Positions 1 to 64,000 of a stretch of 64,000 bases of DNA are shown here, in pieces (positions within the stretch are counted from its first letter, which is position 1; the number at the start of each line of letters is the position of its first letter). Position numbers and translations under genes: made by a program. The notes below the pieces were generated by a model that saw only the letters and a program-made list of their open reading frames with translations, ran no database searches and was not told the DNA's origin. Source of the stretch: Psammoneis japonica. Taxonomy: Eukaryota. The stretch is from the NCBI GenBank assembly GCA_008632985.1, contig QPGO01000004.1, forward strand, positions 558,001 to 622,000, given 5' to 3'.

Positions 1-704
1 TCGGTAGAGATGCAGTAACAGAGTTGCACAAACTCTTTGAGTGGGCCAAAACAAGTCGCCGTGGATTACTTCTCTTTTTGGATGAAGCCGATGCGTTCCT
101 ACAAAGTCGTGAAACGACAAAGATCTCGGAAGATCAACGGAATGCACTGAATGCCTTTTTATATCGCACTGGGTACGTAGTCTTTTTTCGTTTTTGTTTG
201 TGCGCCCTTTTTCTGGTCTAGATATTGGTATCTGACAGAATGTTGTGTTGTCACGCCTCTTGACGTAGGACTGAGAGTGACCAGTTCATGATGGTATATG
301 CGAGTAACCAACCTTCTCAGTTTGATGAGGCCATTATGGATCGTATTGATGAAATGGTTGAATTCGGGTTACCAGATACAGAGGAACGTCGAAAGATGAT
401 TGCCATGTACATTGAAAAGTACTTGCTTAACCCTCCTGGACGATGGGCCAAAACCGTGGAGACGGTTGATATCGGCGATGCCGAAATTGACCAGGTGGTT
501 GGCATGACTGAGGGATTCTCTGGACGTGCAATTTCCAAGTTGGCAATTGCTTGGCAAGCAGCAGCCTATGGAACTGAAGGTGCTGTGCTGGATAGAGACA
601 CCTTTTTCAAAACCGTAGAGCTTCACAAGAAGAGCATGCAACAAAAGGATGAGTGGTTGGACCATGCTCAGAAACGGGCTGAGATGCTTACAACGGACGC
701 GTAA
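1..704 (+). CDS. ATAD3: ATAD3-like mitochondrial AAA+ ATPase, 3' part (gene runs off window start); intron 173-268
   Basis: [28 protein letters not shown] (Walker B), [46 protein letters not shown]. The GT..AG intron joins the two ORFs in frame. Confidence 0.92.
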
Positions 705-831
705 AGTACGAGCTTTCGCTCTCTTGAGGAGAAAGGCAAATAGCAGTGACAACTTATCTTAAAGGGTGGACTATTTGCAACTGTCCTTTCTGATAGCATT
801 TTATGTGTCCGACTTGCATTCAGATCATTTC

Positions 832-2361
832 TCACTGGATCGCATCAGAATCTTCGACCTTACAGAGGCCTTCCCCATATGGAGAGCTCCTGACACCCAA
901 CGGACACACGTTTTCGTCTTCGTCGCCCCACGACGACCACAGCTTTCCAATTCGATCTCGCACTTCTGCTCCGCCATCACTGCAAATGTATAGACACGCC
1001 AATGCGTCGTAGCCTCCAGCTCCAGGAACAATGGCGGCTACGACGCCAGGTAATTCCATAGTGGCGTTAGCTAGGGCTGTCTGCTCGTCGGGCTCCACCG
1101 GCACACCCGCAGCGTCACCCATGGCTTTCAGATTGGTTCTTGCCTCTCCAAAGGCTTGGCGTAGTTCCAGAAGCAACTGAATCACGTCTTTAGACTCGTC
1201 AGTCTCAGCTGTCGTCCACTGATCCGCAGTAATTTGAGACAAAGCTGAAGCATGTTTTTCCAAGGTTTCCGAAGAGGACGAAAGTCGATCAAACAGCGCA
1301 ACGATGCGTTCATTGACTTGCGCCAAGTTCTCCCAATATGGCTCACTAGAGGCACCATCTGTCCCACGACTTTGTTTCCAATTCAAGACCTTTCGAGCCA
1401 TTGAAGGGCTTTCACTCCCGCCACACACGTCAGCCAACAGTAACTCTAAGCCTGCCGGTAGTTTCAACGGTGCTTGAACACCTCCGCTCCATGACTCGTG
1501 TGTCAGTCGATGTAGCATCTGAGATGTCATACGTGAGACAGAACGAGGATCCTTATCCAAACTATTCAGCAACTCTGGTAAAATGCATTTGGGAAAGCGC
1601 CGATAGACATGAGACCCAAAGACGGCCGAGCTGACATCAAAGCCACTCCCCACCTTGCCCTGTGCGTGACAGTGACAAATCTGCGCCAAATTATGAGCGA
1701 CCAAAAGGGAATCACCAGAAGAAGCAACAGGACCCGTTGACGAGGGCAATTGTGTAGCACCAAAGGCTTCTAGGAGTGCACCAACCAAGCTCGTCACCAA
1801 TGCCGCACTGCTCCCTAAGCCTGTCTTATTCACTACAGGCTTTCCATCGACTAGGGGACACGGTAAACATTTTGGTAGCTTGCTTACGTTCTCCGGCGTT
1901 GCCTCCCATTCCCGTTCCTTCAAGTGGGGTAATACACTGTAAAAGTCGTTATCCGCACGAATCACTACTTCAAGACGGGAGGGAAACTCCTTCACACCAA
2001 ACTGCCACAGGTAGCCCAACACGATCCTCAAAGTCTTCTCGACGAAACCGTTCTCGGATGCATTTGACTCAAGCGGCCATAATTCAAACTTTTCTTCTCC
2101 GTCCTCGATGTTGGAAACTTTGCACTGGTAATTCCATGTGGTATGGAACTGAGGACTGCGAATTTCAATGACGGGGTCTTTGCTCGTCAAGTTCGACGTG
2201 GCGTCGTCGCCTTGAGAGACCGAGCAATAAAACCGTTTGTGGGCGGCAACGACCAATCCAACATTCGGTGACTCCAGGACTAGGTATCCACCTGCTAGTA
2301 GGACTTTACCAGGGGCTGACACCGTGCACGCCTTGAGCGAAGTAGTAGACGACGACGCCAT
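832..2361 (-). CDS. PMK: Phosphomevalonate kinase, ERG8-type GHMP kinase
   Basis: SAPGKVLLAGGYLVL, NKTGLGSSAA, HCHAQGKVGSGFDVSSAVFG, VPGAGGYDA. Likely start MASSS at 2361. Confidence 0.93.
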   Translation of the reverse strand: MASSSTTSLKACTVSAPGKVLLAGGYLVLESPNVGLVVAAHKRFYCSVSQGDDATSNLTSKDPVIEIRSPQFHTTWNYQCKVSNIEDGEEKFELWPLESNASENGFVEKTLRIVLGYLWQFGVKEFPSRLEVVIRADNDFYSVLPHLKEREWEATPENVSKLPKCLPCPLVDGKPVVNKTGLGSSAALVTSLVGALLEAFGATQLPSSTGPVASSGDSLLVAHNLAQICHCHAQGKVGSGFDVSSAVFGSHVYRRFPKCILPELLNSLDKDPRSVSRMTSQMLHRLTHESWSGGVQAPLKLPAGLELLLADVCGGSESPSMARKVLNWKQSRGTDGASSEPYWENLAQVNERIVALFDRLSSSSETLEKHASALSQITADQWTTAETDESKDVIQLLLELRQAFGEARTNLKAMGDAAGVPVEPDEQTALANATMELPGVVAAIVPGAGGYDALACLYICSDGGAEVRDRIGKLWSSWGDEDENVCPLGVRSSPYGEGLCKVEDSDAIQ

Positions 2362-2736
2362 TTTCAATTTTGTGAGATGCGTGATGATGTGGCTTTTACA
2401 GTACGGTGCACGGTCAGACGCATTCGGTTGCATGTTCATTCGTTCATTCATTTCATTCATCATTCCACCAATGACTAACTAAAATGCTTAGCTTGGGATC
2501 AGTCGGGATCTTCAATCTCCCTTTTGTAGAAGTAGGACCTAGTAGCTAGCTACGGTAGGCCCTCTAGCTAGACATTAATTTTAGTGGAACGCGGTCTTAC
2601 TTAAGATCGTTCGACACATTCGTTACTATTGGAGGGCGCTTAGCGTTAGCGCTATTACATAGCCACTTTAAATGAAGTCTTCTCTTCTGCGTTTCAATTC
2701 ACTTTCATCCGTCAACCACATTTTTAAAATATCCAA

Positions 2737-4195
2737 CTAGACAACAATTGATTTTGTGATTTCACTACAAAGAGCCATAGTCTGTCCTTTTGAAACCTTG
2801 TCCAAGGAGGTGATGACTTGAGGGAGGTCTTGACGAAGCATCTGCAGGTTTGGATTCACAGTGTACTCGTCCTTCATTGCTTGCATGCGCTCCAGGACAC
2901 TTTCATGGATATTGATGGCACTTATGTTGGACGATCCGTTCTTCAGGCTATCGACGTTACGGTGGCACGACCAACAGTCACTAATATTGATCTCTCCTAA
3001 TGAATCAGGCTTGGTGACAAGAGAATCTCGGACCAAGTTGATGTTTTCGGCAAACTTCGTCTTCCAACCCCACAAGCTGTTTTGCAAGGCTTCGCCCTTC
3101 ACTTCTTCTGGGCTGAGAAACGTAAGTTTGCTCTCTTCCAGCCATTCTTTCATGTACTCGAACGCCACATCTGAGAGGCCACGGCGGTGATATCCTCCTC
3201 CTACATTACTATGACTTCCGGGAAACCACACTTCGGTAACACGATCAGAAGCACCCATAAGAGTCGGTGCAAAGGTTCCGATTGTACTGGTGTCGCGGAT
3301 ATGGAAACGCGTGTCGTCCAGAGACACACAATGGACGGCCTTCTTCACGTTAGGGTGTAACTGTTCCTCTTCCTCGCCCAAATAGGTTGCCGGGGGGAAA
3401 CCGGCACAGTTTCGCTGGACCTGGTCAAGATTCTTTGCTTGATCTTGGAGGACCGTATCGAAACATCCAAGGAATTCAACTTCGGGGTCCATCACTTCAC
3501 CTATTCCCTCCTTGCAAACTTTTGAGGTGAAGAGGCGGGCCGATGCCGCTCCGCGGCTAAAACCTATCACATAAATCAAGTCACCTTCCTCGTAGACTTT
3601 GCTCAATCTATCCCTCATGGGATTGACTTGCGCTATTTCCACAAATCCCACGAAGAAATCTATCTTTGAAAGTATTCCTCGGACTTTGGAGATGAAAGGC
3701 AGCGCGTTTTCCCACTTCTGCGCGCCCACTCCTCTGTCATAGAGGGAGACCTGACCATCAACAAACGAGGAATCGTCAGTACGATCGATGCTTCCTCCAG
3801 CGAGGAGGTGAAACCTGAGTATGTTGGTAAAGTCCTTGTCGTTCGCTTCATCGGGGAAATTCGTTTCGGGAGAATTGCCAGATCCATCTGAAATGCGGCA
3901 TACATAGAGAAGAAGTTGTCAGCCTTTCCAGCACAAAAATTGGTATGAACGATCCTGCCGTTCTCATTCTTTTTCCTTCTCCAAGTTCTTCGCGATTACG
4001 AAACAACGTACCGAAGCAAACTAGAATTTTCTTTGCAAACAACGTCGGAAAGTCACAACGACGGCGATGAGTAGTCGACGTTGCAGGCCTGACACCACTT
4101 AAAGCGAGGCTTCGTTGCCCCTGGAAGGCCGCCGCCGACGAAAAGACGAGCGTGGCTGCCGCCAGGACAGCTCCTCTGACGTGATGCATCATCAT
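2737..4195 (-). CDS. DUF2235 (Tle1-like) alpha/beta hydrolase with N-terminal signal peptide; one intron ~3888-4011
   Basis: Spliced KKILVCF|DGSGN..TNI..LY.RGVG, GFSRGA nucleophile motif, FLGCFDTV, VWFPGSHSNVGGG. N-terminus MMMHHVRGAVLAAATLVFSSAAAF. Confidence 0.82.
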
Positions 4196-4657
4196 GGATC
4201 TTCCCAACTTGTTGGTTTTCGTTTTGTTACACAATATCCTTACTACAATCTGGATTGCAGAAGCGATCATCAAAAAGTGCTCAGCAGGATCTGGATCTTG
4301 AATCTGACTCTTGCGTGCATGACGTCTGGATCTGTTCCGCCTGTCAGTCGTCGTCGCAAAACGACAAAATTGAAAATTGAATGAAAAATCTGGACAACAT
4401 CGGCCCATAGAAACTCTGTCCTCCAGTGCGTTTGCGTTCTTCACAGTTCCACTATGGCCTACGAAAAATGTACAGTCTGTCCAGCGTTCACCAAAAGCAC
4501 ATACGCGCTGATTGACAGACTGATTCTGTTCAAATTGTACACAAGATTCTTTGGACAGCTTCCGTCCAAATTAATCAAAATGCCAAGGCGTCCCCAAAAT
4601 CCAAATCCGGCCGGTCCACGCAAGATTGCATGATGTGTAGAGTAGAACGCAATTTAA

Positions 4658-5988
4658 GAGGGCGGTCCAGAGATCGCCTGGTACACTTTTTACGTAGAAA
4701 CTACCAGAGAGCCAATCACGTACATTCCCACACAGACGCAGCACAAAACAGAAAGCATGGCACTCCATCACGCGACCTCACGACGACACCACCTGACGAC
4801 AACGCATCAAAATGGCGTCATCCGTGTCTTTCTGCAGCTCCTCTTTCACTTGCCCGATTGCTCCAAAAGGGCCAGGGGAAGCCAACAAGCTTTCTCTTAT
4901 GACAGAGCAATGCAAACAAAAGTTGTTTTTTGTTCCAAAATCTCAGAATGCAGTGCAACCGATTGTCAAGGCAAACTCGCACGTTGGCGGCAACAACACC
5001 AGTTAATGTTCACTCTAGAACAACAATGGAGACGTGATGCCCCAATGAAACAAAGTCCATGCCCCCATGACAAATTTTAAAGCCAGTTCTTCTTGTTGGC
5101 ATGCAATCTTTAGCTGCTTTTTAGACTTGACAAAATGATCATCTGCCCCGGCTGTCACCCTCTGAGTTTGTTGCATTGGCCAACAAATTGGCAAGCAAGC
5201 CACATGTTTCTAGCTCACAAACGCCTTGCAGCCAAAAGAAGCAATCTAAACTTTCAGAACAGCCATGATGCACTGGTCTGCCGAATCAAACTCCGCATCA
5301 CCAAGTGGGGCGGGGGGAGAACCATTGTCAAAAATGCACTGTGACGGATCTGAGCTCTTGAGAGCTCATCCAGCTTTTGACACCACAGCCCCAAATCACC
5401 ACATTTGTCATGAAGTCAGCCTGATGCTGTGTCTGTGACTTTGCCTCGTTTTGGAATTGCCGTGGCCATCGCATTGCAGAGTTGACATTCTTGACGAGGA
5501 AAAGTGTTTCTGGGATGCCTTGCGACGACGGAGACCCTGCAGAACAAAAGAACAACATAGAAAGAGACAACACATGTGAGTCAAACGGGCATCAATGTGT
5601 GAAGCCTCAACGAAACACACAGCATGAATGGTGACACATGAGGTCGGTCGTGATGCAACAGAAGCGACGCTGTCAACGCGAACCTTCAGTGAGAATTTTC
5701 ACCATCAGCTGCCCATGTGAACCTGTGCACTCTCGAGCTTGTCACACGCCTTGTGCTGTGACGTAAGACACTCCATTGAGAGTACACTACAAAGCACCTC
5801 AGAAACAACCGCATTTTTGAAATCGGCGAAACGCCATTGTCCGTGTTATTTTGCGTGTCATTTTGCGTCGCGAGCCAGAAAACACTCCCAAAACTGTTCC
5901 ACAGGGCAAAATGTGCTGAATCCACACAGATTTGGGTTGTGCCAGGCCATGTAGAAAATGAACGGGCCGAGAACTGTGGTGCGCCCAC
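4658..5988. mobile_element. Nested non-autonomous DNA element inserted in the left TIR of the outer element (TTAA or TA target duplication)
   Basis: TTAA at 4654-4657 and 5989-5992. Ends GAGGGCGGTCCAGAG vs rc GTGGGCGCACCACAG (11/15). Removing it restores AATTTAAGGCCC, matching the outer right TIR. Confidence 0.7.
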
Positions 5989-6639
5989 TTAAGGCCCAGC
6001 GTGAATTAAGGCCCTTGTGCTGTCAGGCTCAAATCATGGATTCGAGGTGCGAGCTCCACAAAAACATCACGAGAACAGTGCTCGACGAATGGTCAGCGGC
6101 CGTTTCCACCTGCAGTGCAGCTGCAAAAAAATGACCATGCCACCACAAATGGAGGTCCAAATGAACAATGCTACACCAATCCTCACCACATTGATGCACA
6201 AATGGATCCTGAGCAGCTTCGTCGCTGCAGTCAATGGATCCATTGACTTGCTCCTCATGGCTCTCCTCTGTTTCTCTGGTGCCTCTCATTGAACTCTTCT
6301 TGCTTTTGAAAATTACAACTAGTTTCTCCTTGTTGTACTGACCTTCACAAAGAAAGATGACACAGTCAACAAACATGATGGAGCACATTCTTCCGTCTTC
6401 GGAGGCTTCTTCGGCGGCGCCATGGTGCATCGTTTATGTCGCATCGATGCGATGTGGGATCCTACGTAGGACGTAGTACTAATTCTACGTATGTGACGTG
6501 GAGGGCCTTAAATCACGACCATCCTATCATCCTCGCTCTTCGGACATTTTGGTTCGCGCGACAAAACTCATCAACTATACGGATTTGAGAAAGTGGAATA
6601 ATTTTTTTTCTGACAAGTTCAACGAGATCTTTCATATAA

Positions 6640-6931
6640 CCCTGCTTATGCAGTGACCCCCCAAAACGAGGGTCACTGCCACCGCGCGTGCAGTGACCCC
6701 CCAAAACGAGGGTCACTGCAGCTGCGTTAAATTCTACGTGTTTGTACCAGGAAAATGTACCTCCAACCTATCCGGCAGGCGTGAGTAATATTTTATGTAC
6801 GAGAGAAAGAGTTCGTTGGGGCAGGCGAACAACATCTCTCTACGATGCGACTGGTACAAAATCTACGTAAATGCACAGACACGCTCTGGAGCATGTCTGT
6901 GCAAATTCGAGCTCGTAAATAATAAGCAGGG
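6640..6931. mobile_element. piggyBac-like MITE (292 bp) nested in the outer element
   Basis: Perfect 10-bp TIRs CCCTGCTTAT (6640-6649) / ATAAGCAGGG (6922-6931). Identical 4-bp flanks ATAA at 6636-6639 and 6932-6935. CCC...GGG termini. Confidence 0.65.
6649..6720. repeat. Two identical 31-bp palindromic units, 40-bp period
   Basis: TGCAGTGACCCCCCAAAACGAGGGTCACTGC at 6649-6679 and 6689-6719; each has a 10-bp stem GCAGTGACCC/GGGTCACTGC. Confidence 0.9.
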
Positions 6932-7140
6932 ATAAACACATAAAAGTGCGAAATGCACGCGCATTATGTCGTCTTCATAGATGGAGTTCTTAGCCGGGCC
7001 TTAAATTGCGTTCTACTCTATCATAAATAACATAATGCGGATCTGGGCATGAGGCATGAGACAAGGACTGAACACTGAACTCGAGAAGCACAGTATGGAT
7101 ACGCAACCAACAAACGACTAACAACTTCAAAAACTTTGGG

Positions 7141-7177
<37 letters not shown>
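7141..7177. repeat. (TTG)n microsatellite
   Basis: About 12 TTG units; absent from the duplicate copy near 20430. Confidence 0.95.
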
Positions 7178-7179
<2 letters not shown>

Positions 7180-7626
7180 TGGTCGCCAAATGAAACGATA
7201 CATTTTTAAGTCGGACGCTCAAGCGGAATTGCAATCTCTTCAATCTCGCATAGGAAAAGCACAATGTTCTGTTCACGTCGACAATATGGAAAGCATTCTC
7301 TCAACGCCTGCTCGTGACAACACAAAAGGATCAAGCAGAGAGATGATGCGGATAGTACAGTAACCGTTGGTTGCATACGGTAGGTAGAGAGCATTGCTTT
7401 TTGAATTGCATGCCGGGCGAAATTATTCATTGGCGGCGTCTCCGCTGATCAAGGTGAAAGATCTTTTGCGTACGAAAGTCTGAGCGTCTCGGGTTGCTCT
7501 CTGCTGTCTAACTGACGTTGTGGTTGTTTTTCTTCTCACTTGAAATAGACACGATCTATTTTGATTTGCTTCAGGTACCATTACCAACTACGTCAGAAAG
7601 AACTGTCTACAATATTCTTAATACTT

Positions 7627-9456
7627 CTAAAGATTTGATGGCAAAAGGACGTCGTCAATGACATGCACAATGCCGTTGCTTGCTTCGATGTCGGTACCGA
7701 CAACTTTAATGCCATTGATAGTTGCACCGACACGCCTGTACCTCTTGAACTGGATATCAACCTGAAGGGCTTCGCCCGCAAGAGCCGTATCAACCGAACC
7801 TTTCATCAAATCGCTAAACCTGACCTTGCCAGGGACGACATGATAAAGAAGAATCTTTTTAAGGGTTTCGGTGTCGGCAACGACAGCATCGAGGGTGGTG
7901 TCAAGCTTCTTCAAAAGTCTGTCAAAACTTGCATTCGTTGGGGCAAATACGGTAAAGGGTCCTTCCGATTGGAGCGTTTCAACCAAACCTGCTGCCTTCA
8001 CAGCTGCAACAAGAGTGGAGAAGTCTTTGTTGGAGCTGGCTACTTCGACAATGTCTGGAAGGGGCTCTGGAGGAATCAGAACCTTGTCGATGACATGAAT
8101 AATGCCATTCGAAGCTAGCGTATCAAAGCTGGTAATTTTCGTGTCACCGTTGAGTTTGGCACACCCGTAACTCTTGATTTCGACCTCAATGCTTCGCTTT
8201 TCAAGCGCCGTTGCTACCGAGCCATCTCGAAGGTCGTCACGAGTGACTACTCCAGGAACGACATGGTAGAGGAGTATGTTCGTGAGGGTTTCTCTGTTCG
8301 CTTCCTTGAGCAGGGCATCCAAGGTGAGGCCGAGCTGCTTCAGGGTCCGTGTGAAAGCTTCGTTTGTGGGTGCAAATACGGTGAAGGGGCCACCACGAAG
8401 AGTATCAACCAAGCCAGCCGTCGACACAGCCTTTACAAGAGTGGAAAAGTCGTCGATGGAACTGGCAACATCAACAATGTCTGGCTTCTTGTCAGTCTTG
8501 GGTTCTGGAGGAATGAGGACGGTGTCGATCACGTGAATGATTCCATTGTTTGCCAATATATTGACGTCAGTGATTTTGACCTTGTCATTAAGGACAACCT
8601 TGTCGCTCTGCACGTCCACATCGATCTCTTTTCCAAGCAACGTCTTGATGGGTCCGTCCTTAAGTTCTTTATCGACAACAATGCCAGGCAGCACGTGATA
8701 CTTCAGAATGTCGGCAAGTGTAGCTTGATTTTCGGGTTTGAGAAGATCGGAAAGGGTCATACCAAGCTTGGAAAATGCTTCATTGGTCGGAGCGAGCACG
8801 GTCAATGGCCCGCCTTTCAGCGCATCCACCAAACCGGCTGCTTGAGCAGCTTTAACAAGCGTCGAGAACATAGCCGGGTTGGCAATGGCTACATCCACGA
8901 CGTCGTTCGTTAGGAACGGGGGTACCAACACAGAATCCACCACTTGCACAAGACCATTGCTCGCCTTAACGTTGCGTGTCAAGACGTTGGCGTTGTTGAT
9001 CTTAACGTTCCCCCGCATCTTGGTTGTAACGACGCTATCACCAAGAAGCGTCTTAATGCGGGCATTGTTTTCGATGGCCTTGCGGTTAGCCTTGACTCTG
9101 CCTGGGACAACATGATACTTGAGTAAACCACGTAGATGCTCAATGTATGAGCTGTCGGTCGTCAACTTGGTAACTAAACCCTTATCCAAAGCGGAGAACG
9201 CTTCATCCGTTGGAGCGAAGACGGTGTAGCGTGGACATCTGGCTCTGTTTCTCCTCCATGTGCAGCCAAACTCCGCGTCGAGGCCAGCGATACCAAGGGC
9301 GGTAACGAGCGTTTTGAACCCGTTGGACTTCGCAACATCCAGAATCGTGACTCGCTTTCTTCGTAGCTGACGTGCTTCGTCTGTGGCATCACCAACAGTT
9401 GAGGCGGTTGAGAACGAGAGACACAACGTGCCCAACAACAAGTAGGGCAGCTTCAT
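7627..9456 (-). CDS. Secreted fasciclin protein with four FAS1 domains (paralogue 1)
   Basis: Signal peptide MKLPYLLLGTLCLSFSTA, RQLRRKR, four repeats of F.TL..A...AGL / TVFAPT.EAF / L.YHV.PG / ASNG.IHVID.VL. Confidence 0.92.
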   Translation of the reverse strand: MKLPYLLLGTLCLSFSTASTVGDATDEARQLRRKRVTILDVAKSNGFKTLVTALGIAGLDAEFGCTWRRNRARCPRYTVFAPTDEAFSALDKGLVTKLTTDSSYIEHLRGLLKYHVVPGRVKANRKAIENNARIKTLLGDSVVTTKMRGNVKINNANVLTRNVKASNGLVQVVDSVLVPPFLTNDVVDVAIANPAMFSTLVKAAQAAGLVDALKGGPLTVLAPTNEAFSKLGMTLSDLLKPENQATLADILKYHVLPGIVVDKELKDGPIKTLLGKEIDVDVQSDKVVLNDKVKITDVNILANNGIIHVIDTVLIPPEPKTDKKPDIVDVASSIDDFSTLVKAVSTAGLVDTLRGGPFTVFAPTNEAFTRTLKQLGLTLDALLKEANRETLTNILLYHVVPGVVTRDDLRDGSVATALEKRSIEVEIKSYGCAKLNGDTKITSFDTLASNGIIHVIDKVLIPPEPLPDIVEVASSNKDFSTLVAAVKAAGLVETLQSEGPFTVFAPTNASFDRLLKKLDTTLDAVVADTETLKKILLYHVVPGKVRFSDLMKGSVDTALAGEALQVDIQFKRYRRVGATINGIKVVGTDIEASNGIVHVIDDVLLPSNL

Positions 9457-10610
9457 GTTTGGCGTTTCGTGTTTTCTCCAAGGACTTCGCTGATCGAAAG
9501 GCACCGATCTCTATTTTGTGAGAGTTGTAACATCACATTTCTTGTGCTCGACGCATTTCAAAATCCCGAACAATTGCTGAGTCACCATCCGAGATAGTGA
9601 CTTCCGCATTTTTTACTTATTGGGTTAGTAATGTCGGGAATGGCAGTGTAATATCAGCGGGACAGCGCACGGGATCACGCTTTTGTCCTTCCCTTATGTA
9701 ACACACGGTACTAGATCAAACTTTTGTTTCCCGCGAGTCTTTTCTTGTAACCCCGAAGGTTCTGGCTGAGCTGTTCAGCAGCACCTGCAAAATGTATTGG
9801 GCTTCCGTCAGCTAAAAAGTGAGCTCTGACGCAGCATCATGACTCAGCGACAAGCGGGGAAAACAACACACCTGATCCAACTTGCCAAATACCTTAGGTT
9901 GATATTATCATCATTCAGACCCTTTGGATTTCGAATATGAAGGTCATTCAAGGTTGTCCTGGCATTCTTCATACTTGAATTTGTGTCCGTCATCACATCT
10001 TACTGTACTTTTTACTTCGTATCTGAGAAAAACCCATGCGTACATACAGTACGTACCATACGACTGTGTAGTTAGCTTTACAGTACGATCGATATTGTAC
10101 GATAGTATGTGACATTTTCCACAAGGTCATTAGATTATTCTGTCCTACTTCTATTCTAGCTACTGTACGAACGACGGATACGACGTAATGTGATGTGCAC
10201 GATGAGCATAAGCTGTAACCGACCAAGCCTCAAACATCCCGATCGCCATGACGGTGACAGCTTGATCTTGCTTCTCTTGGAGCGCTGTGAGTGGTTGGAG
10301 TGGAGCGCTGTGAAAATCATAAAAACCTCATGTACAAAGCACTCCATGCCAAGCATCATGCACTGGCACTTGACATTCAAAAAGAATGTGAGCCCAAACT
10401 GTGGCACATGTGCCAGCACCGATGCACCCCGCAGCTTGGCTCTGCTGGTGGTTTCAACCTGAGCTCACCTTTGGACACCACTTGCAACCCAAGGACAGCA
10501 GGGAACTTGTCAAAATCATGCTCTCTTTGCTCTTCCAGCAGAGATGAGGTGGAGCAAGGTGGCGCCAACGACCTTCCTTGTCAGTTTCGCGAAAAATGCA
10601 AAAAAAGCTG

Positions 10611-11160
10611 TGAGAGGCAAAAGCAGAAAGAAGTCATGACAAGGCCCAAAACAAGGAGTGGAGGGCATTTTTGTGCCACTCTTGTGCAAGGCCAAGTTTG
10701 ATCTCTGCCAACTGTGTGGACTTGTGCAAGTCTGTGGCGTGCATCAGCCAAGTCTCACAGCAAGAGGTTGCCAGCCAAGGCAGAGACAATTTGAAAACAC
10801 AGCATCTCTTGTGCTTTGATGGTGGTCTGAGATAAAAAAATCTTTGTGAGGGGCTCTGGCAATCAGCCAAACAGCAAAAAGAACAAGCCACATGAGAGCA
10901 AAAGCAGAAAGGAGCTGTGACAAGGCCCAAAACAAAAAGTGGAGGGCTTTTTCCATGCTCTTGTCCAAGGCCAACAAGATCAATCTCTGACAACTGCGTG
11001 AACTTGTGCAAGTCTGTGGCGTGTGCCAGCAGCCAAGTCTTGCAGCAGCAAGACAAAGAACATGCCAGCCAAAATGGAGACAATCTGAGAACACAACATC
11101 TCTTGTGCTCTGATGGTTTTCTGTGATGAAAAATTCTTTGTGTGAGGAGCTCTGGCAGTG
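10611..11160. repeat. Diverged tandem duplication, ~282-bp period
   Basis: TGAGAG(G)CAAAAGCAGAAAG..TGACAAGGCCCAAAACAA..CTTGTGCAAGTCTGTGGCGTG..CATCTCTTGTGCT at ~10611-10862 and ~10893-11160. Confidence 0.85.
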
Positions 11161-13570
11161 GCCACAAAAACAGATGCACGAATGACATTTTTTTGCATCT
11201 TGCTTGCACTCATGGCCCAACAACCTGCCTGACAAGCTGCACGTTGAGCACCAATGGCTCCACAAATGTCAATGGCAGAAGCAGTGGCAAAGGCAACAGC
11301 CACAACATGCAAAATGCAAACCCCCGCAAGCTGGCCAGCCAGCATGGCATTGATGGCTTGAGTGTGATGCTTTTGTCAACCTGCACAGAGCACAGAGTCT
11401 GCCACAAGCTTGTCAAGCTTGCGCTTGCTTGGCAAACATGGAATGGCTTCTTGAAGTGTGGCCCTCCTGTGAGCACCCAGGTTTGATTTGTGCAGTGGCA
11501 GGCAATCATGATGTGCAGCACAAGAAAAGGAAAAAATGCACTGATCAAGACAGTGCAGTTGTTGTTGCAAGCAATCAAAAAAAGAGCAGGTGAGGAGGTG
11601 CCATGATTTTGCCAAAATCAAGGCATCCTTTTCAGCAAATTGCGGCAGAACAAGAGTGCCAAGTGCTGTTTTGGCTGAAAAATCCACAAATGAGAAAAAG
11701 CAGAAGCCAGTTGAGAACAAGCAGGCTTCTGCCTCCCAAAATGATGACCAGCTTGACTTTGTTTTCAAAGATTGTCAACATCAGCCAATCAGAAACCAAG
11801 ACAACATGTCACAGTCTCAAGTTGTTCATGTGTCACTGTCAGCTCAAGCACCTTTTGAGTTTTGAGCTCCAAATGGCTTCTACAACAAAATTTGTGTTGT
11901 TGAAAACATGCGCTTGCCATCTCAAATCATCTTTGAGAGACATTTGCTCTTGTGACTGTGCATCCTCAACAAAGCGCCACATTTTTTGGCACTTTTTCTG
12001 CAGAAAATGCTGCAACAACCATGGCACCACACCTCCAGCATTGCCTGCCAACTCTGTGGGTTTGCAAAGACAAGAGATGAATGTTTGGCAAGTGCTGGCT
12101 GTTGCTGGAGATGACACATAATTTGTCCAGTGCTTTTGCAGCAGAAGAAAAGCTGAGAATTTCATTGAGTTTGGGCAGAAAAGTGAACAAGGCTGCAGTC
12201 ACTTTTTCTGCTCAAAGGAGAAGCCAGCCAGCGGCACCCAGCCTGTTCATGCAGCCACAGCACTGAAAGTTGTGCCGCAGTGGGATGTTTGAAAATGTGC
12301 AGATGGAGGGCACAGCAGTGGCTTGTCCATGAAAGATGACAAACAAGAGCTGCCAGTGCAAAGCAAAGCAGAGCCAGTTTTCATCATCCCCTGGAAGCAC
12401 ACAAAAGGAGAGTTTGCAGCACACCTTTGCAAGCAACAACCAACAAGAAAGACAATGTTGTGACCAACAATGTTTTGCAAATCAGCTCAGTTGGCAAGCA
12501 ACGATGCTCCAAGTCACAATTTTGTCTGCTGCAATGCAGCAAACAATGGACCCATTGGACCCAGCAAAGCCATTCTGATCACAGGTGTCTCTTTGCCAAG
12601 AACATCCTCACAACTGTTTGTGCTCTGCAGACAGCTGCTTTGAGAACCTTTGGGTCCATTGCTGGCTCTGCTGCCAGCTCCCTGAGTCACATGGCAAGCC
12701 AGAGACTGGAGAACAGAAAAGCTGTGGAACTGATGTGCTTTTGCAATGGCCGCAATGGAGGCAGCAGTGATGACAACAAAAGTGCTGGCTGCAGTGGCAG
12801 TGGCAAAACCATCTCAGACAACAAAGCAGTGATTTCTCTACATCCATTTAGAAGGAAGAAATTTGTGAGAAAAAAGAGGAGGTGTTTGTCCTCAATGATG
12901 AATGACCTTCCAGTCAAAACAAGCTGCACAACACAGGCTGCACACCCACATGTTGCCAGAAAACTCAGAACTCCCCAAACGTCATGGCGCACTTGACCAA
13001 AGCACAAGCACATTGCAAGACCACCCTTTGAGTCAAATGATGGTTGCTTTGACAACTTTGTCAAGCCAAGCCATGACCAAACAGCCTTTGTGGCACTCAC
13101 AAAGTGGTCATCTGCTGAATGAATGCATGCATGTCTCCAGTGGATGCCATGATGACAGTGGCACCTGTTTTGTGGTGGAAAAGAGATGTTGTTGGAGCTG
13201 CTGGCACTGCAAGTGATGAGAGAGAGAGAAAGGTGTGCACCCAGCTCTCAAGGCTTCATTTCCAAGCACGTGATGCTGCATTGACTCTCTCAAGCAGGTT
13301 CACGGTGCACGTCATTGCTCCTGAGATAAAAGCAGTGCCCACAGGAACCAACAAATGTTGTCAATCAACTTTGATGCTCTCTGGGTCAAGTGTGTGCTGC
13401 CTTCTTGCAAGCATTTGTTTCTGGGCAGCACTTGACTTTTTGCAAAGGTGGCATCAGCTGTTGCTCAAGGTTCTGTCCCTCCAACAATGCAACAAAGACA
13501 AGCCCAACAAGCACCAATTGGATTTCACTGCACCTGCATTGGCAGATGCAAATCACAACAACTTTGTCTT

Positions 13571-13612
13571 TGTGTGTGTTTGTGTGTGTGTGTGTGTGGG
13601 GGGGGGGGGGGC
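13571..13612. repeat. (TG)n microsatellite followed by poly-G
   Basis: Directly visible. Confidence 0.9.
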
Positions 13613-13619
13613 TTCATGA

Positions 13620-15250
13620 GTTTTGAGCAGATTTGCAGGCTGGGATTTTGTCTTGTGAGAAGATTCCAGGGGAGGCAAGGTTGCAACAATGGCAGGGGTT
13701 TCTTGTGTGGATGGTGCAGAACTTTCTTGAGGGTCAAAGTCTGCCTGCAGCAGGCCAGTGCATTGAACACCAAATTGCAGCAAAGCATTGGCACAGTCAA
13801 AAACCAGAGCAGGGACAACAGCACCACGGTGGTGGAACAAGAGCACAAGCTGGCACCTGTTGTGCCTTCAGCTCAGTGAAAGTGCTCTGTTTTCAAGTTG
13901 GAAATGAAGGCAAGTGAGACACTGGCCTTGTTGGATTGAAAAGGTTGGCAGTTGTTTTGCAAGCATTGAGGTGCAGTTGCTCACAACTTGACCCCAGTTG
14001 ATCACCAACAATTGCACACAAATGGCCAGAATTTGAAGGCACAAGATGCCTTGAAACCCATCACTTGAAGAAGGCCAAAGAAATCTGGAGCTTGAGGAGT
14101 GACAAGATGAGTGGGAAGCACAAGTCATTGCACTGCAAAGTGAAGTCCAGGCACCCCATTGTGTGTTGCCCCAAAGAGTGCACACAGCAACAACACAAGG
14201 CACAGTTTGATGCGGCACAAGAGAGCAATTTGTGAGGTTGACACTGGCAGCAACAGCAAAAGCCATGGCTTGCTTTTGAAAACTTTCAAATTGCTGTTGG
14301 CAACAACTGCTGCACAGGCCATCACATGTGGCTGCAATGTTTTCTTGATGCTTCTGAGATTGGTGCTGTGACAAAAAATTGTCAGACTTGAAGAACAGGT
14401 CATGTCAGCAATTTCTGAAAAAGAGTGCACATGAAGGTGAGCACAACTTTTGCAGGTTGCATGGTCAAAACTGCACTGTTGCACCCACTGGAGCTGGAGT
14501 GCACTTGGCAGCCAACTCGCTGCAAAGAGAAAGCTGTTGTCCCAATGTTGTTGTGCAGTGGAAAAGCAGAGAGGCAGCTGACAAGAGCATCATTTTCAGC
14601 TTTGCCACCCTGGAGAGACAACAAAATCAAGCCCCCTCCTGTTGCCCACCAGTGCCTCTGCTGGCATTGCATAAGAGCTGCAGTGCACACTGCTTGCTTT
14701 TCAGCAAGAAGTGCAGTGGGCAGTGTCAGAAAACAAAGAAAAGGCAAAATCTCAGGTGTGGAAAGCCACCACAGAAAAGGTGGCAGAAACAGTCCCATGG
14801 GAGGGAAAACTCAAGACAGGAGATTGCACCACACTTGCAGTCAGACATGATGACTGACCCAGCTGCCAGGTGGTTTGAAATGGGCAAAGTGTCAGCCACA
14901 AAGAGCAGTGCCATGCATCACATCTGGGGGTGCCACTCAGCAAACCTGGCCATGCAGATGTCTGTGGCCAAGGAAGGTCATTTTCAAGAAGAGAAGAGCC
15001 AAATTTATGGCTGAACTTGTCAGAGTGGTGCAGAGTCACTGTGGTCTTCAAAAAAGGCCAACAGGAAATGCACTCTAAAGGCAAGCTCTGCACAGCTGAG
15101 TGGATGCACCAGACAACCAGAAATGTGGTGTGGTCACTTTCAGCACAGGAAACTGGACAAAGACAACCCATGGAGCAGGGAGCACAAAAAACAAAGGTGC
15201 ACACTCTGATTGAGCAAGCCCAGCACAGCATCTGGTGTTCAGCAGAGACA
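13620..15250 (+). pseudogene. Ty3/Gypsy LTR-retrotransposon pol relic (RNase H-integrase; RT very degraded)
   Basis: Frameshifted motifs: LLKTFKLLL (LKEFRNILLG), HEGEHN (YIKGEHN), CQKTKKRQNLRCGKPPQK|VAETVPW, MTDPAARWFEM (MIDPATGWFEI), KFMAEL..SHCGLQKRPT (EFMAEF..DYGLKKRP), EWMHQTTRNVV (ERIHQTIGNM). Confidence 0.75.
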
Positions 15251-18200
15251 CCACATTGAGTGCACCAAGGCACCGGCTGGGGGAGCTCACAGGACAAAAA
15301 GCAGAAGCTTGCCTGGACAAATGACAAGCAAAAGAAATCCAAGTGCTGAGAGTGCTGACACACTGAAGCACTTGGTGCTCATGAAACAAGAGCATGGGTG
15401 GGACTGAGTGCAGGGCTGTCCACTGTTGTGCAGGTCCCGCCACAGAGTTGCCTGTGCAAGCAACAACAAGATGCACTGATGTGTGCTCAATCTGTGGCAA
15501 ACAGTGCCCTGTTGTCAGTTCTCAGCAAGGCACATGGTGATCTGTGGCCTCATCATGGGGGAGCATCATGCAGCATGCATTGTGCTGACAGCTGGCAGGT
15601 GCCGGTGTGCATCCTGTGGCGCTGCCCTTCTGGAGGCAAGGGCACAGATGAGCATGCTGAATGAGCCTGTGTGCCTTGCCATTGTTCTGCCAAGCAGAGG
15701 CACTGGTGTGTTTGTGCACCAGCCAGTTGCATGTGAGCTTCCACTGCAATGTTTGTGGCTGCACTGCAGGATGCCTTTCTGTGGCTGGCACATGATGCAG
15801 CCACTCACTTTGGACAGCTGTTTGATGGCTGTCATTAGAGGAGAAGCAAGAAATTTTGAGAAATGCCCAGGAAAGCTGGGGTGTGCACAAAAAGGGCATC
15901 AGGTCTGTTCAGCACTCACCAAATCTGGCTAAAAACCACAAATGCACTGGTTGGCAGACTCTTTCAGTGCAAATTCAGCACAAAATGTTTTGGCCAGCAG
16001 ATGGCTGGATGCCCCCCCAAGCCTTGGCCCCCTTTTCTGGGATGATGCATTTGTGGGCTCACAACACCTCACTGTTTGAGCACCATTTTTGGGATGGGCA
16101 AACCACAAAGTCTGAACAAGCATGCCCTGTTGGTCTTCTTGTTTGAGCTCTTCTTCTTTCCAAGCTGGGTGGTCACATTTGTTGATCCACTCTTTGGCCA
16201 GCCACATGGCAAAGATCATCTGTTGGACCAGTGGGACAACTTCTGCTCTGCCTGCAGCAGGGTTGGCACCTTCTCTCTCAAAGTTGTGTGGAGCACACCA
16301 ACAGACAGCTGGAGTCACAGCCCAAGCTTGTGGTGTCCCAACTTGTCCTTTTCTTCTTTGACCATCCTGCACAGTTTTTTCAAGGCCAACCTTGCGCCTT
16401 CTTTCCCCCCTCCCTCATTTTCTTTTCATGGCTTGCTCCCTTCTTGCGTCCACCGAGTCATTGGAAAGCTTGAGTGCTGAGCCTGGGCTGCACTGTGGGT
16501 CTGAGGTTGCTGCAAGTGTGTGCCACTTTGCATGTGCTGCCAGTTGCTGATGTCCTTTCTTTGTGACATTCTTCTTGGTGATGTTGGCTTGCTGTGGCCT
16601 CTTTCTTCATGCCTGGTCCTCTGGTGCCCTTGACCATGTGCTGCTCTCATCCTCCATCCAATCTTTCTTGCAGCTTGGGCTGGCTCTGCCTCATCTGTGC
16701 CCCACACAGGAGCATTTTTCATCTTGCTGTGTGTGCCCTTGGTTGGAGCATTTTGGAGCAGCTTTGGCCAGCTTTTCCTCCTTCTGACTTCCTTCATTTC
16801 CAAGAGCAGCTTTGAAATGGCCAGTTGTCAAGAAGCCTCAGTTTGGGAGTTTCCTTGCTCAGGTTTTTAGGCTGTGCTTGTCAGGGACCCCCCTTTTGGT
16901 TGTTGGCAGAGTGTCTCTTGCACACTTGGGCAGCCATGGTCAGCACAAAGTTTCTCCCACCCTTGGCTGGGGTCAGTCCTGTGCATCCAGTGGCACTGCT
17001 TCTAAGAGTTGGCTTGTGGTTGCTGCAAACTTTCCAAGACAGAGTCCTCCTGCACATGACAAGCAATCCTGTGGTGTGCTTTTGTGCAAACTCCACCAGG
17101 CACCAACATCTCAGATCACAGAAAAGCAGGGTCTGGGTTTTGGATCCTGAGTCATCTTGGAAGACATGTGGGTTTGCTCTGCATGTTGGTCACCAGTGCC
17201 TGGGCTGTGTGCTAATTTGTGAAATTGCAGCACCAGGCTCAGAACCTGCCAGAACTTCAAAAACAGAAGTGGCACAAAATTGAGCAAGGTCTTGTCTTTC
17301 TTTGGCATCAAGACTGACTTTGCAGCTTGGCATGTTTGGTTTGTGGCACAGGGGCACTTGGCTGGAGCTTCTTTGCCAGGTTTTGCACAGAGCAAGATCT
17401 TGCTCCTTGAAGTTGGGCAAACTTGGCAGCCCTTCTCTGTGTTTTTTTTTCAGCCAATGACCCACCATGACACTTCTTGACTCAAAAGAAAGGCATGTCT
17501 CTGTCAAAACCAGTCACATCAATGCTTTGATTGCACTTGTTCAAAGCTCTGGTTCTTTCTGGACCCATTCACACTTTTGCCATGGCCATCTTGTTGAGGC
17601 AGCATGGCTTTTCTTGTGAAAGCAAGAGCCCACGCTCAACTCTGGCAGTCACCAACTAATCAAGTGGCACCTGCCTTGGGCACCAAGGGTGTCTCTCTTG
17701 ATGTTTTGCACTTCATGCTGGGGTGTCTCTTTTTCCATTCATGGGGAGGGGTTGTTGGTGTCTTGGCAGCAATTGAGATGAGCTCCATTTCTGCCTCTGT
17801 GGCTCAAGTGTGCATTGCAGGGCACCACTGAACTTGCCTCCACAGCAGTGCTGCAGAAGATCTGATTGTTTTAGAAGACATTCCTGTCCACCTTGACCCA
17901 GCAGGAAACTTTGATGCTCTTTGGCATCCTTGTCATGCTGAGAAGTGTTGCTTTCTTCTTCTGGCAGCTGCTCACAGCCTTGTTCTTGATGCGCCCTCAG
18001 CATCCCCCCCCTGAGTTGCTCTGCTTCTGTTTTTTCTTCTGGAGCTGGAGCAACTCCATGGCATCTGCTGGCAGCACCTCACTTCCTTTTCTCAGCTGCA
18101 CCATCATCTTTTGACTCTTTCTAAGATTCCTTTGCACAGCTCTTTTCAAACCCCTTTTCCCACTTCATGGGGCACATTCAAGATGTCAATGAGCGCTCAC

Positions 18201-18399
18201 ATGCAGAGATCTCTTCTCTCCAGCATCTTGTTGACAAGACTCATGGTGGCACAAAACAAAAACACAAAATTTGCAATTTGGTGTTGCCACCCTGCCAGCA
18301 CTTCCACCCAGCAACTCCAGCAACAAGCTGACCCACATGCACAGCACACTTGCAGCATGGCAGGAGCACACAAATTGTGAAAATGTCTTGCCAAAAACA

Positions 18400-19900
18400 G
18401 CTGGCAATGGCTTGAGTGCCTGTGACAGCAAACTGCCAAGCCTTCCAAATGCTTGGCTTGAGTGCTGGTTTTGCAACAGCCTGCCAGCTTCTCAACCTGT
18501 GTGCCAGGCAAAAGAGGTGCTTTTTGCCTGAGTCAAAAAGATGTGCTTTGTCCTTTGCCAAGCAGCCATCTGCCCAACATTGTCCTTGCTTCCTCTCAAT
18601 GCACCAACTTCCTGGTTTCCATGCCATGTGTCCATGAGTGCCATCATTGTGCGCACCCCACAGATCCCACAGCCCAACCACCCAAGTGCCAAGCATTTTC
18701 AAGCCTTTGCTCCAGGAAGAGGACAACGTGATGCACAGCAGACAAGGCTGCTGAGCCTCATTTTGCAGCACAAAGAAGTGGTTGGTGAAGATGTGCTGCT
18801 GGCCAGCAATGCTGTCCCAAGAGGAGGCTGATGCAACAGGCAGCGCATCTCTTCTGGACATGGACCCGTGGTGGTGGGGCAGCATGGGATGGAGGGAACA
18901 AGAGCTTGCTGCAGACCAGCCATTGTCAACAGCTGCCTTTGAGCTGGTGCCTTTGAAGTGAGCATTGCTCTGATGCTCTTTGCTTTTCAGCTCCAGCAGT
19001 CAGCATCCTGCGCAACAGATTGGGTCATGTGCAAAGCTTGTCCAAAGACCCAGCCAAATTTGAGTGTCAGCTGGCTTGCCAATGTCTCTGACTCAAAGAG
19101 TTGCTGCTGCTTCTGCTCAGATGGGTGCTGAGAGCATTTGTGCCTTTTGCTTCACTGCTGCTTGGAGAGAGTTTGTGGCACTGTGTGCAACAACCACAAT
19201 GCTCTCTTGCAGTTTTTCATGCCTTTGTTGCTGCTCACAAGGGCTGTTGCCAAGCTCAACTTCCTAAAAAGAAATGCAGCAGGGAAAATGGCACACTTTG
19301 GCTCGTGCTGCATTTGACAACAAATGGGTGGCCAACACATGCAGACATTGAGGAATGTGCACAATGGCCCCATTGTCAGTTGTCTTGACAGCAAAAACCA
19401 CTCTGTGACAGCAGCGTTGTCTTTTTGTTGAGCCTGACTCACTGCTCTGAACACTGCCAGCAAGTCGAAGAGCTCCAATGCCACACAACAGCTCCTCAGC
19501 ACGTTTTCTCAGCTCTCCTTGTCACACCTGCACATGCACTTGTCAAACATGCTCCTGTTGTTGTTGAGAGTTTTTTGTCATTTTGTTCAATCTTTGCACT
19601 CAACCTTTTGCATGTTTCTTTTGCTGCAAAAACTCAAAACAGTGAGGCAATGGATCTCTGACCAGAAACAGCTCTAAAACTCCAGGCATTTGTGGGGATC
19701 AGCAGTGGGCACTGGGCTGCTGTGGGTGGGGGCATGTGGAGCAGAGCCAGACAATTGTGTGTGGACAGCAGCAGCCCACAGCAACTCTGTCTTCCAAGTG
19801 CAGTTTTGACAAACAAAAACAACCCCACCCACAGTGCCAATTGACAGAGGCTGCTTCAACGCAAGCTCTGCACACACAAGATTTTTTAGACAGCTGCTGC
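18400..19900 (-). pseudogene. Non-LTR retrotransposon (LINE) ORF2 C-terminal relic
   Basis: RNase H-like ALELFDLLAVFR..KDNAAV, Cys-knuckle-like DPICCAGC, and WSKGLKMLGTWVVGLWDLWGAHNDG..HLF..RLRSWQ resembling the W..RN..H tail of LINE ORF2. Confidence 0.5.
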
Positions 19901-20381
19901 AGTCCAGAGAACCCCTCAAAATCAAAATCCAGCGCTGTCCACATCAAGCCAATCCAGTCTGGAACAAGATGTCAGTGCAATGGCTCATGTTCTTGGGAAC
20001 TGCACATTTGAAAAATCACAGATCTCCCCGCCCTGATGTCTTTGAGTGCCCTGGCTGGCAACATTGTGCTGGGGCCAACACCCTCTTTGGAGCAAACCAA
20101 CTCTATTTGCTCTTCTGCTTCTCTCACTGATCTTGTTCTTTTGCCCAATGTCCAGAACATCCATGCTGTTTCCGTTCTCCTTCTTGTTCCTGATTCTCAC
20201 TCCAATGTTGACCTCATCTTCAGAGCCGTTTCCTTTTGGATCTGTCGTGTCAGTGTCTTGTTCTCAGATCCCTTGCTGCCGTCCCACCAGTCGTTTCCAT
20301 TGTCAAAGCAGGTCTGCTGCAGCTAGAGGCGCTTGTGTTCCTCGTCCTTCAACTCACCAAAATAATAAAAAATTGTTTTGC

Positions 20382-23300
20382 AGACAAGGTCTGCACTCGA
20401 AAAGCACTGTACGCAACCAGCTCGAAATTTGGGTTGGTCTTTTTTTTTTGTCGCCAAACGAACAAACAATGCATCTAAGTCGGATGCTCCTTCAGAGTTT
20501 CAATCTTGCGGAGAAAAATCACGAACGATGTTCTGTTCACGTCGTCAATGTGGAATACATTCTCTCAACGCCTGCTTGTGACAACACGAGAGGATCAAGC
20601 AGAGAGATGATGCGGACAATACAGTGCCCGTTGGTTGCGGAGGTCGAGATCAGCGTTTTGGATTGCATACCGGGCGTAATTTTGTGTTGGCGTCGTCTCT
20701 GCTGATCGAGGTGAGAAGTCTTTTCGATTGCATCCGAGCGTCTCGGGGCGCTCTCTGCTGTCTTGGGTTGTTTTTCTTCTCACTTGAAATAGGCACGAGC
20801 TACATTTTGCTTCAGATGTCATAACCAACTTCGCTTGAACAAACTGATCTACAACACTTTTAAAATATTTCTAGAGATTTGACGGCAGAAGAACATCGTC
20901 GATGACATGCACAATACCGTTGCTTGCTTCAATGTCGGTATCAACAACTTTAATGCCATTGATAGTTGCACCGACCCGCCTGTACCACCTCTTGTACTGG
21001 ATATCAACGTGAAGGGCTTCACCCATAAGAGCCGTATCAACCGAACCTTCCGTCAAATCGCGAAACCTGACCTTGCCAGGGATGACATGATAAAGAAGAA
21101 TCTTTTTAAGGGTTTCGGTGTCGGCAACGACAGCATCGAGGGTAGTGTCAAGCTTCTTCAAAAGTCTGTCAAAACTTGCATTAGTTGGGGCAAATACGGT
21201 AAAGGGTCCTTCCGATTGGAGTGTTTCAACCAAACCTGCCGCCTTCACCGCTGCAACAAGAGTGGAGAAGTCTTTGTTCGAGCTGGCTACTTCGACAATG
21301 TCTGGAAGGGGTTCTGGAGGAATTAGAACCTTGTCAATGACATGAATAATACCATTCGAAGCTTTCGTATCAAAGCTGGTAATTTTCGTGTCACCGTTGA
21401 GTTTGGCATACCTGAAATGCCCGAAGAAGTACTTGACGTCGACCTCAATGCTACTTTTTTTCAGCGCTGTAGCTACCGAGCCATCTCGAAGGTCGTCACG
21501 AGTGACTACTCCAGGAACGACATGGTAGAGGAGTATGTTCGTGAGGGTTTCTCTGTTCGCTTCCTTGAGCAGGGCATCCAAGGTGAGGCCGAGCTGCTTC
21601 AGGGTCCGTGTGAAAGCTTCGTTTGTGGGCGCAAATACGGTGAAGGGGCCACCACGAAGAGTATCAACCAAGCCAGCCGTCGACACAGCCTTTACAAGAA
21701 TGGAAAAGTCGTCGATGGAACTGGCAACATCAACAATGTCTGGCTTCTTGTCGGTCTTGGGTTCTGGAGGAATGAGGACGGTGTCGATCACGTGAATGAT
21801 TCCATTGTTTGCCAAAATATTGACGTCAGTGATTTTGACCTTGTCGTTAAGAACAACCTTGTCGCTCTGCACGTCCACATCGATCTCTTTTCCAAGCAAC
21901 GTCTTGATGGGTCCGTCCTTAAGTTCTTTGTCCACAACAATGCCAGGCAGCACGTGATACTTCAGAATGTCTGCAAGTGTAGCTTGATTTTCGGGTTTGA
22001 GAAGATCGGAAAGGGTCATACCAAGCTTGGAAAATGCTTCGTTGGTCGGAGCGAGCACGGTCAATGGCCCGCCTTTCAGCGCATCCACCAAACCGGCTGC
22101 TTGAGCAGCTTTAACAAGCGTGGAGAACATAGACGGGTTGGCAATGGCTACATCCACAACATCGTTCGTTAGGAACGGGGGTACCAACACGGAATCCACC
22201 ACTTGCACAAGCCCATTGCTAGCTTGTACGTTGCGTTTCAAGACGTTGGCGTTGTTGATCTTGATGTTCCCCCGCATTCTGGTTGCAACGACGCTATCAC
22301 CTAGAAGCGTCTTGATGCGGGCATTGTTTTCGATAGCTTTGCGGTTGGCCTTGACTCTGCCTGGGACAACATGATACTTGAGTAAACCACGTAGATGCTC
22401 AATGTATGAGTTGTCGGTCGTCAACTTTTTCACCAACTCCTTATCCAACGCGGAGAATGCTTCATCCGTTGGAGCGAAGACGGTGTAGAGAGGACATCTG
22501 GCTCTGTTTCTCCTCCATGTGCAGCCAAACTCCGAGTCAAGGCCAGCGATACCAAGGGCGGTAACGAGCGTTTTGAACCCGGCGGACTTTGCAATATCCA
22601 GAATCGGGACTCGCTTTCTTCGTAGCTGTCGTTCTTCATCTGTGACTTCACCAACAGTCGAGGCGGTTGAAAAAGAGAGACACAACGCGCCCAACAAAAA
22701 GTAGGGAAGCTTCATGTTTGGCAATCGTGTTTTCTCCAAGGACTTCACTTATCGTAAAGCACGTTATTTTGTGAGAGTTGTCACATCACATTCTGGGGTG
22801 CTCGACACATTTCAAAATCCCGAACATTTCCTGAGTCACCACCCGAACTGGTCACTTCCGCATTTTTTACTTATTGAGTTACGGGTCGGTAATGGCATTG
22901 TACCATCGGCGGGACAGTGCACGGGATCACGCTTTTGTCCTTCCCTTATGTACCTCACGGTACTAGATCAAACTTTTGTTTCCCGCGAGTCTTTTCCTGC
23001 AACCCCGAAGCTTCTGGCTGAGCTGGTAGCAGCTCCGCAAAATGTTGCGCTTCCGTCAGCGAAAAAGTGAGCACTGACGTGTGCGACATGCGGGCAAAAC
23101 AACGCACTTATTGAATATTTGACAAAAACCTAATATTACTTATGTACGAAGGTCATTCAGGAATGTCCTACGACTAGAGTCATGACATTCTTCAAGAACC
23201 CATAACCCAAGCATCAACAAACCGACGCGGTTCGTTCCCGCCCGACCGCCATGATCGATGACGGATGACGGTGACCGGCTCGATCTTGCTTCTCTTGGAG
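20382..23300. repeat. Segmental duplication copy B; direct repeat of 7059-10283
   Basis: See copy A. Confidence 0.9.
20871..22715 (-). CDS. Secreted fasciclin protein with four FAS1 domains (paralogue 2)
   Basis: MKLPYFLLGALCLSFSTA.., nearly identical to 7627-9456, intact ORF. Confidence 0.92.
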   Translation of the reverse strand: MKLPYFLLGALCLSFSTASTVGEVTDEERQLRRKRVPILDIAKSAGFKTLVTALGIAGLDSEFGCTWRRNRARCPLYTVFAPTDEAFSALDKELVKKLTTDNSYIEHLRGLLKYHVVPGRVKANRKAIENNARIKTLLGDSVVATRMRGNIKINNANVLKRNVQASNGLVQVVDSVLVPPFLTNDVVDVAIANPSMFSTLVKAAQAAGLVDALKGGPLTVLAPTNEAFSKLGMTLSDLLKPENQATLADILKYHVLPGIVVDKELKDGPIKTLLGKEIDVDVQSDKVVLNDKVKITDVNILANNGIIHVIDTVLIPPEPKTDKKPDIVDVASSIDDFSILVKAVSTAGLVDTLRGGPFTVFAPTNEAFTRTLKQLGLTLDALLKEANRETLTNILLYHVVPGVVTRDDLRDGSVATALKKSSIEVDVKYFFGHFRYAKLNGDTKITSFDTKASNGIIHVIDKVLIPPEPLPDIVEVASSNKDFSTLVAAVKAAGLVETLQSEGPFTVFAPTNASFDRLLKKLDTTLDAVVADTETLKKILLYHVIPGKVRFRDLTEGSVDTALMGEALHVDIQYKRWYRRVGATINGIKVVDTDIEASNGIVHVIDDVLLPSNL

Positions 23301-23396
23301 AGCAGTCAAAGGTCAGAATAGAGCGCCGTCTTGTCTTCACTGAAGTCGTCGTCTCGTCCTTGGAAAGAGACCACACGCATAAAATCCTTTGCAATC

Positions 23397-24421
23397 ATGT
23401 CTGTCAATGCAAGAACCCCACTCGACGAAGCCTGTTGCCGTCTTGCACAAAATGATGAAACATTGACATGTCTCGATCTTGATCACAACCAAATTGATGA
23501 CGACGGGGTGAAGCCACTCGCTGAGACACTCGAGAGCAACAGAACATTACGAACTCTCAACATTTATGGCAACAGAGTTGGTGACGACGGTGTCAAAGCC
23601 ATCGCAGACGCCCTCGAGACTAACTCTACGTTGACAGAGCTCGATCTTTCGTGTAATCAAATCGGGAATGACGGTGTTAAATCGCTGGCAAAGGCACTCA
23701 AGACGAACGCCGTTCTGCGGTGGCTCTCTCTTCGTCACAATCACATTGGAAACGACGGTGCACGAGCGTTACTGCGGACTCTACAAGAGCACAACGGCAG
23801 TTTGACGTACTTACACTTGGGTCGCAATGTCTTTTCAAAGAAACTGAAAAGCGAGATTCAGTCGTTGGTGGAACAAAACGAGAACAAGACTCGATGTACT
23901 CCGCCTCGGCCATTGACTTGTACGTTGCCGGAATGCTCTAGAGTGTGGTTGTTGTGCAGAACAGCTAAACTTTGTTCTGACACAATATTGCTTTTTTGTT
24001 TGCAGGGCGCAAGGAGGAATTGTTGCGCATCGCAGCAGCCAATGGCAACTTGAAAAAGATTCGTCATCTCCTTGATGATGCTACAAATGTTAATGCAATC
24101 GACCGTGATGGCTCAACCGCTCTTTATCATGCCAGTCAGTACGGAAGAGTGGATGCAGCGAAACTCTTGATGGAGCACGGCGCAGAAGTAGACTCTCGTG
24201 GCAAAGGAGGAAAGACGCCTCTCATGGTTGCATCGAAAAACGGACATGGTGACGTCGTCCGACTTCTTTTGGAGAATGGAGCTGATGCCGATCTTAAGAT
24301 TGGCCGTTTCCAAAAGTACAGTGCGCTTGACATGGCCGAACAGAGAGGTCATTTCCATGTTGTTTCGATTCTTCTGAGCTCATACAACCAGAAGCAACAA
24401 AATGCCCGCACGTCCTCTTAA
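23397..24421 (+). CDS. RNI-like/NLRC3-type leucine-rich repeat plus ankyrin-repeat protein; probable intron ~23896-24006
   Basis: 28-aa LRRs (LT.LDL..NQIGDDGVK.LA.AL.TN) followed by ANK repeats (G.TALYHA..G, GKTPLMVASKNGH.DVVRLLLENGAD). Confidence 0.8.
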
Positions 24422-25269
24422 GACGTTGATACCGGTAGTTCTCCACAGAAGAACTCGCAAGTTAGAAGAACCACGATTATAACAGGAAGCGTCGTGAACA
24501 AGAGGCAGAACGGTTACGGAGCAAATTGAAGGCGCGAGAACCATGTCGTCGAGAACAAGAGACGGAAAGCCAACGATTAGAGCAGGAAGTAGCAAAAAGG
24601 GGCAACGTCATGAAAGGAAGCCAGTATGCTAGTGGTTTAAAACCATGATGCAAAAGGACAAAGATCACGTGGACAAGATGCGGAAATATTGGGGCTTGAA
24701 GAGGAAACAGCAGAGATTCGCAGACTTGCAGAAGAACAGGGGACACAAACGCAGTTTCGAAACCTGTCCAAAACAAGGCGGTCCTGGTTACAAAAATTAA
24801 AAGGCTGAGGCGGGCAGAGGTGTAACAGATCCGGAAGTAAAGTACGCGAACGTGGGTGGAATTCGGAATACGACGTGGGCATTGGCGCCTGAGCTACAGA
24901 AATAAGGCATAGAAACATTAGTAGAAGTCGGTGCTCCAAGCGTGGAGTGTATGAATGCACAGCAGGAGCGAAAGCAACGGTTGGACCCGGAAGAGCCCAC
25001 ACTGTAATAAGACGCGCGGACAAGACCCAACAATATCGCTAATTATAGAAACTCTCCTCCGAAATGGAAAAGACATTGCGTATTGGATGTCCTGCAACTA
25101 ACTTGAAACTAATGACTACAGATCTCAGTTCCAATTCCTTGCCGAATAATATGGCACTCGCAAGTTGAAGTAGTGTCCAACAACCGCCAAACAAGTCAAT
25201 GCCAAAGCTACTGTGTTGAAACTGTTCAGGTGTGATGAGAATGCTAGAAAACTATACTTTTCAAAACAT

Positions 25270-26787
25270 CTAACGAGGATTGCTTTGGCGTCTGTCTCGA
25301 CCTCGTGGTTTGGCATTGTTGGGCCTACTAGGAGGTTGCCTTGGCCCAGTCTCGTCAGAGGATGCTCGTACTGCTATTCCAGGAGAGACAGTCTCGCATT
25401 TTGGACAAAATACCAACGAATAAGATATCGGTGCATGAAGGCGACTCCCACAGCCTTGACACATGACCACATGAGCCGTCCCATTCGAAATGGCCTCTCT
25501 GGTTTCGTAATGACCCTGTTCCAACAATTTCTGGCTCTCGCGTGATGGTGGGGGACGGGTGGGTCTGGGTGCACCACCTGAAGGTCCTGACGATGCGTGT
25601 GACGGATACTGTACCTGAGGCCGTTGTGGAGGCTGAGGTATAGAAGATGGGACACCAGGTCTACGAGGCATGTCTGGAGGAATTCCAGACATGAGAGGAA
25701 TGTCAGAAGGGATGCCCGGAATATCGGTAGAACTCGCACCACCCGGAAATGGAGCATCTTGTCCGTGCATAGCTCTCCATTCTTCCATGGCAATCTGCTG
25801 TGACATCAAAAAGTCTGCAGGGGATTCTCTGGGAGGGACTGAGGTTGGCGCACTGAGTGAGCGATCCACGGGTGCTAGATGGTTGAGTGATGCGCCTTGG
25901 CGACGTCGGAGAGCTTCTTGCTGGTAGTAGTGCTCACCGAGTAACTCTCTTGGAATACCTGCTGGAGCATCATTCGGCACAAAGTCGACGGTGCCTCCAC
26001 CGGACTCCTTCTTGGACATTTTCAAGGCTTCCTCGAGTTGCTTCCTTTCCTGCTCCTCTTGGATCTTCTGCCATATCTTAACTTGTTCCGGGTCAGCGGC
26101 GTCTACTACTTCTTCCGTTGGTGGGTCTCCCCAGCCAGCAGCACCAGTAAAGCCAATGTTGGTAGAGGGTTTGTCCCGGGTAGATATTTCTGACATTTTT
26201 TGCTGAATAGCGATGAGATCATCGTCGAGGGGTCGCGCCACCTTTCGTGTCTCGGCGGTCATTAGAGAAGTGGCATACTCCTCGTCAGCAAGGACGTTGT
26301 TAATGGGAGGGTCAATTAGTCCGGATGTTCCCGGATACAAGGTTGATTCAGGCGGTTGGATGCTTTCTTGCTGAGCTGCTTCAAGTGCACTCTGATAAAA
26401 CGAACTGTTCTTCCCCCCCGTTTTGTGATCAGAGTTGGAATTTTCATCCGGCCCGATCTTCTCTTCTTCGGCAACCATGTTTCGATTAGAATAAGGTCTG
26501 GATATCGGTTGACGCTGGACTACTTTCTTTTGGGCTGCAGGTTTCGCCGCTGGCTTTGCTGCTGGCTTGCGATCATCCTCTTCGCCAGCAGCAGCATCAA
26601 TCCTAGACTGCTCGTCGTCGCTGTCATCCTCGTGATACCTCAGCAGTGACTCATAAAGAGATTCGTTGGTTGGAGCCTTCGCCACCGCCGCAGCAGTCAT
26701 CTCTGGTGGGTCAGGAGCACTAGACCCGCGTTCAGTTGATAGGCGGGATGATTGTCCCGGCGGTCCATCGTGAGAACTCGGTTCCAT
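25270..26787 (-). CDS. Hypothetical low-complexity protein with UIM-like helix and C-terminal zinc ribbon
   Basis: 505-aa ORF; QLEEALKMS; CQGCGSRLHAPISYSLVFCPKC (LSD1-like CxxC-x14-CxxC). Confidence 0.7.
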   Translation of the reverse strand: MEPSSHDGPPGQSSRLSTERGSSAPDPPEMTAAAVAKAPTNESLYESLLRYHEDDSDDEQSRIDAAAGEEDDRKPAAKPAAKPAAQKKVVQRQPISRPYSNRNMVAEEEKIGPDENSNSDHKTGGKNSSFYQSALEAAQQESIQPPESTLYPGTSGLIDPPINNVLADEEYATSLMTAETRKVARPLDDDLIAIQQKMSEISTRDKPSTNIGFTGAAGWGDPPTEEVVDAADPEQVKIWQKIQEEQERKQLEEALKMSKKESGGGTVDFVPNDAPAGIPRELLGEHYYQQEALRRRQGASLNHLAPVDRSLSAPTSVPPRESPADFLMSQQIAMEEWRAMHGQDAPFPGGASSTDIPGIPSDIPLMSGIPPDMPRRPGVPSSIPQPPQRPQVQYPSHASSGPSGGAPRPTRPPPSRESQKLLEQGHYETREAISNGTAHVVMCQGCGSRLHAPISYSLVFCPKCETVSPGIAVRASSDETGPRQPPSRPNNAKPRGRDRRQSNPR

Positions 26788-27376
26788 CGTCGGCGCAAAC
26801 GGTTATTGTGTGTTCGTCGCAACACCTTCAACAGGTGATCCCACCATCCATCCCGCCCACCGCCCCACGCGTTGATGGGGGGGCGTAATGGATAAAAATG
26901 CGGTCTTCCGGCCTTACAGTACATGTACGTACATTTTGTACTGGACAAATTTTTTTCTTCATCATCGGCAATAAATAAGATAATTGTTTCCCGCGCAAAC
27001 GGTACAGATTGTGGGTATCAACGCACTAATACTAAAATACAATAAATATTTTCTTATTTATCTATATATGTATCTTAACACACATGAATGATCAAAATGA
27101 CTTCAGAGTCATTTTGTTTGAGTGATCAAATAATAGATTAGCACGTGGGACTAAACATGAAAGAACTCCGTCAGAACATGCCGGCCGCACATACCGTACA
27201 GGCGGGCACAGGCGTGTTGTGTGTTGCTTTGCGTCGAAGTTCGAAGTCGAAGCGCTTCGGAGAGATAAAAACGAGACGCGCCGCTTGTGTTGTTATTGAT
27301 CCAATCCCGTGCATTGTTTTCTGTTTTAGAGATTGAGCAGAAACTTGCTAGATAGAACTTACGTGAGCTAGAGGCA

Positions 27377-30300
27377 ATGTCAGCTCCTCGACCAATCCAT
27401 CAACCCCACCGGAAGCTGCGGTCTGATCCAGACGAAGCAGAGCCGTCGCTCTCTGTTGAACAGGATAGTTTTCTCGAACATCATGCAGAGGTGGTGGAGG
27501 ACGAATTTTTTCGTCGTCAGGAGGCGGGGCGCAGAGACAGTGGTGGGGGGAGTAGCTTCTGGAGACCAAGCATGGAGGCGGAGGCGGCGCAGAGCGGTAC
27601 GCCGCAGTTTTCTAGTATGAACATGAAACGTACCGAAGCTTCTCCAGCGAGCAATGCCAAAGGTGGTATCGGTGCAGCACTCCTCGCATCGTCGTCAAAC
27701 GCAGAAAACGACACAAGAAACCCTGGACCGGAAAGTAACAAGCCTACTCATCAGGTAAGGCATTGATGACACAGAATTTTATCTTTGATGAGAAAGAGGT
27801 TAATTCGTGTTTCTCATCTGTGCGTGTCTTCTGCTATTTTCTGTTGTGTCATGTAGCCCGCTGGTGGGTCCGCTGAAAATAAGAAGTCCATGGGGGTAAG
27901 GCAAATATGAAGCGGCACTCTTATTAGTTCATTTTTTTTTCAGAACGCGTGTGTTTCATCAGAGCTGACCGTGCTTTTCTCTCTCTCAATACAGCGCAAG
28001 AATTCATTCAACCGCAGAGACTCGAACGTGTCCGTTTCGTCCAACTCTTCTCAAAACAAAAAGGAGCTGTCGAAGCAGCGCAAAGAGGCTCGTCAAACGA
28101 AACTTGCTGCTGCCTCCGGTCAGGTTGACGTGGGACGTATTGTAGAGGTTTCGGACGACGGAGGTGATGACAAGTCTTTTCCAGAGCCTTCTACTCCTGG
28201 AAGTAGGGGCTCCACCTCTGGCAGTGAGCATTCTGCGCCGTTACCTTACGCAAAGAACGGATTAACAAAAATGAGTAGTGTAGGAAGTGCCACTGGCGCT
28301 TCGGGTGTGCTGCTGGGAAAGTCCTCTTCTCTTATTTTCCCAACGGGAGTCGAGGCAAACGCAAAGGAAACCACCAAGGTGGAGATCTCTACCGTGAAGA
28401 AGGCAAAGGTCAACGTATTGCTGGACCAATGCGAGAGTGTCCGTTTTCCGTTTAAGAAGAAGCTGATGCTTGAGAACCTTAATCTCACTTCCAGCGACAT
28501 TCCAGTCGGAGATTTGTGTAATACCTCCTTGGGAAATAGTCTTCACAAGCTGAGTTTATCGGGGAACCGATTGTCGGTTATTCCCGATCTCCTGGTCTGC
28601 TGTTTGCCGGTGTTGAAGCATTTGGATCTGAGTCAATGTGATCTCCATCAATTGCCCGAGAAATGGAACTTGCCTCAGCTCAAAAGGTTGAATTTGAGCC
28701 ATAATCGTTTGGTTGAGTTTCCTGACGAGGTAGGTTGAAAGATAACGGTGAAGAGGGCTGAGAAAAATAAGTTTATCGGTTGTGTTATACTCACTGTTTA
28801 TTCCCTACTCTACTCATACCATAGGTCATGCTGGAAGGCTTGCCAGAGTTGCAGGATCTAAATATGTATGGCAACAAGGTTGCAGACATTGTTGTGCCTC
28901 GAAACCCAAAGGTCCTCTCTAAGCTTGAGACGTTGAACCTTGGTTACAATGACTTGTCTTACCTACCAGATGATTTGGATCAACTGAAAGCGCTCCGATA
29001 CCTAAAAGTTCAAAACAATTTTCTGGAGAAAGTGCCGAGTAGGGTGTGCGACATGGACATTCGGAGTATTGATGTGTCTTCCAACCCCGTAATTCAACCT
29101 CCGATTGAAACATGCGAGCGAGGTGTGTGCAGTATGAAGCGATACTATGCGTGCTTGCGTCTTGAAGAACAAGCGAAACAAAAAGCCATGGGAGAGGTAA
29201 AGAAGAAAATTGATAGGCAGCGAAAGAAAGATGCTTCCAAGTTACGCAAAAAGAGATTCTTTTCGGCACCAACCTGCTCGGTGAAGTCGCCCTTGTCATC
29301 AGCGCAGGAGTCAATACAGAAGTCGGTACCTGATATTAAGCATTGGATGGGCTCGCCTACTCATGAGGCTAAGAAAGTCGTCCCAGAGAGGGTTCCGCCA
29401 CATTCGGCGGAAAGAACGCCAGGATCTCTAGGAATAAAGAGGATGGAAGTCTCTGTTCGAGAAAGTCCTCAAATCAAAGATGAAAAAGCTGAATTCCCCA
29501 GACTCCCCCCAGTTGCAGCCGATAAAGATTTGGACCGGGGAGACTCGTTGGATAGTGCCGCGTCCGCGTCTGATACGGCGGCGACTATGGAATCAACAGG
29601 TGATTTATCTGCAGATGCCAAAGCCTCTCTTTCTTCTTTCGATGATCTGAAGATAGAAGAAAAAGTGACTGTGAATGAAACGCTCAAGGTCATCTTTGTA
29701 GGAATGGCGCTTGCCGGAAAAACAAGCATGATCAGGAGGCTCATTGAAGGTCGGGATGCCATTATTCCAAAGCGGGACGAGCGCACCGTTGGAGTCGACA
29801 TTTATGAATGGGACCCAAAGAAAGACGAGAGAGAAGAGATTCGTCATATTGACACTCGCATTGATATTCAAGACAAGGAATTAGCGAAGACCTCTGGAGA
29901 AGTCAACGTGAAATTCAGTGTTTGGGACTTTGCTGGACAGCATGTCTATCACGTAAGGATTGATGTAGGCTTTGCTCTTCTAAGAAATATGCCGATGTTC
30001 TCATCCTTCCTTCCTTCCTTCCTTCCTTTGTGTTTCATAGGCTACGCATGAGCTTTTCTTCTCTCCGCGTGCTCTCTATGTTCTTGTATGGGACATGGGC
30101 GCAACAAACAGCGCCACACATCGAAGATCCACCAGGAATGACGATGTTAGCGGTGCTTTCAAACTCTCGTATGATTCTTCAGACGACGAAGACGACGACG
30201 AATTCACCGCTGAGGAGGAAGCACGTAGGGCTGATCGGGCATTAGAGAGGGACGTGGACGAGAAGGTTCAATTCTGGGTGGATTGCATCCAGAGCAGCGC

Positions 30301-33300
30301 ACCGGGCGCGGCAATCATGCCCGTTGCATCATTCGATGACTATTTTGAGAGTGGCGGTAGCAAAGAAGAAGCGAAGCGTCGCTGTGGTATAATGAAGAGG
30401 CGCTTGCTTAAGCATGAGCAACGGAGGCGTCAAGGTTTAAAAGATCGTCTGAAGGAGTTTGAATCAGAGAATCGTGCGAATGATGACGCCGCGTTGCGTC
30501 TCCGAAAATTGCTCTGCCCCTACACACGCCCCAAACTTATATTCGGGAACAACGACGAGGACAGTGTTGTTCGTGTGAGCGGTACCAAATATACTGGATT
30601 TGACGTTTTGACACAGAAGATCGTTGACATCGCGACAGGTCGCGATCAAGCAGGGTGGAAGTATCCAATCTTCCGCGGACACGTGGGCGCCCGTATTCCA
30701 AAAATGAGACTTGAAGTGCGCGAAGGCGTAAGAAAAATGAGAGATCGTTTTAAAGTGGTGGAATGGGGATACTTTCTTAGTAGCCTCAGTGAGATTGGCA
30801 ACTACAGCGTTGAAGACGTCAGTGACGCACTGCATTTTCTTACCAATGTTGGCGAGCTCTCCTACTTTGGAAACGTGTTCCCTGACAAGAAAATGACAGA
30901 TCTGCAGGTTCGTTGTCGACTAGTAATCGATTATTGTGAGTCTCATTGTGTGTCAATTCTGACCGGACCATTCGCGTTGCTTCGTTTTCTCCAGGTGAGG
31001 CGCGATTCGAACTTCATCAACCCTCAGTCCCTCCCATCTGCGGAAGAGCTCCATTACGATTCTGATGATTCTTATGAAGAGGACCGAGAGGGCATGGCAC
31101 TTCTTTCGATTGATGATACGAGCACAACTGCGCAAAGTACAACAGGCGATGAATTGTCTCTTTCGACTGTGACTAGTCCTAGCGCAACCGGACTCTCCCA
31201 GTTTATCTTTCTCAATCCTCGATGGTTAGTTGCTGCTGTAGCCTGCATCCTCCGACACGATTTGAGCAGGGAGATCACGGAAACTAGACGATTGATGAAT
31301 GCTACAACAGGAAAACCGCATTTAGAACGAGGAGACAGTTTTGTGTACGATGCCAATCAAAATTGTCCCGTTATCACCGCTACAGACGCGTGCCTGTTAT
31401 GGCAAGCGAAGAAATTTACAAAGAAAGCCGCCGAGCGGGCACAAGAGTATTCGAACAACATGACAGTGACGCCATTTGATTTCTTACAAAGGCTTTTGAT
31501 CAGATTCGGGGTCTTCGTCCCGATAGACTTGAGCATCGAAAAAGCTTACTTGGGTGGCAAAGAGTACACGTACAACGAACCTGTGAATGCCGGAGAATCA
31601 CGCCCTCCTATTCTTCAGCTGCAATTTGATACGAACAACGCGGACGCCCCAGGAACCCCCAACTTTTTCTTCCTTCCGAGTCTTTTGGGACCCGGGGAGC
31701 CATCTGAAGCGTGGACGTACAAAAACACGGATAGCTGGACAACAACGCTTTGCCATTCGATTCTTTTTCCAGATGGAGTCCCACCTGGCTTGATGGAACG
31801 TGTAACGGCATCAGTGCTTAGCAGCATCTATAATGCTGCAACGGGTACTGAATCATCTGGTGTTTTGGCCGAAGGGCATCTTCGAATTAAGGAGATTTTG
31901 TGTTGGCGAACAGCGTTCTTCCTCAAGATTGGAATTGCCACCAAGGACAATGGCGAATTTAAGGAATGTGTTACAGAGATATTTTGTCACATTGCAGACC
32001 GGGAGTCTAACATGTGTCCTGGCTCTGATGCCATGAGTGCTGGTATGCGGAGGCTTGTACTCAGCGCGAAAGGACAGGTTGGTAACAATGGGAGGAAGAT
32101 TTGGACTGGCGGGTAGGTCGACAGCTGCGCAGCTTTTCTTTCACTAAGTCATATCCAATGTTTCCAACGTTTTGTTTTCTCTTGTCTTCGACAGGTACCT
32201 TCTTGTCATCAAAGCGGTGGGGAGAGTGATGAATGAATACGGTGGTCTCGAGTACGAAAAGCAGGGCTTCTGCCCTGAATGCCTTGCTAAGAAAGCTATT
32301 AGCGAGGCAAGCGCCTGGCATTGGACTGTCCTTAGAGCTGCGTGCCAGAACGGCGATGAAACGCTACGGTGTCATCACGGACATCGCGTTGACACGAGGC
32401 TGGTTACAGGCCCGTCAGAGAATGTTCAGAGACCGAGGCTTGAAGGTGCAGCGCAGCCTAGATTAGACGGAGAACCGATCGTTCCTGTTAGTGAGTTGCT
32501 CAGGGGAGTGGTGGTGGTTGGTCTCTGGGACGGAAAGACGCGCAAGATTGTGCGTGCTGGTTCAGGTTTCATTGTTGATAGGAAAAGGGGGTTGATTGTA
32601 ACCGCGAGTCACACGTTGATGAATATCTGGGGAGACAAGAAGTATCCATTCGGTGAAAACTACTATGGCTTGCGTGATGCAAAGGTTGCCATTGGAATTA
32701 TCTCGCGTAAACGAACAGACCATGGGGACAGCACCATGGCGGTCTTTCGCTATTTTGCCAAAATCGTCGCTAAGGATGAAAGCATCGAAGAAAAGGGCGA
32801 ATGTCACGTCGATGCTTGCGTTCTTCGAATCACTACGCGAATGGAAAACGACGTCGGCGGTGACGGCCACGACTGCGGTGATCAACCCGAAACGCTTCTC
32901 TTGTACAACCCAGATGCCGTCAAAAGAGAAAAGCTGCACCAGCTGAAGGTCACCGACAAATGTGAGCTGGACGAACAAGTAAGAATCCTTGGATACAATC
33001 AAGGCGGAGAAGGACTTCTTGGACCAGGCGAAACTCTGAATCGCTACGTCGACTTCGCTCGAGGTTACGTGTGTATGAAGTTTGGAACTAATGTGGATCC
33101 CAACTCGCCTCTTCGCCATCGTTTCAAACCGCACAAAGAAATCGTAGTTATTTGCCCCACGATTGGTGGACATAGTGGTGGGCCTTGTGTGAACCAACAG
33201 GGCGAAGTGATCGGAATTCTCAGCAGAGCTGATCCCGCAGGTAAGAGAAACTGTGTAGAAGTATCCTGATTGACTTTCCTTTAACAAAACTTACCGTTCT

Positions 33301-33398
33301 GGGCTTGAATCAACCCCTACACAGAGAGTCAAAGATGCTACCTTGTACCGACTAACGAATGGAAAGCCATGGTGAGAAAAGCCAAAAATACTTACTGA
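27377..33398 (+). CDS. Multi-exon ROCO protein: LRR-Roc GTPase-COR-trypsin-like serine protease
   Basis: LRRs (28470-29110); Roc P-loop GMALAGKTS, RTVGVD, WDFAGQHVYH|ATHELFFS; COR (DALHFLTNVGELSYF, IFLNPRWLV, FFLPSLL, PPGLMERV); CPEC..CHHGH; protease GSGFIVD..IVTASHT, DACVLRI, GGHSGGPCVN. GT-AG introns link the ORFs; stop TGA at 33396-33398. Confidence 0.85.
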
Positions 33399-33707
33399 GT
33401 TCCGCAATTGACCGGAGACAGTGAAAAGGATGATTGGAGCGATGATTTCACGTTGTAATGAAATGAATGCATAAACTGTACAGATTAAGAAAATAATTTC
33501 TTTAAGTGAAAAACCTATAATGTGCTGTTCTCTTATGGTAGTCAGATATTTGAGTTGCTTTACCAGAATATGCGCAATTGAACGCGCCGGTACTAATTGA
33601 ATCTGAACGTTCTATGGTAATAAAAGACTCCGCAAAGGCAATAACGCTCGATGCTCGAGTCGTCGTCAACGGCGCGGTTAGACCTATTGCGGTATTCATA
33701 TGAACCG

Positions 33708-36191
33708 TCATTGAAGACTTGCAAGAACGTTTATGCCCTCCTGGAGTTTCCCTCTCTTCTCGAAACAAAAAAGAAAATTCCGTTTGATGCTATCATCTGG
33801 TATGAGACAGCTATCTCCGGCCTCATGGTTTACTTTCATCTTCTCCAAAAGCAGTTTTGCTCTGTAATCAATATCGTGCCCCCCATTCTTTGCAAGGGCC
33901 AACATGCAATATCTATATGAAGTGCAGTCGGGTCTATCGTCCAACTTATCAAGCCTGTGCAGCTCGTACATTTCCGAAAGTAAAACTTCCGCCTTTGAAG
34001 CCATGCCTTCTTTGGAATAGGTGCGGAGCAGGTAATTATATGTCATCAATGAGGGCTTCAATTTGGGATCTTCACGCATCTGTTTCATCAAGGCTTCCCC
34101 TCGTTCTGGCGCATCCCAGCTAGAACATTGTGAGAGGGCGTTTATTACGCAGCCGTAGTGTATGTTATTCGGAGAGAAATCCAGCTTGCCATCATTGTGG
34201 TAGTCTTGCATCTTCTTTAGCAGCAATTCAGCCTCTCCTCCCATTCCAGCTTTCGCATATCCACGAAGTAAAACAGTGAAGATTCGCTCCCCGGGCGAGA
34301 ATATGTTTGGGCGACCTGCAGCATGCATCTTTACCAAGTGATCCAACAGCTTTTCTGCCTCTACAAGCCGATCCGGCTCAGCAGTGTCGGCCAACCCCTG
34401 AATAGTCATTCGAAATGTCGACGTGTCTGGGCCGTCCGGAAGATCACCGCGTTGATGCGTCTTTGTCATTTCTTCAATGCATTCAAACGCCTCTTCGAAG
34501 TCCCTCGCCTTCAACAGCACATTCAAAAATGTGTTGTACGTAATCACATTTGGTAGTAGTTCTCTGTGGCTCGCGGCGAATAGCTGCATGCGATACATAA
34601 TTTTTTTGGCAAGCTCTGGCGCCTCTGGGTTGTCTGACCTTGAAAGCGCATTCAAGACACAGCTGTAGCACACTGTATCTGGTCCTTTATCGAGTTCACC
34701 AGCATTATAAAGGTCATGCATTTGCATCAAAACATCGACGGCTTCCTGACCCATACCCTCTTGAGCATAGCAATGAATTAGAAGAGAGTACGTGTTGGCA
34801 TCGGGAGCGGCTTGTGGATGCAAACCTTTTCTTTGTAGTTCGTGCATGAAAAGTACAATCTCCTGAGCACGTCCCGCCGCGTCCTTTGCTCCGCTCTTTG
34901 CAATGACATTCAGCAAGCTGTTGTAGTCCTTGGTAATAGGTCCCTCGTCTAATCGACCGGCTTCGTGCAGTTCGTGCAGTTTTCGCAGAAACTTGTACGC
35001 TGCATCCAATCTTCTAAGCTTCGCGAAGCAAGCCATCATGGCAGTGGCGGCGACCTGGGGCTCCATATTCTGTCGCCCGGCGGCTATGAGCTCGAGCATG
35101 AAGTCAAACACTGCCTCTGCACGTTCGTGTGCGTCTCTGGCGCGCGAGTTGGACCAAGCATCAATCAATACAACAAACGTAATTGTGTTGGGTCCCTGGT
35201 CTAAGACACCATCAATGTGCATTTGTTCAAGTTCCTCTAGATACCGTTCTGCCCGCTCGGCCATTCCAAACTTTGCAAAGCAGTTAAGGAGAGACGTGTA
35301 AGTGGCAATGTCTGGTTGACAATCCGGGTTTTCCTCCATCTTTTTTACAATCGACTCGGCTTCTTGCGGCGCATTCCGCTGCCCGCTATTTGCAAGTGCT
35401 TTAATCACAGAGTTGCAAGCCGCAGCAGTGATCAGATCCTCGTTTGTTGCAGCCTGCATATTCTCCATTTTGGTAAGGAGATCCAACGCTTGCTTTGCCA
35501 TGCCAAGGTTACCGTAACCATAAAGTACAGTGTTGAAATGATGCTTGTTCGGTCTGGCATCTTGCGTCTCTATGAATTTGTCAAGTAAAGCCTCGGCTCG
35601 TTGCTGTCCATTCTTGCCACAATTGCAAAGTGAACGAAGTACAAATTGCAAAATCTTTGGATCCCAGTAGCTCTTGGTGATGTGAAGCTTGTTCACCAAG
35701 CGCTCTAATCGATCCAATGATTCCTCGGAGCTCACTCGCACTCGAGAGCATTTTTTCAAAACGTTAAAGATGAGCCCCTTTCCCACGGCGATGGGTTCAC
35801 TGCTACTGTTACCATCATCTTGATGACTTTCTTGGTCCGAATCTGACGATTTCGTCTGAAGTGTTTCTTGATCCAACAGCCCCTCCAAAAGCTCTAAAGC
35901 GCTCTCGGTTGCATTTCTCGCCCTGCTTTTATTCAAGTGAACCCAAAGATCACTTCTTGCCTGAATGACGTCTTCTTGACTCCATATTGACGGGTCTGCA
36001 GGCAGACTACTGACAGTGTTCACTCCAACGTCAAGACGTGGTTGTGTCGATGACAAGAACGGCTCTGCCTTTGCTGAACCGAGTCGTTGTGACGACCAAA
36101 ATCGTGCAGGTTGCACTCGAGAGGAGAATCCCAATACAGCTGGTCTCTGAATCACGAGTTTAAGCCAAGAAACGGTAAGAATCATTCTCAT
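33708..36191 (-). CDS. Pentatricopeptide repeat (PPR) protein, probably organellar
   Basis: Tandem PPR motifs (PD..TY..LL..FAK.G.A..AE..L..M) across the ORF; start uncertain. Confidence 0.88.
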   Translation of the reverse strand: MRMILTVSWLKLVIQRPAVLGFSSRVQPARFWSSQRLGSAKAEPFLSSTQPRLDVGVNTVSSLPADPSIWSQEDVIQARSDLWVHLNKSRARNATESALELLEGLLDQETLQTKSSDSDQESHQDDGNSSSEPIAVGKGLIFNVLKKCSRVRVSSEESLDRLERLVNKLHITKSYWDPKILQFVLRSLCNCGKNGQQRAEALLDKFIETQDARPNKHHFNTVLYGYGNLGMAKQALDLLTKMENMQAATNEDLITAAACNSVIKALANSGQRNAPQEAESIVKKMEENPDCQPDIATYTSLLNCFAKFGMAERAERYLEELEQMHIDGVLDQGPNTITFVVLIDAWSNSRARDAHERAEAVFDFMLELIAAGRQNMEPQVAATAMMACFAKLRRLDAAYKFLRKLHELHEAGRLDEGPITKDYNSLLNVIAKSGAKDAAGRAQEIVLFMHELQRKGLHPQAAPDANTYSLLIHCYAQEGMGQEAVDVLMQMHDLYNAGELDKGPDTVCYSCVLNALSRSDNPEAPELAKKIMYRMQLFAASHRELLPNVITYNTFLNVLLKARDFEEAFECIEEMTKTHQRGDLPDGPDTSTFRMTIQGLADTAEPDRLVEAEKLLDHLVKMHAAGRPNIFSPGERIFTVLLRGYAKAGMGGEAELLLKKMQDYHNDGKLDFSPNNIHYGCVINALSQCSSWDAPERGEALMKQMREDPKLKPSLMTYNYLLRTYSKEGMASKAEVLLSEMYELHRLDKLDDRPDCTSYRYCMLALAKNGGHDIDYRAKLLLEKMKVNHEAGDSCLIPDDSIKRNFLFCFEKRGKLQEGINVLASLQ

Positions 36192-36660
36192 ACTGTCTAA
36201 CAAGGTCCGATCGGAGACACATAAACAAGATAATGAAAAGAATGGAAAGCAACGCTGCCGACAACAACGACATGGTGAGATCTGAGTTGTTCCCTGTCTT
36301 GTGTCTTGAGTGATTGGCTGCCACCAGCAAATCGCACTACGGCCAGACATTATGGCGGGAAAGATGTTGGAATGAGGAATCTTTGTGATTTAAAAACAAG
36401 AAGGCTGGTACTACTTCCATTGTAGATTTGTACGTAAAGATATTTTGATGACGTCGATCGAATCTTCCGTAGGATTTCTACATACATCCTTTTACGTAGG
36501 TCTGTACTGAAGATTTCGATTTTTTGGCTTGTGTGGCCGTCAGTGTGTCGCCACGCCGGCACGGCTTCGAGTGTTTTGTGGTGCCGCGGCGACACAAGCA
36601 GACACAAGGCAGGATCGCATCTTTTTGAACGGTCACCAAAGACCGTGTGCGTCAACAACC

Positions 36661-38482
36661 ATGGCAGAAGAAGCCAAAGCAGAGGCACCAGTCGCACCTC
36701 CTCCTGAAGGTGGAGACGATGGCAATAAAAATGGCAAACGATACAAAAGAGACGATACTCCGATTGAGGAGTTGTATGATTTGTCGAAACCGATCCCGAG
36801 GGTACGTCCGTAGAGCGGTGCTGCGTATAAATCCACGTGGAGTTTAGTACTGGTGGAAATGCATCGAGATCCGCTTCCATCCAACAATGACTCGTTTTGC
36901 CGCCATTTTGTAGTGACCACGTACTTACCGTGATGTTTGCTCAATTTTTTCTTACCGTGATGTTTGTTCATTCCCTTTATAACCAATACAGGCGGAACGC
37001 CCATCCAAGGAGGAGCATGAAAAGGAACTAGCTGAAATCTCGGCAGCTATGGACGCTTATAAGGAAGAGCGTCGCATCCTTCAGGATAAGATTGACGAGC
37101 AGATGGATCAGGGCAAAAACACGGAGCTTGGTCGGGAGCGCGAAGCCCTAATTCAGCTCCGAGCGCAAAAGGGGGCTTTGATTGAGGAGAAAAAGGCTAT
37201 TCGGGCCAAGCTAGATCAAACTAGAAGCCAGACCGAGAAGCTCCAGAAGGACCGTACTCAGGCCAAGTCGGGTGTGCGCTTTACCAACATTGCCGACATT
37301 GATAAGGAAATCGCCAAACTCCAACGTCGCCAGGAGACCACTTCCATGTCTCTTAACGAAGAGAAGCGGCTCATCAAGGAGATGGACGCCTTGCAAGCCT
37401 CAAAGGCGCTCGTGGCTGATCTCAAGACCAAGGAACTGTCCTTGGATCAAGCGAAGGAAATGCGCAAAGCTATTTCAGCTCAGATTAACGAAAAAGACAA
37501 GGAAATCGATGCGATTCAAGCCGAGATTGACGTTCGCTCTGCCAAAATGAAGGCTCTCTCGGAAAAGGAGACTGACAAACGTGGTGCGCTCCAGACTCTC
37601 TTTCAGGAGAGGGATAATGTGCGCAAGAAGATGACGGAAAAGATCAAGGAACGTGACACTCTCCGGCAAGAGTATCGCGAGAAGAACAATGCATGGTACA
37701 ACTACCGACGAGCCATACAGGCGCAGAGGAAGATGCAGATCGAGGAGGAAAAGAAGAAACGAGAGGCTGAACACGCTGAATGGCTCAAAAAGAAGGAAGA
37801 GGAGGAAGCCAAGAAGATTCCTTACGAAGAAGAAATGGCTCTGTGCGACTACCTTGCGAATTACCTTACCGTCACGTACCTTACCGACTCGGAAGAGGTG
37901 AAGCGACAGCAGCAAGAAGAAATGGAAAAGAAGAAAGCTGCCGATGTGGTTGCCGTCAAAGAAGACCCCTTTGCTGGTTTCAAACCCGTCAAGAAGGATG
38001 ACGACGAGGTCTACTTCGAGACTGGTAAGGGCAAGAAGAAAAAGAAAGGCAAGAAGAAGAAAGCCGCTGCCGAGGCGGGCCCGTTCAAACTCAATGTGGA
38101 TAGCTTTGAGCAGTTTGGTCTTTTGCAGCTCACGCCGCCCACCAGCCTTGACATGGTGCAGCAGTCGGTTGACGAACTGAACGCAAAGAAGAAATGGTAC
38201 TCGGAACAGCCGCGTGGCAGTGTCCCGACAGCTTTGGAAATCCGCAAGGCCAATGAAAAGGCAGCGGCCAAGCTCAAGGGAAGCCAGAATGGCGGGGCTC
38301 CATCGCCTCAGGCGCGCTCTAAGAAAGAGGGCGGCGGCTTTGACTTGTCGAATGACGATTTTGCTCCCCTCGGTAGCGTTGGGTCTACTTCTTCTTCCCT
38401 CAATGCGACGTGGGGACAAAAGACGCCAGCTGAAGCCGAAGCTGAAGTTGCTGTTGATCCCGAGCTTGGTGCTGAAGAGTAA
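36661..38482 (+). CDS. Coiled-coil BFR1-like protein; intron 36802-36991
   Basis: LYDLSKPIPR|AERP, long coiled coil, SMSLNEEKRLIKEMDAL, PYEEEMALCDYL..YL, F..L.LTPP motifs typical of BFR1-like proteins. Confidence 0.7.
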
Positions 38483-38704
38483 ATGACGCTCATTAAGTGC
38501 CTGCTATCAGAGCGGCGCACCTACTCTAGCAACGTCTGGTGCAGGTTGCATGTGCACTCAAGTATACATAATCGTCCGTCCACGCGCCTTTTCTAGGAAG
38601 ATGCAGAAATTAATAGCCTAGTAACGTTACAAAATTACAGAAAGCTATCTAGTTGCTGACTCTATATATCATTTACTGCATAAGGTGCGAAGTCAGGATC
38701 AAGC

Positions 38705-40096
38705 TCAGTATTCGTCGTCGTAAGAGTCGTAGTCCTCATCTTCTTCAAGAGTGCCATCATCCGTCTCTGTCTCGGATAGAACTAGGCCTTGCAAAGCATC
38801 AGAATCGCCGTCATAAACATTTACGTCCAAGTCATCTTCTTCTAGCTCTTCCTCTCGTTCGTTGATTGGGTCTTCGGATCCAGGACCTACCGTCAATGGT
38901 ATGTTCTGTTCTAGGATAGTGCATTCTACATCTACAACGTACCCGCGTACCTTTTTCTCCAGTTTGCCAAAAGCATTGGCAAGAATTTTCCACAAATACT
39001 AGAGCCACAGGATATGCAAAATCATAGTCAGTGAACAGCTTCAAAGCATCTCCCGGTATCAACTACAAAAACACTTACCTGAATAAACAGGAGTTTCAGC
39101 GGCAAGGCGGAATGCGCAAGCCAAGACCATTTCGACCATCTCGCCCATAACTGTGCGCTCACCAATATTCGACTCACAAAGAATTCAATCAACGGCATGA
39201 ATAGAACGACGGTACTAATCACACTTGCTAGCAAAAGTGATTTGAGCACAATGCCTCCAGCAGAGTCAAGCAAGACTGTCGTAACGAACCCTTGAAAGCC
39301 TACATGCTGCATGACGGAGAACTCGGATTCCTCTCCAAACCATGATTTGAGGATGGCGTACTTGTTATGCCACATGGTTTCAACCTTTGATGGGTCGTCT
39401 CGTCGTAGCCGATTCAGCGCCGAGACCGAGATCCAGTCTGTTGAATTTATTGGTGCAATCACTTTTGTATTTGGCTCAGCATCAAAAGAATAGAGACATG
39501 ACTGAAAAAAAGAAGAAAGATCAGAGAGGGAATGGGATTTTAGCTCTAGCTATGTAGTAGCTGGACTTTCGACGACGCGTGGAAGGACCAAAACAAGCCC
39601 ATAACCCATTACTCATGGTAACACCATGATGTACAAGCTCCAAGTTGAACGCACCTTTGGTTCATCAATAGTACTCATTGCGCAATCCCAATCGACGGAT
39701 GCAGGCGGTTTGTCTCCCTCTGGAGTTGAAACATCCACGACCGTCGTAATGGGAAAGCCGCGTTTTGCAAGAGCTTCACTCAGGGCGAGACCACGCAACT
39801 GCATGAGTTGTTGTTGATCCATTCGCCATTTCCTTACTGCCAATCTCTTCTTTTCTTCTTCTGGATCTATTGTTTTCTCTTCGTCATCGTCGCCATCTTC
39901 AAACACTGCCGCCGACCCACCCCGCAATGTGATGAGTGACGCGCGTGGCAACTTTGATGGTCTTCCAAAGGTCCGCAGTGAAAAGGAATGATGAGAACCC
40001 GATAGAACAACGTCGGCCGACACTAGAAGCACCACAAAGGAAAACATTGTCACAGTAAGAGGAGGCCGCGAGAAACACATCGTCAACTCTTTCATG
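38705..40096 (-). CDS. Conserved hypothetical membrane protein, multi-exon, signal peptide with LRGG motif
   Basis: ORFs 39613-40164, 39028-39462 and 38705-38995 separated by GT-AG introns; hydrophobic segments; acidic tail. Confidence 0.6.
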
Positions 40097-40375
40097 GTGC
40101 CGAGAAATGTGCGGGATTTGATGTTGTGACGACTGACTGAACGCGCGCGAGGTGCATGGCGCATTCAACTTCTCAACTTGGAACTCAAATAAAAATAAAC
40201 AGCTTCTTCTACTAGCTAGAGTAGAGATACTTTCCATAAGCGATACTGCACGTAAGGCGAGCCATTGGGATCCGAAATCCGTAAACTCTAGAGCAATATC
40301 CTAGTTTACGATGCATGTGTTTCGTAGACGCAACCCGTATCCGCTCTCTGCCACCTATGACGGCAGAGCAGACTC

Positions 40376-41688
40376 CTACCTTTTCATTAGTTCAAACGCC
40401 AACAAAGCCGTGACTGCAGCGGCAGTGTACCATTGAAGGATGGCGCCATACTTTGGTGGCTTTTCCTTCTTGTCTTCCAACGCCTTGAGAGGATTGTGAA
40501 AGTTTTCAAAGAGACGAACAAGGTTCCTCTCCAACATGGCCACGGTTACTTTTCCAACCATGGGAACATAGACGACACCCGGAATCTTGAGCAAGCTTTC
40601 CTCGTCAACATTCTTGAAGGATGCCACGTTGACGACTGTCGTGTTGGGCTGAATCCATTCAGACGGAAGACGATAAGCCTTGGTCGGCACACCCGTCACC
40701 ACAACCGACGACTGTAAACGGCACAGAAAGTGAGAAAGACGAGATCACAACAACAAGAGAATCAGCAGAAGAATGGTTTCGACGAATTCAAGCCAAGATT
40801 GCAAGAGCAATATGCAATTTATAGCTTCGTACCTTGCGAACACAGCTTTCCGGTGTTTCATCCGGGCATTTCTGAAGGCGCCCTCCACGAAACAGATAAA
40901 TCGAATTAATGTCAACCGAGTACACATCGGCTCCGTCATTGTGCAGCATAGCCGCCAGCGGTCTTCCCACAACCTCGCTGCGATTAATCACAGTGACGGT
41001 TCGTCCCTCCATTTGCCTTCTCAGCGGTTTTGACTTGTCGTAACAACCAGGACACTGTTCCAGAATCTTCACCACTGACAAGGCTGTACAAGGCAAGACA
41101 CATTTTTGCGTATTGGCTGGATAATCCAGAAACCGAACATTACGATACAGATTGGTTCGGTAGGTATGACAAAGTCCCTCGACGTCGCACTTGTACGAGA
41201 TCGTGTCGCGCAAGTAATCATCCTGACTAGCTCCAGAAAAGCTTTCTTCCTGACCAAAAATAGGGTAGTATACAATAATACCATGGACACGAGGATCATC
41301 ATTTGCATCATTGAGTGCTCGTTCCACATCAATCGGGTCGTCTATCGTGCGAAGCTCGTACCGTAATCCATCGGCTCTGCACGCCTTTCCGGTCCACTCT
41401 GCATATTTCTTGGCTGCGGGATCATTGTTGGCCAAAAGTCCCACCAACAAGGGCGCATCTATCATAATGGAGAATCGCAAAAGCAAGGAAAAAGAGGAAT
41501 TATTAGACAGTCTTTGCGTAAGAACGAAATCACAATGGGTCGAAATTCTTACCGATGCCCATCTTTTTCAGCTCTTGGACCTTGGTCTTGATCTCATCAC
41601 GAAACGGCTTGGAAACAACTCCTGCATCCACTTTCACTCCCACCGTTTTGGAAGCTACAATGAGTGGTGTATCTTTGGTGTCCGTCAT
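40376..41688 (-). CDS. MTD1: Methylenetetrahydrofolate dehydrogenase, MTD1-like FolD family; two introns
   Basis: PLLVGLLANNDPAAKKYAEWT, HGIIVYYP, DDYLRD..CDVEGL, LPCT, VINRSEVVGRPLAAML.NDGA.VYSVD, VPMVGKVTVAMLERN. Confidence 0.9.
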
Positions 41689-42062
41689 GATGCTTGTAGG
41701 CAATGTTGTAAGTACCGTAACAGCAATGGAGTTCTGGTTTTTTGATGGATTTTTTGTGTTTAGCAGGATGGATCTTTTTTCCCGCTTTTTGGATGGATAT
41801 TGGATATCCGTCATTCTTGCTGATTAGATTCCACATTCCTTTCAAAGCATGACGTAAAAGTGATGCCATTATGACGTACAGTAGACAATTGTTTTTCGAA
41901 ATCGCCGACATCATACATGCCATGCGACACACGAAGCACAATGCCAAAACAGCCGTCAGTCTCGGCATCGCACCCTGTGGCATTATCCTCACCAAGACTG
42001 TTCATGCAAGGTACAAGCACCTTGTCACTCATCACCATTTCAACTCTGTGGATCTCCGTTGC
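41619..42062. repeat. ~0.45-kb duplication copy A (MTD1 5' end, divergent promoter, 5' end of dehydrogenase); direct repeat of 45455-45932
   Basis: CTCCTGCATCCACTTTCACTC ... CAACTCTGTGGATCTCCGTT shared between the two copies. Confidence 0.92.
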
Positions 42063-42390
42063 CCGCGCATCCAGCCGTTTTGATCAGCGATTGTCTTTTG
42101 ATCAGCGATTGTCTGCTTGTCGCAGCAGATTCAAGGCACGCGACAACACAAGGCAGTTGATTTCAAACACAGGATCTTTTCTTCTCTCGACTTCAAATGC
42201 AGGATCTTTCTTCTTCTCTTTCTTGCTGTCGCTCTGGCTCTTGCTCTTGATCTCGTCATCGCTTTCCTCATCACATTTTGATGTGTTGGAAGAAATGGAA
42301 CAATCATCATCATCATCATCGCTGACATCACACACCATTGCTTCATTCATGGTGGCAGCTTTGGCAGTTGTTGTGGGGGTGACAGTGGTG

Positions 42391-42690
42391 GCAGCACCTG
42401 ACTTGGTCTCAGGAGCAGCACCCGACTTGGTCTTGAGGGTGGCACCCAACTTGGTCTCGAGAGTGGCGCCCAACTTGGTCTCAAGAGCAGCACCCAACTT
42501 GGTCTTGAGAGCAGCACCTGACTCAGTCTTGAGAGCATTGTCCAACTTGGTCTTGAGAGTGGCACCTGACTTGGTCTTGAGAGCAGCACCCGACTCAGTC
42601 TCGAGAGCAGCACCCGGCTCGGTCTTGAGAGTGGCACCCGACTTGGTCTTGAGAGCAGCACCCGACTCCGTCTCGAGAGTGGCATCTGAC
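42391..42690. repeat. 24-bp tandem repeat (~12 units) encoding (K/E)T(K/E)SGA(A/T)L on the minus strand
   Basis: Units like GCACCCGACTTGGTCTTGAGAGCA; ORF 42102-42791; looser copies continue to ~42950. Confidence 0.9.
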
Positions 42691-44558
42691 ATGTCAGTCT
42701 TGGTGGCAATGGCTGCAGCCATGCTTGTCTTGGTGGCAGCAGCTGCAGCCAACTTGGTCTTGAGCATGCCAGTGGCACCTCCTGACTTCACTCAGAGAGG
42801 ACCGGCGGGGCAGTCGACTTGGTCTTGAGTGCACCAGCAGGAGCCGACTTGCTCTTGAGTGCACTGGCAGCCATTGACTTGGTCCCAAGCTTGCCAGCAG
42901 CTTTCAACTTGGTCTTGAGCGCACCAGCAGTGCCCGACTTGGTCTTGAGATCAGTTGATGCAAAAAAGGTGTTGAGTGTTTTTTTTTTGTGGAAAGCAAC
43001 TCCCCTTTGGTGGGCGGGAAACCGAGGAGTGTGCATTGGTGCTTCCTGTCTTTTCAGTCTCATCCTCTGGATCCGAGACCCAATCTGTTCTTTTGCACCT
43101 GCCACTTGGTGATTTTGAAATGTCGCTTTCCAAATCCATGCTGTTGACGCTCTTGGAACTCGTGTCCTCTAGAGAAAGCTGCTTTGCAAGCTTGAGATCA
43201 CCGTGGAACCTGGCCTCAGTCTCCGCTCTGCTCCATGAGTGTGGATTGGTTGATGTGGCATTGTCCAAAACCATGCCATTGGTTGTCTTGCACTTCTTTG
43301 ATGAGACATTTGCACCAGGTGTGGTCGATGTGTTGCGTGGCAATGACTTTGTGCTCGACTGGTGAAATGACAGCAAAGACAGTGTCACGGTGGTTTAGAG
43401 AGGAAAAATGTTAAAATGGGTCTGCGATCAATTAGAAAATTGCACTTGCTTTTGTCACAATGTTTCTCTTTCAAGTCACATTCTTTGGTGTTTTCCATGG
43501 CCCATGTGAGAATGAATCATCATGACTGTTGTCGCTTGAAACTGAAACGTCACCACAATTTTGGCTGGAAAACAAATCTTCATCGCTCAACAAAGACTGG
43601 AGATGCGAAATGTTTTGACATCTGGTGGGCCGCGACAGCCTGCTTGAAACCTGGTGTGACAAAACAATGACAAAAGAGTGAGGATGGAATTGAAAAGGAT
43701 GCAAAAATTGACAAGGAGACAAGTTGACAATCTAGCGCAATTGACAACTCCACTTGCCATGATCAAAGAGAGCTTCTCTGTGGATCCACGTGCAGCAGTG
43801 GCAGGGGCTTCCACGCAGTGGTGGAACGTTTTGCAGACAATGGACTGATTCACAAAATGCTCAATGGAGACAATGATGCAAGACATGTCATGAGTCCATC
43901 ATGACAGCACAATGCAGTGCAGCGCACATGCAGTCACACTTGCAGTGTCAGCAACTGGTGCGCAGCTTGTTGCATGGGTTGATGTGTCCGTGGAATTGCG
44001 GTGCTTTGGTGAGGTGGCAACATCTCACTTGTAGAATGTGGGAAAGCAACCCAGGTCATGACGAGCCACTGCAAGGCATGAGAGTGAAACGATGACAACA
44101 CTGACATGGATGTCGAATGCCAAGATCACCTGGAGTGGTTCAAGAGGCACATTAAGAGAGATGACAGCGGCGGTGTTGTGCAGTGTGTCTTGTTGTGTTG
44201 GTCAAATGGATGCTGCAGATGATCTTGCAGAAAAATGTGCTGTGATTGGGTCCACATTGATTTGTGTGGAAACAACACAATCTTTGGCTGTGGTGGGATT
44301 TTTGAATCGTGAAGATGCGCTGACATTCATGTGTGAATGCTCTGCAAAAATCACGCGTTCCACCGTGAGATCATGATGACAGAAAGACCAGCACTGCTCA
44401 AAAATGCACCCCAAGCATGGTGCTGTTCAAGACCAAGACGAACCATGTTGGAGAGCCAGCAACAGGAGTGCTGGCAATGACAATTCTGCATGTCCATCCC
44501 ACTGCTCACCAACTGCTGCATTTGACACCAATTTCATCACACAAATCTTTGGATGCAA

Positions 44559-45450
44559 TCAAGATCTTTTTGCTCTCTTGTCATTCTTTCCACTTGATCT
44601 GTCAGCCTTGCAAGCTTCCATGTGGCGCTTGCACTTGGAGCACATCCTGTTGACCTTTGCTCCAACAGCTTCTGTGCGGCGCTTGTGCTTTGAGCCCATC
44701 CTGTCAACCTTTGCTCTGCGAGCCTTTTTCCCCATGCCAATGCAGTCTCCTTCATGGAACCGCAATGGACGACTCCCTCTTTAACTGCAAAGCCACTCAT
44801 GGTGTGGTGTTGCACATGACCAGCTGCAAATTGCATGGTCATTTGATCATTGATCCCAACAGCCTTGCCCAGTTCCAGGAGTGGAAAGTGCAGTTGCACA
44901 TGCTCAGCATTGGTCAGGACATCACCCACAAACTCATGCACGCAGGTGGTGGGGACACACAAGTTTCCAAATTTGTCCAACCACGCCAGCAGATGACTTT
45001 TCTCTTGATTGGTCAGGATGTGGTCATTGCATCTTTGACAATCATGTCTCTTGTCATTTCCTTCACACCATCAGTTGAATCATCGCTGTGAATCAAACTG
45101 CAGAAAGTGATGCCTTTAGGAGCTCCCAAGGTCAACACACCCCTGAGACAGAGTTCAGTTGTTTCTGTGCCCATGACCACAGCCAAAGCATTTGTGAAGA
45201 GTTTGTTGCATGCTGCTGCTCTGCCTGTTGCCAGATTTGTCAAATCTGCTTGGAGATCTGCCGCTGCTGGAACCAAAGCATCTTGACAATGCTTGCGACA
45301 ATGTTGGGACTTTGCCTTCTTGTCACCAGGATCAGCGAGGAGGTTGCAACTCAGCTGACAAGTGCAGCCGCCAATCTTCATTGAATGCATGCCCATCTGC
45401 CCATCAAATGTTGCAGCTCAGCAGCGCAAGGTCCCACCCAGAGCTGGAGC
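44559..45450 (-). pseudogene. Decayed TET/JBP-like 2OG-Fe(II) dioxygenase
   Basis: FCSLIHSDDSTD (HxD at 45082-45090), frameshift ~45035, LLAWLDKFGNLCVPTTCVHEF..LHFPLLELGKAV.I.D..MQFAAGHVQHHT (distal His ~44804-44809)..AWG. Motif-level recognition only. Confidence 0.45.
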
Positions 45451-45454
45451 GTGT

Positions 45455-45932
45455 CTCCTGCATCCACTTTCACTCTCTCCGTTTTGGAAGAGAGCTGCAA
45501 TGAGGAGCGGCGCATCTTTGGCGTCCGTCATGATGCTTGAACAAAGCGCAGTTCTTGGCAACAACAGCAAAATGGGAAAACAAAAACGAGAGTCTGGCGG
45601 AGAGTTCTGATTTTTTTTTTGATGGATCAGATCCAGCTCTAGCTAGAGAGCAGAGCAGGATGGATCTTTTCCCCCGCGCTTTTTGGATGGATGTCCGTCA
45701 TTCTTGTTGATCAGATTCCACATTCCTTTCAAAGCATGACGTAAAAGTGATGCCATGGTGACGCAGACAATTTTTTTTCGAAATCCGACATCATGCCATG
45801 CGACGCACTTGAGCACAATGACAAGACAGCCGTCAGTCTCGGCATCGCACCCTCTTGTCCCCATCAAGACTGTTCATGCAAGGTTTCAGTACCTTGTTAC
45901 TCATCACCATTTCAACTCTGTGGATCTCCGTT
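45455..45932. repeat. ~0.48-kb duplication copy B; direct repeat of 41619-42062
   Basis: See copy A. Confidence 0.92.
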
Positions 45933-47366
45933 TGCCGTGCGTTTGTTCCGAGGAGACTGTCAACTTCAACTCGTTTCCTTCGATCAACGCCAACCCCGCT
46001 GCTTCTGGGTAAGAGGAGTTTGACAATGCTTGGAGAAACTTCACCTCCCAAATATTGGAATCGCGAAACATCGTCTCCAAAAGAATTCGATGATTCTTCG
46101 CCTATTGTCAAGGAGGCGAAAATTCTGAGTCTGAGCGACCCGCTTGACGATGCCTGTTCACCGCTTCATACGGGAAAACTACCCGAGGGTGCAAAACTTC
46201 TTTCGATTGGATGCACGTTGGAAGACTTTGATGTTGAAGCTCTCAAAAAGGAGGAACCAAACGTCCTTTTCGTTTGTCATCCCAAGGTATGTTAGCAATG
46301 TTGTGTGGGTATTGTGTATTCTCTTCTCACCTCGACGGTTTGGTTTCACGTTTTCATACATAGGCAAAAGAACCGCTTGTGCAGATCCTAGAAGCCTTGC
46401 CCAGCATTGAATGGGTTCATTCACGTGCCGCTGGGATTGATTTTATTGCTTCTGAAGGCCTAGCCAAGAGTAGTGTACTACTTACAAATGCAAAGGGGAT
46501 GTTTTCGAGTACCCTGGCAGAGTACACAATGATGGCTTGTTCGTTTTTTGCAAAGGTAAAAAAGTTCTGCGCGCGCACTGTACATTCGTGGTAAGGATTG
46601 CAAGGATCGGACTAAATCATCTGTTTCGCCGATCTCGATCTTTTGCAGGATTTACCTCGACTCATGCGACAAAAGAAGGACAAGAACTGGGAAAAGTACA
46701 GTGTCTGGAACTGAGAGGTGCAACTTTAGGTATCATTGGGTATGGCGATATTGGGAGGGCGTGTGCCAAACTGGCAAAAGCTTACGGGATGAATGTAATT
46801 GCCTTGCGTCGAAATCCTGAGCTGAGCAAGGATGATCCTTTTTGTGATGTAGCCTATGGCAATGACTCATTACACCGTCTCATGGGCGAGAGTGATTACG
46901 TTTTGGTAGCTGCACCGCTCACGAATGACACGCTAAATCTGGTGGACAAGGAAGCGTTCTCACACGCCAAGCCGGACTCGGTGCTCATCAACTTGGGTCG
47001 CGGTCCCATTGTGAATGAAGAGGCACTCATTGATAGCTTGAAAAACGGGAAAATAAAGGGGGCGGCGCTTGATGTGTTCACAGAGGAACCGCTTCCGACC
47101 AACAATGAGCTTTGGGCGCTCGACAATGTCCTTTTATCGCCGTGAGTAGAATGATTCGTTGCGTAACATCGCCTCCAGACAGATTTTTCCTTATTTTTTT
47201 CTCTTTCATTATCGCTCTCTTTTTGTTTTGCTGTTGCAGACACAACATGGACATGACTGCTACGTTTATGCACGAGTCCACTGAATTCTTTGTAAATGAA
47301 AATCTACCTCGATACCTTCGCGGAGCAGAGCTATTGAATCCTGTAGACAAGGCCGCAGGCTACTAA
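45876..47366 (+). CDS. D-isomer-specific 2-hydroxyacid dehydrogenase, probably plastid-targeted; three introns, apparent frameshift ~46703
   Basis: WVHSRAAGID, LTNAKG.FS..LAEY, TLGIIGYGDIG, INLGRG, GAALDVF..EPLP, LLSP|HN. Signal peptide followed by CRAF. Confidence 0.88.
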
Positions 47367-47459
47367 CGAGAATAACTGCTCATACGGTGAGGAATAATAA
47401 GTAAGACAGCCAAGACACATAACATCCAATCTTTGCTATTCTTACACCGAAAACACACA

Positions 47460-49484
47460 CTATCCCTGCTGCTGCAAGTATTTTTCATACTTTTTCTTTT
47501 GACCCTGAAACTCCTTGCCCGCCCTTTTCAATTGACTCTTATTGAGCGGTTCCCCACTCTTCAAATGCGTTGGTAAACCAGTTTCCTCATCAAACTTTCC
47601 GTACTTGATGGTTCCATCTTCCAATGTCAACTGCTTCATGAATTCCTCAGGAGACAAACGATTGAGCGCATCCTTTTTCGCCTTTTCCTCCGCAATTCGC
47701 TTGTTCTCCATCTCTTTGCGCTTTGCCTCCATTTCCTTTTGTTCCTTTTCCCTCATCAATTCCTCAGGATCCGCCAATTTCCAAACCGACTTTTCCGCCT
47801 TGTCCTCCAGCCGAATCCCCAGAGGTGGCAAGGTGTCGTCTCGAAAGGAATCGCACTCTTGCAAGACACCACCCACGTCCTTGGCACGGGCCTTGTCACG
47901 AACCGCCGATCGAAACGACATTAAGGCATCCAAGACGGGTGTCAGCGTTTCTTCCCGACTGCCACTCTCATCGGCACTGCTAAAACCAAGACTCTTGTCG
48001 GAAATCAAACCAAACACGGAAAACATGTCTGTCACGTAGGACGCCACGTTGCGAACCACCAAACTGACCTTGATTTCACTCTCCTGCAAGTAGGTGTTTG
48101 TGGCCTTGACCAAGTCGGAAAGGGCCGTCATGGCGGCGGGCGTATCAAAGTCATCCTTGAGAGCATCGTCCACGGCGTGTTTGGCTTGAAGCAAGGTGTT
48201 TTGCAATTTCTCCGTTGCCTCATTCCACTTTTGCTTGTCACCAATACCGTGTTCTCTCAAAAACGCCTTGGCATTGTGAAAGAATTCCACAAACTGTTTT
48301 TCCATCACAAGCGCATGACTCATGGTATTGTCACCATAATCCATGGGCGCGTTGTACTTGTGCAGCAAAAAGCACAAGCGCACCTGCCGGGCCGTGTTGT
48401 TGACGAGCGCTTCTTGAATCGTGATGAAGTTCTTGAGCGACTTGGACATTTTGAATCCCTTTATATGCAAATGTCCCGCATGGACAAAGTAATTGACCCA
48501 CTGACTGCATCCCGAATGAGCTTCGGCTTGCGCCATTTCATTGTCGTGATGGGGAAACTTGAGGTCGACTCCGCCTGAATGAATGTCCATGCGGCAATTG
48601 CCTTGATTGATTCTCTGCAACACGTCCGATGCCATGACACTGCACTCGATATGCCATCCCGGTCGTCCTGGACCCCACGGTGAATCCCACGAGGGTTCCT
48701 TTTCTTTGGACTTTTTCCATAGCGCAAAGTCTCGGGGTGAGCGCTTGTCTGAAACAAAATCTTGAGTTAGCTTTCCTTCTCCTTCTGCCAAGAGCGCCGC
48801 GTTGTGAATCTGTTCCGGCGATAACTTGCAGTAATTCATATTTGGCGTTGTTTCAAACGCCTTGACATCAAAGTAAACGGATCCGTTGCTTTCGTACGCC
48901 AGTCCCTTTTGAATAATCTTGTCAATATACACGACAACCTCATCCATGTACTCGGTGACTCGCGTCAAGATATTGGGAGGCGCCACTCCGAGAGCTTGCA
49001 TGTCGTGATGGAATTCCATTTCAAACTTGCGCGATAGTTCCAAATGAGGGATGCCCTGTTCGTTGGAACGCTCGATAATCTTGTCGTCAATGTCGGTAAT
49101 GTTCATCACGAGAGAAACGTCATAGTGAAAGTGGTTTTCCAGAATCCGACGGATAATGTCAAAACCGAGATAGGTACGAGCGTGACCCATGTGGGATGGA
49201 GCATAGACAGTAGGACCGCACCTGATGTTAACGAAAAAACGAAAAAGTGAGACACACAGTAACTTTCGAGACGGGTCATTCCCAGGCATTGAAATTCACG
49301 CAAGAGTCTGAAAAAGCACGTACATGTACCAACGAACGTGTTTGCTACCGTCCATCGTTACAAATTTCTCCTTTTTTCGTGTCAAACTATTCATAATTTT
49401 CAATCCTACATCATGACTAACGGTAGGTGGAGATGGTTCTTGCCATGGCGGCAAGAGCGAATCGTCAGTGCCGTTTTCCGTCAT
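47460..49484 (-). CDS. CARS: Cytosolic cysteinyl-tRNA synthetase; intron ~49222-49327
   Basis: WYM|CGPTVY..SHMGHAR, NITDIDDKII, DFALWK, GRPGWHIECS, DLKFPHHDNE, KMSKS. Confidence 0.96.
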
Positions 49485-49747
49485 GGTGTTTTTGTGCGCT
49501 TGGATGGAGGTGATGCGAGATTTCAGACGTTTCGTAGAATTCTACGTGATCTGTGGTACGTTTGGACGCGCATGACCGCGTGACTGGCATTTGAGATCTT
49601 TGCGCGCTCCAATTTAGCACCTCTTTCGAGAGATCATCGGAATCGAAGCGAAGGACGTCGAAAACGAAAAATCCTGCCGCAAGAGGGCGTCGCACAACAT
49701 GATGCATTGGTGCCGTCGTACTGTTGCTTCATTAGATTCAATTCACC

Positions 49748-50589
49748 ATGTCGTATGATCGTGCCATTACCGTGTTTAGTCCTGATGGACACTTATTTCA
49801 AGTAGAATATGCCATGGAGGCTGTTCGTAGAGGAAGCACAGCCGTTGGTATCAAGGGAAAAGATTGCGTCGTGTTGGCTGTGGAGCGACGTGCTCTTGCA
49901 AAGTGAGTGTTTTTGTAGTTTCGTGACTGTTGTGTTTGGATTATGATTGTATTAATGACTTATCTCACCATAAATCATCCATATCACTCGCTCGTTGCAG
50001 ACTCCAAGATGCCCGCACGATTCGCAAAATTGTCTCGGTTGACGATCGCTGCGTCTTGGCCTTTGCCGGACTCAACGCAGACGCTCGTGTCTTGGTCAAC
50101 AAGGTCCGCGTCGAAGCACAGTCGTACCGATTGACGTGTGAGGATGATCCCAGTGTCGAGTATTTGGCCCGTTATCTCGCTCGGACGCAACAAAAGTACA
50201 CGCAGCGAGGTGGTGTGCGGCCCTTTGGAATTGCCACCTTGATTACAGGTGTGGAGAGTGAGGACGGAGCGCCTGTGCTGTACCAGACGGATCCGGCCGG
50301 GACGCACTCGAGATGGAAGGCACAAGTCATTGGAGGGCGTAACGCCAAGTCGCTGCGGGAGTTTCTTGAAAAGCAGTACGAGGAAGACATGACGGAAGAA
50401 GCTTGTGTTCGTCTTGCGATTCAGGCGCTTTTAGAAGTTGTGGATTCGGGTGCAAAAACCATGGAGATTTGCGTCGTCAGAAAAGGGGGCAAGAAGGAAC
50501 TGATGCAAGAGGATGCTATTGACGCCATTGTCAAGGAAATTGAAGCGGAAGCAGAAGAAAAGAGGGCACCCGCCGGAGGAGATGAGTAG
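49748..50589 (+). CDS. PSMA7: 20S proteasome subunit alpha 4; intron ~49903-50000
   Basis: [62 protein letters not shown]. Confidence 0.95.
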
Positions 50590-50677
50590 ATTGAAGAGGT
50601 GATACGCATGAGTTGATATGTGATGAAATCTACCCGTTTTTACTATATTCTCAGAACAAACATAATTTCCGCAAAAC

Positions 50678-51824
<1,147 letters not shown>

Positions 51825-52236
51825 TTAAGTGCTATGCTACTGTCCACCTCGTCTGATGTGTGTGATGTTCGTTGGCAGAGCGATCCGAAGTTGAAGTTCT
51901 CTGTGGCGGCTCGGACTGCCTCCACGTGCGTGTCGTGACGCTGATTTTGACATGACTGACAATGTATGAAGTAATTGAGTCAAGAATTCCACAAAACAAT
52001 GTATGCATTATTGAACAACTAGGGTAAGAAAAGGAATCCGTGATTAACACAGTCTTCTAAGAGCTCCATTGGAAATTAATATCATTTCCAACACGACAAA
52101 GCATGCGAACGACGGAGCTCGTGAGGCGTCGGAGGGAGCTTTTTCGTTTCAAAATTTTCGACGTGCGACGACCATGGACAGCAAGTTGCAGCACATATGT
52201 GCTGAAGATGTATCAAAGGCGCAACAAAGATACGTT

Positions 52237-54009
52237 ATGTTCAAGATAGGAACGATTCCTAGTATCAGGCTGGCAGCGACAAGAACGCGGTCTTCCTTTT
52301 GCGTCGGCTGCGTCCATTCACCGCGGCATGGCTCGCAATGCGACCTTGTGCTGCATCATGCCAGAAGTTTTAGCAGTACGGGAGACCCAAAATCATCTGA
52401 AACGATCCGAACCATTTCGCTTCCTCCTTACATGAGATTGAGAGACTTTTCCAAGCGTCTTGGGGGTAAAATCAATGTCAAAAAGCTACTATCTGCCATT
52501 GGAGGGAAACGGTCACAGCGAAAAATATTCTGGGACGATTTGCAGACAAACCGATCCTTTGTATTTAAGGATATCAAGCAGGTTGTGATTCCTTTTCACA
52601 CAATGGAAAGTATCATTACTCAGGGTTGGAACGATACTGTCAGGGTGGAAATGGAAGAGGTCGAGCCAAAGCTGAGGCCGCTACCTCAAATCGCGAATGA
52701 CGACGACATATCAAAGCTGGGCTTGGTAGAACGTCGAGCTGTTGTTGCTGTTTTGGGACATATCGATCATGGAAAAACAACCCTGGTAGATGCTTTGAGA
52801 GATTCTAATACAGTTGACAGGGAAGAGGGCGGTATCACCCAAGCAATCGGTGCTTGGCCAGTAGAGCTTCATCTACCTACCAAAGACAACACTACCGAAG
52901 CAATTCAAACAACTTTTCTCGACACTCCTGGGCATGTCCATTTCTACCAGATGCGAGAGGATAGTGCCCGTGTAGCTACTGCTGCGTTACTGGTGGTAGC
53001 ATGCGACGAAGATGTGTTGGAAGAACAAACATTGGAATCTATCAATTGCCTTTTGGACATGGATGTTCCTGTGGTTATCGCCGTCAACAAGATTGATCTC
53101 GATACGGCGGATCCCGAAAGAACGAGAATGTTGCTGGATGAAAATGGTGTATTGAGCAAAACAATTGGAGGAACAAAACCAAGTATAGTAGAGGTGTCTG
53201 CCAAGGAAAAACGAAACCTTGAGGCGTTGGAGGAAGCTGTTGCTGCAGTCCTCACGAGACAGAAGCTGCTGGCATACGGGGAAACGGTGCCTGCAGAGGG
53301 TATTGTCATTGAAGCAATTAATAATCGGCATCGCGGCGCGCTTCTTCGAGTGGTAGTTTCTGCAGGCGTTCTTCGACTTGGTCAGTCATATGTTAGTGGA
53401 GGTGTAGTAGGAGTGGTCAGAACTCTCTATGATGAATTTGGGAAGGACAAGATAAAGGAGGCTCGACCTGGCCAGGTTGTTTATGTTTCGGGCTCTCGTG
53501 TTGGTTTAACAGAAGCTCCCCCTTTGGGTGAACCGTTCTTTGTCTTGAAAGATGGAAAGCAGGCAGCAAAGCTTGTAGATTACAGGGAAATGATTGAGGA
53601 GCTCACGCACTGTCAAGTTTCAGGACCGCCTCTTGTTGCAGATTCATCCAGTTTGGACGAGGAACAGGAAGACAACAAGAAGATGAAGTTATTGTAAACC
53701 AGGATCGGGAAGATGACCAGAAGCTGCCGCTCATTCTGAAAGCCGAAAGTGCTGGCAAACTCGACGCACTATTGGCCGCCCTAGCGGAGATGGATGCGGT
53801 TGGTCCCCGATTCGGGCTTCTGTCGGTCCGCCTCGAAAGAGCGACATCGAGGTTGCGAGTGGCATGAAAACTCCCCTAGTTGTTTTGGCATCAAAGTGCA
53901 TTCACAGATTGAAAAGGCTGCAAGAGCACACGGGGTGCCTTTGATGAAATCGATGATCCTACACGAACTCATCGAATCGATTGAGGCCAATGCGTCAAGC
54001 TCAAAATGA
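52237..54009 (+). CDS. Translation initiation factor IF2-like GTPase (organellar), C-terminally short, apparent frameshifts after ~53690
   Basis: VLGHIDHGKTTL, EEGGITQAIGA, FLDTPGH, VNKID, VSAK, G.VIEA..RG; downstream LPLILKA..G.L. Confidence 0.75.
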
Positions 54010-54267
54010 ATAAGTTTTTTAAGCCTAATGAAACAAATACGAAATTTAATTTTTGAATAGTATTTTGAACGATAGGCGTAATAACGGAAAACACGACCAA
54101 CGACCACCACGCACACGCAACACGCAACGCAGCGAAGGCAACTCCAGCAGTCCAGCAGCGGCATACTGGAAGGGAGGGAGACGACTTTCTTTCCTCAACA
54201 TCATTCTACACAATAAAAAATAAGCAACGGAGTCAGTAGGAAGGTGTCTGTCGGCCCAACTGACACC

Positions 54268-54708
54268 ATGGCGAGCATGAGCTTTAGCGGCGGGAAGCAA
54301 CATATCCGACCGCCACAACGAGGTGTGTTCCCTCTAGATCACGATGCAGAATGCAAGGCGGCAATGGAGAAATATCTATCGTGTTTAAAGGAATCAAAGG
54401 ATATGCATCATAAATGTCGAGAACTGTCAAAGGACTATTTGCAATGTCGCATGGATCGGGAACTAATGGCCAAAGAAGATTTAGATAAGATTGGCTTCTC
54501 CAAAGACGCGGAAGTGAAGGGAGCGGAAGAATACGACAAATCGAAAGAGAAGGCCGGATACGTGGCCGGGAAACACATGGCTAAACCAAATAAATGGTGG
54601 TTTCAAAAAAGCGGAAAAAAGACTGGGAACAGTGACGGCTCGCGGGCCAGAGCTATATACGCTTTAAAAGTTAACAAGGCATCTTTCTCCACGCGGTTGC
54701 CTCGCTGA
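54268..54708 (+). CDS. COX19: Cytochrome c oxidase assembly factor COX19 (twin CX9C); 3' end uncertain
   Basis: PPQRGVFPLDHDAEC-x9-C..C-x9-CRMDRELM. Confidence 0.9.
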   Translation: MASMSFSGGKQHIRPPQRGVFPLDHDAECKAAMEKYLSCLKESKDMHHKCRELSKDYLQCRMDRELMAKEDLDKIGFSKDAEVKGAEEYDKSKEKAGYVAGKHMAKPNKWWFQKSGKKTGNSDGSRARAIYALKVNKASFSTRLPR

Positions 54709-55504
54709 CAATATACTGGTATTTTCTCTGGTGCTCTCGAATTAACAGTGGCATTTCTTCTTCGTGGATCTTTTGAAAGCCACATTCATGCATTGTCTTC
54801 TCAAGCTGGTCTTTTGATCGCACTGCTTTCGAATCTTCATTGTAGTAGCCTCCCAACCATTTGCCTCGCGGTGTGTATTCTTCAAGCCAACTGAATGGAG
54901 TAACCATAACTACAACGCCTCCCTCATTTACTATCAAAGACAATCCATTCAAGCATGCTAAGGGGTCTGGCAATCGGCAAAGGAGGTTCGACATAATCAC
55001 ACCATCATACGTGGATAGCTCTCCTCTTTTGACCATGTCCTCGAGCTGACATGCGTCCCCTGCAAAGAAATTGACCTTCTGTAAAATATCTGCGGATACA
55101 CCACCTTCATGCACAGCCATCACCTCCTCGTTTATGTCCGCTTCCACAGGGATGCGGAATTGAACAGGATCTAGCTGCGACTGCATCGCCTTGGCAGCCG
55201 AAACAAAAGATTTGCTAAAGTCAAATGCATCGACAGCGACAAAGGTTTTTGCAAGCTCAAAAGAAGCTCCTCTCACCGCACAACCAATGTCTAGAGCACG
55301 CCCGGTGGTTTTCTTTGGCTTGAGACTGACCAGGAGCTGCGCAACTCGTTGTGGGAAACGAAGTGCATGTGTCGGAGCGTTGGCGTGGGAAATAATTGCA
55401 GAAACTCCTTCTTTGGTTCCTGAGGATGGAAAATGAAGCCCCAAATACATTTGAAGAGATTCTTCTGTCTCATAAACATTGTCATCGTTGGCTTGCTCTG
55501 ACAT
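54671..55504 (-). CDS. Stand-alone SAM methyltransferase resembling the OvoA C-terminal (mercaptohistidine N-methyltransferase) domain
   Basis: NVYET..L..YL..HF, RALDIGCAV..SFELA, GDAC.L, NLLCRLPDP, PFSWLEEYTP..KWLGG, IREHQRKYQY.VSEAT.W. Confidence 0.72.
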   Translation of the reverse strand: MSEQANDDNVYETEESLQMYLGLHFPSSGTKEGVSAIISHANAPTHALRFPQRVAQLLVSLKPKKTTGRALDIGCAVRGASFELAKTFVAVDAFDFSKSFVSAAKAMQSQLDPVQFRIPVEADINEEVMAVHEGGVSADILQKVNFFAGDACQLEDMVKRGELSTYDGVIMSNLLCRLPDPLACLNGLSLIVNEGGVVVMVTPFSWLEEYTPRGKWLGGYYNEDSKAVRSKDQLEKTMHECGFQKIHEEEMPLLIREHQRKYQYIVSEATAWRKMPC

Positions 55505-55864
55505 GTTGTTGATGCTCAATGCAGGGCGTCGAGCAAAAAAGCAAGAAAATGAGGAAAGTGAATCAAAAAATGGAAGATCGCAAAAAAGGAAAAAAAGGAA
55601 AGATTCCGTCTGGCCTTCCTCCCAATCCACGAGGGCGTCCAAGCCGTCGCTCCGGCGTCCGTGTTCCTCAACTCCAACTCAGAAAAAGTAACCCGGAACT
55701 TGATGTTGCGATCTGACGTTGTTTTCTCCCGCCAAAACGCAACACTCACGATCACTCATTGCCTCTCCACTCTCGCTTGAAACTTCAACTTGGCTGAAGC
55801 GATCGGCATCCCTGTCTTCACTTTTGTGCATTCCGTCGCAGCAACAAGTCCCTAATTCTTCATC

Positions 55865-58137
55865 ATGTTTGGATCGAAGTATGGTATCGCCACTGCGGCG
55901 TTGACTCTGTTGGCTGCGGCCAACACTTCGGCGTTTGCTCCTCCGCGCCATTTTTCCGCCAATACTCGTGATGTTAGCCAAACACAAATGGCATCCACTA
56001 CCGAGAAAAATAAGAATGTAGCTCAAACGGAAAATACATCGCGTGACAAGGTTATGACCTTCTCGTACGACATGTCCCTTGAACCAAAATATGAAAAGCC
56101 TACCTATCCCGGAACTGGAAACGGCCTCTCGGGTGACGCAGGCGAATATGATGTTATTGTCATCGGGTCGGGTATGGGCGGATTGGCGTGCGGTGCACTA
56201 AATGCCAAGTACGGCGACAAAGTTCTCGTGCTCGAATCCCATATCAAATGCGGAGGTAGTGCGCACACGTTCTCTCGCATACACAAAGGGGAGAAGTACA
56301 GCTTTGAAGTTGGACCAAGTATTTTCGAAGGATTAGATCGACCCAGTCTCAACCCTCTGAGAATGATCTTTGATATTCTTGAGGAAGAAATGCCTGTCAA
56401 GACCTACACTGGGTTGGGATACTGGACTCCTACTGGATACTGGAGATTTCCCATTGGAAGTAAACAGAAATTTGAAGACTTGCTCATGGAGCAAGCTGAG
56501 GACGGTCCAAAGGCTGTCGAGGTAGGCCTCCCACGTTGCTACGACGACACGCTGTACATCATCTCTTCCCTTCTTAATTTTCTGACACGTTTCTCTTTGT
56601 CTCAGGAATGGAATGCTCTTCGTAAGCGCCTCAAGACACTGGGTGGCTCCACGACTGCGGTTTCTCTTTTGAATCTACGCCAGGATGCCGGCTTCCTCGC
56701 AACGACGGCCGGAAGTTTGCCATTTGTTGCGACTCATCCTGACGTTTTCGCGGATCTGTCTCTGACCTTTGATTCGCTGCACAAGACAGGTTGACCAGAT
56801 TGTAACTGTTCCTTTCTTGAGAAACTTTATTGATACCATGTGCATCTTCTGCGGTTTCCCTGCCAAGGGAGCCATGACTGCGCATATGCTTTACATTCTC
56901 GAGCGATTTTTCGAAGAGAGCGCCTGCTACTCTGTTCCAATTGGAGGCACCTGCGAAATGGGAAACACTTTGGTTAGAGGCCTGAGAAATTTGGTGGAAA
57001 AATTCAATTGAATGCTCACGTTGATGAAATCCTTGTCGAAGACGGCCGTGCTGTTGGAGTCCGACTCAAGAACGGAAATGTGTAAAGCCAAGAAGCTGTT
57101 GTAAGCAATGCAACTCCGTTCGATACTGTGAAAATGCTTGGTAAGTGTGATGGGTTGGCCTGTTGCTACTGGCAGTGTAAATGAAGTGTGAAAATATCCT
57201 AAACCCCCCTCTCTCTTCTTGTTTGAAGGAACGGAGCAAGAACTTCCCGAAGGAGTTACGAAATGGAGAGAGGAACTCGGAAAGCTTCCACGTCATGGCG
57301 CGATTATGCATCTTTTCCTTGCTATCGACGCCAAAGACCTCGATCTTTCCCACATTGAAGACCCTGCACACCTTGTTGTTCAGGTAAGAACCACCGTCTT
57401 CCGAATTAGTGGGTAGTACTGCTCAATCGTCGGTATGTAGTTCCTGACTGTGCTTTCTCTTCGCTTTGTTTGTTATAGGATTGGGGTCGTTCGCTCCAGG
57501 ACTCGCAGAATTTGTGCAGTTTCTTTATTCCCAGTCTTCTCGACAAAACCTTGTGTCCGGAAGGCAAGCACGTAATCCACGTCTACTCGTCAGGTGGAGA
57601 GCCTTATGAGCCGTGGGAGAAGCTTGAACCAGGATCGAAAGAATACGAGGCTTACAAGGAAGAACGCGCCGAAGTTTTATGGCAGGCTGTTGAAAAATGC
57701 ATCCCTGATGTTCGGGATCGTTTGGAATTCTCCATTATTGGATCTCCGCTTGCTCATGAGGCATTCCTTCGTCGTGATCGTGGAACCTACGGTATGGCCT
57801 GGGCTGCGGGAACTCGGCACCCCACGCTGGTCTCCTAAAGAACATTCTTCCATTCCCCTTCCCCAACCTAAAGACACCCGTCGATGGACTGCTTCGTTGC
57901 GGTGATTCTTGCTTCCCGGGTATTGGAACTCCCAGTGCAGCTGCGTCAGGAGCCATCTGTGCCAACACTATGCACCCCGTTGGAAAGCACCTTGATTTGC
58001 TCGAGGAAGCCAGCAAGCGCGATCCCATGTACAAGTTCCTCGACCCTGGCCTATTCGGAAAAGTTTACCAGCCGTTTGTTCAGGGATTGACTCCTAGCCC
58101 AGAACTCAAGGTGGAGTCTATGCAAGAGGCCAGCTAG
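55865..58137 (+). CDS. Plastid CRTISO-like carotenoid isomerase/amine-oxidase family protein; three introns, several apparent frameshifts
   Basis: SAFAP presequence, YDVIVIGSGMGGL (FAD), GGSAHTF, FEVGPS, IPSLLD..LCPEGKH, GSPLAHEAFLRRDRGTYG, CGDSCFPGIG. Confidence 0.85.
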
Positions 58138-58312
58138 ACTACATTATTTGATGCTCATAGAAGAGCGAGGGGCGACGACATTGTGATACTACATGATAAA
58201 ATAAACCGGTAAATCGAAACACCATTCTAGTACCGTGCGGTAGTTATGGCAGCGACGGAAGCTCTGTTTCCTTCAGCGGGAGGATTCTGAAGTCTTTTGA
58301 TAGTCCACAGCT

Positions 58313-59536
58313 TCATGCTTCTACCAGACAGGCTGCGTGTTCATAACCGGCGCTCATTGAGATAACGTTCTTGCCTGCCAATGCCTCTACATGTTGTGGA
58401 TGACTGAGATTCTTGGTGTTTGGTATTCCCAGCACTCCTGTCTTGCCCTTTCCAAAGCTGTAAACGTTGCCATCTTTGCCGCGTGCAATTGTATAATTCT
58501 TTCCACAGACCACATCGACCACTTCTGTGTGCAGCAAGGAAGAAACACGCTGCGGCTCCATGTATTCAGTCATTCCCCAGTAAAACAATTCTCCTCCTTC
58601 AGTAATACAGGCAGCGTGCGATCTTCCGGCTTCCAGTTGAATAACGTTACGGCCCAACAGTTCATCGGATTCAATCATTGTGGGCAGTGCGGCCATGGCA
58701 TACATATCCACAGCAAGGCCGAGTCCGGTACCGAGTTGCCCCTTGTCGTTTCGTCCAAAACCATGGATAGCACCATCGTCGCTAAGAGCCAAAGTGAAGG
58801 AGTTTCCACCAGTAATGTGTATCACGCCTTTTGACAAGAGCTCCACAGGCTCCAAATAAAGCTGATCAACGGTATCCAGATTACCGAGTCGTCCATAGGA
58901 TCCAGCTCCAGTTGTGAGGACTTCTCCTTCTGTTGTGAGGACAGTCATGTGCATTTCTCCTACTTGAACTTGTTTGGTAAAGCACCCATCTTCCACCATG
59001 CTTTCAACGAGTTTGGGCGTCAGGTACGCTTCTCCGTTGCCATGTCCCAAGCACCCCAAACCAGAAAAAGTGGACCCACCGAACCCAAAGGAGTACAGCT
59101 CATCATTGACATCTATAATTGCAGAAGCATTCTTTCCGATCACAATATCCTTTACTTCAATATCCGAAATCAACTGGGGCTTCTCAATAGGATTCTTGTG
59201 GCCGTGTCCAAGTTGTCCTTGATCGTTGGCACCGCAGGTATAACATTTACCATCATTTAATAAAAACGCTGTTCCTGACACTCCACAAACTACCTTTTCT
59301 AGAGAAGCATTGTCGTTCTCAGGCAATCCCAGGGCACTTTTCCAATCGACCAACGTTGGCACATCCACTACGCTGCCTGATGGAGCGGTGGGAATCACGC
59401 CTTTTTTGTTGGTGCCCCACATGTACAGTTCTTTCTTCGATTCTTGTGCTGTCGACGATTTCCATCTCCTCACAAGGCATACAGAGGCTCGTTTCGGGAT
59501 ATTTTGAGACTTGAGTACACGAATTACAGACAACAT
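58313..59536 (-). CDS. RCC1-repeat protein with mitochondrial-type presequence
   Basis: Repeats of G....G.N..GQLG.G / G..H; basic N-terminus. Confidence 0.85.
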   Translation of the reverse strand: MLSVIRVLKSQNIPKRASVCLVRRWKSSTAQESKKELYMWGTNKKGVIPTAPSGSVVDVPTLVDWKSALGLPENDNASLEKVVCGVSGTAFLLNDGKCYTCGANDQGQLGHGHKNPIEKPQLISDIEVKDIVIGKNASAIIDVNDELYSFGFGGSTFSGLGCLGHGNGEAYLTPKLVESMVEDGCFTKQVQVGEMHMTVLTTEGEVLTTGAGSYGRLGNLDTVDQLYLEPVELLSKGVIHITGGNSFTLALSDDGAIHGFGRNDKGQLGTGLGLAVDMYAMAALPTMIESDELLGRNVIQLEAGRSHAACITEGGELFYWGMTEYMEPQRVSSLLHTEVVDVVCGKNYTIARGKDGNVYSFGKGKTGVLGIPNTKNLSHPQHVEALAGKNVISMSAGYEHAACLVEA

Positions 59537-59810
59537 CTTGCTCTTCTTGTTGCTCTGCTTTTCAAGGCGTTGTGTATGTGTCTCGACTCCTCATCTCGAA
59601 AGTCGTGAGCTGCTATTCCGTATCCACGGACAGACGCAAAAGATAATACGAGGAGACCACGTAGGAGCTACTGCAGTACAAAATCGGAGTACAATTCTAC
59701 GAAATGAAGTCCATAGCTCGAGGTGCCGCGCGGTGGAAGAACTGTCGCCGCAAAAAAATCTCGCCTTGTCGTCGTGATCACAGCGATTGTTGCTTCAAAT
59801 TCTTTTAACC

Positions 59811-60709
<899 letters not shown>

Positions 60710-60846
60710 GTTGATGCCAACTAATGATAGAGACATTGGGATCTATTCCGATTTTGATTTTCTCGCGCAGCTAGGTCGGCTGTTCGTTTGAAGTTGTTGA
60801 GAGATGACACCGAGAGTTAACTAAATTCACCACTCGTCGACCCACT

Positions 60847-62070
60847 CTATCGATTCGGAAGATATTGAAGCTTGACGAATCGTTCTCTGCCGCACAGGTC
60901 TTGGCAGCTGTCGATGAAGTCAACCCCGCAATTTTTTCTGTCGCCGTCTAGCCACTCTTTTAGCAACGCGGGGTGAGAAGGATCAACTTCCATCCAGCAT
61001 ATGCCTCCATCTGGACACCATTGTTTCAAAGAAGCGACAATAACTCGTATGACATCCATGCCATCGTCACCACCACACAGAGCATCGCTACTTTCGTAGT
61101 TCACCACGTCGGCACTTAAAGTTGGCATGTCCGATTGAGGAATGTAAGGCGGATTGCTCACAACAATATCAAATCCTGTACTGTTGAACTCGCCCGCCGC
61201 CGATAGAATTGCTTGATAGACTTGTTGCTTTTCTGGTGGCAAAATATCCATCGCGTTCCTATTTGATATCTCGACTGCAATGGGCTCAATGTCAATAGCC
61301 ACGATACTCTTTACGATTGACGACCCCAGTGCTTTGGCTAGCGCAATTCCAATGACCCCCGTGCCACATCCAACATCAAGTATTCGAAGTGGTTGTCCGT
61401 TGTTCCGTTTGTATAACAACTTGGCATCCGCAATCACATGGTTTACCAACTCTTCTGTTTCAGGCCGCGGACACAGTAATGGAGCTTGGATCGAAAGAGT
61501 GAAATCCAGAAAATCCCATTTTCCCAGAATGTATTGAATGGGCTCGTGCTTGGAACGACGCTTCAACATGGACCAAAACAAGTCCCATTCAATTTGCGTC
61601 AAGGATCGCTGAGCAAGTATTTCATCATTCCATGATCCATCGTGTATGTTTCGCAGCTGCGCAAAGCCATTTTCCCAAGGCAGCCCAAGTACCTCAGCCA
61701 AGAGCTGCGTAGCTGAAGATGTTGGCTCTGATATATTCCGATCATTTAACCAGCGCACAGAGGTATGCAAAACATCGACAACAGATCTTCCGGTCATGTT
61801 GTCCAGCTTTCCTCCTTCCCCGGCGTCAACGGTGCAATCAGTTGTTGCGAAACACCTCCTAATTTTGCGGCTATTGTATCCTGCTTGATAATGATGATAA
61901 AATCCAGTACTGGGAGCTGCTATTTGAAATTGGCACCTTCCTTTGCCTTTGAGACCCTGACTTTGATGTGACAGAACACAAGGCGCGGCAGCCATGCAGC
62001 GAGCCGTGGTGAAAGCCAACGTGCGCTTCGCCGTGGCAAACAAAGTCATCAATATGCAACGTTTTTTCAT
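60847..62070 (-). CDS. HEMK1: HemK/PrmC release-factor glutamine methyltransferase
   Basis: RR..EPIQYILG..DF, PRPETEELV, ILDVGCGTG, VSNPPY, AL.GG.DG. Confidence 0.9.
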   Translation of the reverse strand: MKKRCILMTLFATAKRTLAFTTARCMAAAPCVLSHQSQGLKGKGRCQFQIAAPSTGFYHHYQAGYNSRKIRRCFATTDCTVDAGEGGKLDNMTGRSVVDVLHTSVRWLNDRNISEPTSSATQLLAEVLGLPWENGFAQLRNIHDGSWNDEILAQRSLTQIEWDLFWSMLKRRSKHEPIQYILGKWDFLDFTLSIQAPLLCPRPETEELVNHVIADAKLLYKRNNGQPLRILDVGCGTGVIGIALAKALGSSIVKSIVAIDIEPIAVEISNRNAMDILPPEKQQVYQAILSAAGEFNSTGFDIVVSNPPYIPQSDMPTLSADVVNYESSDALCGGDDGMDVIRVIVASLKQWCPDGGICWMEVDPSHPALLKEWLDGDRKNCGVDFIDSCQDLCGRERFVKLQYLPNR

Positions 62071-62372
62071 TCCGTCCGTGAGGATGTAGGTATTCAAGCC
62101 AGTAGCATAGGGCTAGACACAACTTTTCGTTGCTACACTTTGAACTTGCTGCACCGTCACAACCATCATCTTCTTTCCCTTCCTACAGTATTTTTTTTTT
62201 CATTATGTCGGCGGTTGCTGGAGGGAGTTCTTGAGTCACGGATGACGTCATGTTTAGTCCCGCATCAACTGTGGTCACGAGTCACGACTCGCACTGCGAG
62301 AACATAGGAGATGAAGACACGATGACACGACAGAAATTCGTTCTGTTCTGACAGCTGTTGCTGTCACAACTC

Positions 62373-63636
62373 ATGACACAACTGAAGAAGCGTTGGAGGC
62401 ACGATCAGTCTCTCCAAACACCTGTTCCTATTCATATTGAAGGCTTTTAGGCTCTGAAGTATGTTGGTAAAGCAAAGCGTTGCGCTTGTCCGGAGAAAAC
62501 CGGTGCTCGGAATTTTCGGGCCATGTCAACAATGACCATGCCTCAGCAACATGAGAGAACACGTCGGAATCGTCGTCCAAGCAGATGAATTTGTTCACCG
62601 CTATCAATGACGCCATGTCCATTGCCCTGCAGACGGACCCCACTGCAATTGTGTTTGGGGAAGACGTTGCTTTCGGCGGTGTCTTTCGTTGCTCCCAGAA
62701 TCTTCGAGAACAATTTGGAGAGAGCCGTGTCTTTAACACGCCCTTATCTGAGAACGGAATTGCCGGATTTGCCATTGGCTATGCTGCCATGGGAGGAACG
62801 TCCATTGGAGAAATCCAATTTGCCGACTATGTGTTTCCTGCGTTTGATCAGATTGTGAATGAGCCGCCAAGTTTCGATACCGATCAGGGAATCAGTGGAA
62901 CTGTGGAGGACTGACATTGAGAGCACCCTGCGGAGCTGTGGGGCATGGTGGACACTACCATAGCCAAAGTCCTGAAGCTTACTTTGGACATACACCAGGG
63001 ATTAGAGTTGTAATGCCAAGAGGACCTAAAAGTGCGAAGGGGCTTCTATTGAGTTCTATTCGTTGCAATGATCCGGTGATTTTCCTAGAGCCAAAGGTAA
63101 GCATGTGAAATCTTCTTAGAAGTCCTAACCATTTGTTAATATGACAAATCCTGACGCTTCTTCTTTCTCTGTAGGCCTTGTATCGTGCCGCAGTAGAAGA
63201 AGTTCCCGAGGGAGACTATGAGCTACCTTTGGGAAAGGGCGAAATTCTAAGAAGCGGAAGCGATGTAACAGTTGTCGGTTGGGGTGGCCAATTGCGAGTT
63301 TTAGAAAAGGCTTGCGACTTGGCATTACAAGAGGATGGAATACAGTGTGAGCTCATCGATTTACAGTCTATACTTCCCTGGGATGTGGACTTGGTGGAAC
63401 AAAGCGTCCGAAAGACTGGAAAGCTCGTTGTTAGCCACGAGGCTCCAATTACGTGCGGATTTGGGGCTGAGGTGGTCGCCTCGATTCAAGAGAGGTGTTT
63501 TCTCTCGTTGGAGGCTCCCATCCAGCGGGTATGTGGATATGATACTCCGTTTCCTTTGGTGTTTGAAAAGCAGTATATTCCGGACGAGCTGAAGAATCTA
63601 GAAGCTATTCGACATGTTGTGGATTTCGCCGAGTAG
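62373..63636 (+). CDS. BCKDHB: Branched-chain 2-oxoacid dehydrogenase E1 beta; intron 63097-63174, frameshift ~62862, 5' end uncertain
   Basis: [78 protein letters not shown]. Confidence 0.93.
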
Positions 63637-63885
63637 AGATTGAATTAGATATCCAGCTAAGATTCGAGAATTTGTTACAGGTATGGTAGGTTTGTTGCAA
63701 AATTTGCTACAGACTAGATTGCTCGCATACGCGTGATAAAACACACGCCCTGCGTCAGTCGCTGCGGACTCTACCCTTCACCATCCAACCTGCATCTGGA
63801 GAAGGAGCGCTCCTAGTTAGCTAGAGTCTCTGCTCTCAGCTTGACGTGGAAACACCGGCACTCATTGTATTGTAGATGCATGTCA

Positions 63886-64000
63886 CTATTCGTCGCGACG
63901 AATGGCAGGGTGGGCCTTGCACCACGCCAAACGTTCTCGGGCAGCGGCGGCCACCTCCTCCCCGTCGATGTCGGCGTGAGTCCGATAGTAACTAGGGTAA
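63886..64000 (-). CDS. Possible 3' end of a gene extending beyond the window
   Basis: Open frame YPSYYRTHADIDGEEVAAAARERLAWCKAHPAIRRDE*. Confidence 0.3.
   Translation of the reverse strand, partial: YPSYYRTHADIDGEEVAAAARERLAWCKAHPAIRRDE

Follow-up and report, generated by a model that had tools for sequence, protein, structure and literature searches.

TpA and CpG steps are depleted in sharply bounded blocks of a diatom chromosome, probably by two region-limited transition processes

We analyzed a 64-kb window of the Psammoneis japonica genome (contig QPGO01000004.1, positions 558,001 to 622,000), in which three blocks poor in TA steps, here termed islands, together occupy about a quarter of the sequence. 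Island 1 lies between two tandemly duplicated fasciclin genes. A 450-bp direct repeat, made up of two copies of a host intergenic promoter region, marks the two ends of island 2. The features discussed below are as follows (positions within the window).

About 4800 to 6400, no strand: island 3, weaker and partly converted, with TA at about one third of normal.
7630 to 9510, minus strand: left-flank fasciclin gene with four Fasciclin domains, an unmutated tandem duplicate of the right-flank gene.
10334 to 20323, no strand: island 1, 9,990 bp, with TA (observed/expected 0.03) and CG (0.09) both nearly erased.
10611 to 11188, no strand: two-copy tandem repeat (about 282-296 bp) in island 1.
20874 to 22748, minus strand: right-flank fasciclin gene with four Fasciclin domains, unmutated, 92.6% identical in protein to the left-flank gene.
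41619 to 42068, plus strand: outside (left) copy of the duplicated host intergenic promoter region, TA-rich up to 42012.
42013 to 45889, no strand: island 2, 3,877 bp, with TA erased (observed/expected 0.05) and CG about halved (0.44).
42391 to 42679, no strand: 24-bp tandem array of 12 copies in island 2, identified with TRF.
45455 to 45940, plus strand: inside (right) copy of the same promoter region, at the right end of island 2.

The fasciclin duplicates are 89-96% identical over about 2.5 kb and neither is mutated; TA is normal or high in these genes and in the short intergenic stretches. Run X2, like the other runs listed, is not recorded as RNA; one of its contigs is spliced over the left fasciclin gene, and none aligns to the island. 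No deaminase gene was found in the 64-kb window, and a search of the whole window against Rfam returned no matches.

Step counts were compared with a background of 46,600 bp of the same window, which is mostly coding. TA falls from 37.0 per kb in the background to 2.1 in island 1 and 3.1 in island 2, and CG from 56.5 to 5.5 and 26.8, while TG rises from 72.0 to 113.2 and 110.9 and CA from 70.4 to 116.0 and 102.4. Summed pyrimidine-purine steps stay constant (235.8, 236.8 and 243.2 per kb, respectively), the outcome expected from transitions at TA and CG alone. Island 1 holds 21 TA (about 369 expected), 55 CG (about 564 expected), 1131 TG and 1159 CA, and its gain in TG plus CA matches its loss of TA plus CG. 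The Poisson log10 P of the TA deficit is -126 in island 1 and -45 in island 2, and that of the CG deficit is -167 and -17; every 1-kb background window has at least 19 TA and at least 41 CG. In island 3 the low-TA segment spans 5201-5800 (p < 1e-4), and the partial conversion of this island is taken as an early stage.

An earlier note on this DNA had reported about 20 TA between 10284 and 20330, and 0 TA with 4 CG between 12181 and 12780. Our recount gives 24 TA, 56 CG, 1139 TG and 1161 CA for the longer interval and the same figures for the shorter one; islands 2 and 3 fall outside the coordinates given there. Judged by TA positions, the edges of island 1 lie at 10333 and 20324, with TA-free gaps of up to 1345 bp inside, and those of island 2 at 42012 and about 45890. 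The sharp boundaries and normal adjacent genes that had been described are borne out, as the edges fall within about 100-150 bp and TA in the genes is normal or high. On the right side of island 1, CG depletion and TA depletion stop about 150 bp apart.

The identity of the island DNA was sought at the protein and repeat level. Pfam searches of all 116 ORFs of at least 75 amino acids detected no reverse transcriptase (RT), integrase, gag or other family, nor did searches of the six read-through frames of islands 1 and 2 (E <= 0.01) or of the 13.5-16.5 kb region (E <= 10). No LTR pair and no inverted repeats were found. The earlier description of these blocks as retroelement relics with Gypsy motifs is therefore not upheld; the strings RCGK (14754) and HCGL (15037) are present, but in different frames. 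Island 1 shows no host-like coding signal, as just 2 of its 972 windows exceed the threshold for coding. One coding-like ORF occurs in island 2 (42105-42791, minus strand), and the 99 matches returned by an exhaustive phmmer search with it are all to a low-complexity repeat in unrelated repeat proteins. Nor is island 1 a row of decayed fasciclin copies, since the fasciclin protein gave no tblastn match in the islands. The inside promoter copy is a host-derived part of the target. With empty Pfam searches and no host-like coding signal in island 1, any description of the island DNA as foreign or silenced is an assumption.

Logan contigs of a public run, X1, span 9715-13558 and 13617-20973 at a word depth of about 64, like that of the flanks, and word depth also indicates that island 1 is single-copy except for two short pieces. 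The two contigs (3.9 and 7.4 kb) differ from the window by 6 and 7 letters plus 13 gap letters, and of about 2,290 sites in island 1 only 2 depart from the window in the choice of TG or CA; X1, whose library type is not recorded, may be the window's own source sample. Since independently built contigs reproduce it, island 1 is not a base-calling artefact, a concern that the earlier note had itself raised. Twelve positions inside island 1 differ between X1 and the window, and 11 of these are changes between CG or TA and TG or CA. They include two TG<->CA double swaps, and two TA sites are polymorphic, one of them at 14672 (TAA>TGA). These 12 differences could reflect allelic or strain variation, or assembly errors that remain. 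The process has probably been recent, in that the two assemblies differ in island 1 almost only at these steps.

Duplicated sequences provide internal controls. With the outside promoter copy as near-ancestral reference, the inside copy has lost 10 of 11 TA steps, seven by A>G or T>C and three in small deletions. None of its 14 CG steps has been lost by transition; 11 are intact on both bases, and 13 C and 11 G are unchanged. At bases outside TA, A>G is seen at 3 of 70 A and T>C at 6 of 87 T. Transitions thus affect 7 of 22 bases in TA compared with 9 of 157 other A/T bases (Fisher p = 0.0009), far in excess of the other A:T>G:C changes against which it had been proposed that TA changes be checked. 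The copies of the 24-bp array share 62-83% identity in bases and 98-99% in purine/pyrimidine code, and differ almost solely by alternation of TG, CA and CG at four adjacent column pairs. Across the 12 in-register copies, columns 4-5 hold TG 8, CA 2, CG 1 and CC 1; columns 10-11 hold TG 7, CA 2 and CG 3; columns 16-17 hold CA 7 and TG 5; and columns 23-24 hold CG 5, CA 4 and TG 3. The two-copy repeat of island 1 shows four CA<->TG double swaps between its copies. These controls demonstrate mutation in place. Purine/pyrimidine-recoded BLAST returned only known repeats under strict settings and noise under loose ones.

The TA steps that survive do so in a narrow context. YTAR accounts for 23 of 33 survivors (background 17.8%, p = 8.5e-11) and RTAY for none of the 33 (background 28.9%), which identifies T-A-Y as the hot motif. 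Survival of RTAY, mixed and YTAR sites is 0.12, 0.25 and 0.95 in island 3, 0, 0.03 and 0.39 in island 2, and 0, 0.04 and 0.20 in island 1, so that survivor context forms a kinetic series over the three islands with the order of loss RTAY > mixed > YTAR. Loss at T-A-R is slower than at T-A-Y by a factor of ten or more. A 3' pyrimidine, C above all, is favored for loss (TAC survival 0.009-0.26). Two changes are exceptions to T-A-Y, the polymorphic site at 14672 and a promoter-copy site, TTAG>TCAG.

The products carry this context less uniformly. Island 1 has gained 21 TGC/GCA per kb versus 2 TGA/TCA, and 40.7 per kb of the product class YTGY/RCAR versus 7.1 of the other class. In island 2 the classes split 22.0 versus 18.1 per kb, and this bookkeeping favors T-A-Y in island 1 only. 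Gains exceed losses in islands 2 and 3, and their ancestral composition therefore differs from that of the coding-rich background. Compared with a context-free model, one biased to TAY improves the fit for island 1 but not for the product composition of island 2, and one biased to TAR worsens the fit for both. When host sequence was mutated in silico by two conversions only (TA and CG to TG/CA), the dinucleotide correlation rose from 0.68 to 0.93 for island 1 and from 0.79 to 0.985 for island 2, and the trinucleotide correlation from 0.66 to 0.91 and from 0.75 to 0.95. Apart from these conversions, the k-mer make-up of the islands is host-like.

TG and CA are present in near-equal numbers (1131:1159 in island 1, 430:397 in island 2). 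They alternate at random (runs test z -1.46 and 0.08, autocorrelation about 0), which indicates that both DNA strands are hit. CG is likewise converted to TG or CA symmetrically on both strands, and array columns hold CG, TG and CA. CG is depleted in the order TCG > ACG and CCG > GCG, a mild preference for a 5' pyrimidine. Survival in island 2 is 0.08 for TA versus 0.47 for CG. The loss of CpG is slower than, and spatially separable from, the loss of TpA, and is probably a second process for that reason.

The reading that we favor, with a probability of roughly 70%, is that two separate transition processes, each limited to certain regions, have rewritten gene-free blocks of the chromosome in place. 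The data show that one converts TpA to TpG or CpA, equivalent to A>G on either strand, striking sites independently and strands equally, and that the other, slower, converts CpG to TpG or CpA. They also show that targeting follows a sharply bounded domain and not sequence homology or copy number, since neither the fasciclin duplicates nor the promoter copy outside island 2 is mutated. In the TpA step, an enzyme directed to silenced chromatin may deaminate adenines of nuclear DNA, and the resulting hypoxanthine would be read as G at the next replication. The CpG step may be deamination of cytosine or methylcytosine in the same silenced chromatin. Decay of 5mC at CpG, as in vertebrates, plants and methylated TEs, is also a symmetric conversion of CG to TG/CA and fits the CpG half of the signature, but unlike the island process it cannot remove TpA. 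The claim that a second process beside CpG decay turns TA to TG/CA is supported by the array, the promoter copies and the counts. Among adenine deaminases, TadA and ADAT2-ADAT3 act on U33-A34 of tRNA, and the natural TadA site is U-A-C-G. ADAR shares with them a preference for 5' U/T, and in the islands T lies 5' of the putatively edited A; the 3' pyrimidine preference, especially for C, resembles the TadA site. These enzymes act on RNA, whereas the island changes fall on the two DNA strands one site at a time and do not form runs on either.

The TpA process is probably of the same kind as one reported in the rhizarian alga Bigelowiella natans. A preprint (Mettrop et al., bioRxiv 10.64898/2026.01.13.699255) describes TpA-specific hypermutation of NCLDV and virophage DNA integrated in the B. 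natans genome and proposes an ADAT2-like deaminase as the cause. In mutation-accumulation lines, 231 of 302 new substitutions lay in two integrated viral regions, where nearly all were A>G or T>C and all were on TpA; the regional de novo rate was about 1000 times the genome rate, and the process was active in some lines only (bioRxiv 10.64898/2026.01.13.699255). The diatom islands share with this case A>G/T>C changes at TpA that give TpG/CpA in discrete regions of an otherwise normal genome, and a long-term mark of TpA-poor, CpA+TpG-rich clusters, many of them unannotated in B. natans. Regional polymorphism is raised in B. natans, and a possible counterpart here is the set of X1-window differences at these steps. 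The two cases differ in host, a diatom being a stramenopile, and in depletion, which is near saturation here (TA observed/expected 0.03-0.05) versus a Rho of 0.45 in the B. natans NCLDV region. The target has no detectable viral or TE gene and is in part host-derived here, versus integrated viruses there. CpG is also lost from the diatom islands, whereas the preprint text is silent on CpG and B. natans shows no C>T excess. That text gives no flanking context to set beside the T-A-Y rule. Only the B. natans case comes with a directly measured rate. The earlier note's statement that no named mechanism exists is superseded by this report; its observation and its second process stand, in contrast to its Gypsy and RIP-like attributions.

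Two alternatives concern the chemistry. One dual-specificity deaminase, ADAT2-like and acting on A and C in DNA, could lie behind both losses, which occupy the same three blocks, both end as TG/CA and, in island 1, both favor the product class YTGY/RCAR. We consider this unlikely, even with ADAT2 of amphioxus and Trypanosoma editing both A and C (cited in bioRxiv 10.64898/2026.01.13.699255). The extents of loss are uncoupled in island 2, the inside promoter copy has lost nearly all TA and no CG by transition, the CG and TA boundaries are offset at the right edge of island 1, and B. natans shows no C>T excess. Because TpA is palindromic, T>C and A>G are indistinguishable from sequence, and a TET/JBP-type oxygenase might instead oxidize T at TpA to 5-hydroxymethyl- or 5-formyl-uracil, which would mispair with G. 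5-Formyluracil is mutagenic towards T>C, and the survivor rule read on T (R-T-A hot, Y-T-A cold) is equally possible. We nonetheless give this thymine route only a small chance, as the sole precedent argues for adenine deamination (bioRxiv 10.64898/2026.01.13.699255).

The remaining alternatives are weaker still. RIP in Neurospora is C>T and turns CpA into TpA, and basidiomycete RIP targets TCG, which the mild TCG preference of the island CpG loss recalls. RIP and the islands also have in common transitions that disable DNA in place and sharp local shifts in composition, and the tandem genes around island 1 and the direct repeat around island 2 are the kind of setting in which a homology-triggered defence would recognize duplicated DNA and mutate both copies. 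The repeat-targeted, RIP-like system proposed in the earlier note is nevertheless very improbable. The fasciclin duplicates are unmutated, only the inside one of the two promoter copies is mutated, so that homologous copies outside the domain are spared, and island 1 is single-copy bar its two short pieces. RIP, also described in a basidiomycete form (PMC3318451), makes TpA from CpA, the opposite outcome to the A>G changes that destroy TpA here (2.1 vs 37.0 per kb, island 1). Insertion of a reverse-transcribed transcript after A-to-I editing by an ADAR- or ADAT-type enzyme would account for the T before the edited A, a 5' U preference being typical of such enzymes (bioRxiv 10.64898/2026.01.13.699255). 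It predicts long one-strand A>G runs, against a TG:CA ratio of 1:1 in random order; tandem copies were struck independently after the array had formed, Pfam found no RT or retroelement signature in the islands, and the X1 and window assemblies still differ at these steps. We regard it as scarcely credible, and the same holds for intrinsic composition or selection, with the islands as foreign or functional sequence in which TA and CG were always missing or are not tolerated. No homolog or parent sequence was found to show directly what most of island 1 looked like before mutation, but a host-derived promoter segment has lost TA only inside the island, tandem copies hold TG or CA at random in the same column, the k-mer make-up is that of host DNA plus two conversions, and survivor context follows one kinetic series across three islands. 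Misreading of modified heterochromatin bases as G or T would draw on the unrecorded library type of X1 and its possible identity with the source sample, yet misreading on both strands would give TG on the top and CA on the bottom strand at each site and break k-mer contigs, whereas the 3.9- and 7.4-kb contigs, at full depth, match the window almost throughout. The chance of such an artefact is minimal.

Beyond our favored reading of two region-limited processes, the diatom and chlorarachniophyte cases could reflect one ancient genome defence, SAR-wide or older, in which a nuclear deaminase is joined by a cytosine-deaminating arm. This broader proposal is tentative, and we think it more doubtful than probable. 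Within it, the deaminase would act on the adenines of 5'-T-A-Y-3' sites in either strand of duplex chromosomal DNA, and guidance would come from a silent-chromatin domain and not from homology. If so, it would be a natural dsDNA adenine editor, and the TA steps of invading or silenced DNA, rich in stop codons and promoters, would be erased beyond recognition.

The one earlier report of A>G hypermutation specific to TpA in chromosomal DNA is the 2026 preprint on the rhizarian alga (bioRxiv 10.64898/2026.01.13.699255), and our literature search turned up none for diatoms. That a diatom carries this mark too suggests that the process is widespread in SAR lineages. The diatom case adds the T-A-Y motif with its kinetic order RTAY > mixed > YTAR, equal and independent hits on both strands, and targeting by domain and not by homology. 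Should an adenine deaminase acting on duplex DNA prove responsible, the process would be relevant to genome defence and to base-editing technology.

The signature, loss of TA and CG at unchanged pyrimidine-purine density, can be scanned for in any algal genome. No TA-free island occurs in 80 metagenome loci, 398,623 bases in total, that surround genes related to the flanking Cys-tRNA synthetase (best identity 77%). This is a small sample of related algae made up mostly of short genic contigs and therefore of little bearing on other diatoms. The longest TA-free gap among these loci was 560 bp, in a contig with 69% G+C. The only stop codons in the islands are TGA, and such blocks therefore yield long spurious ORFs, a risk for genome annotation.

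Between ~10.3 and 20.3 kb of the window, a whole-window 1-kb dinucleotide table revealed a joint collapse of TA and CG steps and a concurrent rise of TG and CA. The scarcity of TA at 10284-20330 described in an earlier note was upheld on recounting (24 TA), and its counts for 12181-12780 (no TA, four CG) were reproduced. Placed from TA positions, the edges of the block lie at 10333 and 20324, and stretches within it as long as 1345 bp contain no TA. Relative to a background of 46,600 bp taken from this window, the 9,990 bp of this block (island 1) hold 21 TA against ~369 expected (Poisson log10 P = -126) and 55 CG against ~564 expected (Poisson log10 P = -167); no background kilobase falls below 19 TA or 41 CG. 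Two further blocks lie outside the coordinates of the earlier note.

TA-depleted islands
10334-20323: island 1
42013-45889: island 2, TA observed/expected 0.05, CG observed/expected 0.44
~4800-6400: island 3, a weaker block

Island edges are sharp, to within ~100-150 bp. The sum of TA, CG, TG and CA per kb is nearly constant (235.8 in background, 236.8 in island 1 and 243.2 in island 2), so that the lost TA and CG reappear as TG and CA.

The bases themselves are real. A public sequencing run, X1, contains 96% of sampled words from 9500-19499, and its contigs span 9715-13558 and 13617-20973 at a word depth of ~64, equal to that of the flanks, with 6 and 7 letter differences from the window plus 13 gap letters. 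The choice between TG and CA is the same in the window and X1 at all but two of ~2,290 sites. Misreading of a modified base on both strands would have set TG against CA at ~90 sites per kb and shattered the k-mer contigs, which are intact. The base-calling artefact considered in the earlier note is thus countered by separately assembled contigs that match the window across island 1, although X1 is possibly the window's source sample and hence an independent assembly, not necessarily an independent isolate. Island 1 differs between the window and X1 at 12 positions, 11 of which are exchanges of CG or TA with TG or CA.

Island 1 exchanges, window to X1
CG to TG or CA: 3
TA to TG: 2
TG to CG: 2
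TG/CA double swaps: 2 (four positions)

Such steps take up ~47% of island bases, so that eight single changes and two double swaps of this kind are unlikely by chance. A double swap would reflect independent resolution of one TA or CG in two lineages or alleles, or one modification event on both strands. The differences, which are unpolarised, may be alleles, strain differences or errors.

Repeats within the islands record mutation in place. Copies of a 24-bp tandem array in island 2 are 62-83% identical in bases and 98-99% identical in purine/pyrimidine code, and therefore nearly all differences between copies are transitions. The variable columns are adjacent pairs.

Variable columns in 12 in-register array copies
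Columns 4-5: TG 8, CA 2, CG 1, CC 1
Columns 10-11: TG 7, CA 2, CG 3
Columns 16-17: CA 7, TG 5
Columns 23-24: CG 5, CA 4, TG 3

The copies were mutated individually after the array had formed, with TG or CA as a random outcome. Likewise, the two copies of a ~282-296 bp tandem repeat in island 1 differ by four CA/TG double swaps. Island 2 is also bracketed by a direct repeat of a host intergenic region, a promoter pair with an outside copy at 41619-42068 and an inside copy at 45455-45940. Eleven TA lie in the aligned part of the outside copy; in the inside copy seven of these show A>G or T>C, three fall in small deletions and one is kept. The same changes affect 3 of 70 A and 6 of 87 T outside TA (Fisher p = 0.0009). 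At CG in this pair, C is unchanged at 13 of 14 sites and G at 11 of 14, with no losses by transition. Host sequence given TA and CG conversions only, in silico, correlated better with both islands in k-mer composition.

Correlation (r) with the islands, before and after conversion
k = 2: island 1, 0.68 and 0.93; island 2, 0.79 and 0.985
k = 3: island 1, 0.66 and 0.91; island 2, 0.75 and 0.95
k = 4: island 1, 0.62 and 0.89; island 2, 0.70 and 0.91

In composition, the islands resemble host-type DNA that has undergone two conversions and not exotic DNA. TA loss and CG loss can be told apart, since in island 2 and in the inside promoter copy TA has gone but a good part or the whole of the CG is retained. 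Both strands were struck equally, site by site. TG:CA is 1131:1159 in island 1 and 430:397 in island 2, in random order along each (runs z -1.46 and 0.08, autocorrelation ~0, control regions alike), which speaks against one-strand RNA or cDNA editing and against processive single-strand tracts.

Flanking bases determine which TA survive. YTAR accounts for 23 of 33 surviving TA against 307 of 1722 in background (binomial p = 8.5e-11), and RTAY for none of the 33 against 497 of 1722.

TA survival relative to background density
Island 3: RTAY 0.12, mixed 0.25, YTAR 0.95
Island 2: RTAY 0, mixed 0.03, YTAR 0.39
Island 1: RTAY 0, mixed 0.04, YTAR 0.20

Islands 3, 2 and 1 form a kinetic series. Because TA is palindromic, the survivor pattern makes the hot adenine one with a 5' T and a 3' pyrimidine (T-A-Y) or, read on thymine, equally a hot R-T-A. 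The changed A has a 3' pyrimidine at all three informative sites of the promoter pair (GTAG>GCAG, TTAT>TTGT, CTAC>CTGC). Products in island 1 rise by 21 per kb for TGC/GCA and 2 for TGA/TCA, or, by class, by 40.7 for YTGY+RCAR versus 7.1 for RTGR+YCAY; the accompanying ApT drop and GpC rise are the expected outcome of TAT>TGT and TAC>TGC. Relative to a context-free simulation, TAY weighting improved the fit modestly for island 1 and brought no gain for island 2, and TAR weighting fitted both more poorly. Exceptions to the T-A-Y rule are TTAG>TCAG in the inside promoter copy and TAA>TGA at 14672 between assemblies. The context of CG loss is milder, with island 1 survival of 0.04 for TCG, 0.09 for CCG, 0.10 for ACG and 0.18 for GCG.

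The target is not set by homology. Island 1 lies between two tandemly duplicated fasciclin genes (89-96% identity over ~2.5 kb, 92.6% between the proteins), both of which are unmutated; in the promoter pair, mutation is confined to the copy inside island 2; and island 1 is single-copy by X1 word depth, bar two short pieces. These three results speak against the repeat trigger proposed in the earlier note. Summed X1 contig depth reaches 170 at 15505-16071 and 486 at 17773-18339, versus ~64 elsewhere in island 1, and many loose X1 contig ends near 18298-18351 have flanks with TA and CG, so short pieces of island 1 recur elsewhere in the genome, apparently amid unmutated DNA. The fasciclin duplication (7261-9773 and 20525-23025; a four-domain gene) has a period of ~13.25 kb, and island 1 fills the gap between copies. 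Island 2 is as long (~3.88 kb) as one period of its bracketing repeat, the mutated stretch being roughly one repeat unit; such a layout would be expected from insertion by a single crossover or from tandem duplication, with only the inner junction copies silenced.

The proposed identity of island 1 as a Gypsy relic is unsupported. The strings RCGK and HCGL are present but in different frames, and no LTR pairs or inverted repeats were found. Pfam searches gave no meaningful match for any of 116 island ORFs of at least 75 aa, no family at E <= 0.01 in the six read-through frames (X at stops) of islands 1 and 2, and none even at E <= 10 for 13.5-16.5 kb. A codon-usage scan trained on in-silico-mutated host ORFs, which recovers 73.5% of true in-frame windows, flagged 2 of 972 windows in island 1 and, in island 2, only the minus-strand ORF 42105-42791, whose database matches are confined to its low-complexity repeat. 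With TA gone, TGA is the sole remaining stop and long ORFs are expected in every frame; TAA and TAG are almost absent from 10160-20330 and 41875-45900, where many ORFs of 100-317 aa occur on both strands. Gene callers would probably predict false genes in these islands. The islands may derive from foreign, mobile or host DNA that has decayed.

Of the earlier proposal, a second process that erases TpA stands, while the retroelement identity and repeat trigger are wrong or unsupported. RIP was rejected as the explanation, its outcome being opposite and the islands' targeting not homology-based. The statement that no named mechanism exists has been overtaken by one close precedent found in a full-text literature search, a study of Bigelowiella natans (bioRxiv 10.64898/2026.01.13.699255). 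In that study, 231 of 302 new substitutions in mutation-accumulation lines fell in an integrated giant-virus region and a virophage region; nearly all were A>G or T>C, and every one lay on TpA. The rate was ~6e-7, and activity was restricted to a subset of the lines. In the B. natans genome, 124 clusters of TpA-poor, CpA+TpG-rich windows were counted, most of them lacking annotation, and an ADAT2-like adenine deaminase was proposed. Neither CpG nor diatoms come up in its text, which also gives no flanking context (bioRxiv 10.64898/2026.01.13.699255). The defining TpA signature and regional confinement are shared, whereas the diatom islands differ in host lineage, near-saturation, an additional separable CpG loss, the T-A-Y rule and the lack of recognisable viral genes. 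We rate them as a further case of this very recently described kind of process, in which TpA would be lost through adenine deamination in DNA.

The host is a diatom, a flanking dehydrogenase being ~70% identical to diatom proteins, and genes neighbouring the islands are ordinary.

Other coding features
2740-3918, minus strand: ORF with a T6SS Tle1-like phospholipase catalytic domain (Pfam PF09994, E = 4.8e-32), in a diatom chromosome
27911-32113, plus strand: adjacent ORFs with LRR repeats and a Roc GTPase domain
32148-33266: trypsin-like peptidase ORF, next after the LRR/Roc ORFs

A contig of another run, X2 (catalogued as 'DNA?'), omits 95 bases bounded by GT..AG at 7451-7547 within the left fasciclin gene, so that the contig is apparently derived from a transcript and at least one small intron is present in the gene. 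The 231 bp at 9990-10220, immediately left of island 1, show the opposite bias, with 28 TA and 13 CG (TACG/CGTA 10 times, GTAC seven times) and ~120 TA per kb beside an island block at 2 per kb. A boundary element, a promoter or chance might account for this TA-rich block.

Follow-up and report, generated by a model that had tools for sequence, protein, structure and literature searches.

The window, a single stretch of 64,000 nucleotides of Psammoneis japonica DNA, contains a 3.4-kb (small) island nearly devoid of TA, flanked by two copies, A and B, of a host two-way promoter (Table 1). Copies A and B (45455-45941) form a genuine direct duplication. An earlier note on this DNA had recognised the duplication correctly, but the homology extends a few bases beyond the ends it gave (42062 and 45932). 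Copy A, whose TA content is normal, carries the functional 5′ end of a folate dehydrogenase gene with exon 2 at 40833-41458 and coding exon 1 at 41553-41688 (ATG at 41688). An mRNA-like contig extends to 41744, contigs skip the introns and homologues are 81-91% identical. The final ~78 bp of copy A (41991-42069) are island-proximal. At the distal end of copy B lies the start of a 2-hydroxyacid dehydrogenase gene, with its first AUG at 45876 and the enzyme in frame; TA is retained at 45890 and 45898. A second host duplication, with copies L and R, brackets the 10-kb (large) island. These copies are 88.7% identical over 2734 nt, the same divergence as A/B, and the pair was used as the baseline for ordinary divergence in the window.

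Table 1. Features of the window. Positions count from its first nucleotide; o/e, observed/expected dinucleotide ratio.
Feature	Position	Strand	Remarks
Third island	4830..6310		only partly mutated; TA o/e 0.17, CG 0.60, TG 1.76
Copy L, second host duplication	7164..10311		intact four-fasciclin-domain gene at 7630-9510, minus strand
Large island	10334..20324		same signature at saturation; core TA o/e 0.03, CG 0.08, TG 1.85, CA 1.86
Copy R, second host duplication	20433..23329		intact fasciclin gene at 20874-22748, minus strand
NAD-dependent methylenetetrahydrofolate dehydrogenase (MTD1-like) gene, 5′ part	40833..41688	-	Pfam THF_DHG_CYH, E 3e-13
Copy A, duplicated host promoter	41619..42069		true MTD1 start; 17 TA; TA o/e 0.56 up to 41990
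Small island	42070..45454		TA o/e 0.04 (9 TA vs 216 expected), CG o/e 0.39, TG 1.71, CA 1.80
24-nt tandem array in small island	42353..42950		units differ mostly at CG/TG/CA steps
Decayed gene, uncharacterised environment-only protein family	44540..45417	-	phmmer 13 hits, best E 4.2e-10
37-nt motif, right end of small island	45414..45450	+	high-copy in genome (summed contig depth 6766 vs about 60)
Copy B, island-proximal part, host-derived	45455..45862		dead copy of MTD1 start; TA stripped
Copy B, distal part	45863..45941	+	working 2-hydroxyacid dehydrogenase gene start; mRNA-like contig from 45829

The TA o/e was at most 0.09, and the TG or CA o/e mostly 1.5-2.1, in each of the nine 1-kb intervals of 11001-20000 and the four of 42001-46000; background DNA has a TA o/e of 0.53-0.55. 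The shoulders of the large island (10334-10600 and 20105-20323) contain zero TA and have a CG o/e of 0.34-0.43. None of the 8 + 91 island ORFs has a Pfam domain that reaches its curated cut-off (0/91 in the large island, which shows little three-base periodicity), no domain of a virus or transposon turned up in the islands, and island sequence gave no viral-contig matches. The 37-nt motif, also without a viral-contig match, occurs once in the window, and the sequence past 45450-45455 is unrelated between its copies. Island repeats that are 72-79% identical as they stand become 90-97% identical once reduced to purine/pyrimidine code, and units of the 24-nt array go from 72-83% to 95-97%, which indicates mutation in place after the internal repeats arose. 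An internal repeat of the large island contains four CA-versus-TG double differences.

The decayed gene in the small island was placed by full-library phmmer, collinear alignment and tblastn searches of the window with family members. Its N-terminal (45417-45016) and C-terminal (45070-44540) halves are separated by one frameshift, and our searches returned no named member of its family. The gene has zero Tyr codons. All five strictly conserved Tyr positions now read CAT (His, four) or TGC (Cys, one), whilst a sixth column, Tyr in 7/11 proteins, is Ala, likewise in the two closest relatives. Moreover, a conserved Arg reads CAG and a conserved Ser reads TTG. The loss of all five conserved Tyr indicates that the element did not bring its TA-poverty as a working property, which agrees with the earlier note.

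Alignment of A with B covers 423 columns at 88.7% identity, or 95.0% in purine/pyrimidine scoring, so that the differences are mostly transitions. The seven substitutions quoted previously were all recovered: A/G at 41657 (GCTACAA in A, GCTGCAA in B), T/C at 41668 and 41670 (GTGTATC in A, GCGCATC in B), A/G at 41806 (GGATATCC in A, GGATGTCC in B), T/C at 41825 (GATTAGA in A, GATCAGA in B) and at 41882 (GTAGACA in A, GCAGACA in B), and C in A against T in B at 42018 and 42026 (AGCACC/AGTACC and GTCACTC/GTTACTC). The B counterparts of the 17 TA in copy A are one TA, three TG, four CA, one GG, four other dinucleotides and four indels. The five TA of copy B comprise the one in common with A, two in a B-only insertion and two at the far end. 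Only 1/13 aligned TA is kept from A to B, compared with 59/89 (66%) between L and R (Fisher p = 7e-5). Proximal B contains three TA where 27 are expected (TA o/e 0.11), with a CG o/e of 0.84. Its changes, 17 transitions beside five transversions, are nearly all A-to-G or T-to-C toward B. Among well-aligned positions to the left of A-coordinate 41990, 15/17 transitions have G/C in B and two run the opposite way (binomial p = 0.002); the poorly aligned, indel-rich stretch 41697-41761, with 16 of the 48 A/B mismatches, was excluded from direction tallies. This bias departs from the L/R baseline, which shows no direction bias (55 vs 66; Fisher p = 0.001), and it switches near A-coordinate 41990 (Fisher p = 0.003).

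With regard to polarity, metagenome orthologues do not align with the A/B intergenic DNA, and the ancestral state was taken from proteins only. Proteins of relatives have Thr or Val where A reads ACC, ACA and GTA and B reads GCC, GCG and GCA, which places the ancestral state in A at these three codons. TA loss is a derived change, because the loss in B exceeds the L/R baseline, 15/17 transitions point the same way, the protein outgroups agree and the Tyr positions of the island gene have become His or Cys. The direction from TA to TG/CA put forward in the earlier note is thus borne out. So is its claim that the change acted on host DNA, since proximal B is a copy of a host promoter that has been stripped of TA. 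The same cannot be said of the polarity proposed for the island-proximal end of A (42018 and 42026), whose sole basis is that B is the coding copy there: Leu TTA in the dehydrogenase presequence stands against Ser TCA in A.

TA dinucleotides in B were changed far more often than other A/T sites, in 7/8 cases compared with ~8/~160 (Fisher p = 7e-8, with the denominator estimated by hand). However, strict TA specificity is not supported, as 8/15 derived transitions in B fall outside TA; four create CpG (45508, 45511, 45522 and 45805). CpG is largely retained in both copies as previously described, 13/14 aligned CpG of A being CpG in B. Sequence context was also informative. In the two larger islands, 21/30 surviving TA are YTAR, compared with 322/1793 in background DNA (p = 6e-10), and 0/30 are RTAY; a YTAR share of about 24% would be expected had these TA arisen de novo from CA or TG. 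YTAR also accounts for 9/17 surviving TA in the third island (p = 0.001), and the most enriched product classes in the islands are RCA and TGY. The survival of mostly YTAR points to a 5′-TAY target. TA and CpG loss are separable, proximal B having lost TA whilst keeping most CpG, and the large-island shoulders having a TA o/e of 0.0 with some CpG left.

Taken together, we consider it rather probable that a targeted, TA-erasing process has acted on the three islands and the adjoining host copy, in company with a slower CpG decay. The process would convert TA to TG or CA through A:T-to-G:C transitions, with a preference for A followed by a pyrimidine. CpG-to-TG/CA decay, probably by deamination of methylated cytosine, would be superimposed, and between them the two would push all pyrimidine-purine steps toward TG/CA. 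The TA process would have acted on one delimited tract, i.e. the insert together with the adjoining non-coding DNA of copy B as far as the start codon of the dehydrogenase gene, leaving copy A hardly touched; it is for this reason that the duplication would reveal both the direction of change and that host-derived DNA was affected. The likeliest chemistry is enzymatic adenine deamination in DNA, aimed at the silenced insert; a mechanism of this kind has been proposed for Bigelowiella natans (Mettrop et al., bioRxiv 10.64898/2026.01.13.699255). Whereas the derived TA loss, its sequence context and its position can be read from the DNA, the enzyme and the choice of tract are what we infer from these patterns.

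The earlier note described the change as spreading outward from the island. This holds in so far as host flank has changed, but the pattern is a step with no gradient. Changes in B are evenly spread over 45497-45861 and then end beside the dehydrogenase start codon, so that there is no dependence on distance; selection may have set this border. The changed tract covers ~400 bp of B and no more than 58 bp of A, where a TA belonging to RTAY, the class most sensitive to change, survives at 42012, 58 bp from the island. Both borders of the 10-kb island are sharp, with RTAY-class TA at 10333 and 20410, right at the borders. These observations bear on the possibility that a continuing process leaks both ways from the island and fades with distance, as in fungal repeat-induced point mutation (RIP), a reading that we regard as unlikely but worth weighing. 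It would fit the G/C state at both island-proximal ends (45497-45861 in B; 41992, 42014, 42018, 42026 and 42066 in A), the TA-free shoulders of the large island with some CpG left, and an A-to-G cluster in L at 10290-10305, adjoining the island edge. The first 467 bp of R have lost TA six times against once in L (p = 0.125), although other segments lean either way. Against leakage are the lack of a gradient in B, the very uneven extent on the two sides (about 400 bp vs at most 58 bp) and RTAY survivors lying 1-86 bp from TA-free tracts. Nor was the process seen to be ongoing, as had been suggested: comparison of the small island with a same-sample contig found four differences in 3395 positions, only three CpG/CpA alternations and one transversion, and hence no TA polymorphism.

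A single burst at integration, in which the insert and the new promoter copy were deaminated in a single-stranded or break-induced-replication intermediate, is rather improbable in our view. It would account for the sharp borders and for only one copy being changed. Each of the two larger islands is bracketed exactly by a long direct duplication of host DNA, of 0.45 kb in one case and about 3 kb in the other, suggesting that duplication and insertion happened together. The mutated tract (about 41991-45862) is as long as one repeat period, and same-strand T-to-C changes cluster at 45508-45522. However, copies L and R are not TA-stripped, the sensitive TA at 42012 falls within the tract that a burst predicts, and island repeats diverged by transitions after their amplification. 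Moreover, mutations in B. natans, as reported in the preprint, build up over generations in long-integrated DNA.

It is very improbable that no special process was at work, with B shaped by drift or GC-biased gene conversion and the island arriving TA-poor from its donor. Copy B does contain many indels and five transversions, and TA-to-TG/CA differences also occur far from islands (24/224 L/R mismatches). The concentration of change at TA in B (with its hand-estimated denominator), the TA kept in the L/R baseline and the conserved Tyr-to-His/Cys replacements with a frameshift, which mark decay of a once-coding gene, all count against this, and drift would leave the context bias of the survivors unexplained. 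We give less credence still to a sequencing or assembly artefact in which modified bases in silenced DNA are misread as TG/CA. The runs containing the stretch all come from one sample, from which the assembly itself may have been made, and so offer no independent check; however, contigs at a word depth of about 60-70 match the flanks with zero differences and the island with 4/3395, the pseudogene carries a frameshift, and there are differences among the island repeats that would not arise from misreading a fixed motif. Just as implausible is ADAR-like editing of element dsRNA followed by reverse transcription into the genome: the A-to-G changes with a 5′ T preference resemble the ADAR neighbour preference quoted in the B. 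natans preprint, but the 8 + 91 island ORFs yielded neither a reverse transcriptase nor an integrase nor an LTR (Pfam), the repeats on either side consist of host promoter DNA rather than LTRs, copy B was mutated despite its host origin, changes fall on both strands and repeats within islands diverged in place.

Returning to a targeted TA-erasing process, we compared its footprint with those of known systems. RIP is a fungal genome defence, is tied to the sexual cycle, targets duplications as such and changes C to T at CpA, creating TpA. The islands are like its products in that dense transitions in a dinucleotide context inactivate inserted or repeated DNA, forming aberrant islands with possible damage to neighbouring host DNA; they are its mirror image in that TpA is removed and CpA/TpG enriched. 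RIP itself, which mutates both copies of a duplicate, was rejected, given the TA kept and the lack of direction bias in the 2.7-kb L/R duplicate. Methylated transposons lose CpG by deamination of 5-methylcytosine. The islands share this feature, with a CG o/e of 0.08-0.39 and a matching TG/CA excess, tandem units alternating between CG, TG and CA, and the three CpG/CpA differences between assembly and same-sample contig. CpG decay cannot remove TA, and as proximal B keeps its CpG, its footprint is narrower and slower than that of TA loss. The natural tRNA substrate of the adenosine deaminases TadA and ADAT2-ADAT3 has the context U-A-C in the anticodon loop, which the putative 5′-T-A-pyrimidine target resembles, a likeness of sequence context alone. 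An amphioxus ADAT2 is described as a DNA-editing relative of these enzymes (PMC10354150), and in ascomycete fungi RIP is described as leaking into adjacent single-copy genes (PMC2973834, PMC7882544).

The signature matches the TpA-only hypermutation of B. natans set out in the 2026 preprint, where TpA-to-TpG/CpA mutation was measured in mutation-accumulation lines in integrated viral DNA, the targets are integrated giant-virus and virophage DNA with TpA alone affected, and an ADAT2/TadA-like adenine deaminase is proposed. As described there, TpA changes to TpG or CpA on either strand, leaving tracts poor in TpA and rich in CpA and TpG; the effect is limited to certain regions, either inserted or unannotated, and its GC-ward bias opposes the usual AT-ward one. 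The tracts studied here share these features. The two cases also differ. The host here is a diatom (stramenopile) and not a chlorarachniophyte, and TA loss is at or near saturation (o/e 0.03-0.04) compared with 0.45 in the B. natans giant-virus region. Here CpG is also lost, there is a 3′-pyrimidine preference, a host duplicate is affected and some changes lie outside TA; the main text of the preprint contains none of the words CpG, flank, context, trinucleotide and diatom. Moreover, a mutation rate across generations was measured in B. natans, whereas here the signature is read from the sequence. Literature searches found no report of TpA-only hypermutation in diatoms.

Lastly, these islands give a diatom a TA-erasing signature that resembles a genome defence which, going by the preprint, has so far been reported only in an unrelated alga. 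A tentative extension, which we think possible but would not bet on, is that diatoms have a DNA adenine-deaminase defence directed at 5′-TAY that marks inserts, joins forces with cytosine-methylation decay to turn every pyrimidine-purine step into TG/CA and can rewrite adjacent host promoters collaterally. With the same TpA signature in a rhizarian alga, such a system would be ancient and widely distributed in the SAR supergroup. If so, the integration route that the defence guards would have left the long host duplications around the islands as its scar.

Per-kilobase dinucleotide counts gave the ordinary DNA of the window a TA o/e of about 0.5 and a CG o/e of about 1.0, and three tracts, hereafter islands, break this pattern (see the table below). 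TA-poor island DNA makes up ~15 kb of the 64-kb window, which matters for annotation. Island GC content is near 48%, because the loss of CG and the loss of TA cancel out. With TA lost, two of the three stop codons are gone and TGA alone is left, and therefore long false ORFs open up. Island ORFs of up to 317 aa (e.g. 41875-42828, plus strand) are not genes and form a trap for gene callers. At the curated cut-offs, no Pfam family was matched by the 8 small-island, 91 large-island and 14 third-island ORFs.

Coordinates and properties of the islands, of the gene starts beside the small island and of the duplicated fasciclin genes
Feature	Position	Strand	Details
Large island core	10334-20324		TA o/e 0.03, CG 0.08, TG 1.85, CA 1.86
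Small island	42070-45454		TA o/e 0.04, CG 0.39, TG 1.71, CA 1.80
Third island, partly mutated	4830-6310		TA o/e 0.17, CG 0.60, TG 1.76, CA 1.45
MTD1-like gene start in copy A	ATG 41688	minus	mRNA-like contig to 41744
2-hydroxyacid dehydrogenase start at far end of copy B	first AUG 45876		in frame with the enzyme; mRNA-like contig from 45829
Copy L	7164-9871 + 10248-10311		intact four-fasciclin gene
Copy R	20433-23107 + 23265-23329		intact four-fasciclin gene

In both genes beside the small island, GT..AG introns are absent from the mRNA-like contigs of sequencing run X2, and the window is therefore eukaryotic. Proteins source-labelled Bacillariaceae, Cylindrotheca or Mayamaea share 81-91% identity with the folate dehydrogenase exon, which makes the source organism a raphid pennate diatom. 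MTD1 and the 2-hydroxyacid dehydrogenase lie head to head in the window, whereas in a metagenomic diatom contig (L002:582-2930) the dehydrogenase (53-62% identical) sits directly upstream of MTD1 in tandem orientation. Elsewhere, at 2740-3918 (minus strand), lies an ORF with a Pfam hit to the Tle1-like phospholipase catalytic domain (E 5e-32). An Rfam search of the window returned no match, and the single tRNA call falls inside the coding sequence of a Cys-tRNA synthetase and is probably spurious.

The host two-way promoter is present as copy A (41619-42069) and copy B (45455-45941), a true direct duplication around the 3.4-kb small island. Their alignment spans 423 columns at 88.7% identity, rising to 95.0% when bases are scored as purine or pyrimidine only, and contains all seven substitutions quoted in the earlier note. 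The 17 TA dinucleotides of copy A correspond in copy B to TA (1), TG (3), CA (4), GG (1), other states (4) and indels (4). As a baseline we used copies L and R, a second direct duplication of host DNA that brackets the 10-kb island with 88.7% identity over 2734 nt. Here TA survives at 59 of 89 aligned sites and the transitions split 55 to 66 between the two directions; in the first 467 bp of R, TA is lost six times in R against once in L (p = 0.125), and other segments lean both ways. By comparison, only 1 of 13 aligned TA is kept from A to B (Fisher p = 7e-5). Within the well-aligned columns to the left of A-coordinate 41990, B has the G or C at 15 transitions and the reverse holds at 2 (p = 0.002; p = 0.001 against the L/R baseline); the direction tallies exclude the 16 mismatches that fall in the indel-rich stretch 41697-41761. 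TA o/e stands at the background level in working copy A (0.56) versus 0.11 in proximal B, where the MTD1 start is a dead copy. CpG, by contrast, is largely retained, as had been claimed, with 13 of 14 aligned sites kept from A to B. The sole TA common to both copies lies within TGACGTAA (41853-41860 / 45740-45747), which we take to resemble a cAMP-response-element-type site. This TA may be protected by function, because it lies inside the best-conserved promoter block.

The direction of the change can be compared with relatives' proteins. An N-terminal Thr-Pro-Leu-Ile-Val is kept in four of them (P0024, P0021, P0093, P0080), and MTDT is found in L025, a metagenome locus carrying an MTD1 orthologue. 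At the codons conserved among relatives, A reads ACC, ACA and GTA versus GCC, GCG and GCA in B. Since MTD1 N-termini are no more than moderately conserved, this line from the protein outgroups is supportive rather than decisive. In the 39 metagenome loci with MTD1 orthologues, the coding sequence alone was alignable, and no TA-poor tract was found in the 17 metagenome MTD1 loci of 3 kb or more. None of the contigs from the three listed runs, all of one sample and none recorded as RNA, spans the small island, and therefore no empty-site allele was seen.

A third and independent indication of polarity comes from within the small island. A full-library protein search with the minus-strand ORF 44540-45070 found a protein family (13 hits, best E 4.2e-10); a word-indexed search with the 177-aa island ORF returned nothing and a protein atlas search with the 134-aa island ORF gave no usable hit. 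Two island ORFs are collinear with the family, with one frameshift between them (locus 44540-45417, minus strand). The family has five strictly conserved Tyr columns; in the island four of these read CAT and the fifth TGC, codons that lie a single transition from TAT or TAC. In a sixth column, Tyr in 7 of 11 members, the island has Ala, as do the two relatives closest to it. CpG decay has left its marks in a conserved Arg that now reads CAG and a conserved Ser that reads TTG. Taken together, the three lines show that TA loss is derived; it destroyed a once-coding island gene. The family (P0122-P0168) is known from metagenome and run assemblies only, under the label 'hypothetical protein', and shares the motifs NSxHxD, LSVPTTCxYEF, LQFYA..HxTS and AWG. 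It has no match in Pfam, its profile found nothing below E 0.07 among PDB sequences, and its structure model (mean pLDDT 46.7) is too poor for a fold search; a putative 2-oxoglutarate dioxygenase-like HxD...H motif is a guess.

At the right end of the small island, just upstream of the pseudogene, lies a 37-nt motif (45414-45450) which is high-copy in this genome, at roughly hundredfold depth in same-sample contigs and with unrelated sequence beyond the motif. It also occurs with 3 mismatches in one RNA-like contig and folds no better than shuffles. Viral contigs searched for the motif and for the island protein family contained neither. No RNA data set was listed with the small island and the X2 contigs give no cover over it, which is uninformative on expression. 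The insert is probably a mobile or foreign element. Both larger islands, of 3.4 kb and 10 kb, lie exactly between duplicated host segments, of 0.45 kb and about 3 kb, which suggests that integration followed a route duplicating long target stretches. A perfect 21-nt inverted repeat (4638-4658, 7000-7020) bounds a 2.4-kb stretch containing the third island and possibly represents the ends of a DNA transposon.

The observation of the earlier note is confirmed, and its claim that TA->TG/CA is the derived direction is supported: copy A is background-like, the relatives' proteins match A, and the Tyr codons of the island gene have become CAT or TGC. Its claim that host-derived DNA is affected is supported as well, proximal B being a duplicate of the host promoter with depleted TA.

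Most of the differences among repeats within the islands are transitions, and these repeats have been mutated in place. Identity within a 24-nt array is 72-83%, and 95-97% in a purine/pyrimidine code; for a 270-nt repeat in the large island the two values are 78.5% and 89.7%, with four CA-versus-TG double differences. A search of the islands against the host DNA of the window in the same code turned up no long match, which means that the islands did not arise as mutated copies of neighbouring DNA. The TA surviving in the two larger islands (n = 30) comprise 21 YTAR and 0 RTAY, against 322 and 521 respectively for background TA (n = 1793; YTAR excess p = 6e-10), and 9 of 17 surviving TA in the third island are YTAR (p = 0.001). 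The YTAR share expected for new TA arising from CA or TG is about 24%. Enrichment is highest for the products RCA and TGY, whose density is 1.6-1.95 times that of the background, versus 1.2-1.4 for other classes. The simplest reading of these contexts is that the target would be the A in 5'-T-A-pyrimidine, with escape only where both strands read TAR. Of the derived transitions in B, 8 of 15 lie outside TA. Four non-TA changes near the border (45508, 45511, 45522, 45805) turn TG/CA into CG, and for one of these four, Thr ACC to Ala GCC, the polarity comes from the protein outgroups. A same-strand, CpG-creating T-to-C cluster (45508-45522) adjoins the small-island border, and an A-to-G cluster outside TA (10290-10305, in L) adjoins that of the large island.

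Change had also been proposed to spread outwards from the small island into host DNA, but graded, continuing spread is not shown. Derived changes in B are even over 45497-45861 and then end 14 bp short of the dehydrogenase AUG; rightwards of 45861 the direction flips, with 5 transitions having C in A against 1 opposite (Fisher p = 0.003). TA of the most sensitive class is kept in A at 42012, 58 bp from the island, and around the large island at 10333 and 20410, which lie 1 and 86 bp from its TA-free tract. Taken together with the extent of change in B, these survivors make three of the four borders sharp and leave a long reach in B only. This pattern fits a delimited tract whose border in B was set by selection on coding sequence; it likewise fits a single event at integration in which the newly made copy was also hit, and uneven leakage from the island.

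TA loss and CpG decay are two processes. In proximal B TA is lost and CpG kept (o/e 0.84), and the large-island shoulders have no TA and a CG o/e of 0.34-0.43; the CpG deficit of the island cores follows their apparent age. Between the assembly and a same-sample contig there are 4 differences over 3395 island positions, three of them CpG/CpA alternations, so CpG decay looks recent. The same comparison gives no sign of continuing TA loss, which the earlier note had called ongoing. Flank contigs show no differences from the assembly except one single-base insertion at 46704. It is unlikely that the TA-poor sequence stems from modified bases being misread: it recurs in contigs at word depth 60-70 (a check that is not independent, the runs possibly being the assembly's own source), a frameshift interrupts the pseudogene, and the repeats have come to differ among themselves.

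RIP is a functional analogue of opposite chemical direction which targets duplicates as such; here the L/R pair is unmutated, which argues against duplicate targeting. A closer system is that of Bigelowiella natans, for which a preprint reports that 231 of 302 nuclear mutations in mutation-accumulation lines fell in integrated giant-virus and virophage regions, that nearly all were A-to-G/T-to-C and all of those on TpA, and that an ADAT2-like adenine deaminase is proposed (bioRxiv 10.64898/2026.01.13.699255). Its main text does not use the words CpG, flank, context, trinucleotide or diatom (bioRxiv 10.64898/2026.01.13.699255). The B. natans hypermutation, as described there, is confined to TpA, unlike the derived transitions of B. 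Our full-text literature search returned this preprint as the one close precedent and found no report from a diatom.

The locus is a new, saturated diatom instance of this recently described hypermutation, and it adds sequence context, partnership with CpG decay and collateral promoter damage. It also offers an internal control, in that the direction of change is fixed without another genome, and the context of A followed by a pyrimidine narrows the enzyme search. It also provides evidence that such mutation can, as a side effect, rewrite a host promoter in use. Hypermutation of inserted DNA at TpA alone was first described as recently as 2026, from a single chlorarachniophyte; the same saturated footprint in a diatom would show that it is no one-lineage curiosity. 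Genetic tools exist for model diatom species, and the mechanism would therefore become open to experiment.

Follow-up and report, generated by a model that had tools for sequence, protein, structure and literature searches.

A frameshifted relic of an unannotated HxD...H protein family lies in a TpA- and CpG-depleted island of the Psammoneis japonica genome

Introduction

In fungi, repeat-induced point mutation (RIP) converts CpA into TpA and lowers the GC content. Genes for TET/JBP enzymes are reportedly linked to Kyakuja-Dileera-Zisupton (KDZ) transposons in basidiomycetes.

A process of the opposite direction was measured in mutation-accumulation lines of the alga Bigelowiella natans, in which integrated NCLDV, virophage and other foreign DNA is hypermutated: of 231 mutations counted in two pieces of viral DNA, one from a giant virus and one from a virophage, 230 were A->G or T->C, and each of these 230 lay on TpA (Mettrop et al., 2026, preprint, 10.64898/2026.01.13.699255). 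The main text of this preprint describes 124 TpA-depleted, CpA+TpG-enriched clusters genome-wide, whose genes are mostly unannotated, gives TpA frequencies of 6.0% for the whole nuclear genome and 4.1% for CDS, and proposes an ADAT2-like adenine deaminase as the agent; the terms 'CpG', 'TET', 'dioxygenase' and 'hydroxymethyl' are absent from that text (10.64898/2026.01.13.699255). To date, reports of hypermutation of foreign DNA at TpA are confined to this one alga.

Here we analyse a 64-kb window of P. japonica DNA (the whole stretch of 64,000 nucleotides, to which all positions refer). Its central locus is best read, with a probability of roughly 0.6, as a pseudogene of an unannotated HxD...H family, most likely of the TET/JBP kind, that was hit by TpA/CpG hypermutation on DNA that had arrived in this genome.

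Composition of the islands

The island that carries the relic, its flanking repeats and the neighbouring genes are as follows.

42013..45650, unstranded: hypermutated island with TpA and CpG depletion; a weaker TpA depletion goes on to ~46100
41760..42070, plus strand: left direct repeat of ~300 nt, flanking the island, TpA content normal
45650..45945, plus strand: right direct repeat, 86% identical to the left copy
40202-41744, minus strand: flanking gene, spliced transcript contig
45829-47414, plus strand: flanking gene, spliced transcript contig

Three compositional islands, at 4701-6400, 10201-20500 and 41901-46100, make up about a quarter of the window. Within the last of them, 9 TpA are left in 3,627 bases (42013-45639), as compared with a background TpA frequency of 3.7%, and the 1-kb windows covering 42001-46000 have a TpA o/e of 0.02-0.09, a CpG o/e of 0.32-0.59 and a mean TG/CA o/e of 1.55-1.90. 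The GC content is unchanged at 0.49 (0.48-0.49 over the three islands), and the rest of the window has a TpA o/e mostly of 0.35-0.85. The 10.3-kb island at 10201-20500 has a TpA o/e of 0.04 (0.01-0.07) and a CpG o/e of 0.11 (0.03-0.15). It sits exactly between two paralogous ~3-kb blocks of normal composition (7261-10311 and 20525-23329, 88% identical); these blocks were considered as a mutational record and discarded as ordinary paralogues, their TA/CA differences being symmetric (24 vs 20). The island at 4701-6400 is smaller and less advanced (TpA o/e 0.20, CpG o/e 0.64, TG/CA o/e 1.60).

CpG o/e is ~1 outside the islands and 0.03-0.6 inside them, which suggests an island-confined cytosine methylation or deamination. 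The loss of CpG in the same islands as TpA points to a second process, probably linked to methylation. The TG-vs-CA strand asymmetry of the islands lies within the background range, and so offers no hint of an enzyme that acts on one strand.

The two copies of the direct repeat differ in a directional manner: the right copy carries CA or TG where the left one has TA at 7 places, and the reverse is found at 2. The right copy also overlaps the 5' end of the transcript contig of the downstream plus-strand gene, which starts at 45829.

Genomic context

Both flanking genes are spliced, the introns of the neighbouring genes being GT..AG stretches of 77-121 nt. These introns are recognized from the contigs of run X2, which is recorded as 'DNA?' and behaves as RNA, since its contigs skip stretches of this kind (GT..AG, or CT..AC on the other strand). 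The depth of this RNA-like run over 41869-45339 is 0 save for 1.84 in one bin, a figure that is no measure of expression. By DNA depth the island is single-copy (69.6 vs 58-61 in the flanks); no empty-site allele was seen, the contigs of the DNA run never joining across the island.

The earlier note on this DNA had speculated that a mobile element carried the gene. The six read-through frames of the relic's island and of the 10-kb island hold no Pfam domain, and in particular no transposase, integrase, reverse transcriptase or capsid domain; the search for terminal inverted repeats returned 0 inverted pairs. Carriage by a recognizable mobile element was thus not borne out. By analogy, the island may plausibly be inserted foreign DNA.

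Two further features lie within the island.

42391..42949, minus strand: 24/30-nt tandem arrays inside a long ORF with LKTKSGAA-like 8-residue repeats
45414..45450, unstranded: 37-nt motif just upstream of the relic start, very high copy in the DNA run

The long minus-strand ORF contains tandem arrays of 18, 24/72 and 30 nt at 42078-42949; it encodes ~20 LKTKSGAA-like octapeptides followed by a poly-Asp/acidic Lys-rich tail, has no Pfam match and may represent another gene of the insert. The 37-nt motif is present once in the window and also occurs in the RNA-like run. Its bin reaches a DNA-run depth of 5517, as against ~60-70, its other copies have unrelated sequence on both sides, and its fold is no better than that of shuffles.

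The relic gene and its homologues

The relic is composed of two overlapping parts.

45013..45417, minus strand: N-terminal part (frame A), 134-aa stop-to-stop ORF, homology from ~45408 to 45070
44537..45070, minus strand: C-terminal part (frame B), 177-aa ORF, homology from ~45004 to 44725
45004..45070, minus strand: frameshift zone, inferred as one 1-nt shift between frames A and B, with the frames read against P0004
44613..44716, unstranded: 54-nt tandem duplication, 1.9 copies, in the 3' tail of the relic ORF

These stop-to-stop ORFs lie in different frames of the minus strand and overlap at 45013-45070. The 134-aa ORF (45013-45417) ends in ...GITFCSLIHSDDSTDGVKEM...TTS and a stop, and the 177-aa ORF (44537-45070) contains PTTCVHEF, LHFPLLELGKAV, FAAGHVQHHT and LAWG; the motifs and minus-strand ORFs quoted in the earlier note, FCSLIHSDD among them, are all present as it described. 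An exhaustive phmmer search over 1.84 billion cluster representatives, with the 177-aa ORF as query, returned 13 proteins at E<=1e-3 (best 4.2e-10), 11 of which form one small family. The other two, P0011 and P0014, were excluded: they are repeat proteins, whose 6 and 12 matching stretches fall elsewhere in the query. Conversely, tblastn with the family proteins matched the window at 44.6-45.4 kb only, with E down to 2e-18, and found no intact family copy in it.

The relic belongs to this family along both of its frames. Frame A aligns with family columns 122-266 and matches through the HxDxxD block, with the conserved His at 45090-45088, the Asp at 45084-82 and the second Asp at 45072-70, that is, H, D and D where 14/14 homologues carry them. 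Frame B matches from the K..Y..W block on, with PTTC at 44953-44942, a His that replaces an invariant Tyr at 44938, the distal His at 44809-07 and AWG at 44737-29; its tail beyond AWG is non-homologous to the family. The two frames follow each other along the family with a single 1-nt shift, which upholds the earlier reading of a genuine gene that has decayed and carries one frameshift.

The family amounts to the 11 phmmer proteins and 6 more from follow-up searches, all from environmental assemblies (JGI/IMG, ENA, Logan); they are eukaryote-like and ~230-400 aa long, and all named members are called "hypothetical protein". Its signature reads [NS]SxHxDxxD ... PTTCxYEF ... FFLFPxLG ... LQFxxxxxHxTS ... 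AWG, and the residues invariant in 14/14 homologues are G127, F135, H140, D142, D145, PTTC189-192, Y194, G198, F230 and H237 (P0003 numbering).

None of the 14 family members matched Tet_JBP, any 2OG family or any other Pfam family at E<=10, neither of the two window ORFs matched a relevant Pfam family, and the family has no match in PHROG. The window ORFs matched no PDB chain; with the family, the PDB sequence search gave an RCC1 match, rejected as a spurious 'AWG' stretch, and no other. A scan of IMG/VR yielded 28 pattern matches and 0 confirmed relatives, and a tblastn search with P0012 through 50,697 phage records found no match. The metagenome scan returned one related contig (L001) of 2,985 nt, in which a 297-aa ORF precedes the family gene on the same strand, 18 nt separating the two (915-1808 and 1827-2789). 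For this 297-aa ORF there is neither a Pfam family nor a window counterpart; the other ORFs of the contig likewise have no Pfam family, no window match and no mobile-element hallmark.

Relation to TET/JBP enzymes

The most likely original function of the family is that of an Fe(II)/2-oxoglutarate dioxygenase of the TET/JBP kind, an assignment that we hold at about even odds. It is favoured by the invariant His-x-Asp, the distal His and the beta-rich C-terminal half. The H-x-D...H triad (H140, D142 and H237) is invariant in 14/14 homologues, in agreement with the earlier note, which had singled out the HxD and the distal His, and all three residues are kept in the relic. Dioxygenase chemistry is what we infer from these features; TET/JBP membership is a lead only. 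The earlier interpretation was borne out in part; for its TET/JBP-like enzyme, the invariant triad and a language-model search argue in favour, and Pfam, PDB and hhalign gave no significant match.

With P0012 as query, the ESM Atlas feature search placed 21 of its 30 nearest neighbours in the PF12851 Tet_JBP set (score 0.93, 182-183 of 256 features shared), so that the clusters nearest to the family bear the TET/JBP label. The first match was an unnamed basidiomycete cluster (0.94), and the neighbours were mainly basidiomycete clusters. The 'recognition' value of this search, 1730, is below the tool's mark of 2300, which makes it weak evidence by the tool's own rating; with part of P0003, the search gave no usable match.

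Mycobacterium phage Cooper gp2 and its actinophage relatives, of which 35 of the 120 listed were aligned, served as comparator. Cooper gp2 itself, taken as the positive control, matched Tet_JBP (PF12851) with 26.6 bits and an E of 4e-6. The family and the phage set both carry the H-x-D and distal His, a variable insert after the HxD, and a hydrophobic-x-[LF]-P ... F-6-H block in which the spacing P-15-F-6-H is identical (P214, F230 and H237 in the family; P200, F216 and H223 in phage TET/JBP). The distal His of the two came into register in greedy full-length hhalign and in hmmsearch --max. Statistically, hhalign of the family against the 35 actinophage TET/JBP proteins, the actinophage subfamily being the sole comparator, gave a probability of 0.4% and an E of 0.15; the trimmed-core score of 12.9 was reached by 20 of 300 column shuffles, and the best hmmsearch --max result was 2.8 bits, with the phage HxD aligned to another family motif.

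Other features set the family apart from TET/JBP. It gave neither an HMM match nor, against the actinophage set, a profile-profile match, and an additional segment of ~47 residues, which includes the invariant PTTCxYEF, separates its HxD from its P...F...H block. In TET/JBP enzymes, a conserved Arg after the distal His has a role in 2OG binding, and this residue, R238, is invariant in the 35 phage proteins, whereas no Arg or Lys is invariant past the distal His of the family; the residue 15 positions past this His, as read by eye, is a Tyr in most members. The AlphaFold models built with 14 and 40 rows reached pLDDT values of 41.9 and 48.1, which renders the Foldseek output meaningless; against the PDB, it contained nothing at E<=1e-3.

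The family could also be real without being TET/JBP or any other 2OG dioxygenase, with H-x-D...H marking another metal site or fold; the relic would then be a dead gene in hypermutated DNA. This would agree with the alignment- and fold-based TET/JBP tests, all of which failed or were uninformative, with the lack of a conserved basic residue past the distal His, and with an N-terminal half predicted to be helical by AlphaFold at low confidence. We nevertheless regard it as unlikely, while taking it seriously, because 21 of the 30 Atlas feature neighbours lie in the Tet_JBP set and the distal-His block is colinear and equally spaced in the family and in phage TET/JBP. A dioxygenase of the TET/JBP kind remains our preferred assignment in what follows.

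State of the relic and direction of the mutations

The relic is a dead gene, although its erosion is only moderate. Of 110 conserved columns, it agrees with the consensus of the family at 50 and differs at the remaining 60, and it keeps all four candidate metal-ligand residues (H, D, D and the distal H) together with PTTC. The six conserved Tyr columns of the family are occupied in the relic by His (CAT) four times, Cys (TGC) once and Ala once. CAT and TGC at five of the six are what TAY->CAY/TGY changes (TA->CA/TG) predict. The TpA->CpA/TpG direction in the island is thus recorded both in these columns and in the repeat copies (7 vs 2). The reversal of PTTCVHEF to PTTCVYEF made in the earlier note proved apt, for the homologues have PTTCxYEF, with Tyr in 14/14.

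That the gene still functions, its apparent frameshift being an intron or a programmed shift, is very improbable: the break is single and 4/4 candidate ligand residues are retained, but every conserved Tyr is replaced and 60/110 conserved columns are off consensus. An intron does not explain the break in any case, since across it the relic is as long as P0004, without an additional gap, which leaves no space for the 77-121-nt introns of the neighbours.

The loss of Tyr codons by TpA/CpG transitions in the island makes the gene a target of the mutation and not its demonstrated cause. The causal link from the gene to the T->C signature that the earlier note had speculated on found no support, the gene being hit by that signature. 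As a mutator, a TET/JBP-like family would turn thymine at TpA into 5-hydroxymethyl- or 5-formyluracil, which would pair with G and give T->C, the relic being a burnt-out copy; the main text of the preprint leaves this route aside. 5-Formyluracil does mispair, a chemistry that lends this idea some appeal, as does the co-location of the relic with the signature. We give it very little weight: the relic copy is dead, no intact copy lies within the window, the dioxygenase identity is itself unproven, and the CpG loss requires a second process either way. Moreover, the adenine-deaminase idea put forward in the preprint explains TpA->TpG equally well (10.64898/2026.01.13.699255).

The exhaustion of TpA takes away the TAA and TAG stops as well as every Tyr codon, and the six-frame translation of the island accordingly has 0.0% Tyr and 4.9% His (3.1-3.3% outside), with HxD at 2.6 per 1000 residues vs 1.0-1.2 outside; the HxD motif taken alone would not beat chance. 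Our first reading, that chance alone produced the motifs in TG/CA-rich non-coding DNA with all frames open, could draw on these Tyr-free frames rich in His, Cys and Gln, on their frequent HxD and on the two window ORFs without a Pfam match, but it was overturned and is now negligible, given the alignment of both frames to the family and a significant homology across them to 11 independent environmental proteins.

Discussion

We favour the reading given at the outset, a pseudogene of the HxD...H family hit by hypermutation on arrived DNA, and it implies the following course of events. The gene would have come in on a 3.6-kb DNA segment, which today has an expressed host gene on either side. The arrived DNA would then have taken TpA->CpA/TpG transitions and, more slowly, CpG->TpG/CpA transitions; these would have removed every Tyr codon, and the gene would also have gained its one frameshift.

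The locus matters as a gene-level record of TpA hypermutation, legible through converted conserved Tyr codons, and it adds a previously unnamed HxD...H family, possibly of DNA-base dioxygenases, to the cargo list of such DNA. If the family is TET/JBP-like, it would extend these enzymes to new marine eukaryotes and provide a testable candidate for counter-silencing or mutation. There is only a slim chance that the family is a new one of TET/JBP-like DNA-base dioxygenases that rides invading DNA in marine protists, where it would counter cytosine-methylation silencing or, via the oxidation of TpA thymine, drive the hypermutation now ascribed to an adenine deaminase.

Comparison with known systems

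The relic resembles the KDZ-linked TET/JBP genes in that a TET/JBP-like gene lies within inserted-looking DNA, and its Atlas neighbours are mainly basidiomycete. It differs from them in that none of the six frames holds a KDZ transposase or a CxC domain and that no terminal inverted repeats were found.

As in fungal RIP, context-specific transitions have wrecked genes in bounded islands beside normal genes. Unlike in RIP, it is TpA that is destroyed here, the GC content stays at 0.49 and the island is single-copy by DNA depth.

The comparison with B. natans, as far as the main text of the preprint describes it, shows both differences and likenesses (10.64898/2026.01.13.699255). CpG is also depleted here (o/e 0.03-0.6), and this loss is an addition to that text, from which CpG is absent. 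Again unlike in B. natans, no viral or transposon domain was detected here, and three islands occur in 64 kb. On the other side, the island has, by our own o/e calculation, the composition that the preprint describes for its clusters (TpA o/e 0.02-0.09, TG/CA o/e 1.55-1.90), and its TpA frequency is 0.003-0.0045, compared with 0.0018 in the preprint's low-TpA CDS set. In both organisms, TpA is exhausted and CpA+TpG gained in sharply bounded clusters of several kb, and the genes within these clusters are mostly unannotated. By analogy, the process that shaped the P. japonica island is probably the same as that measured in B. natans.
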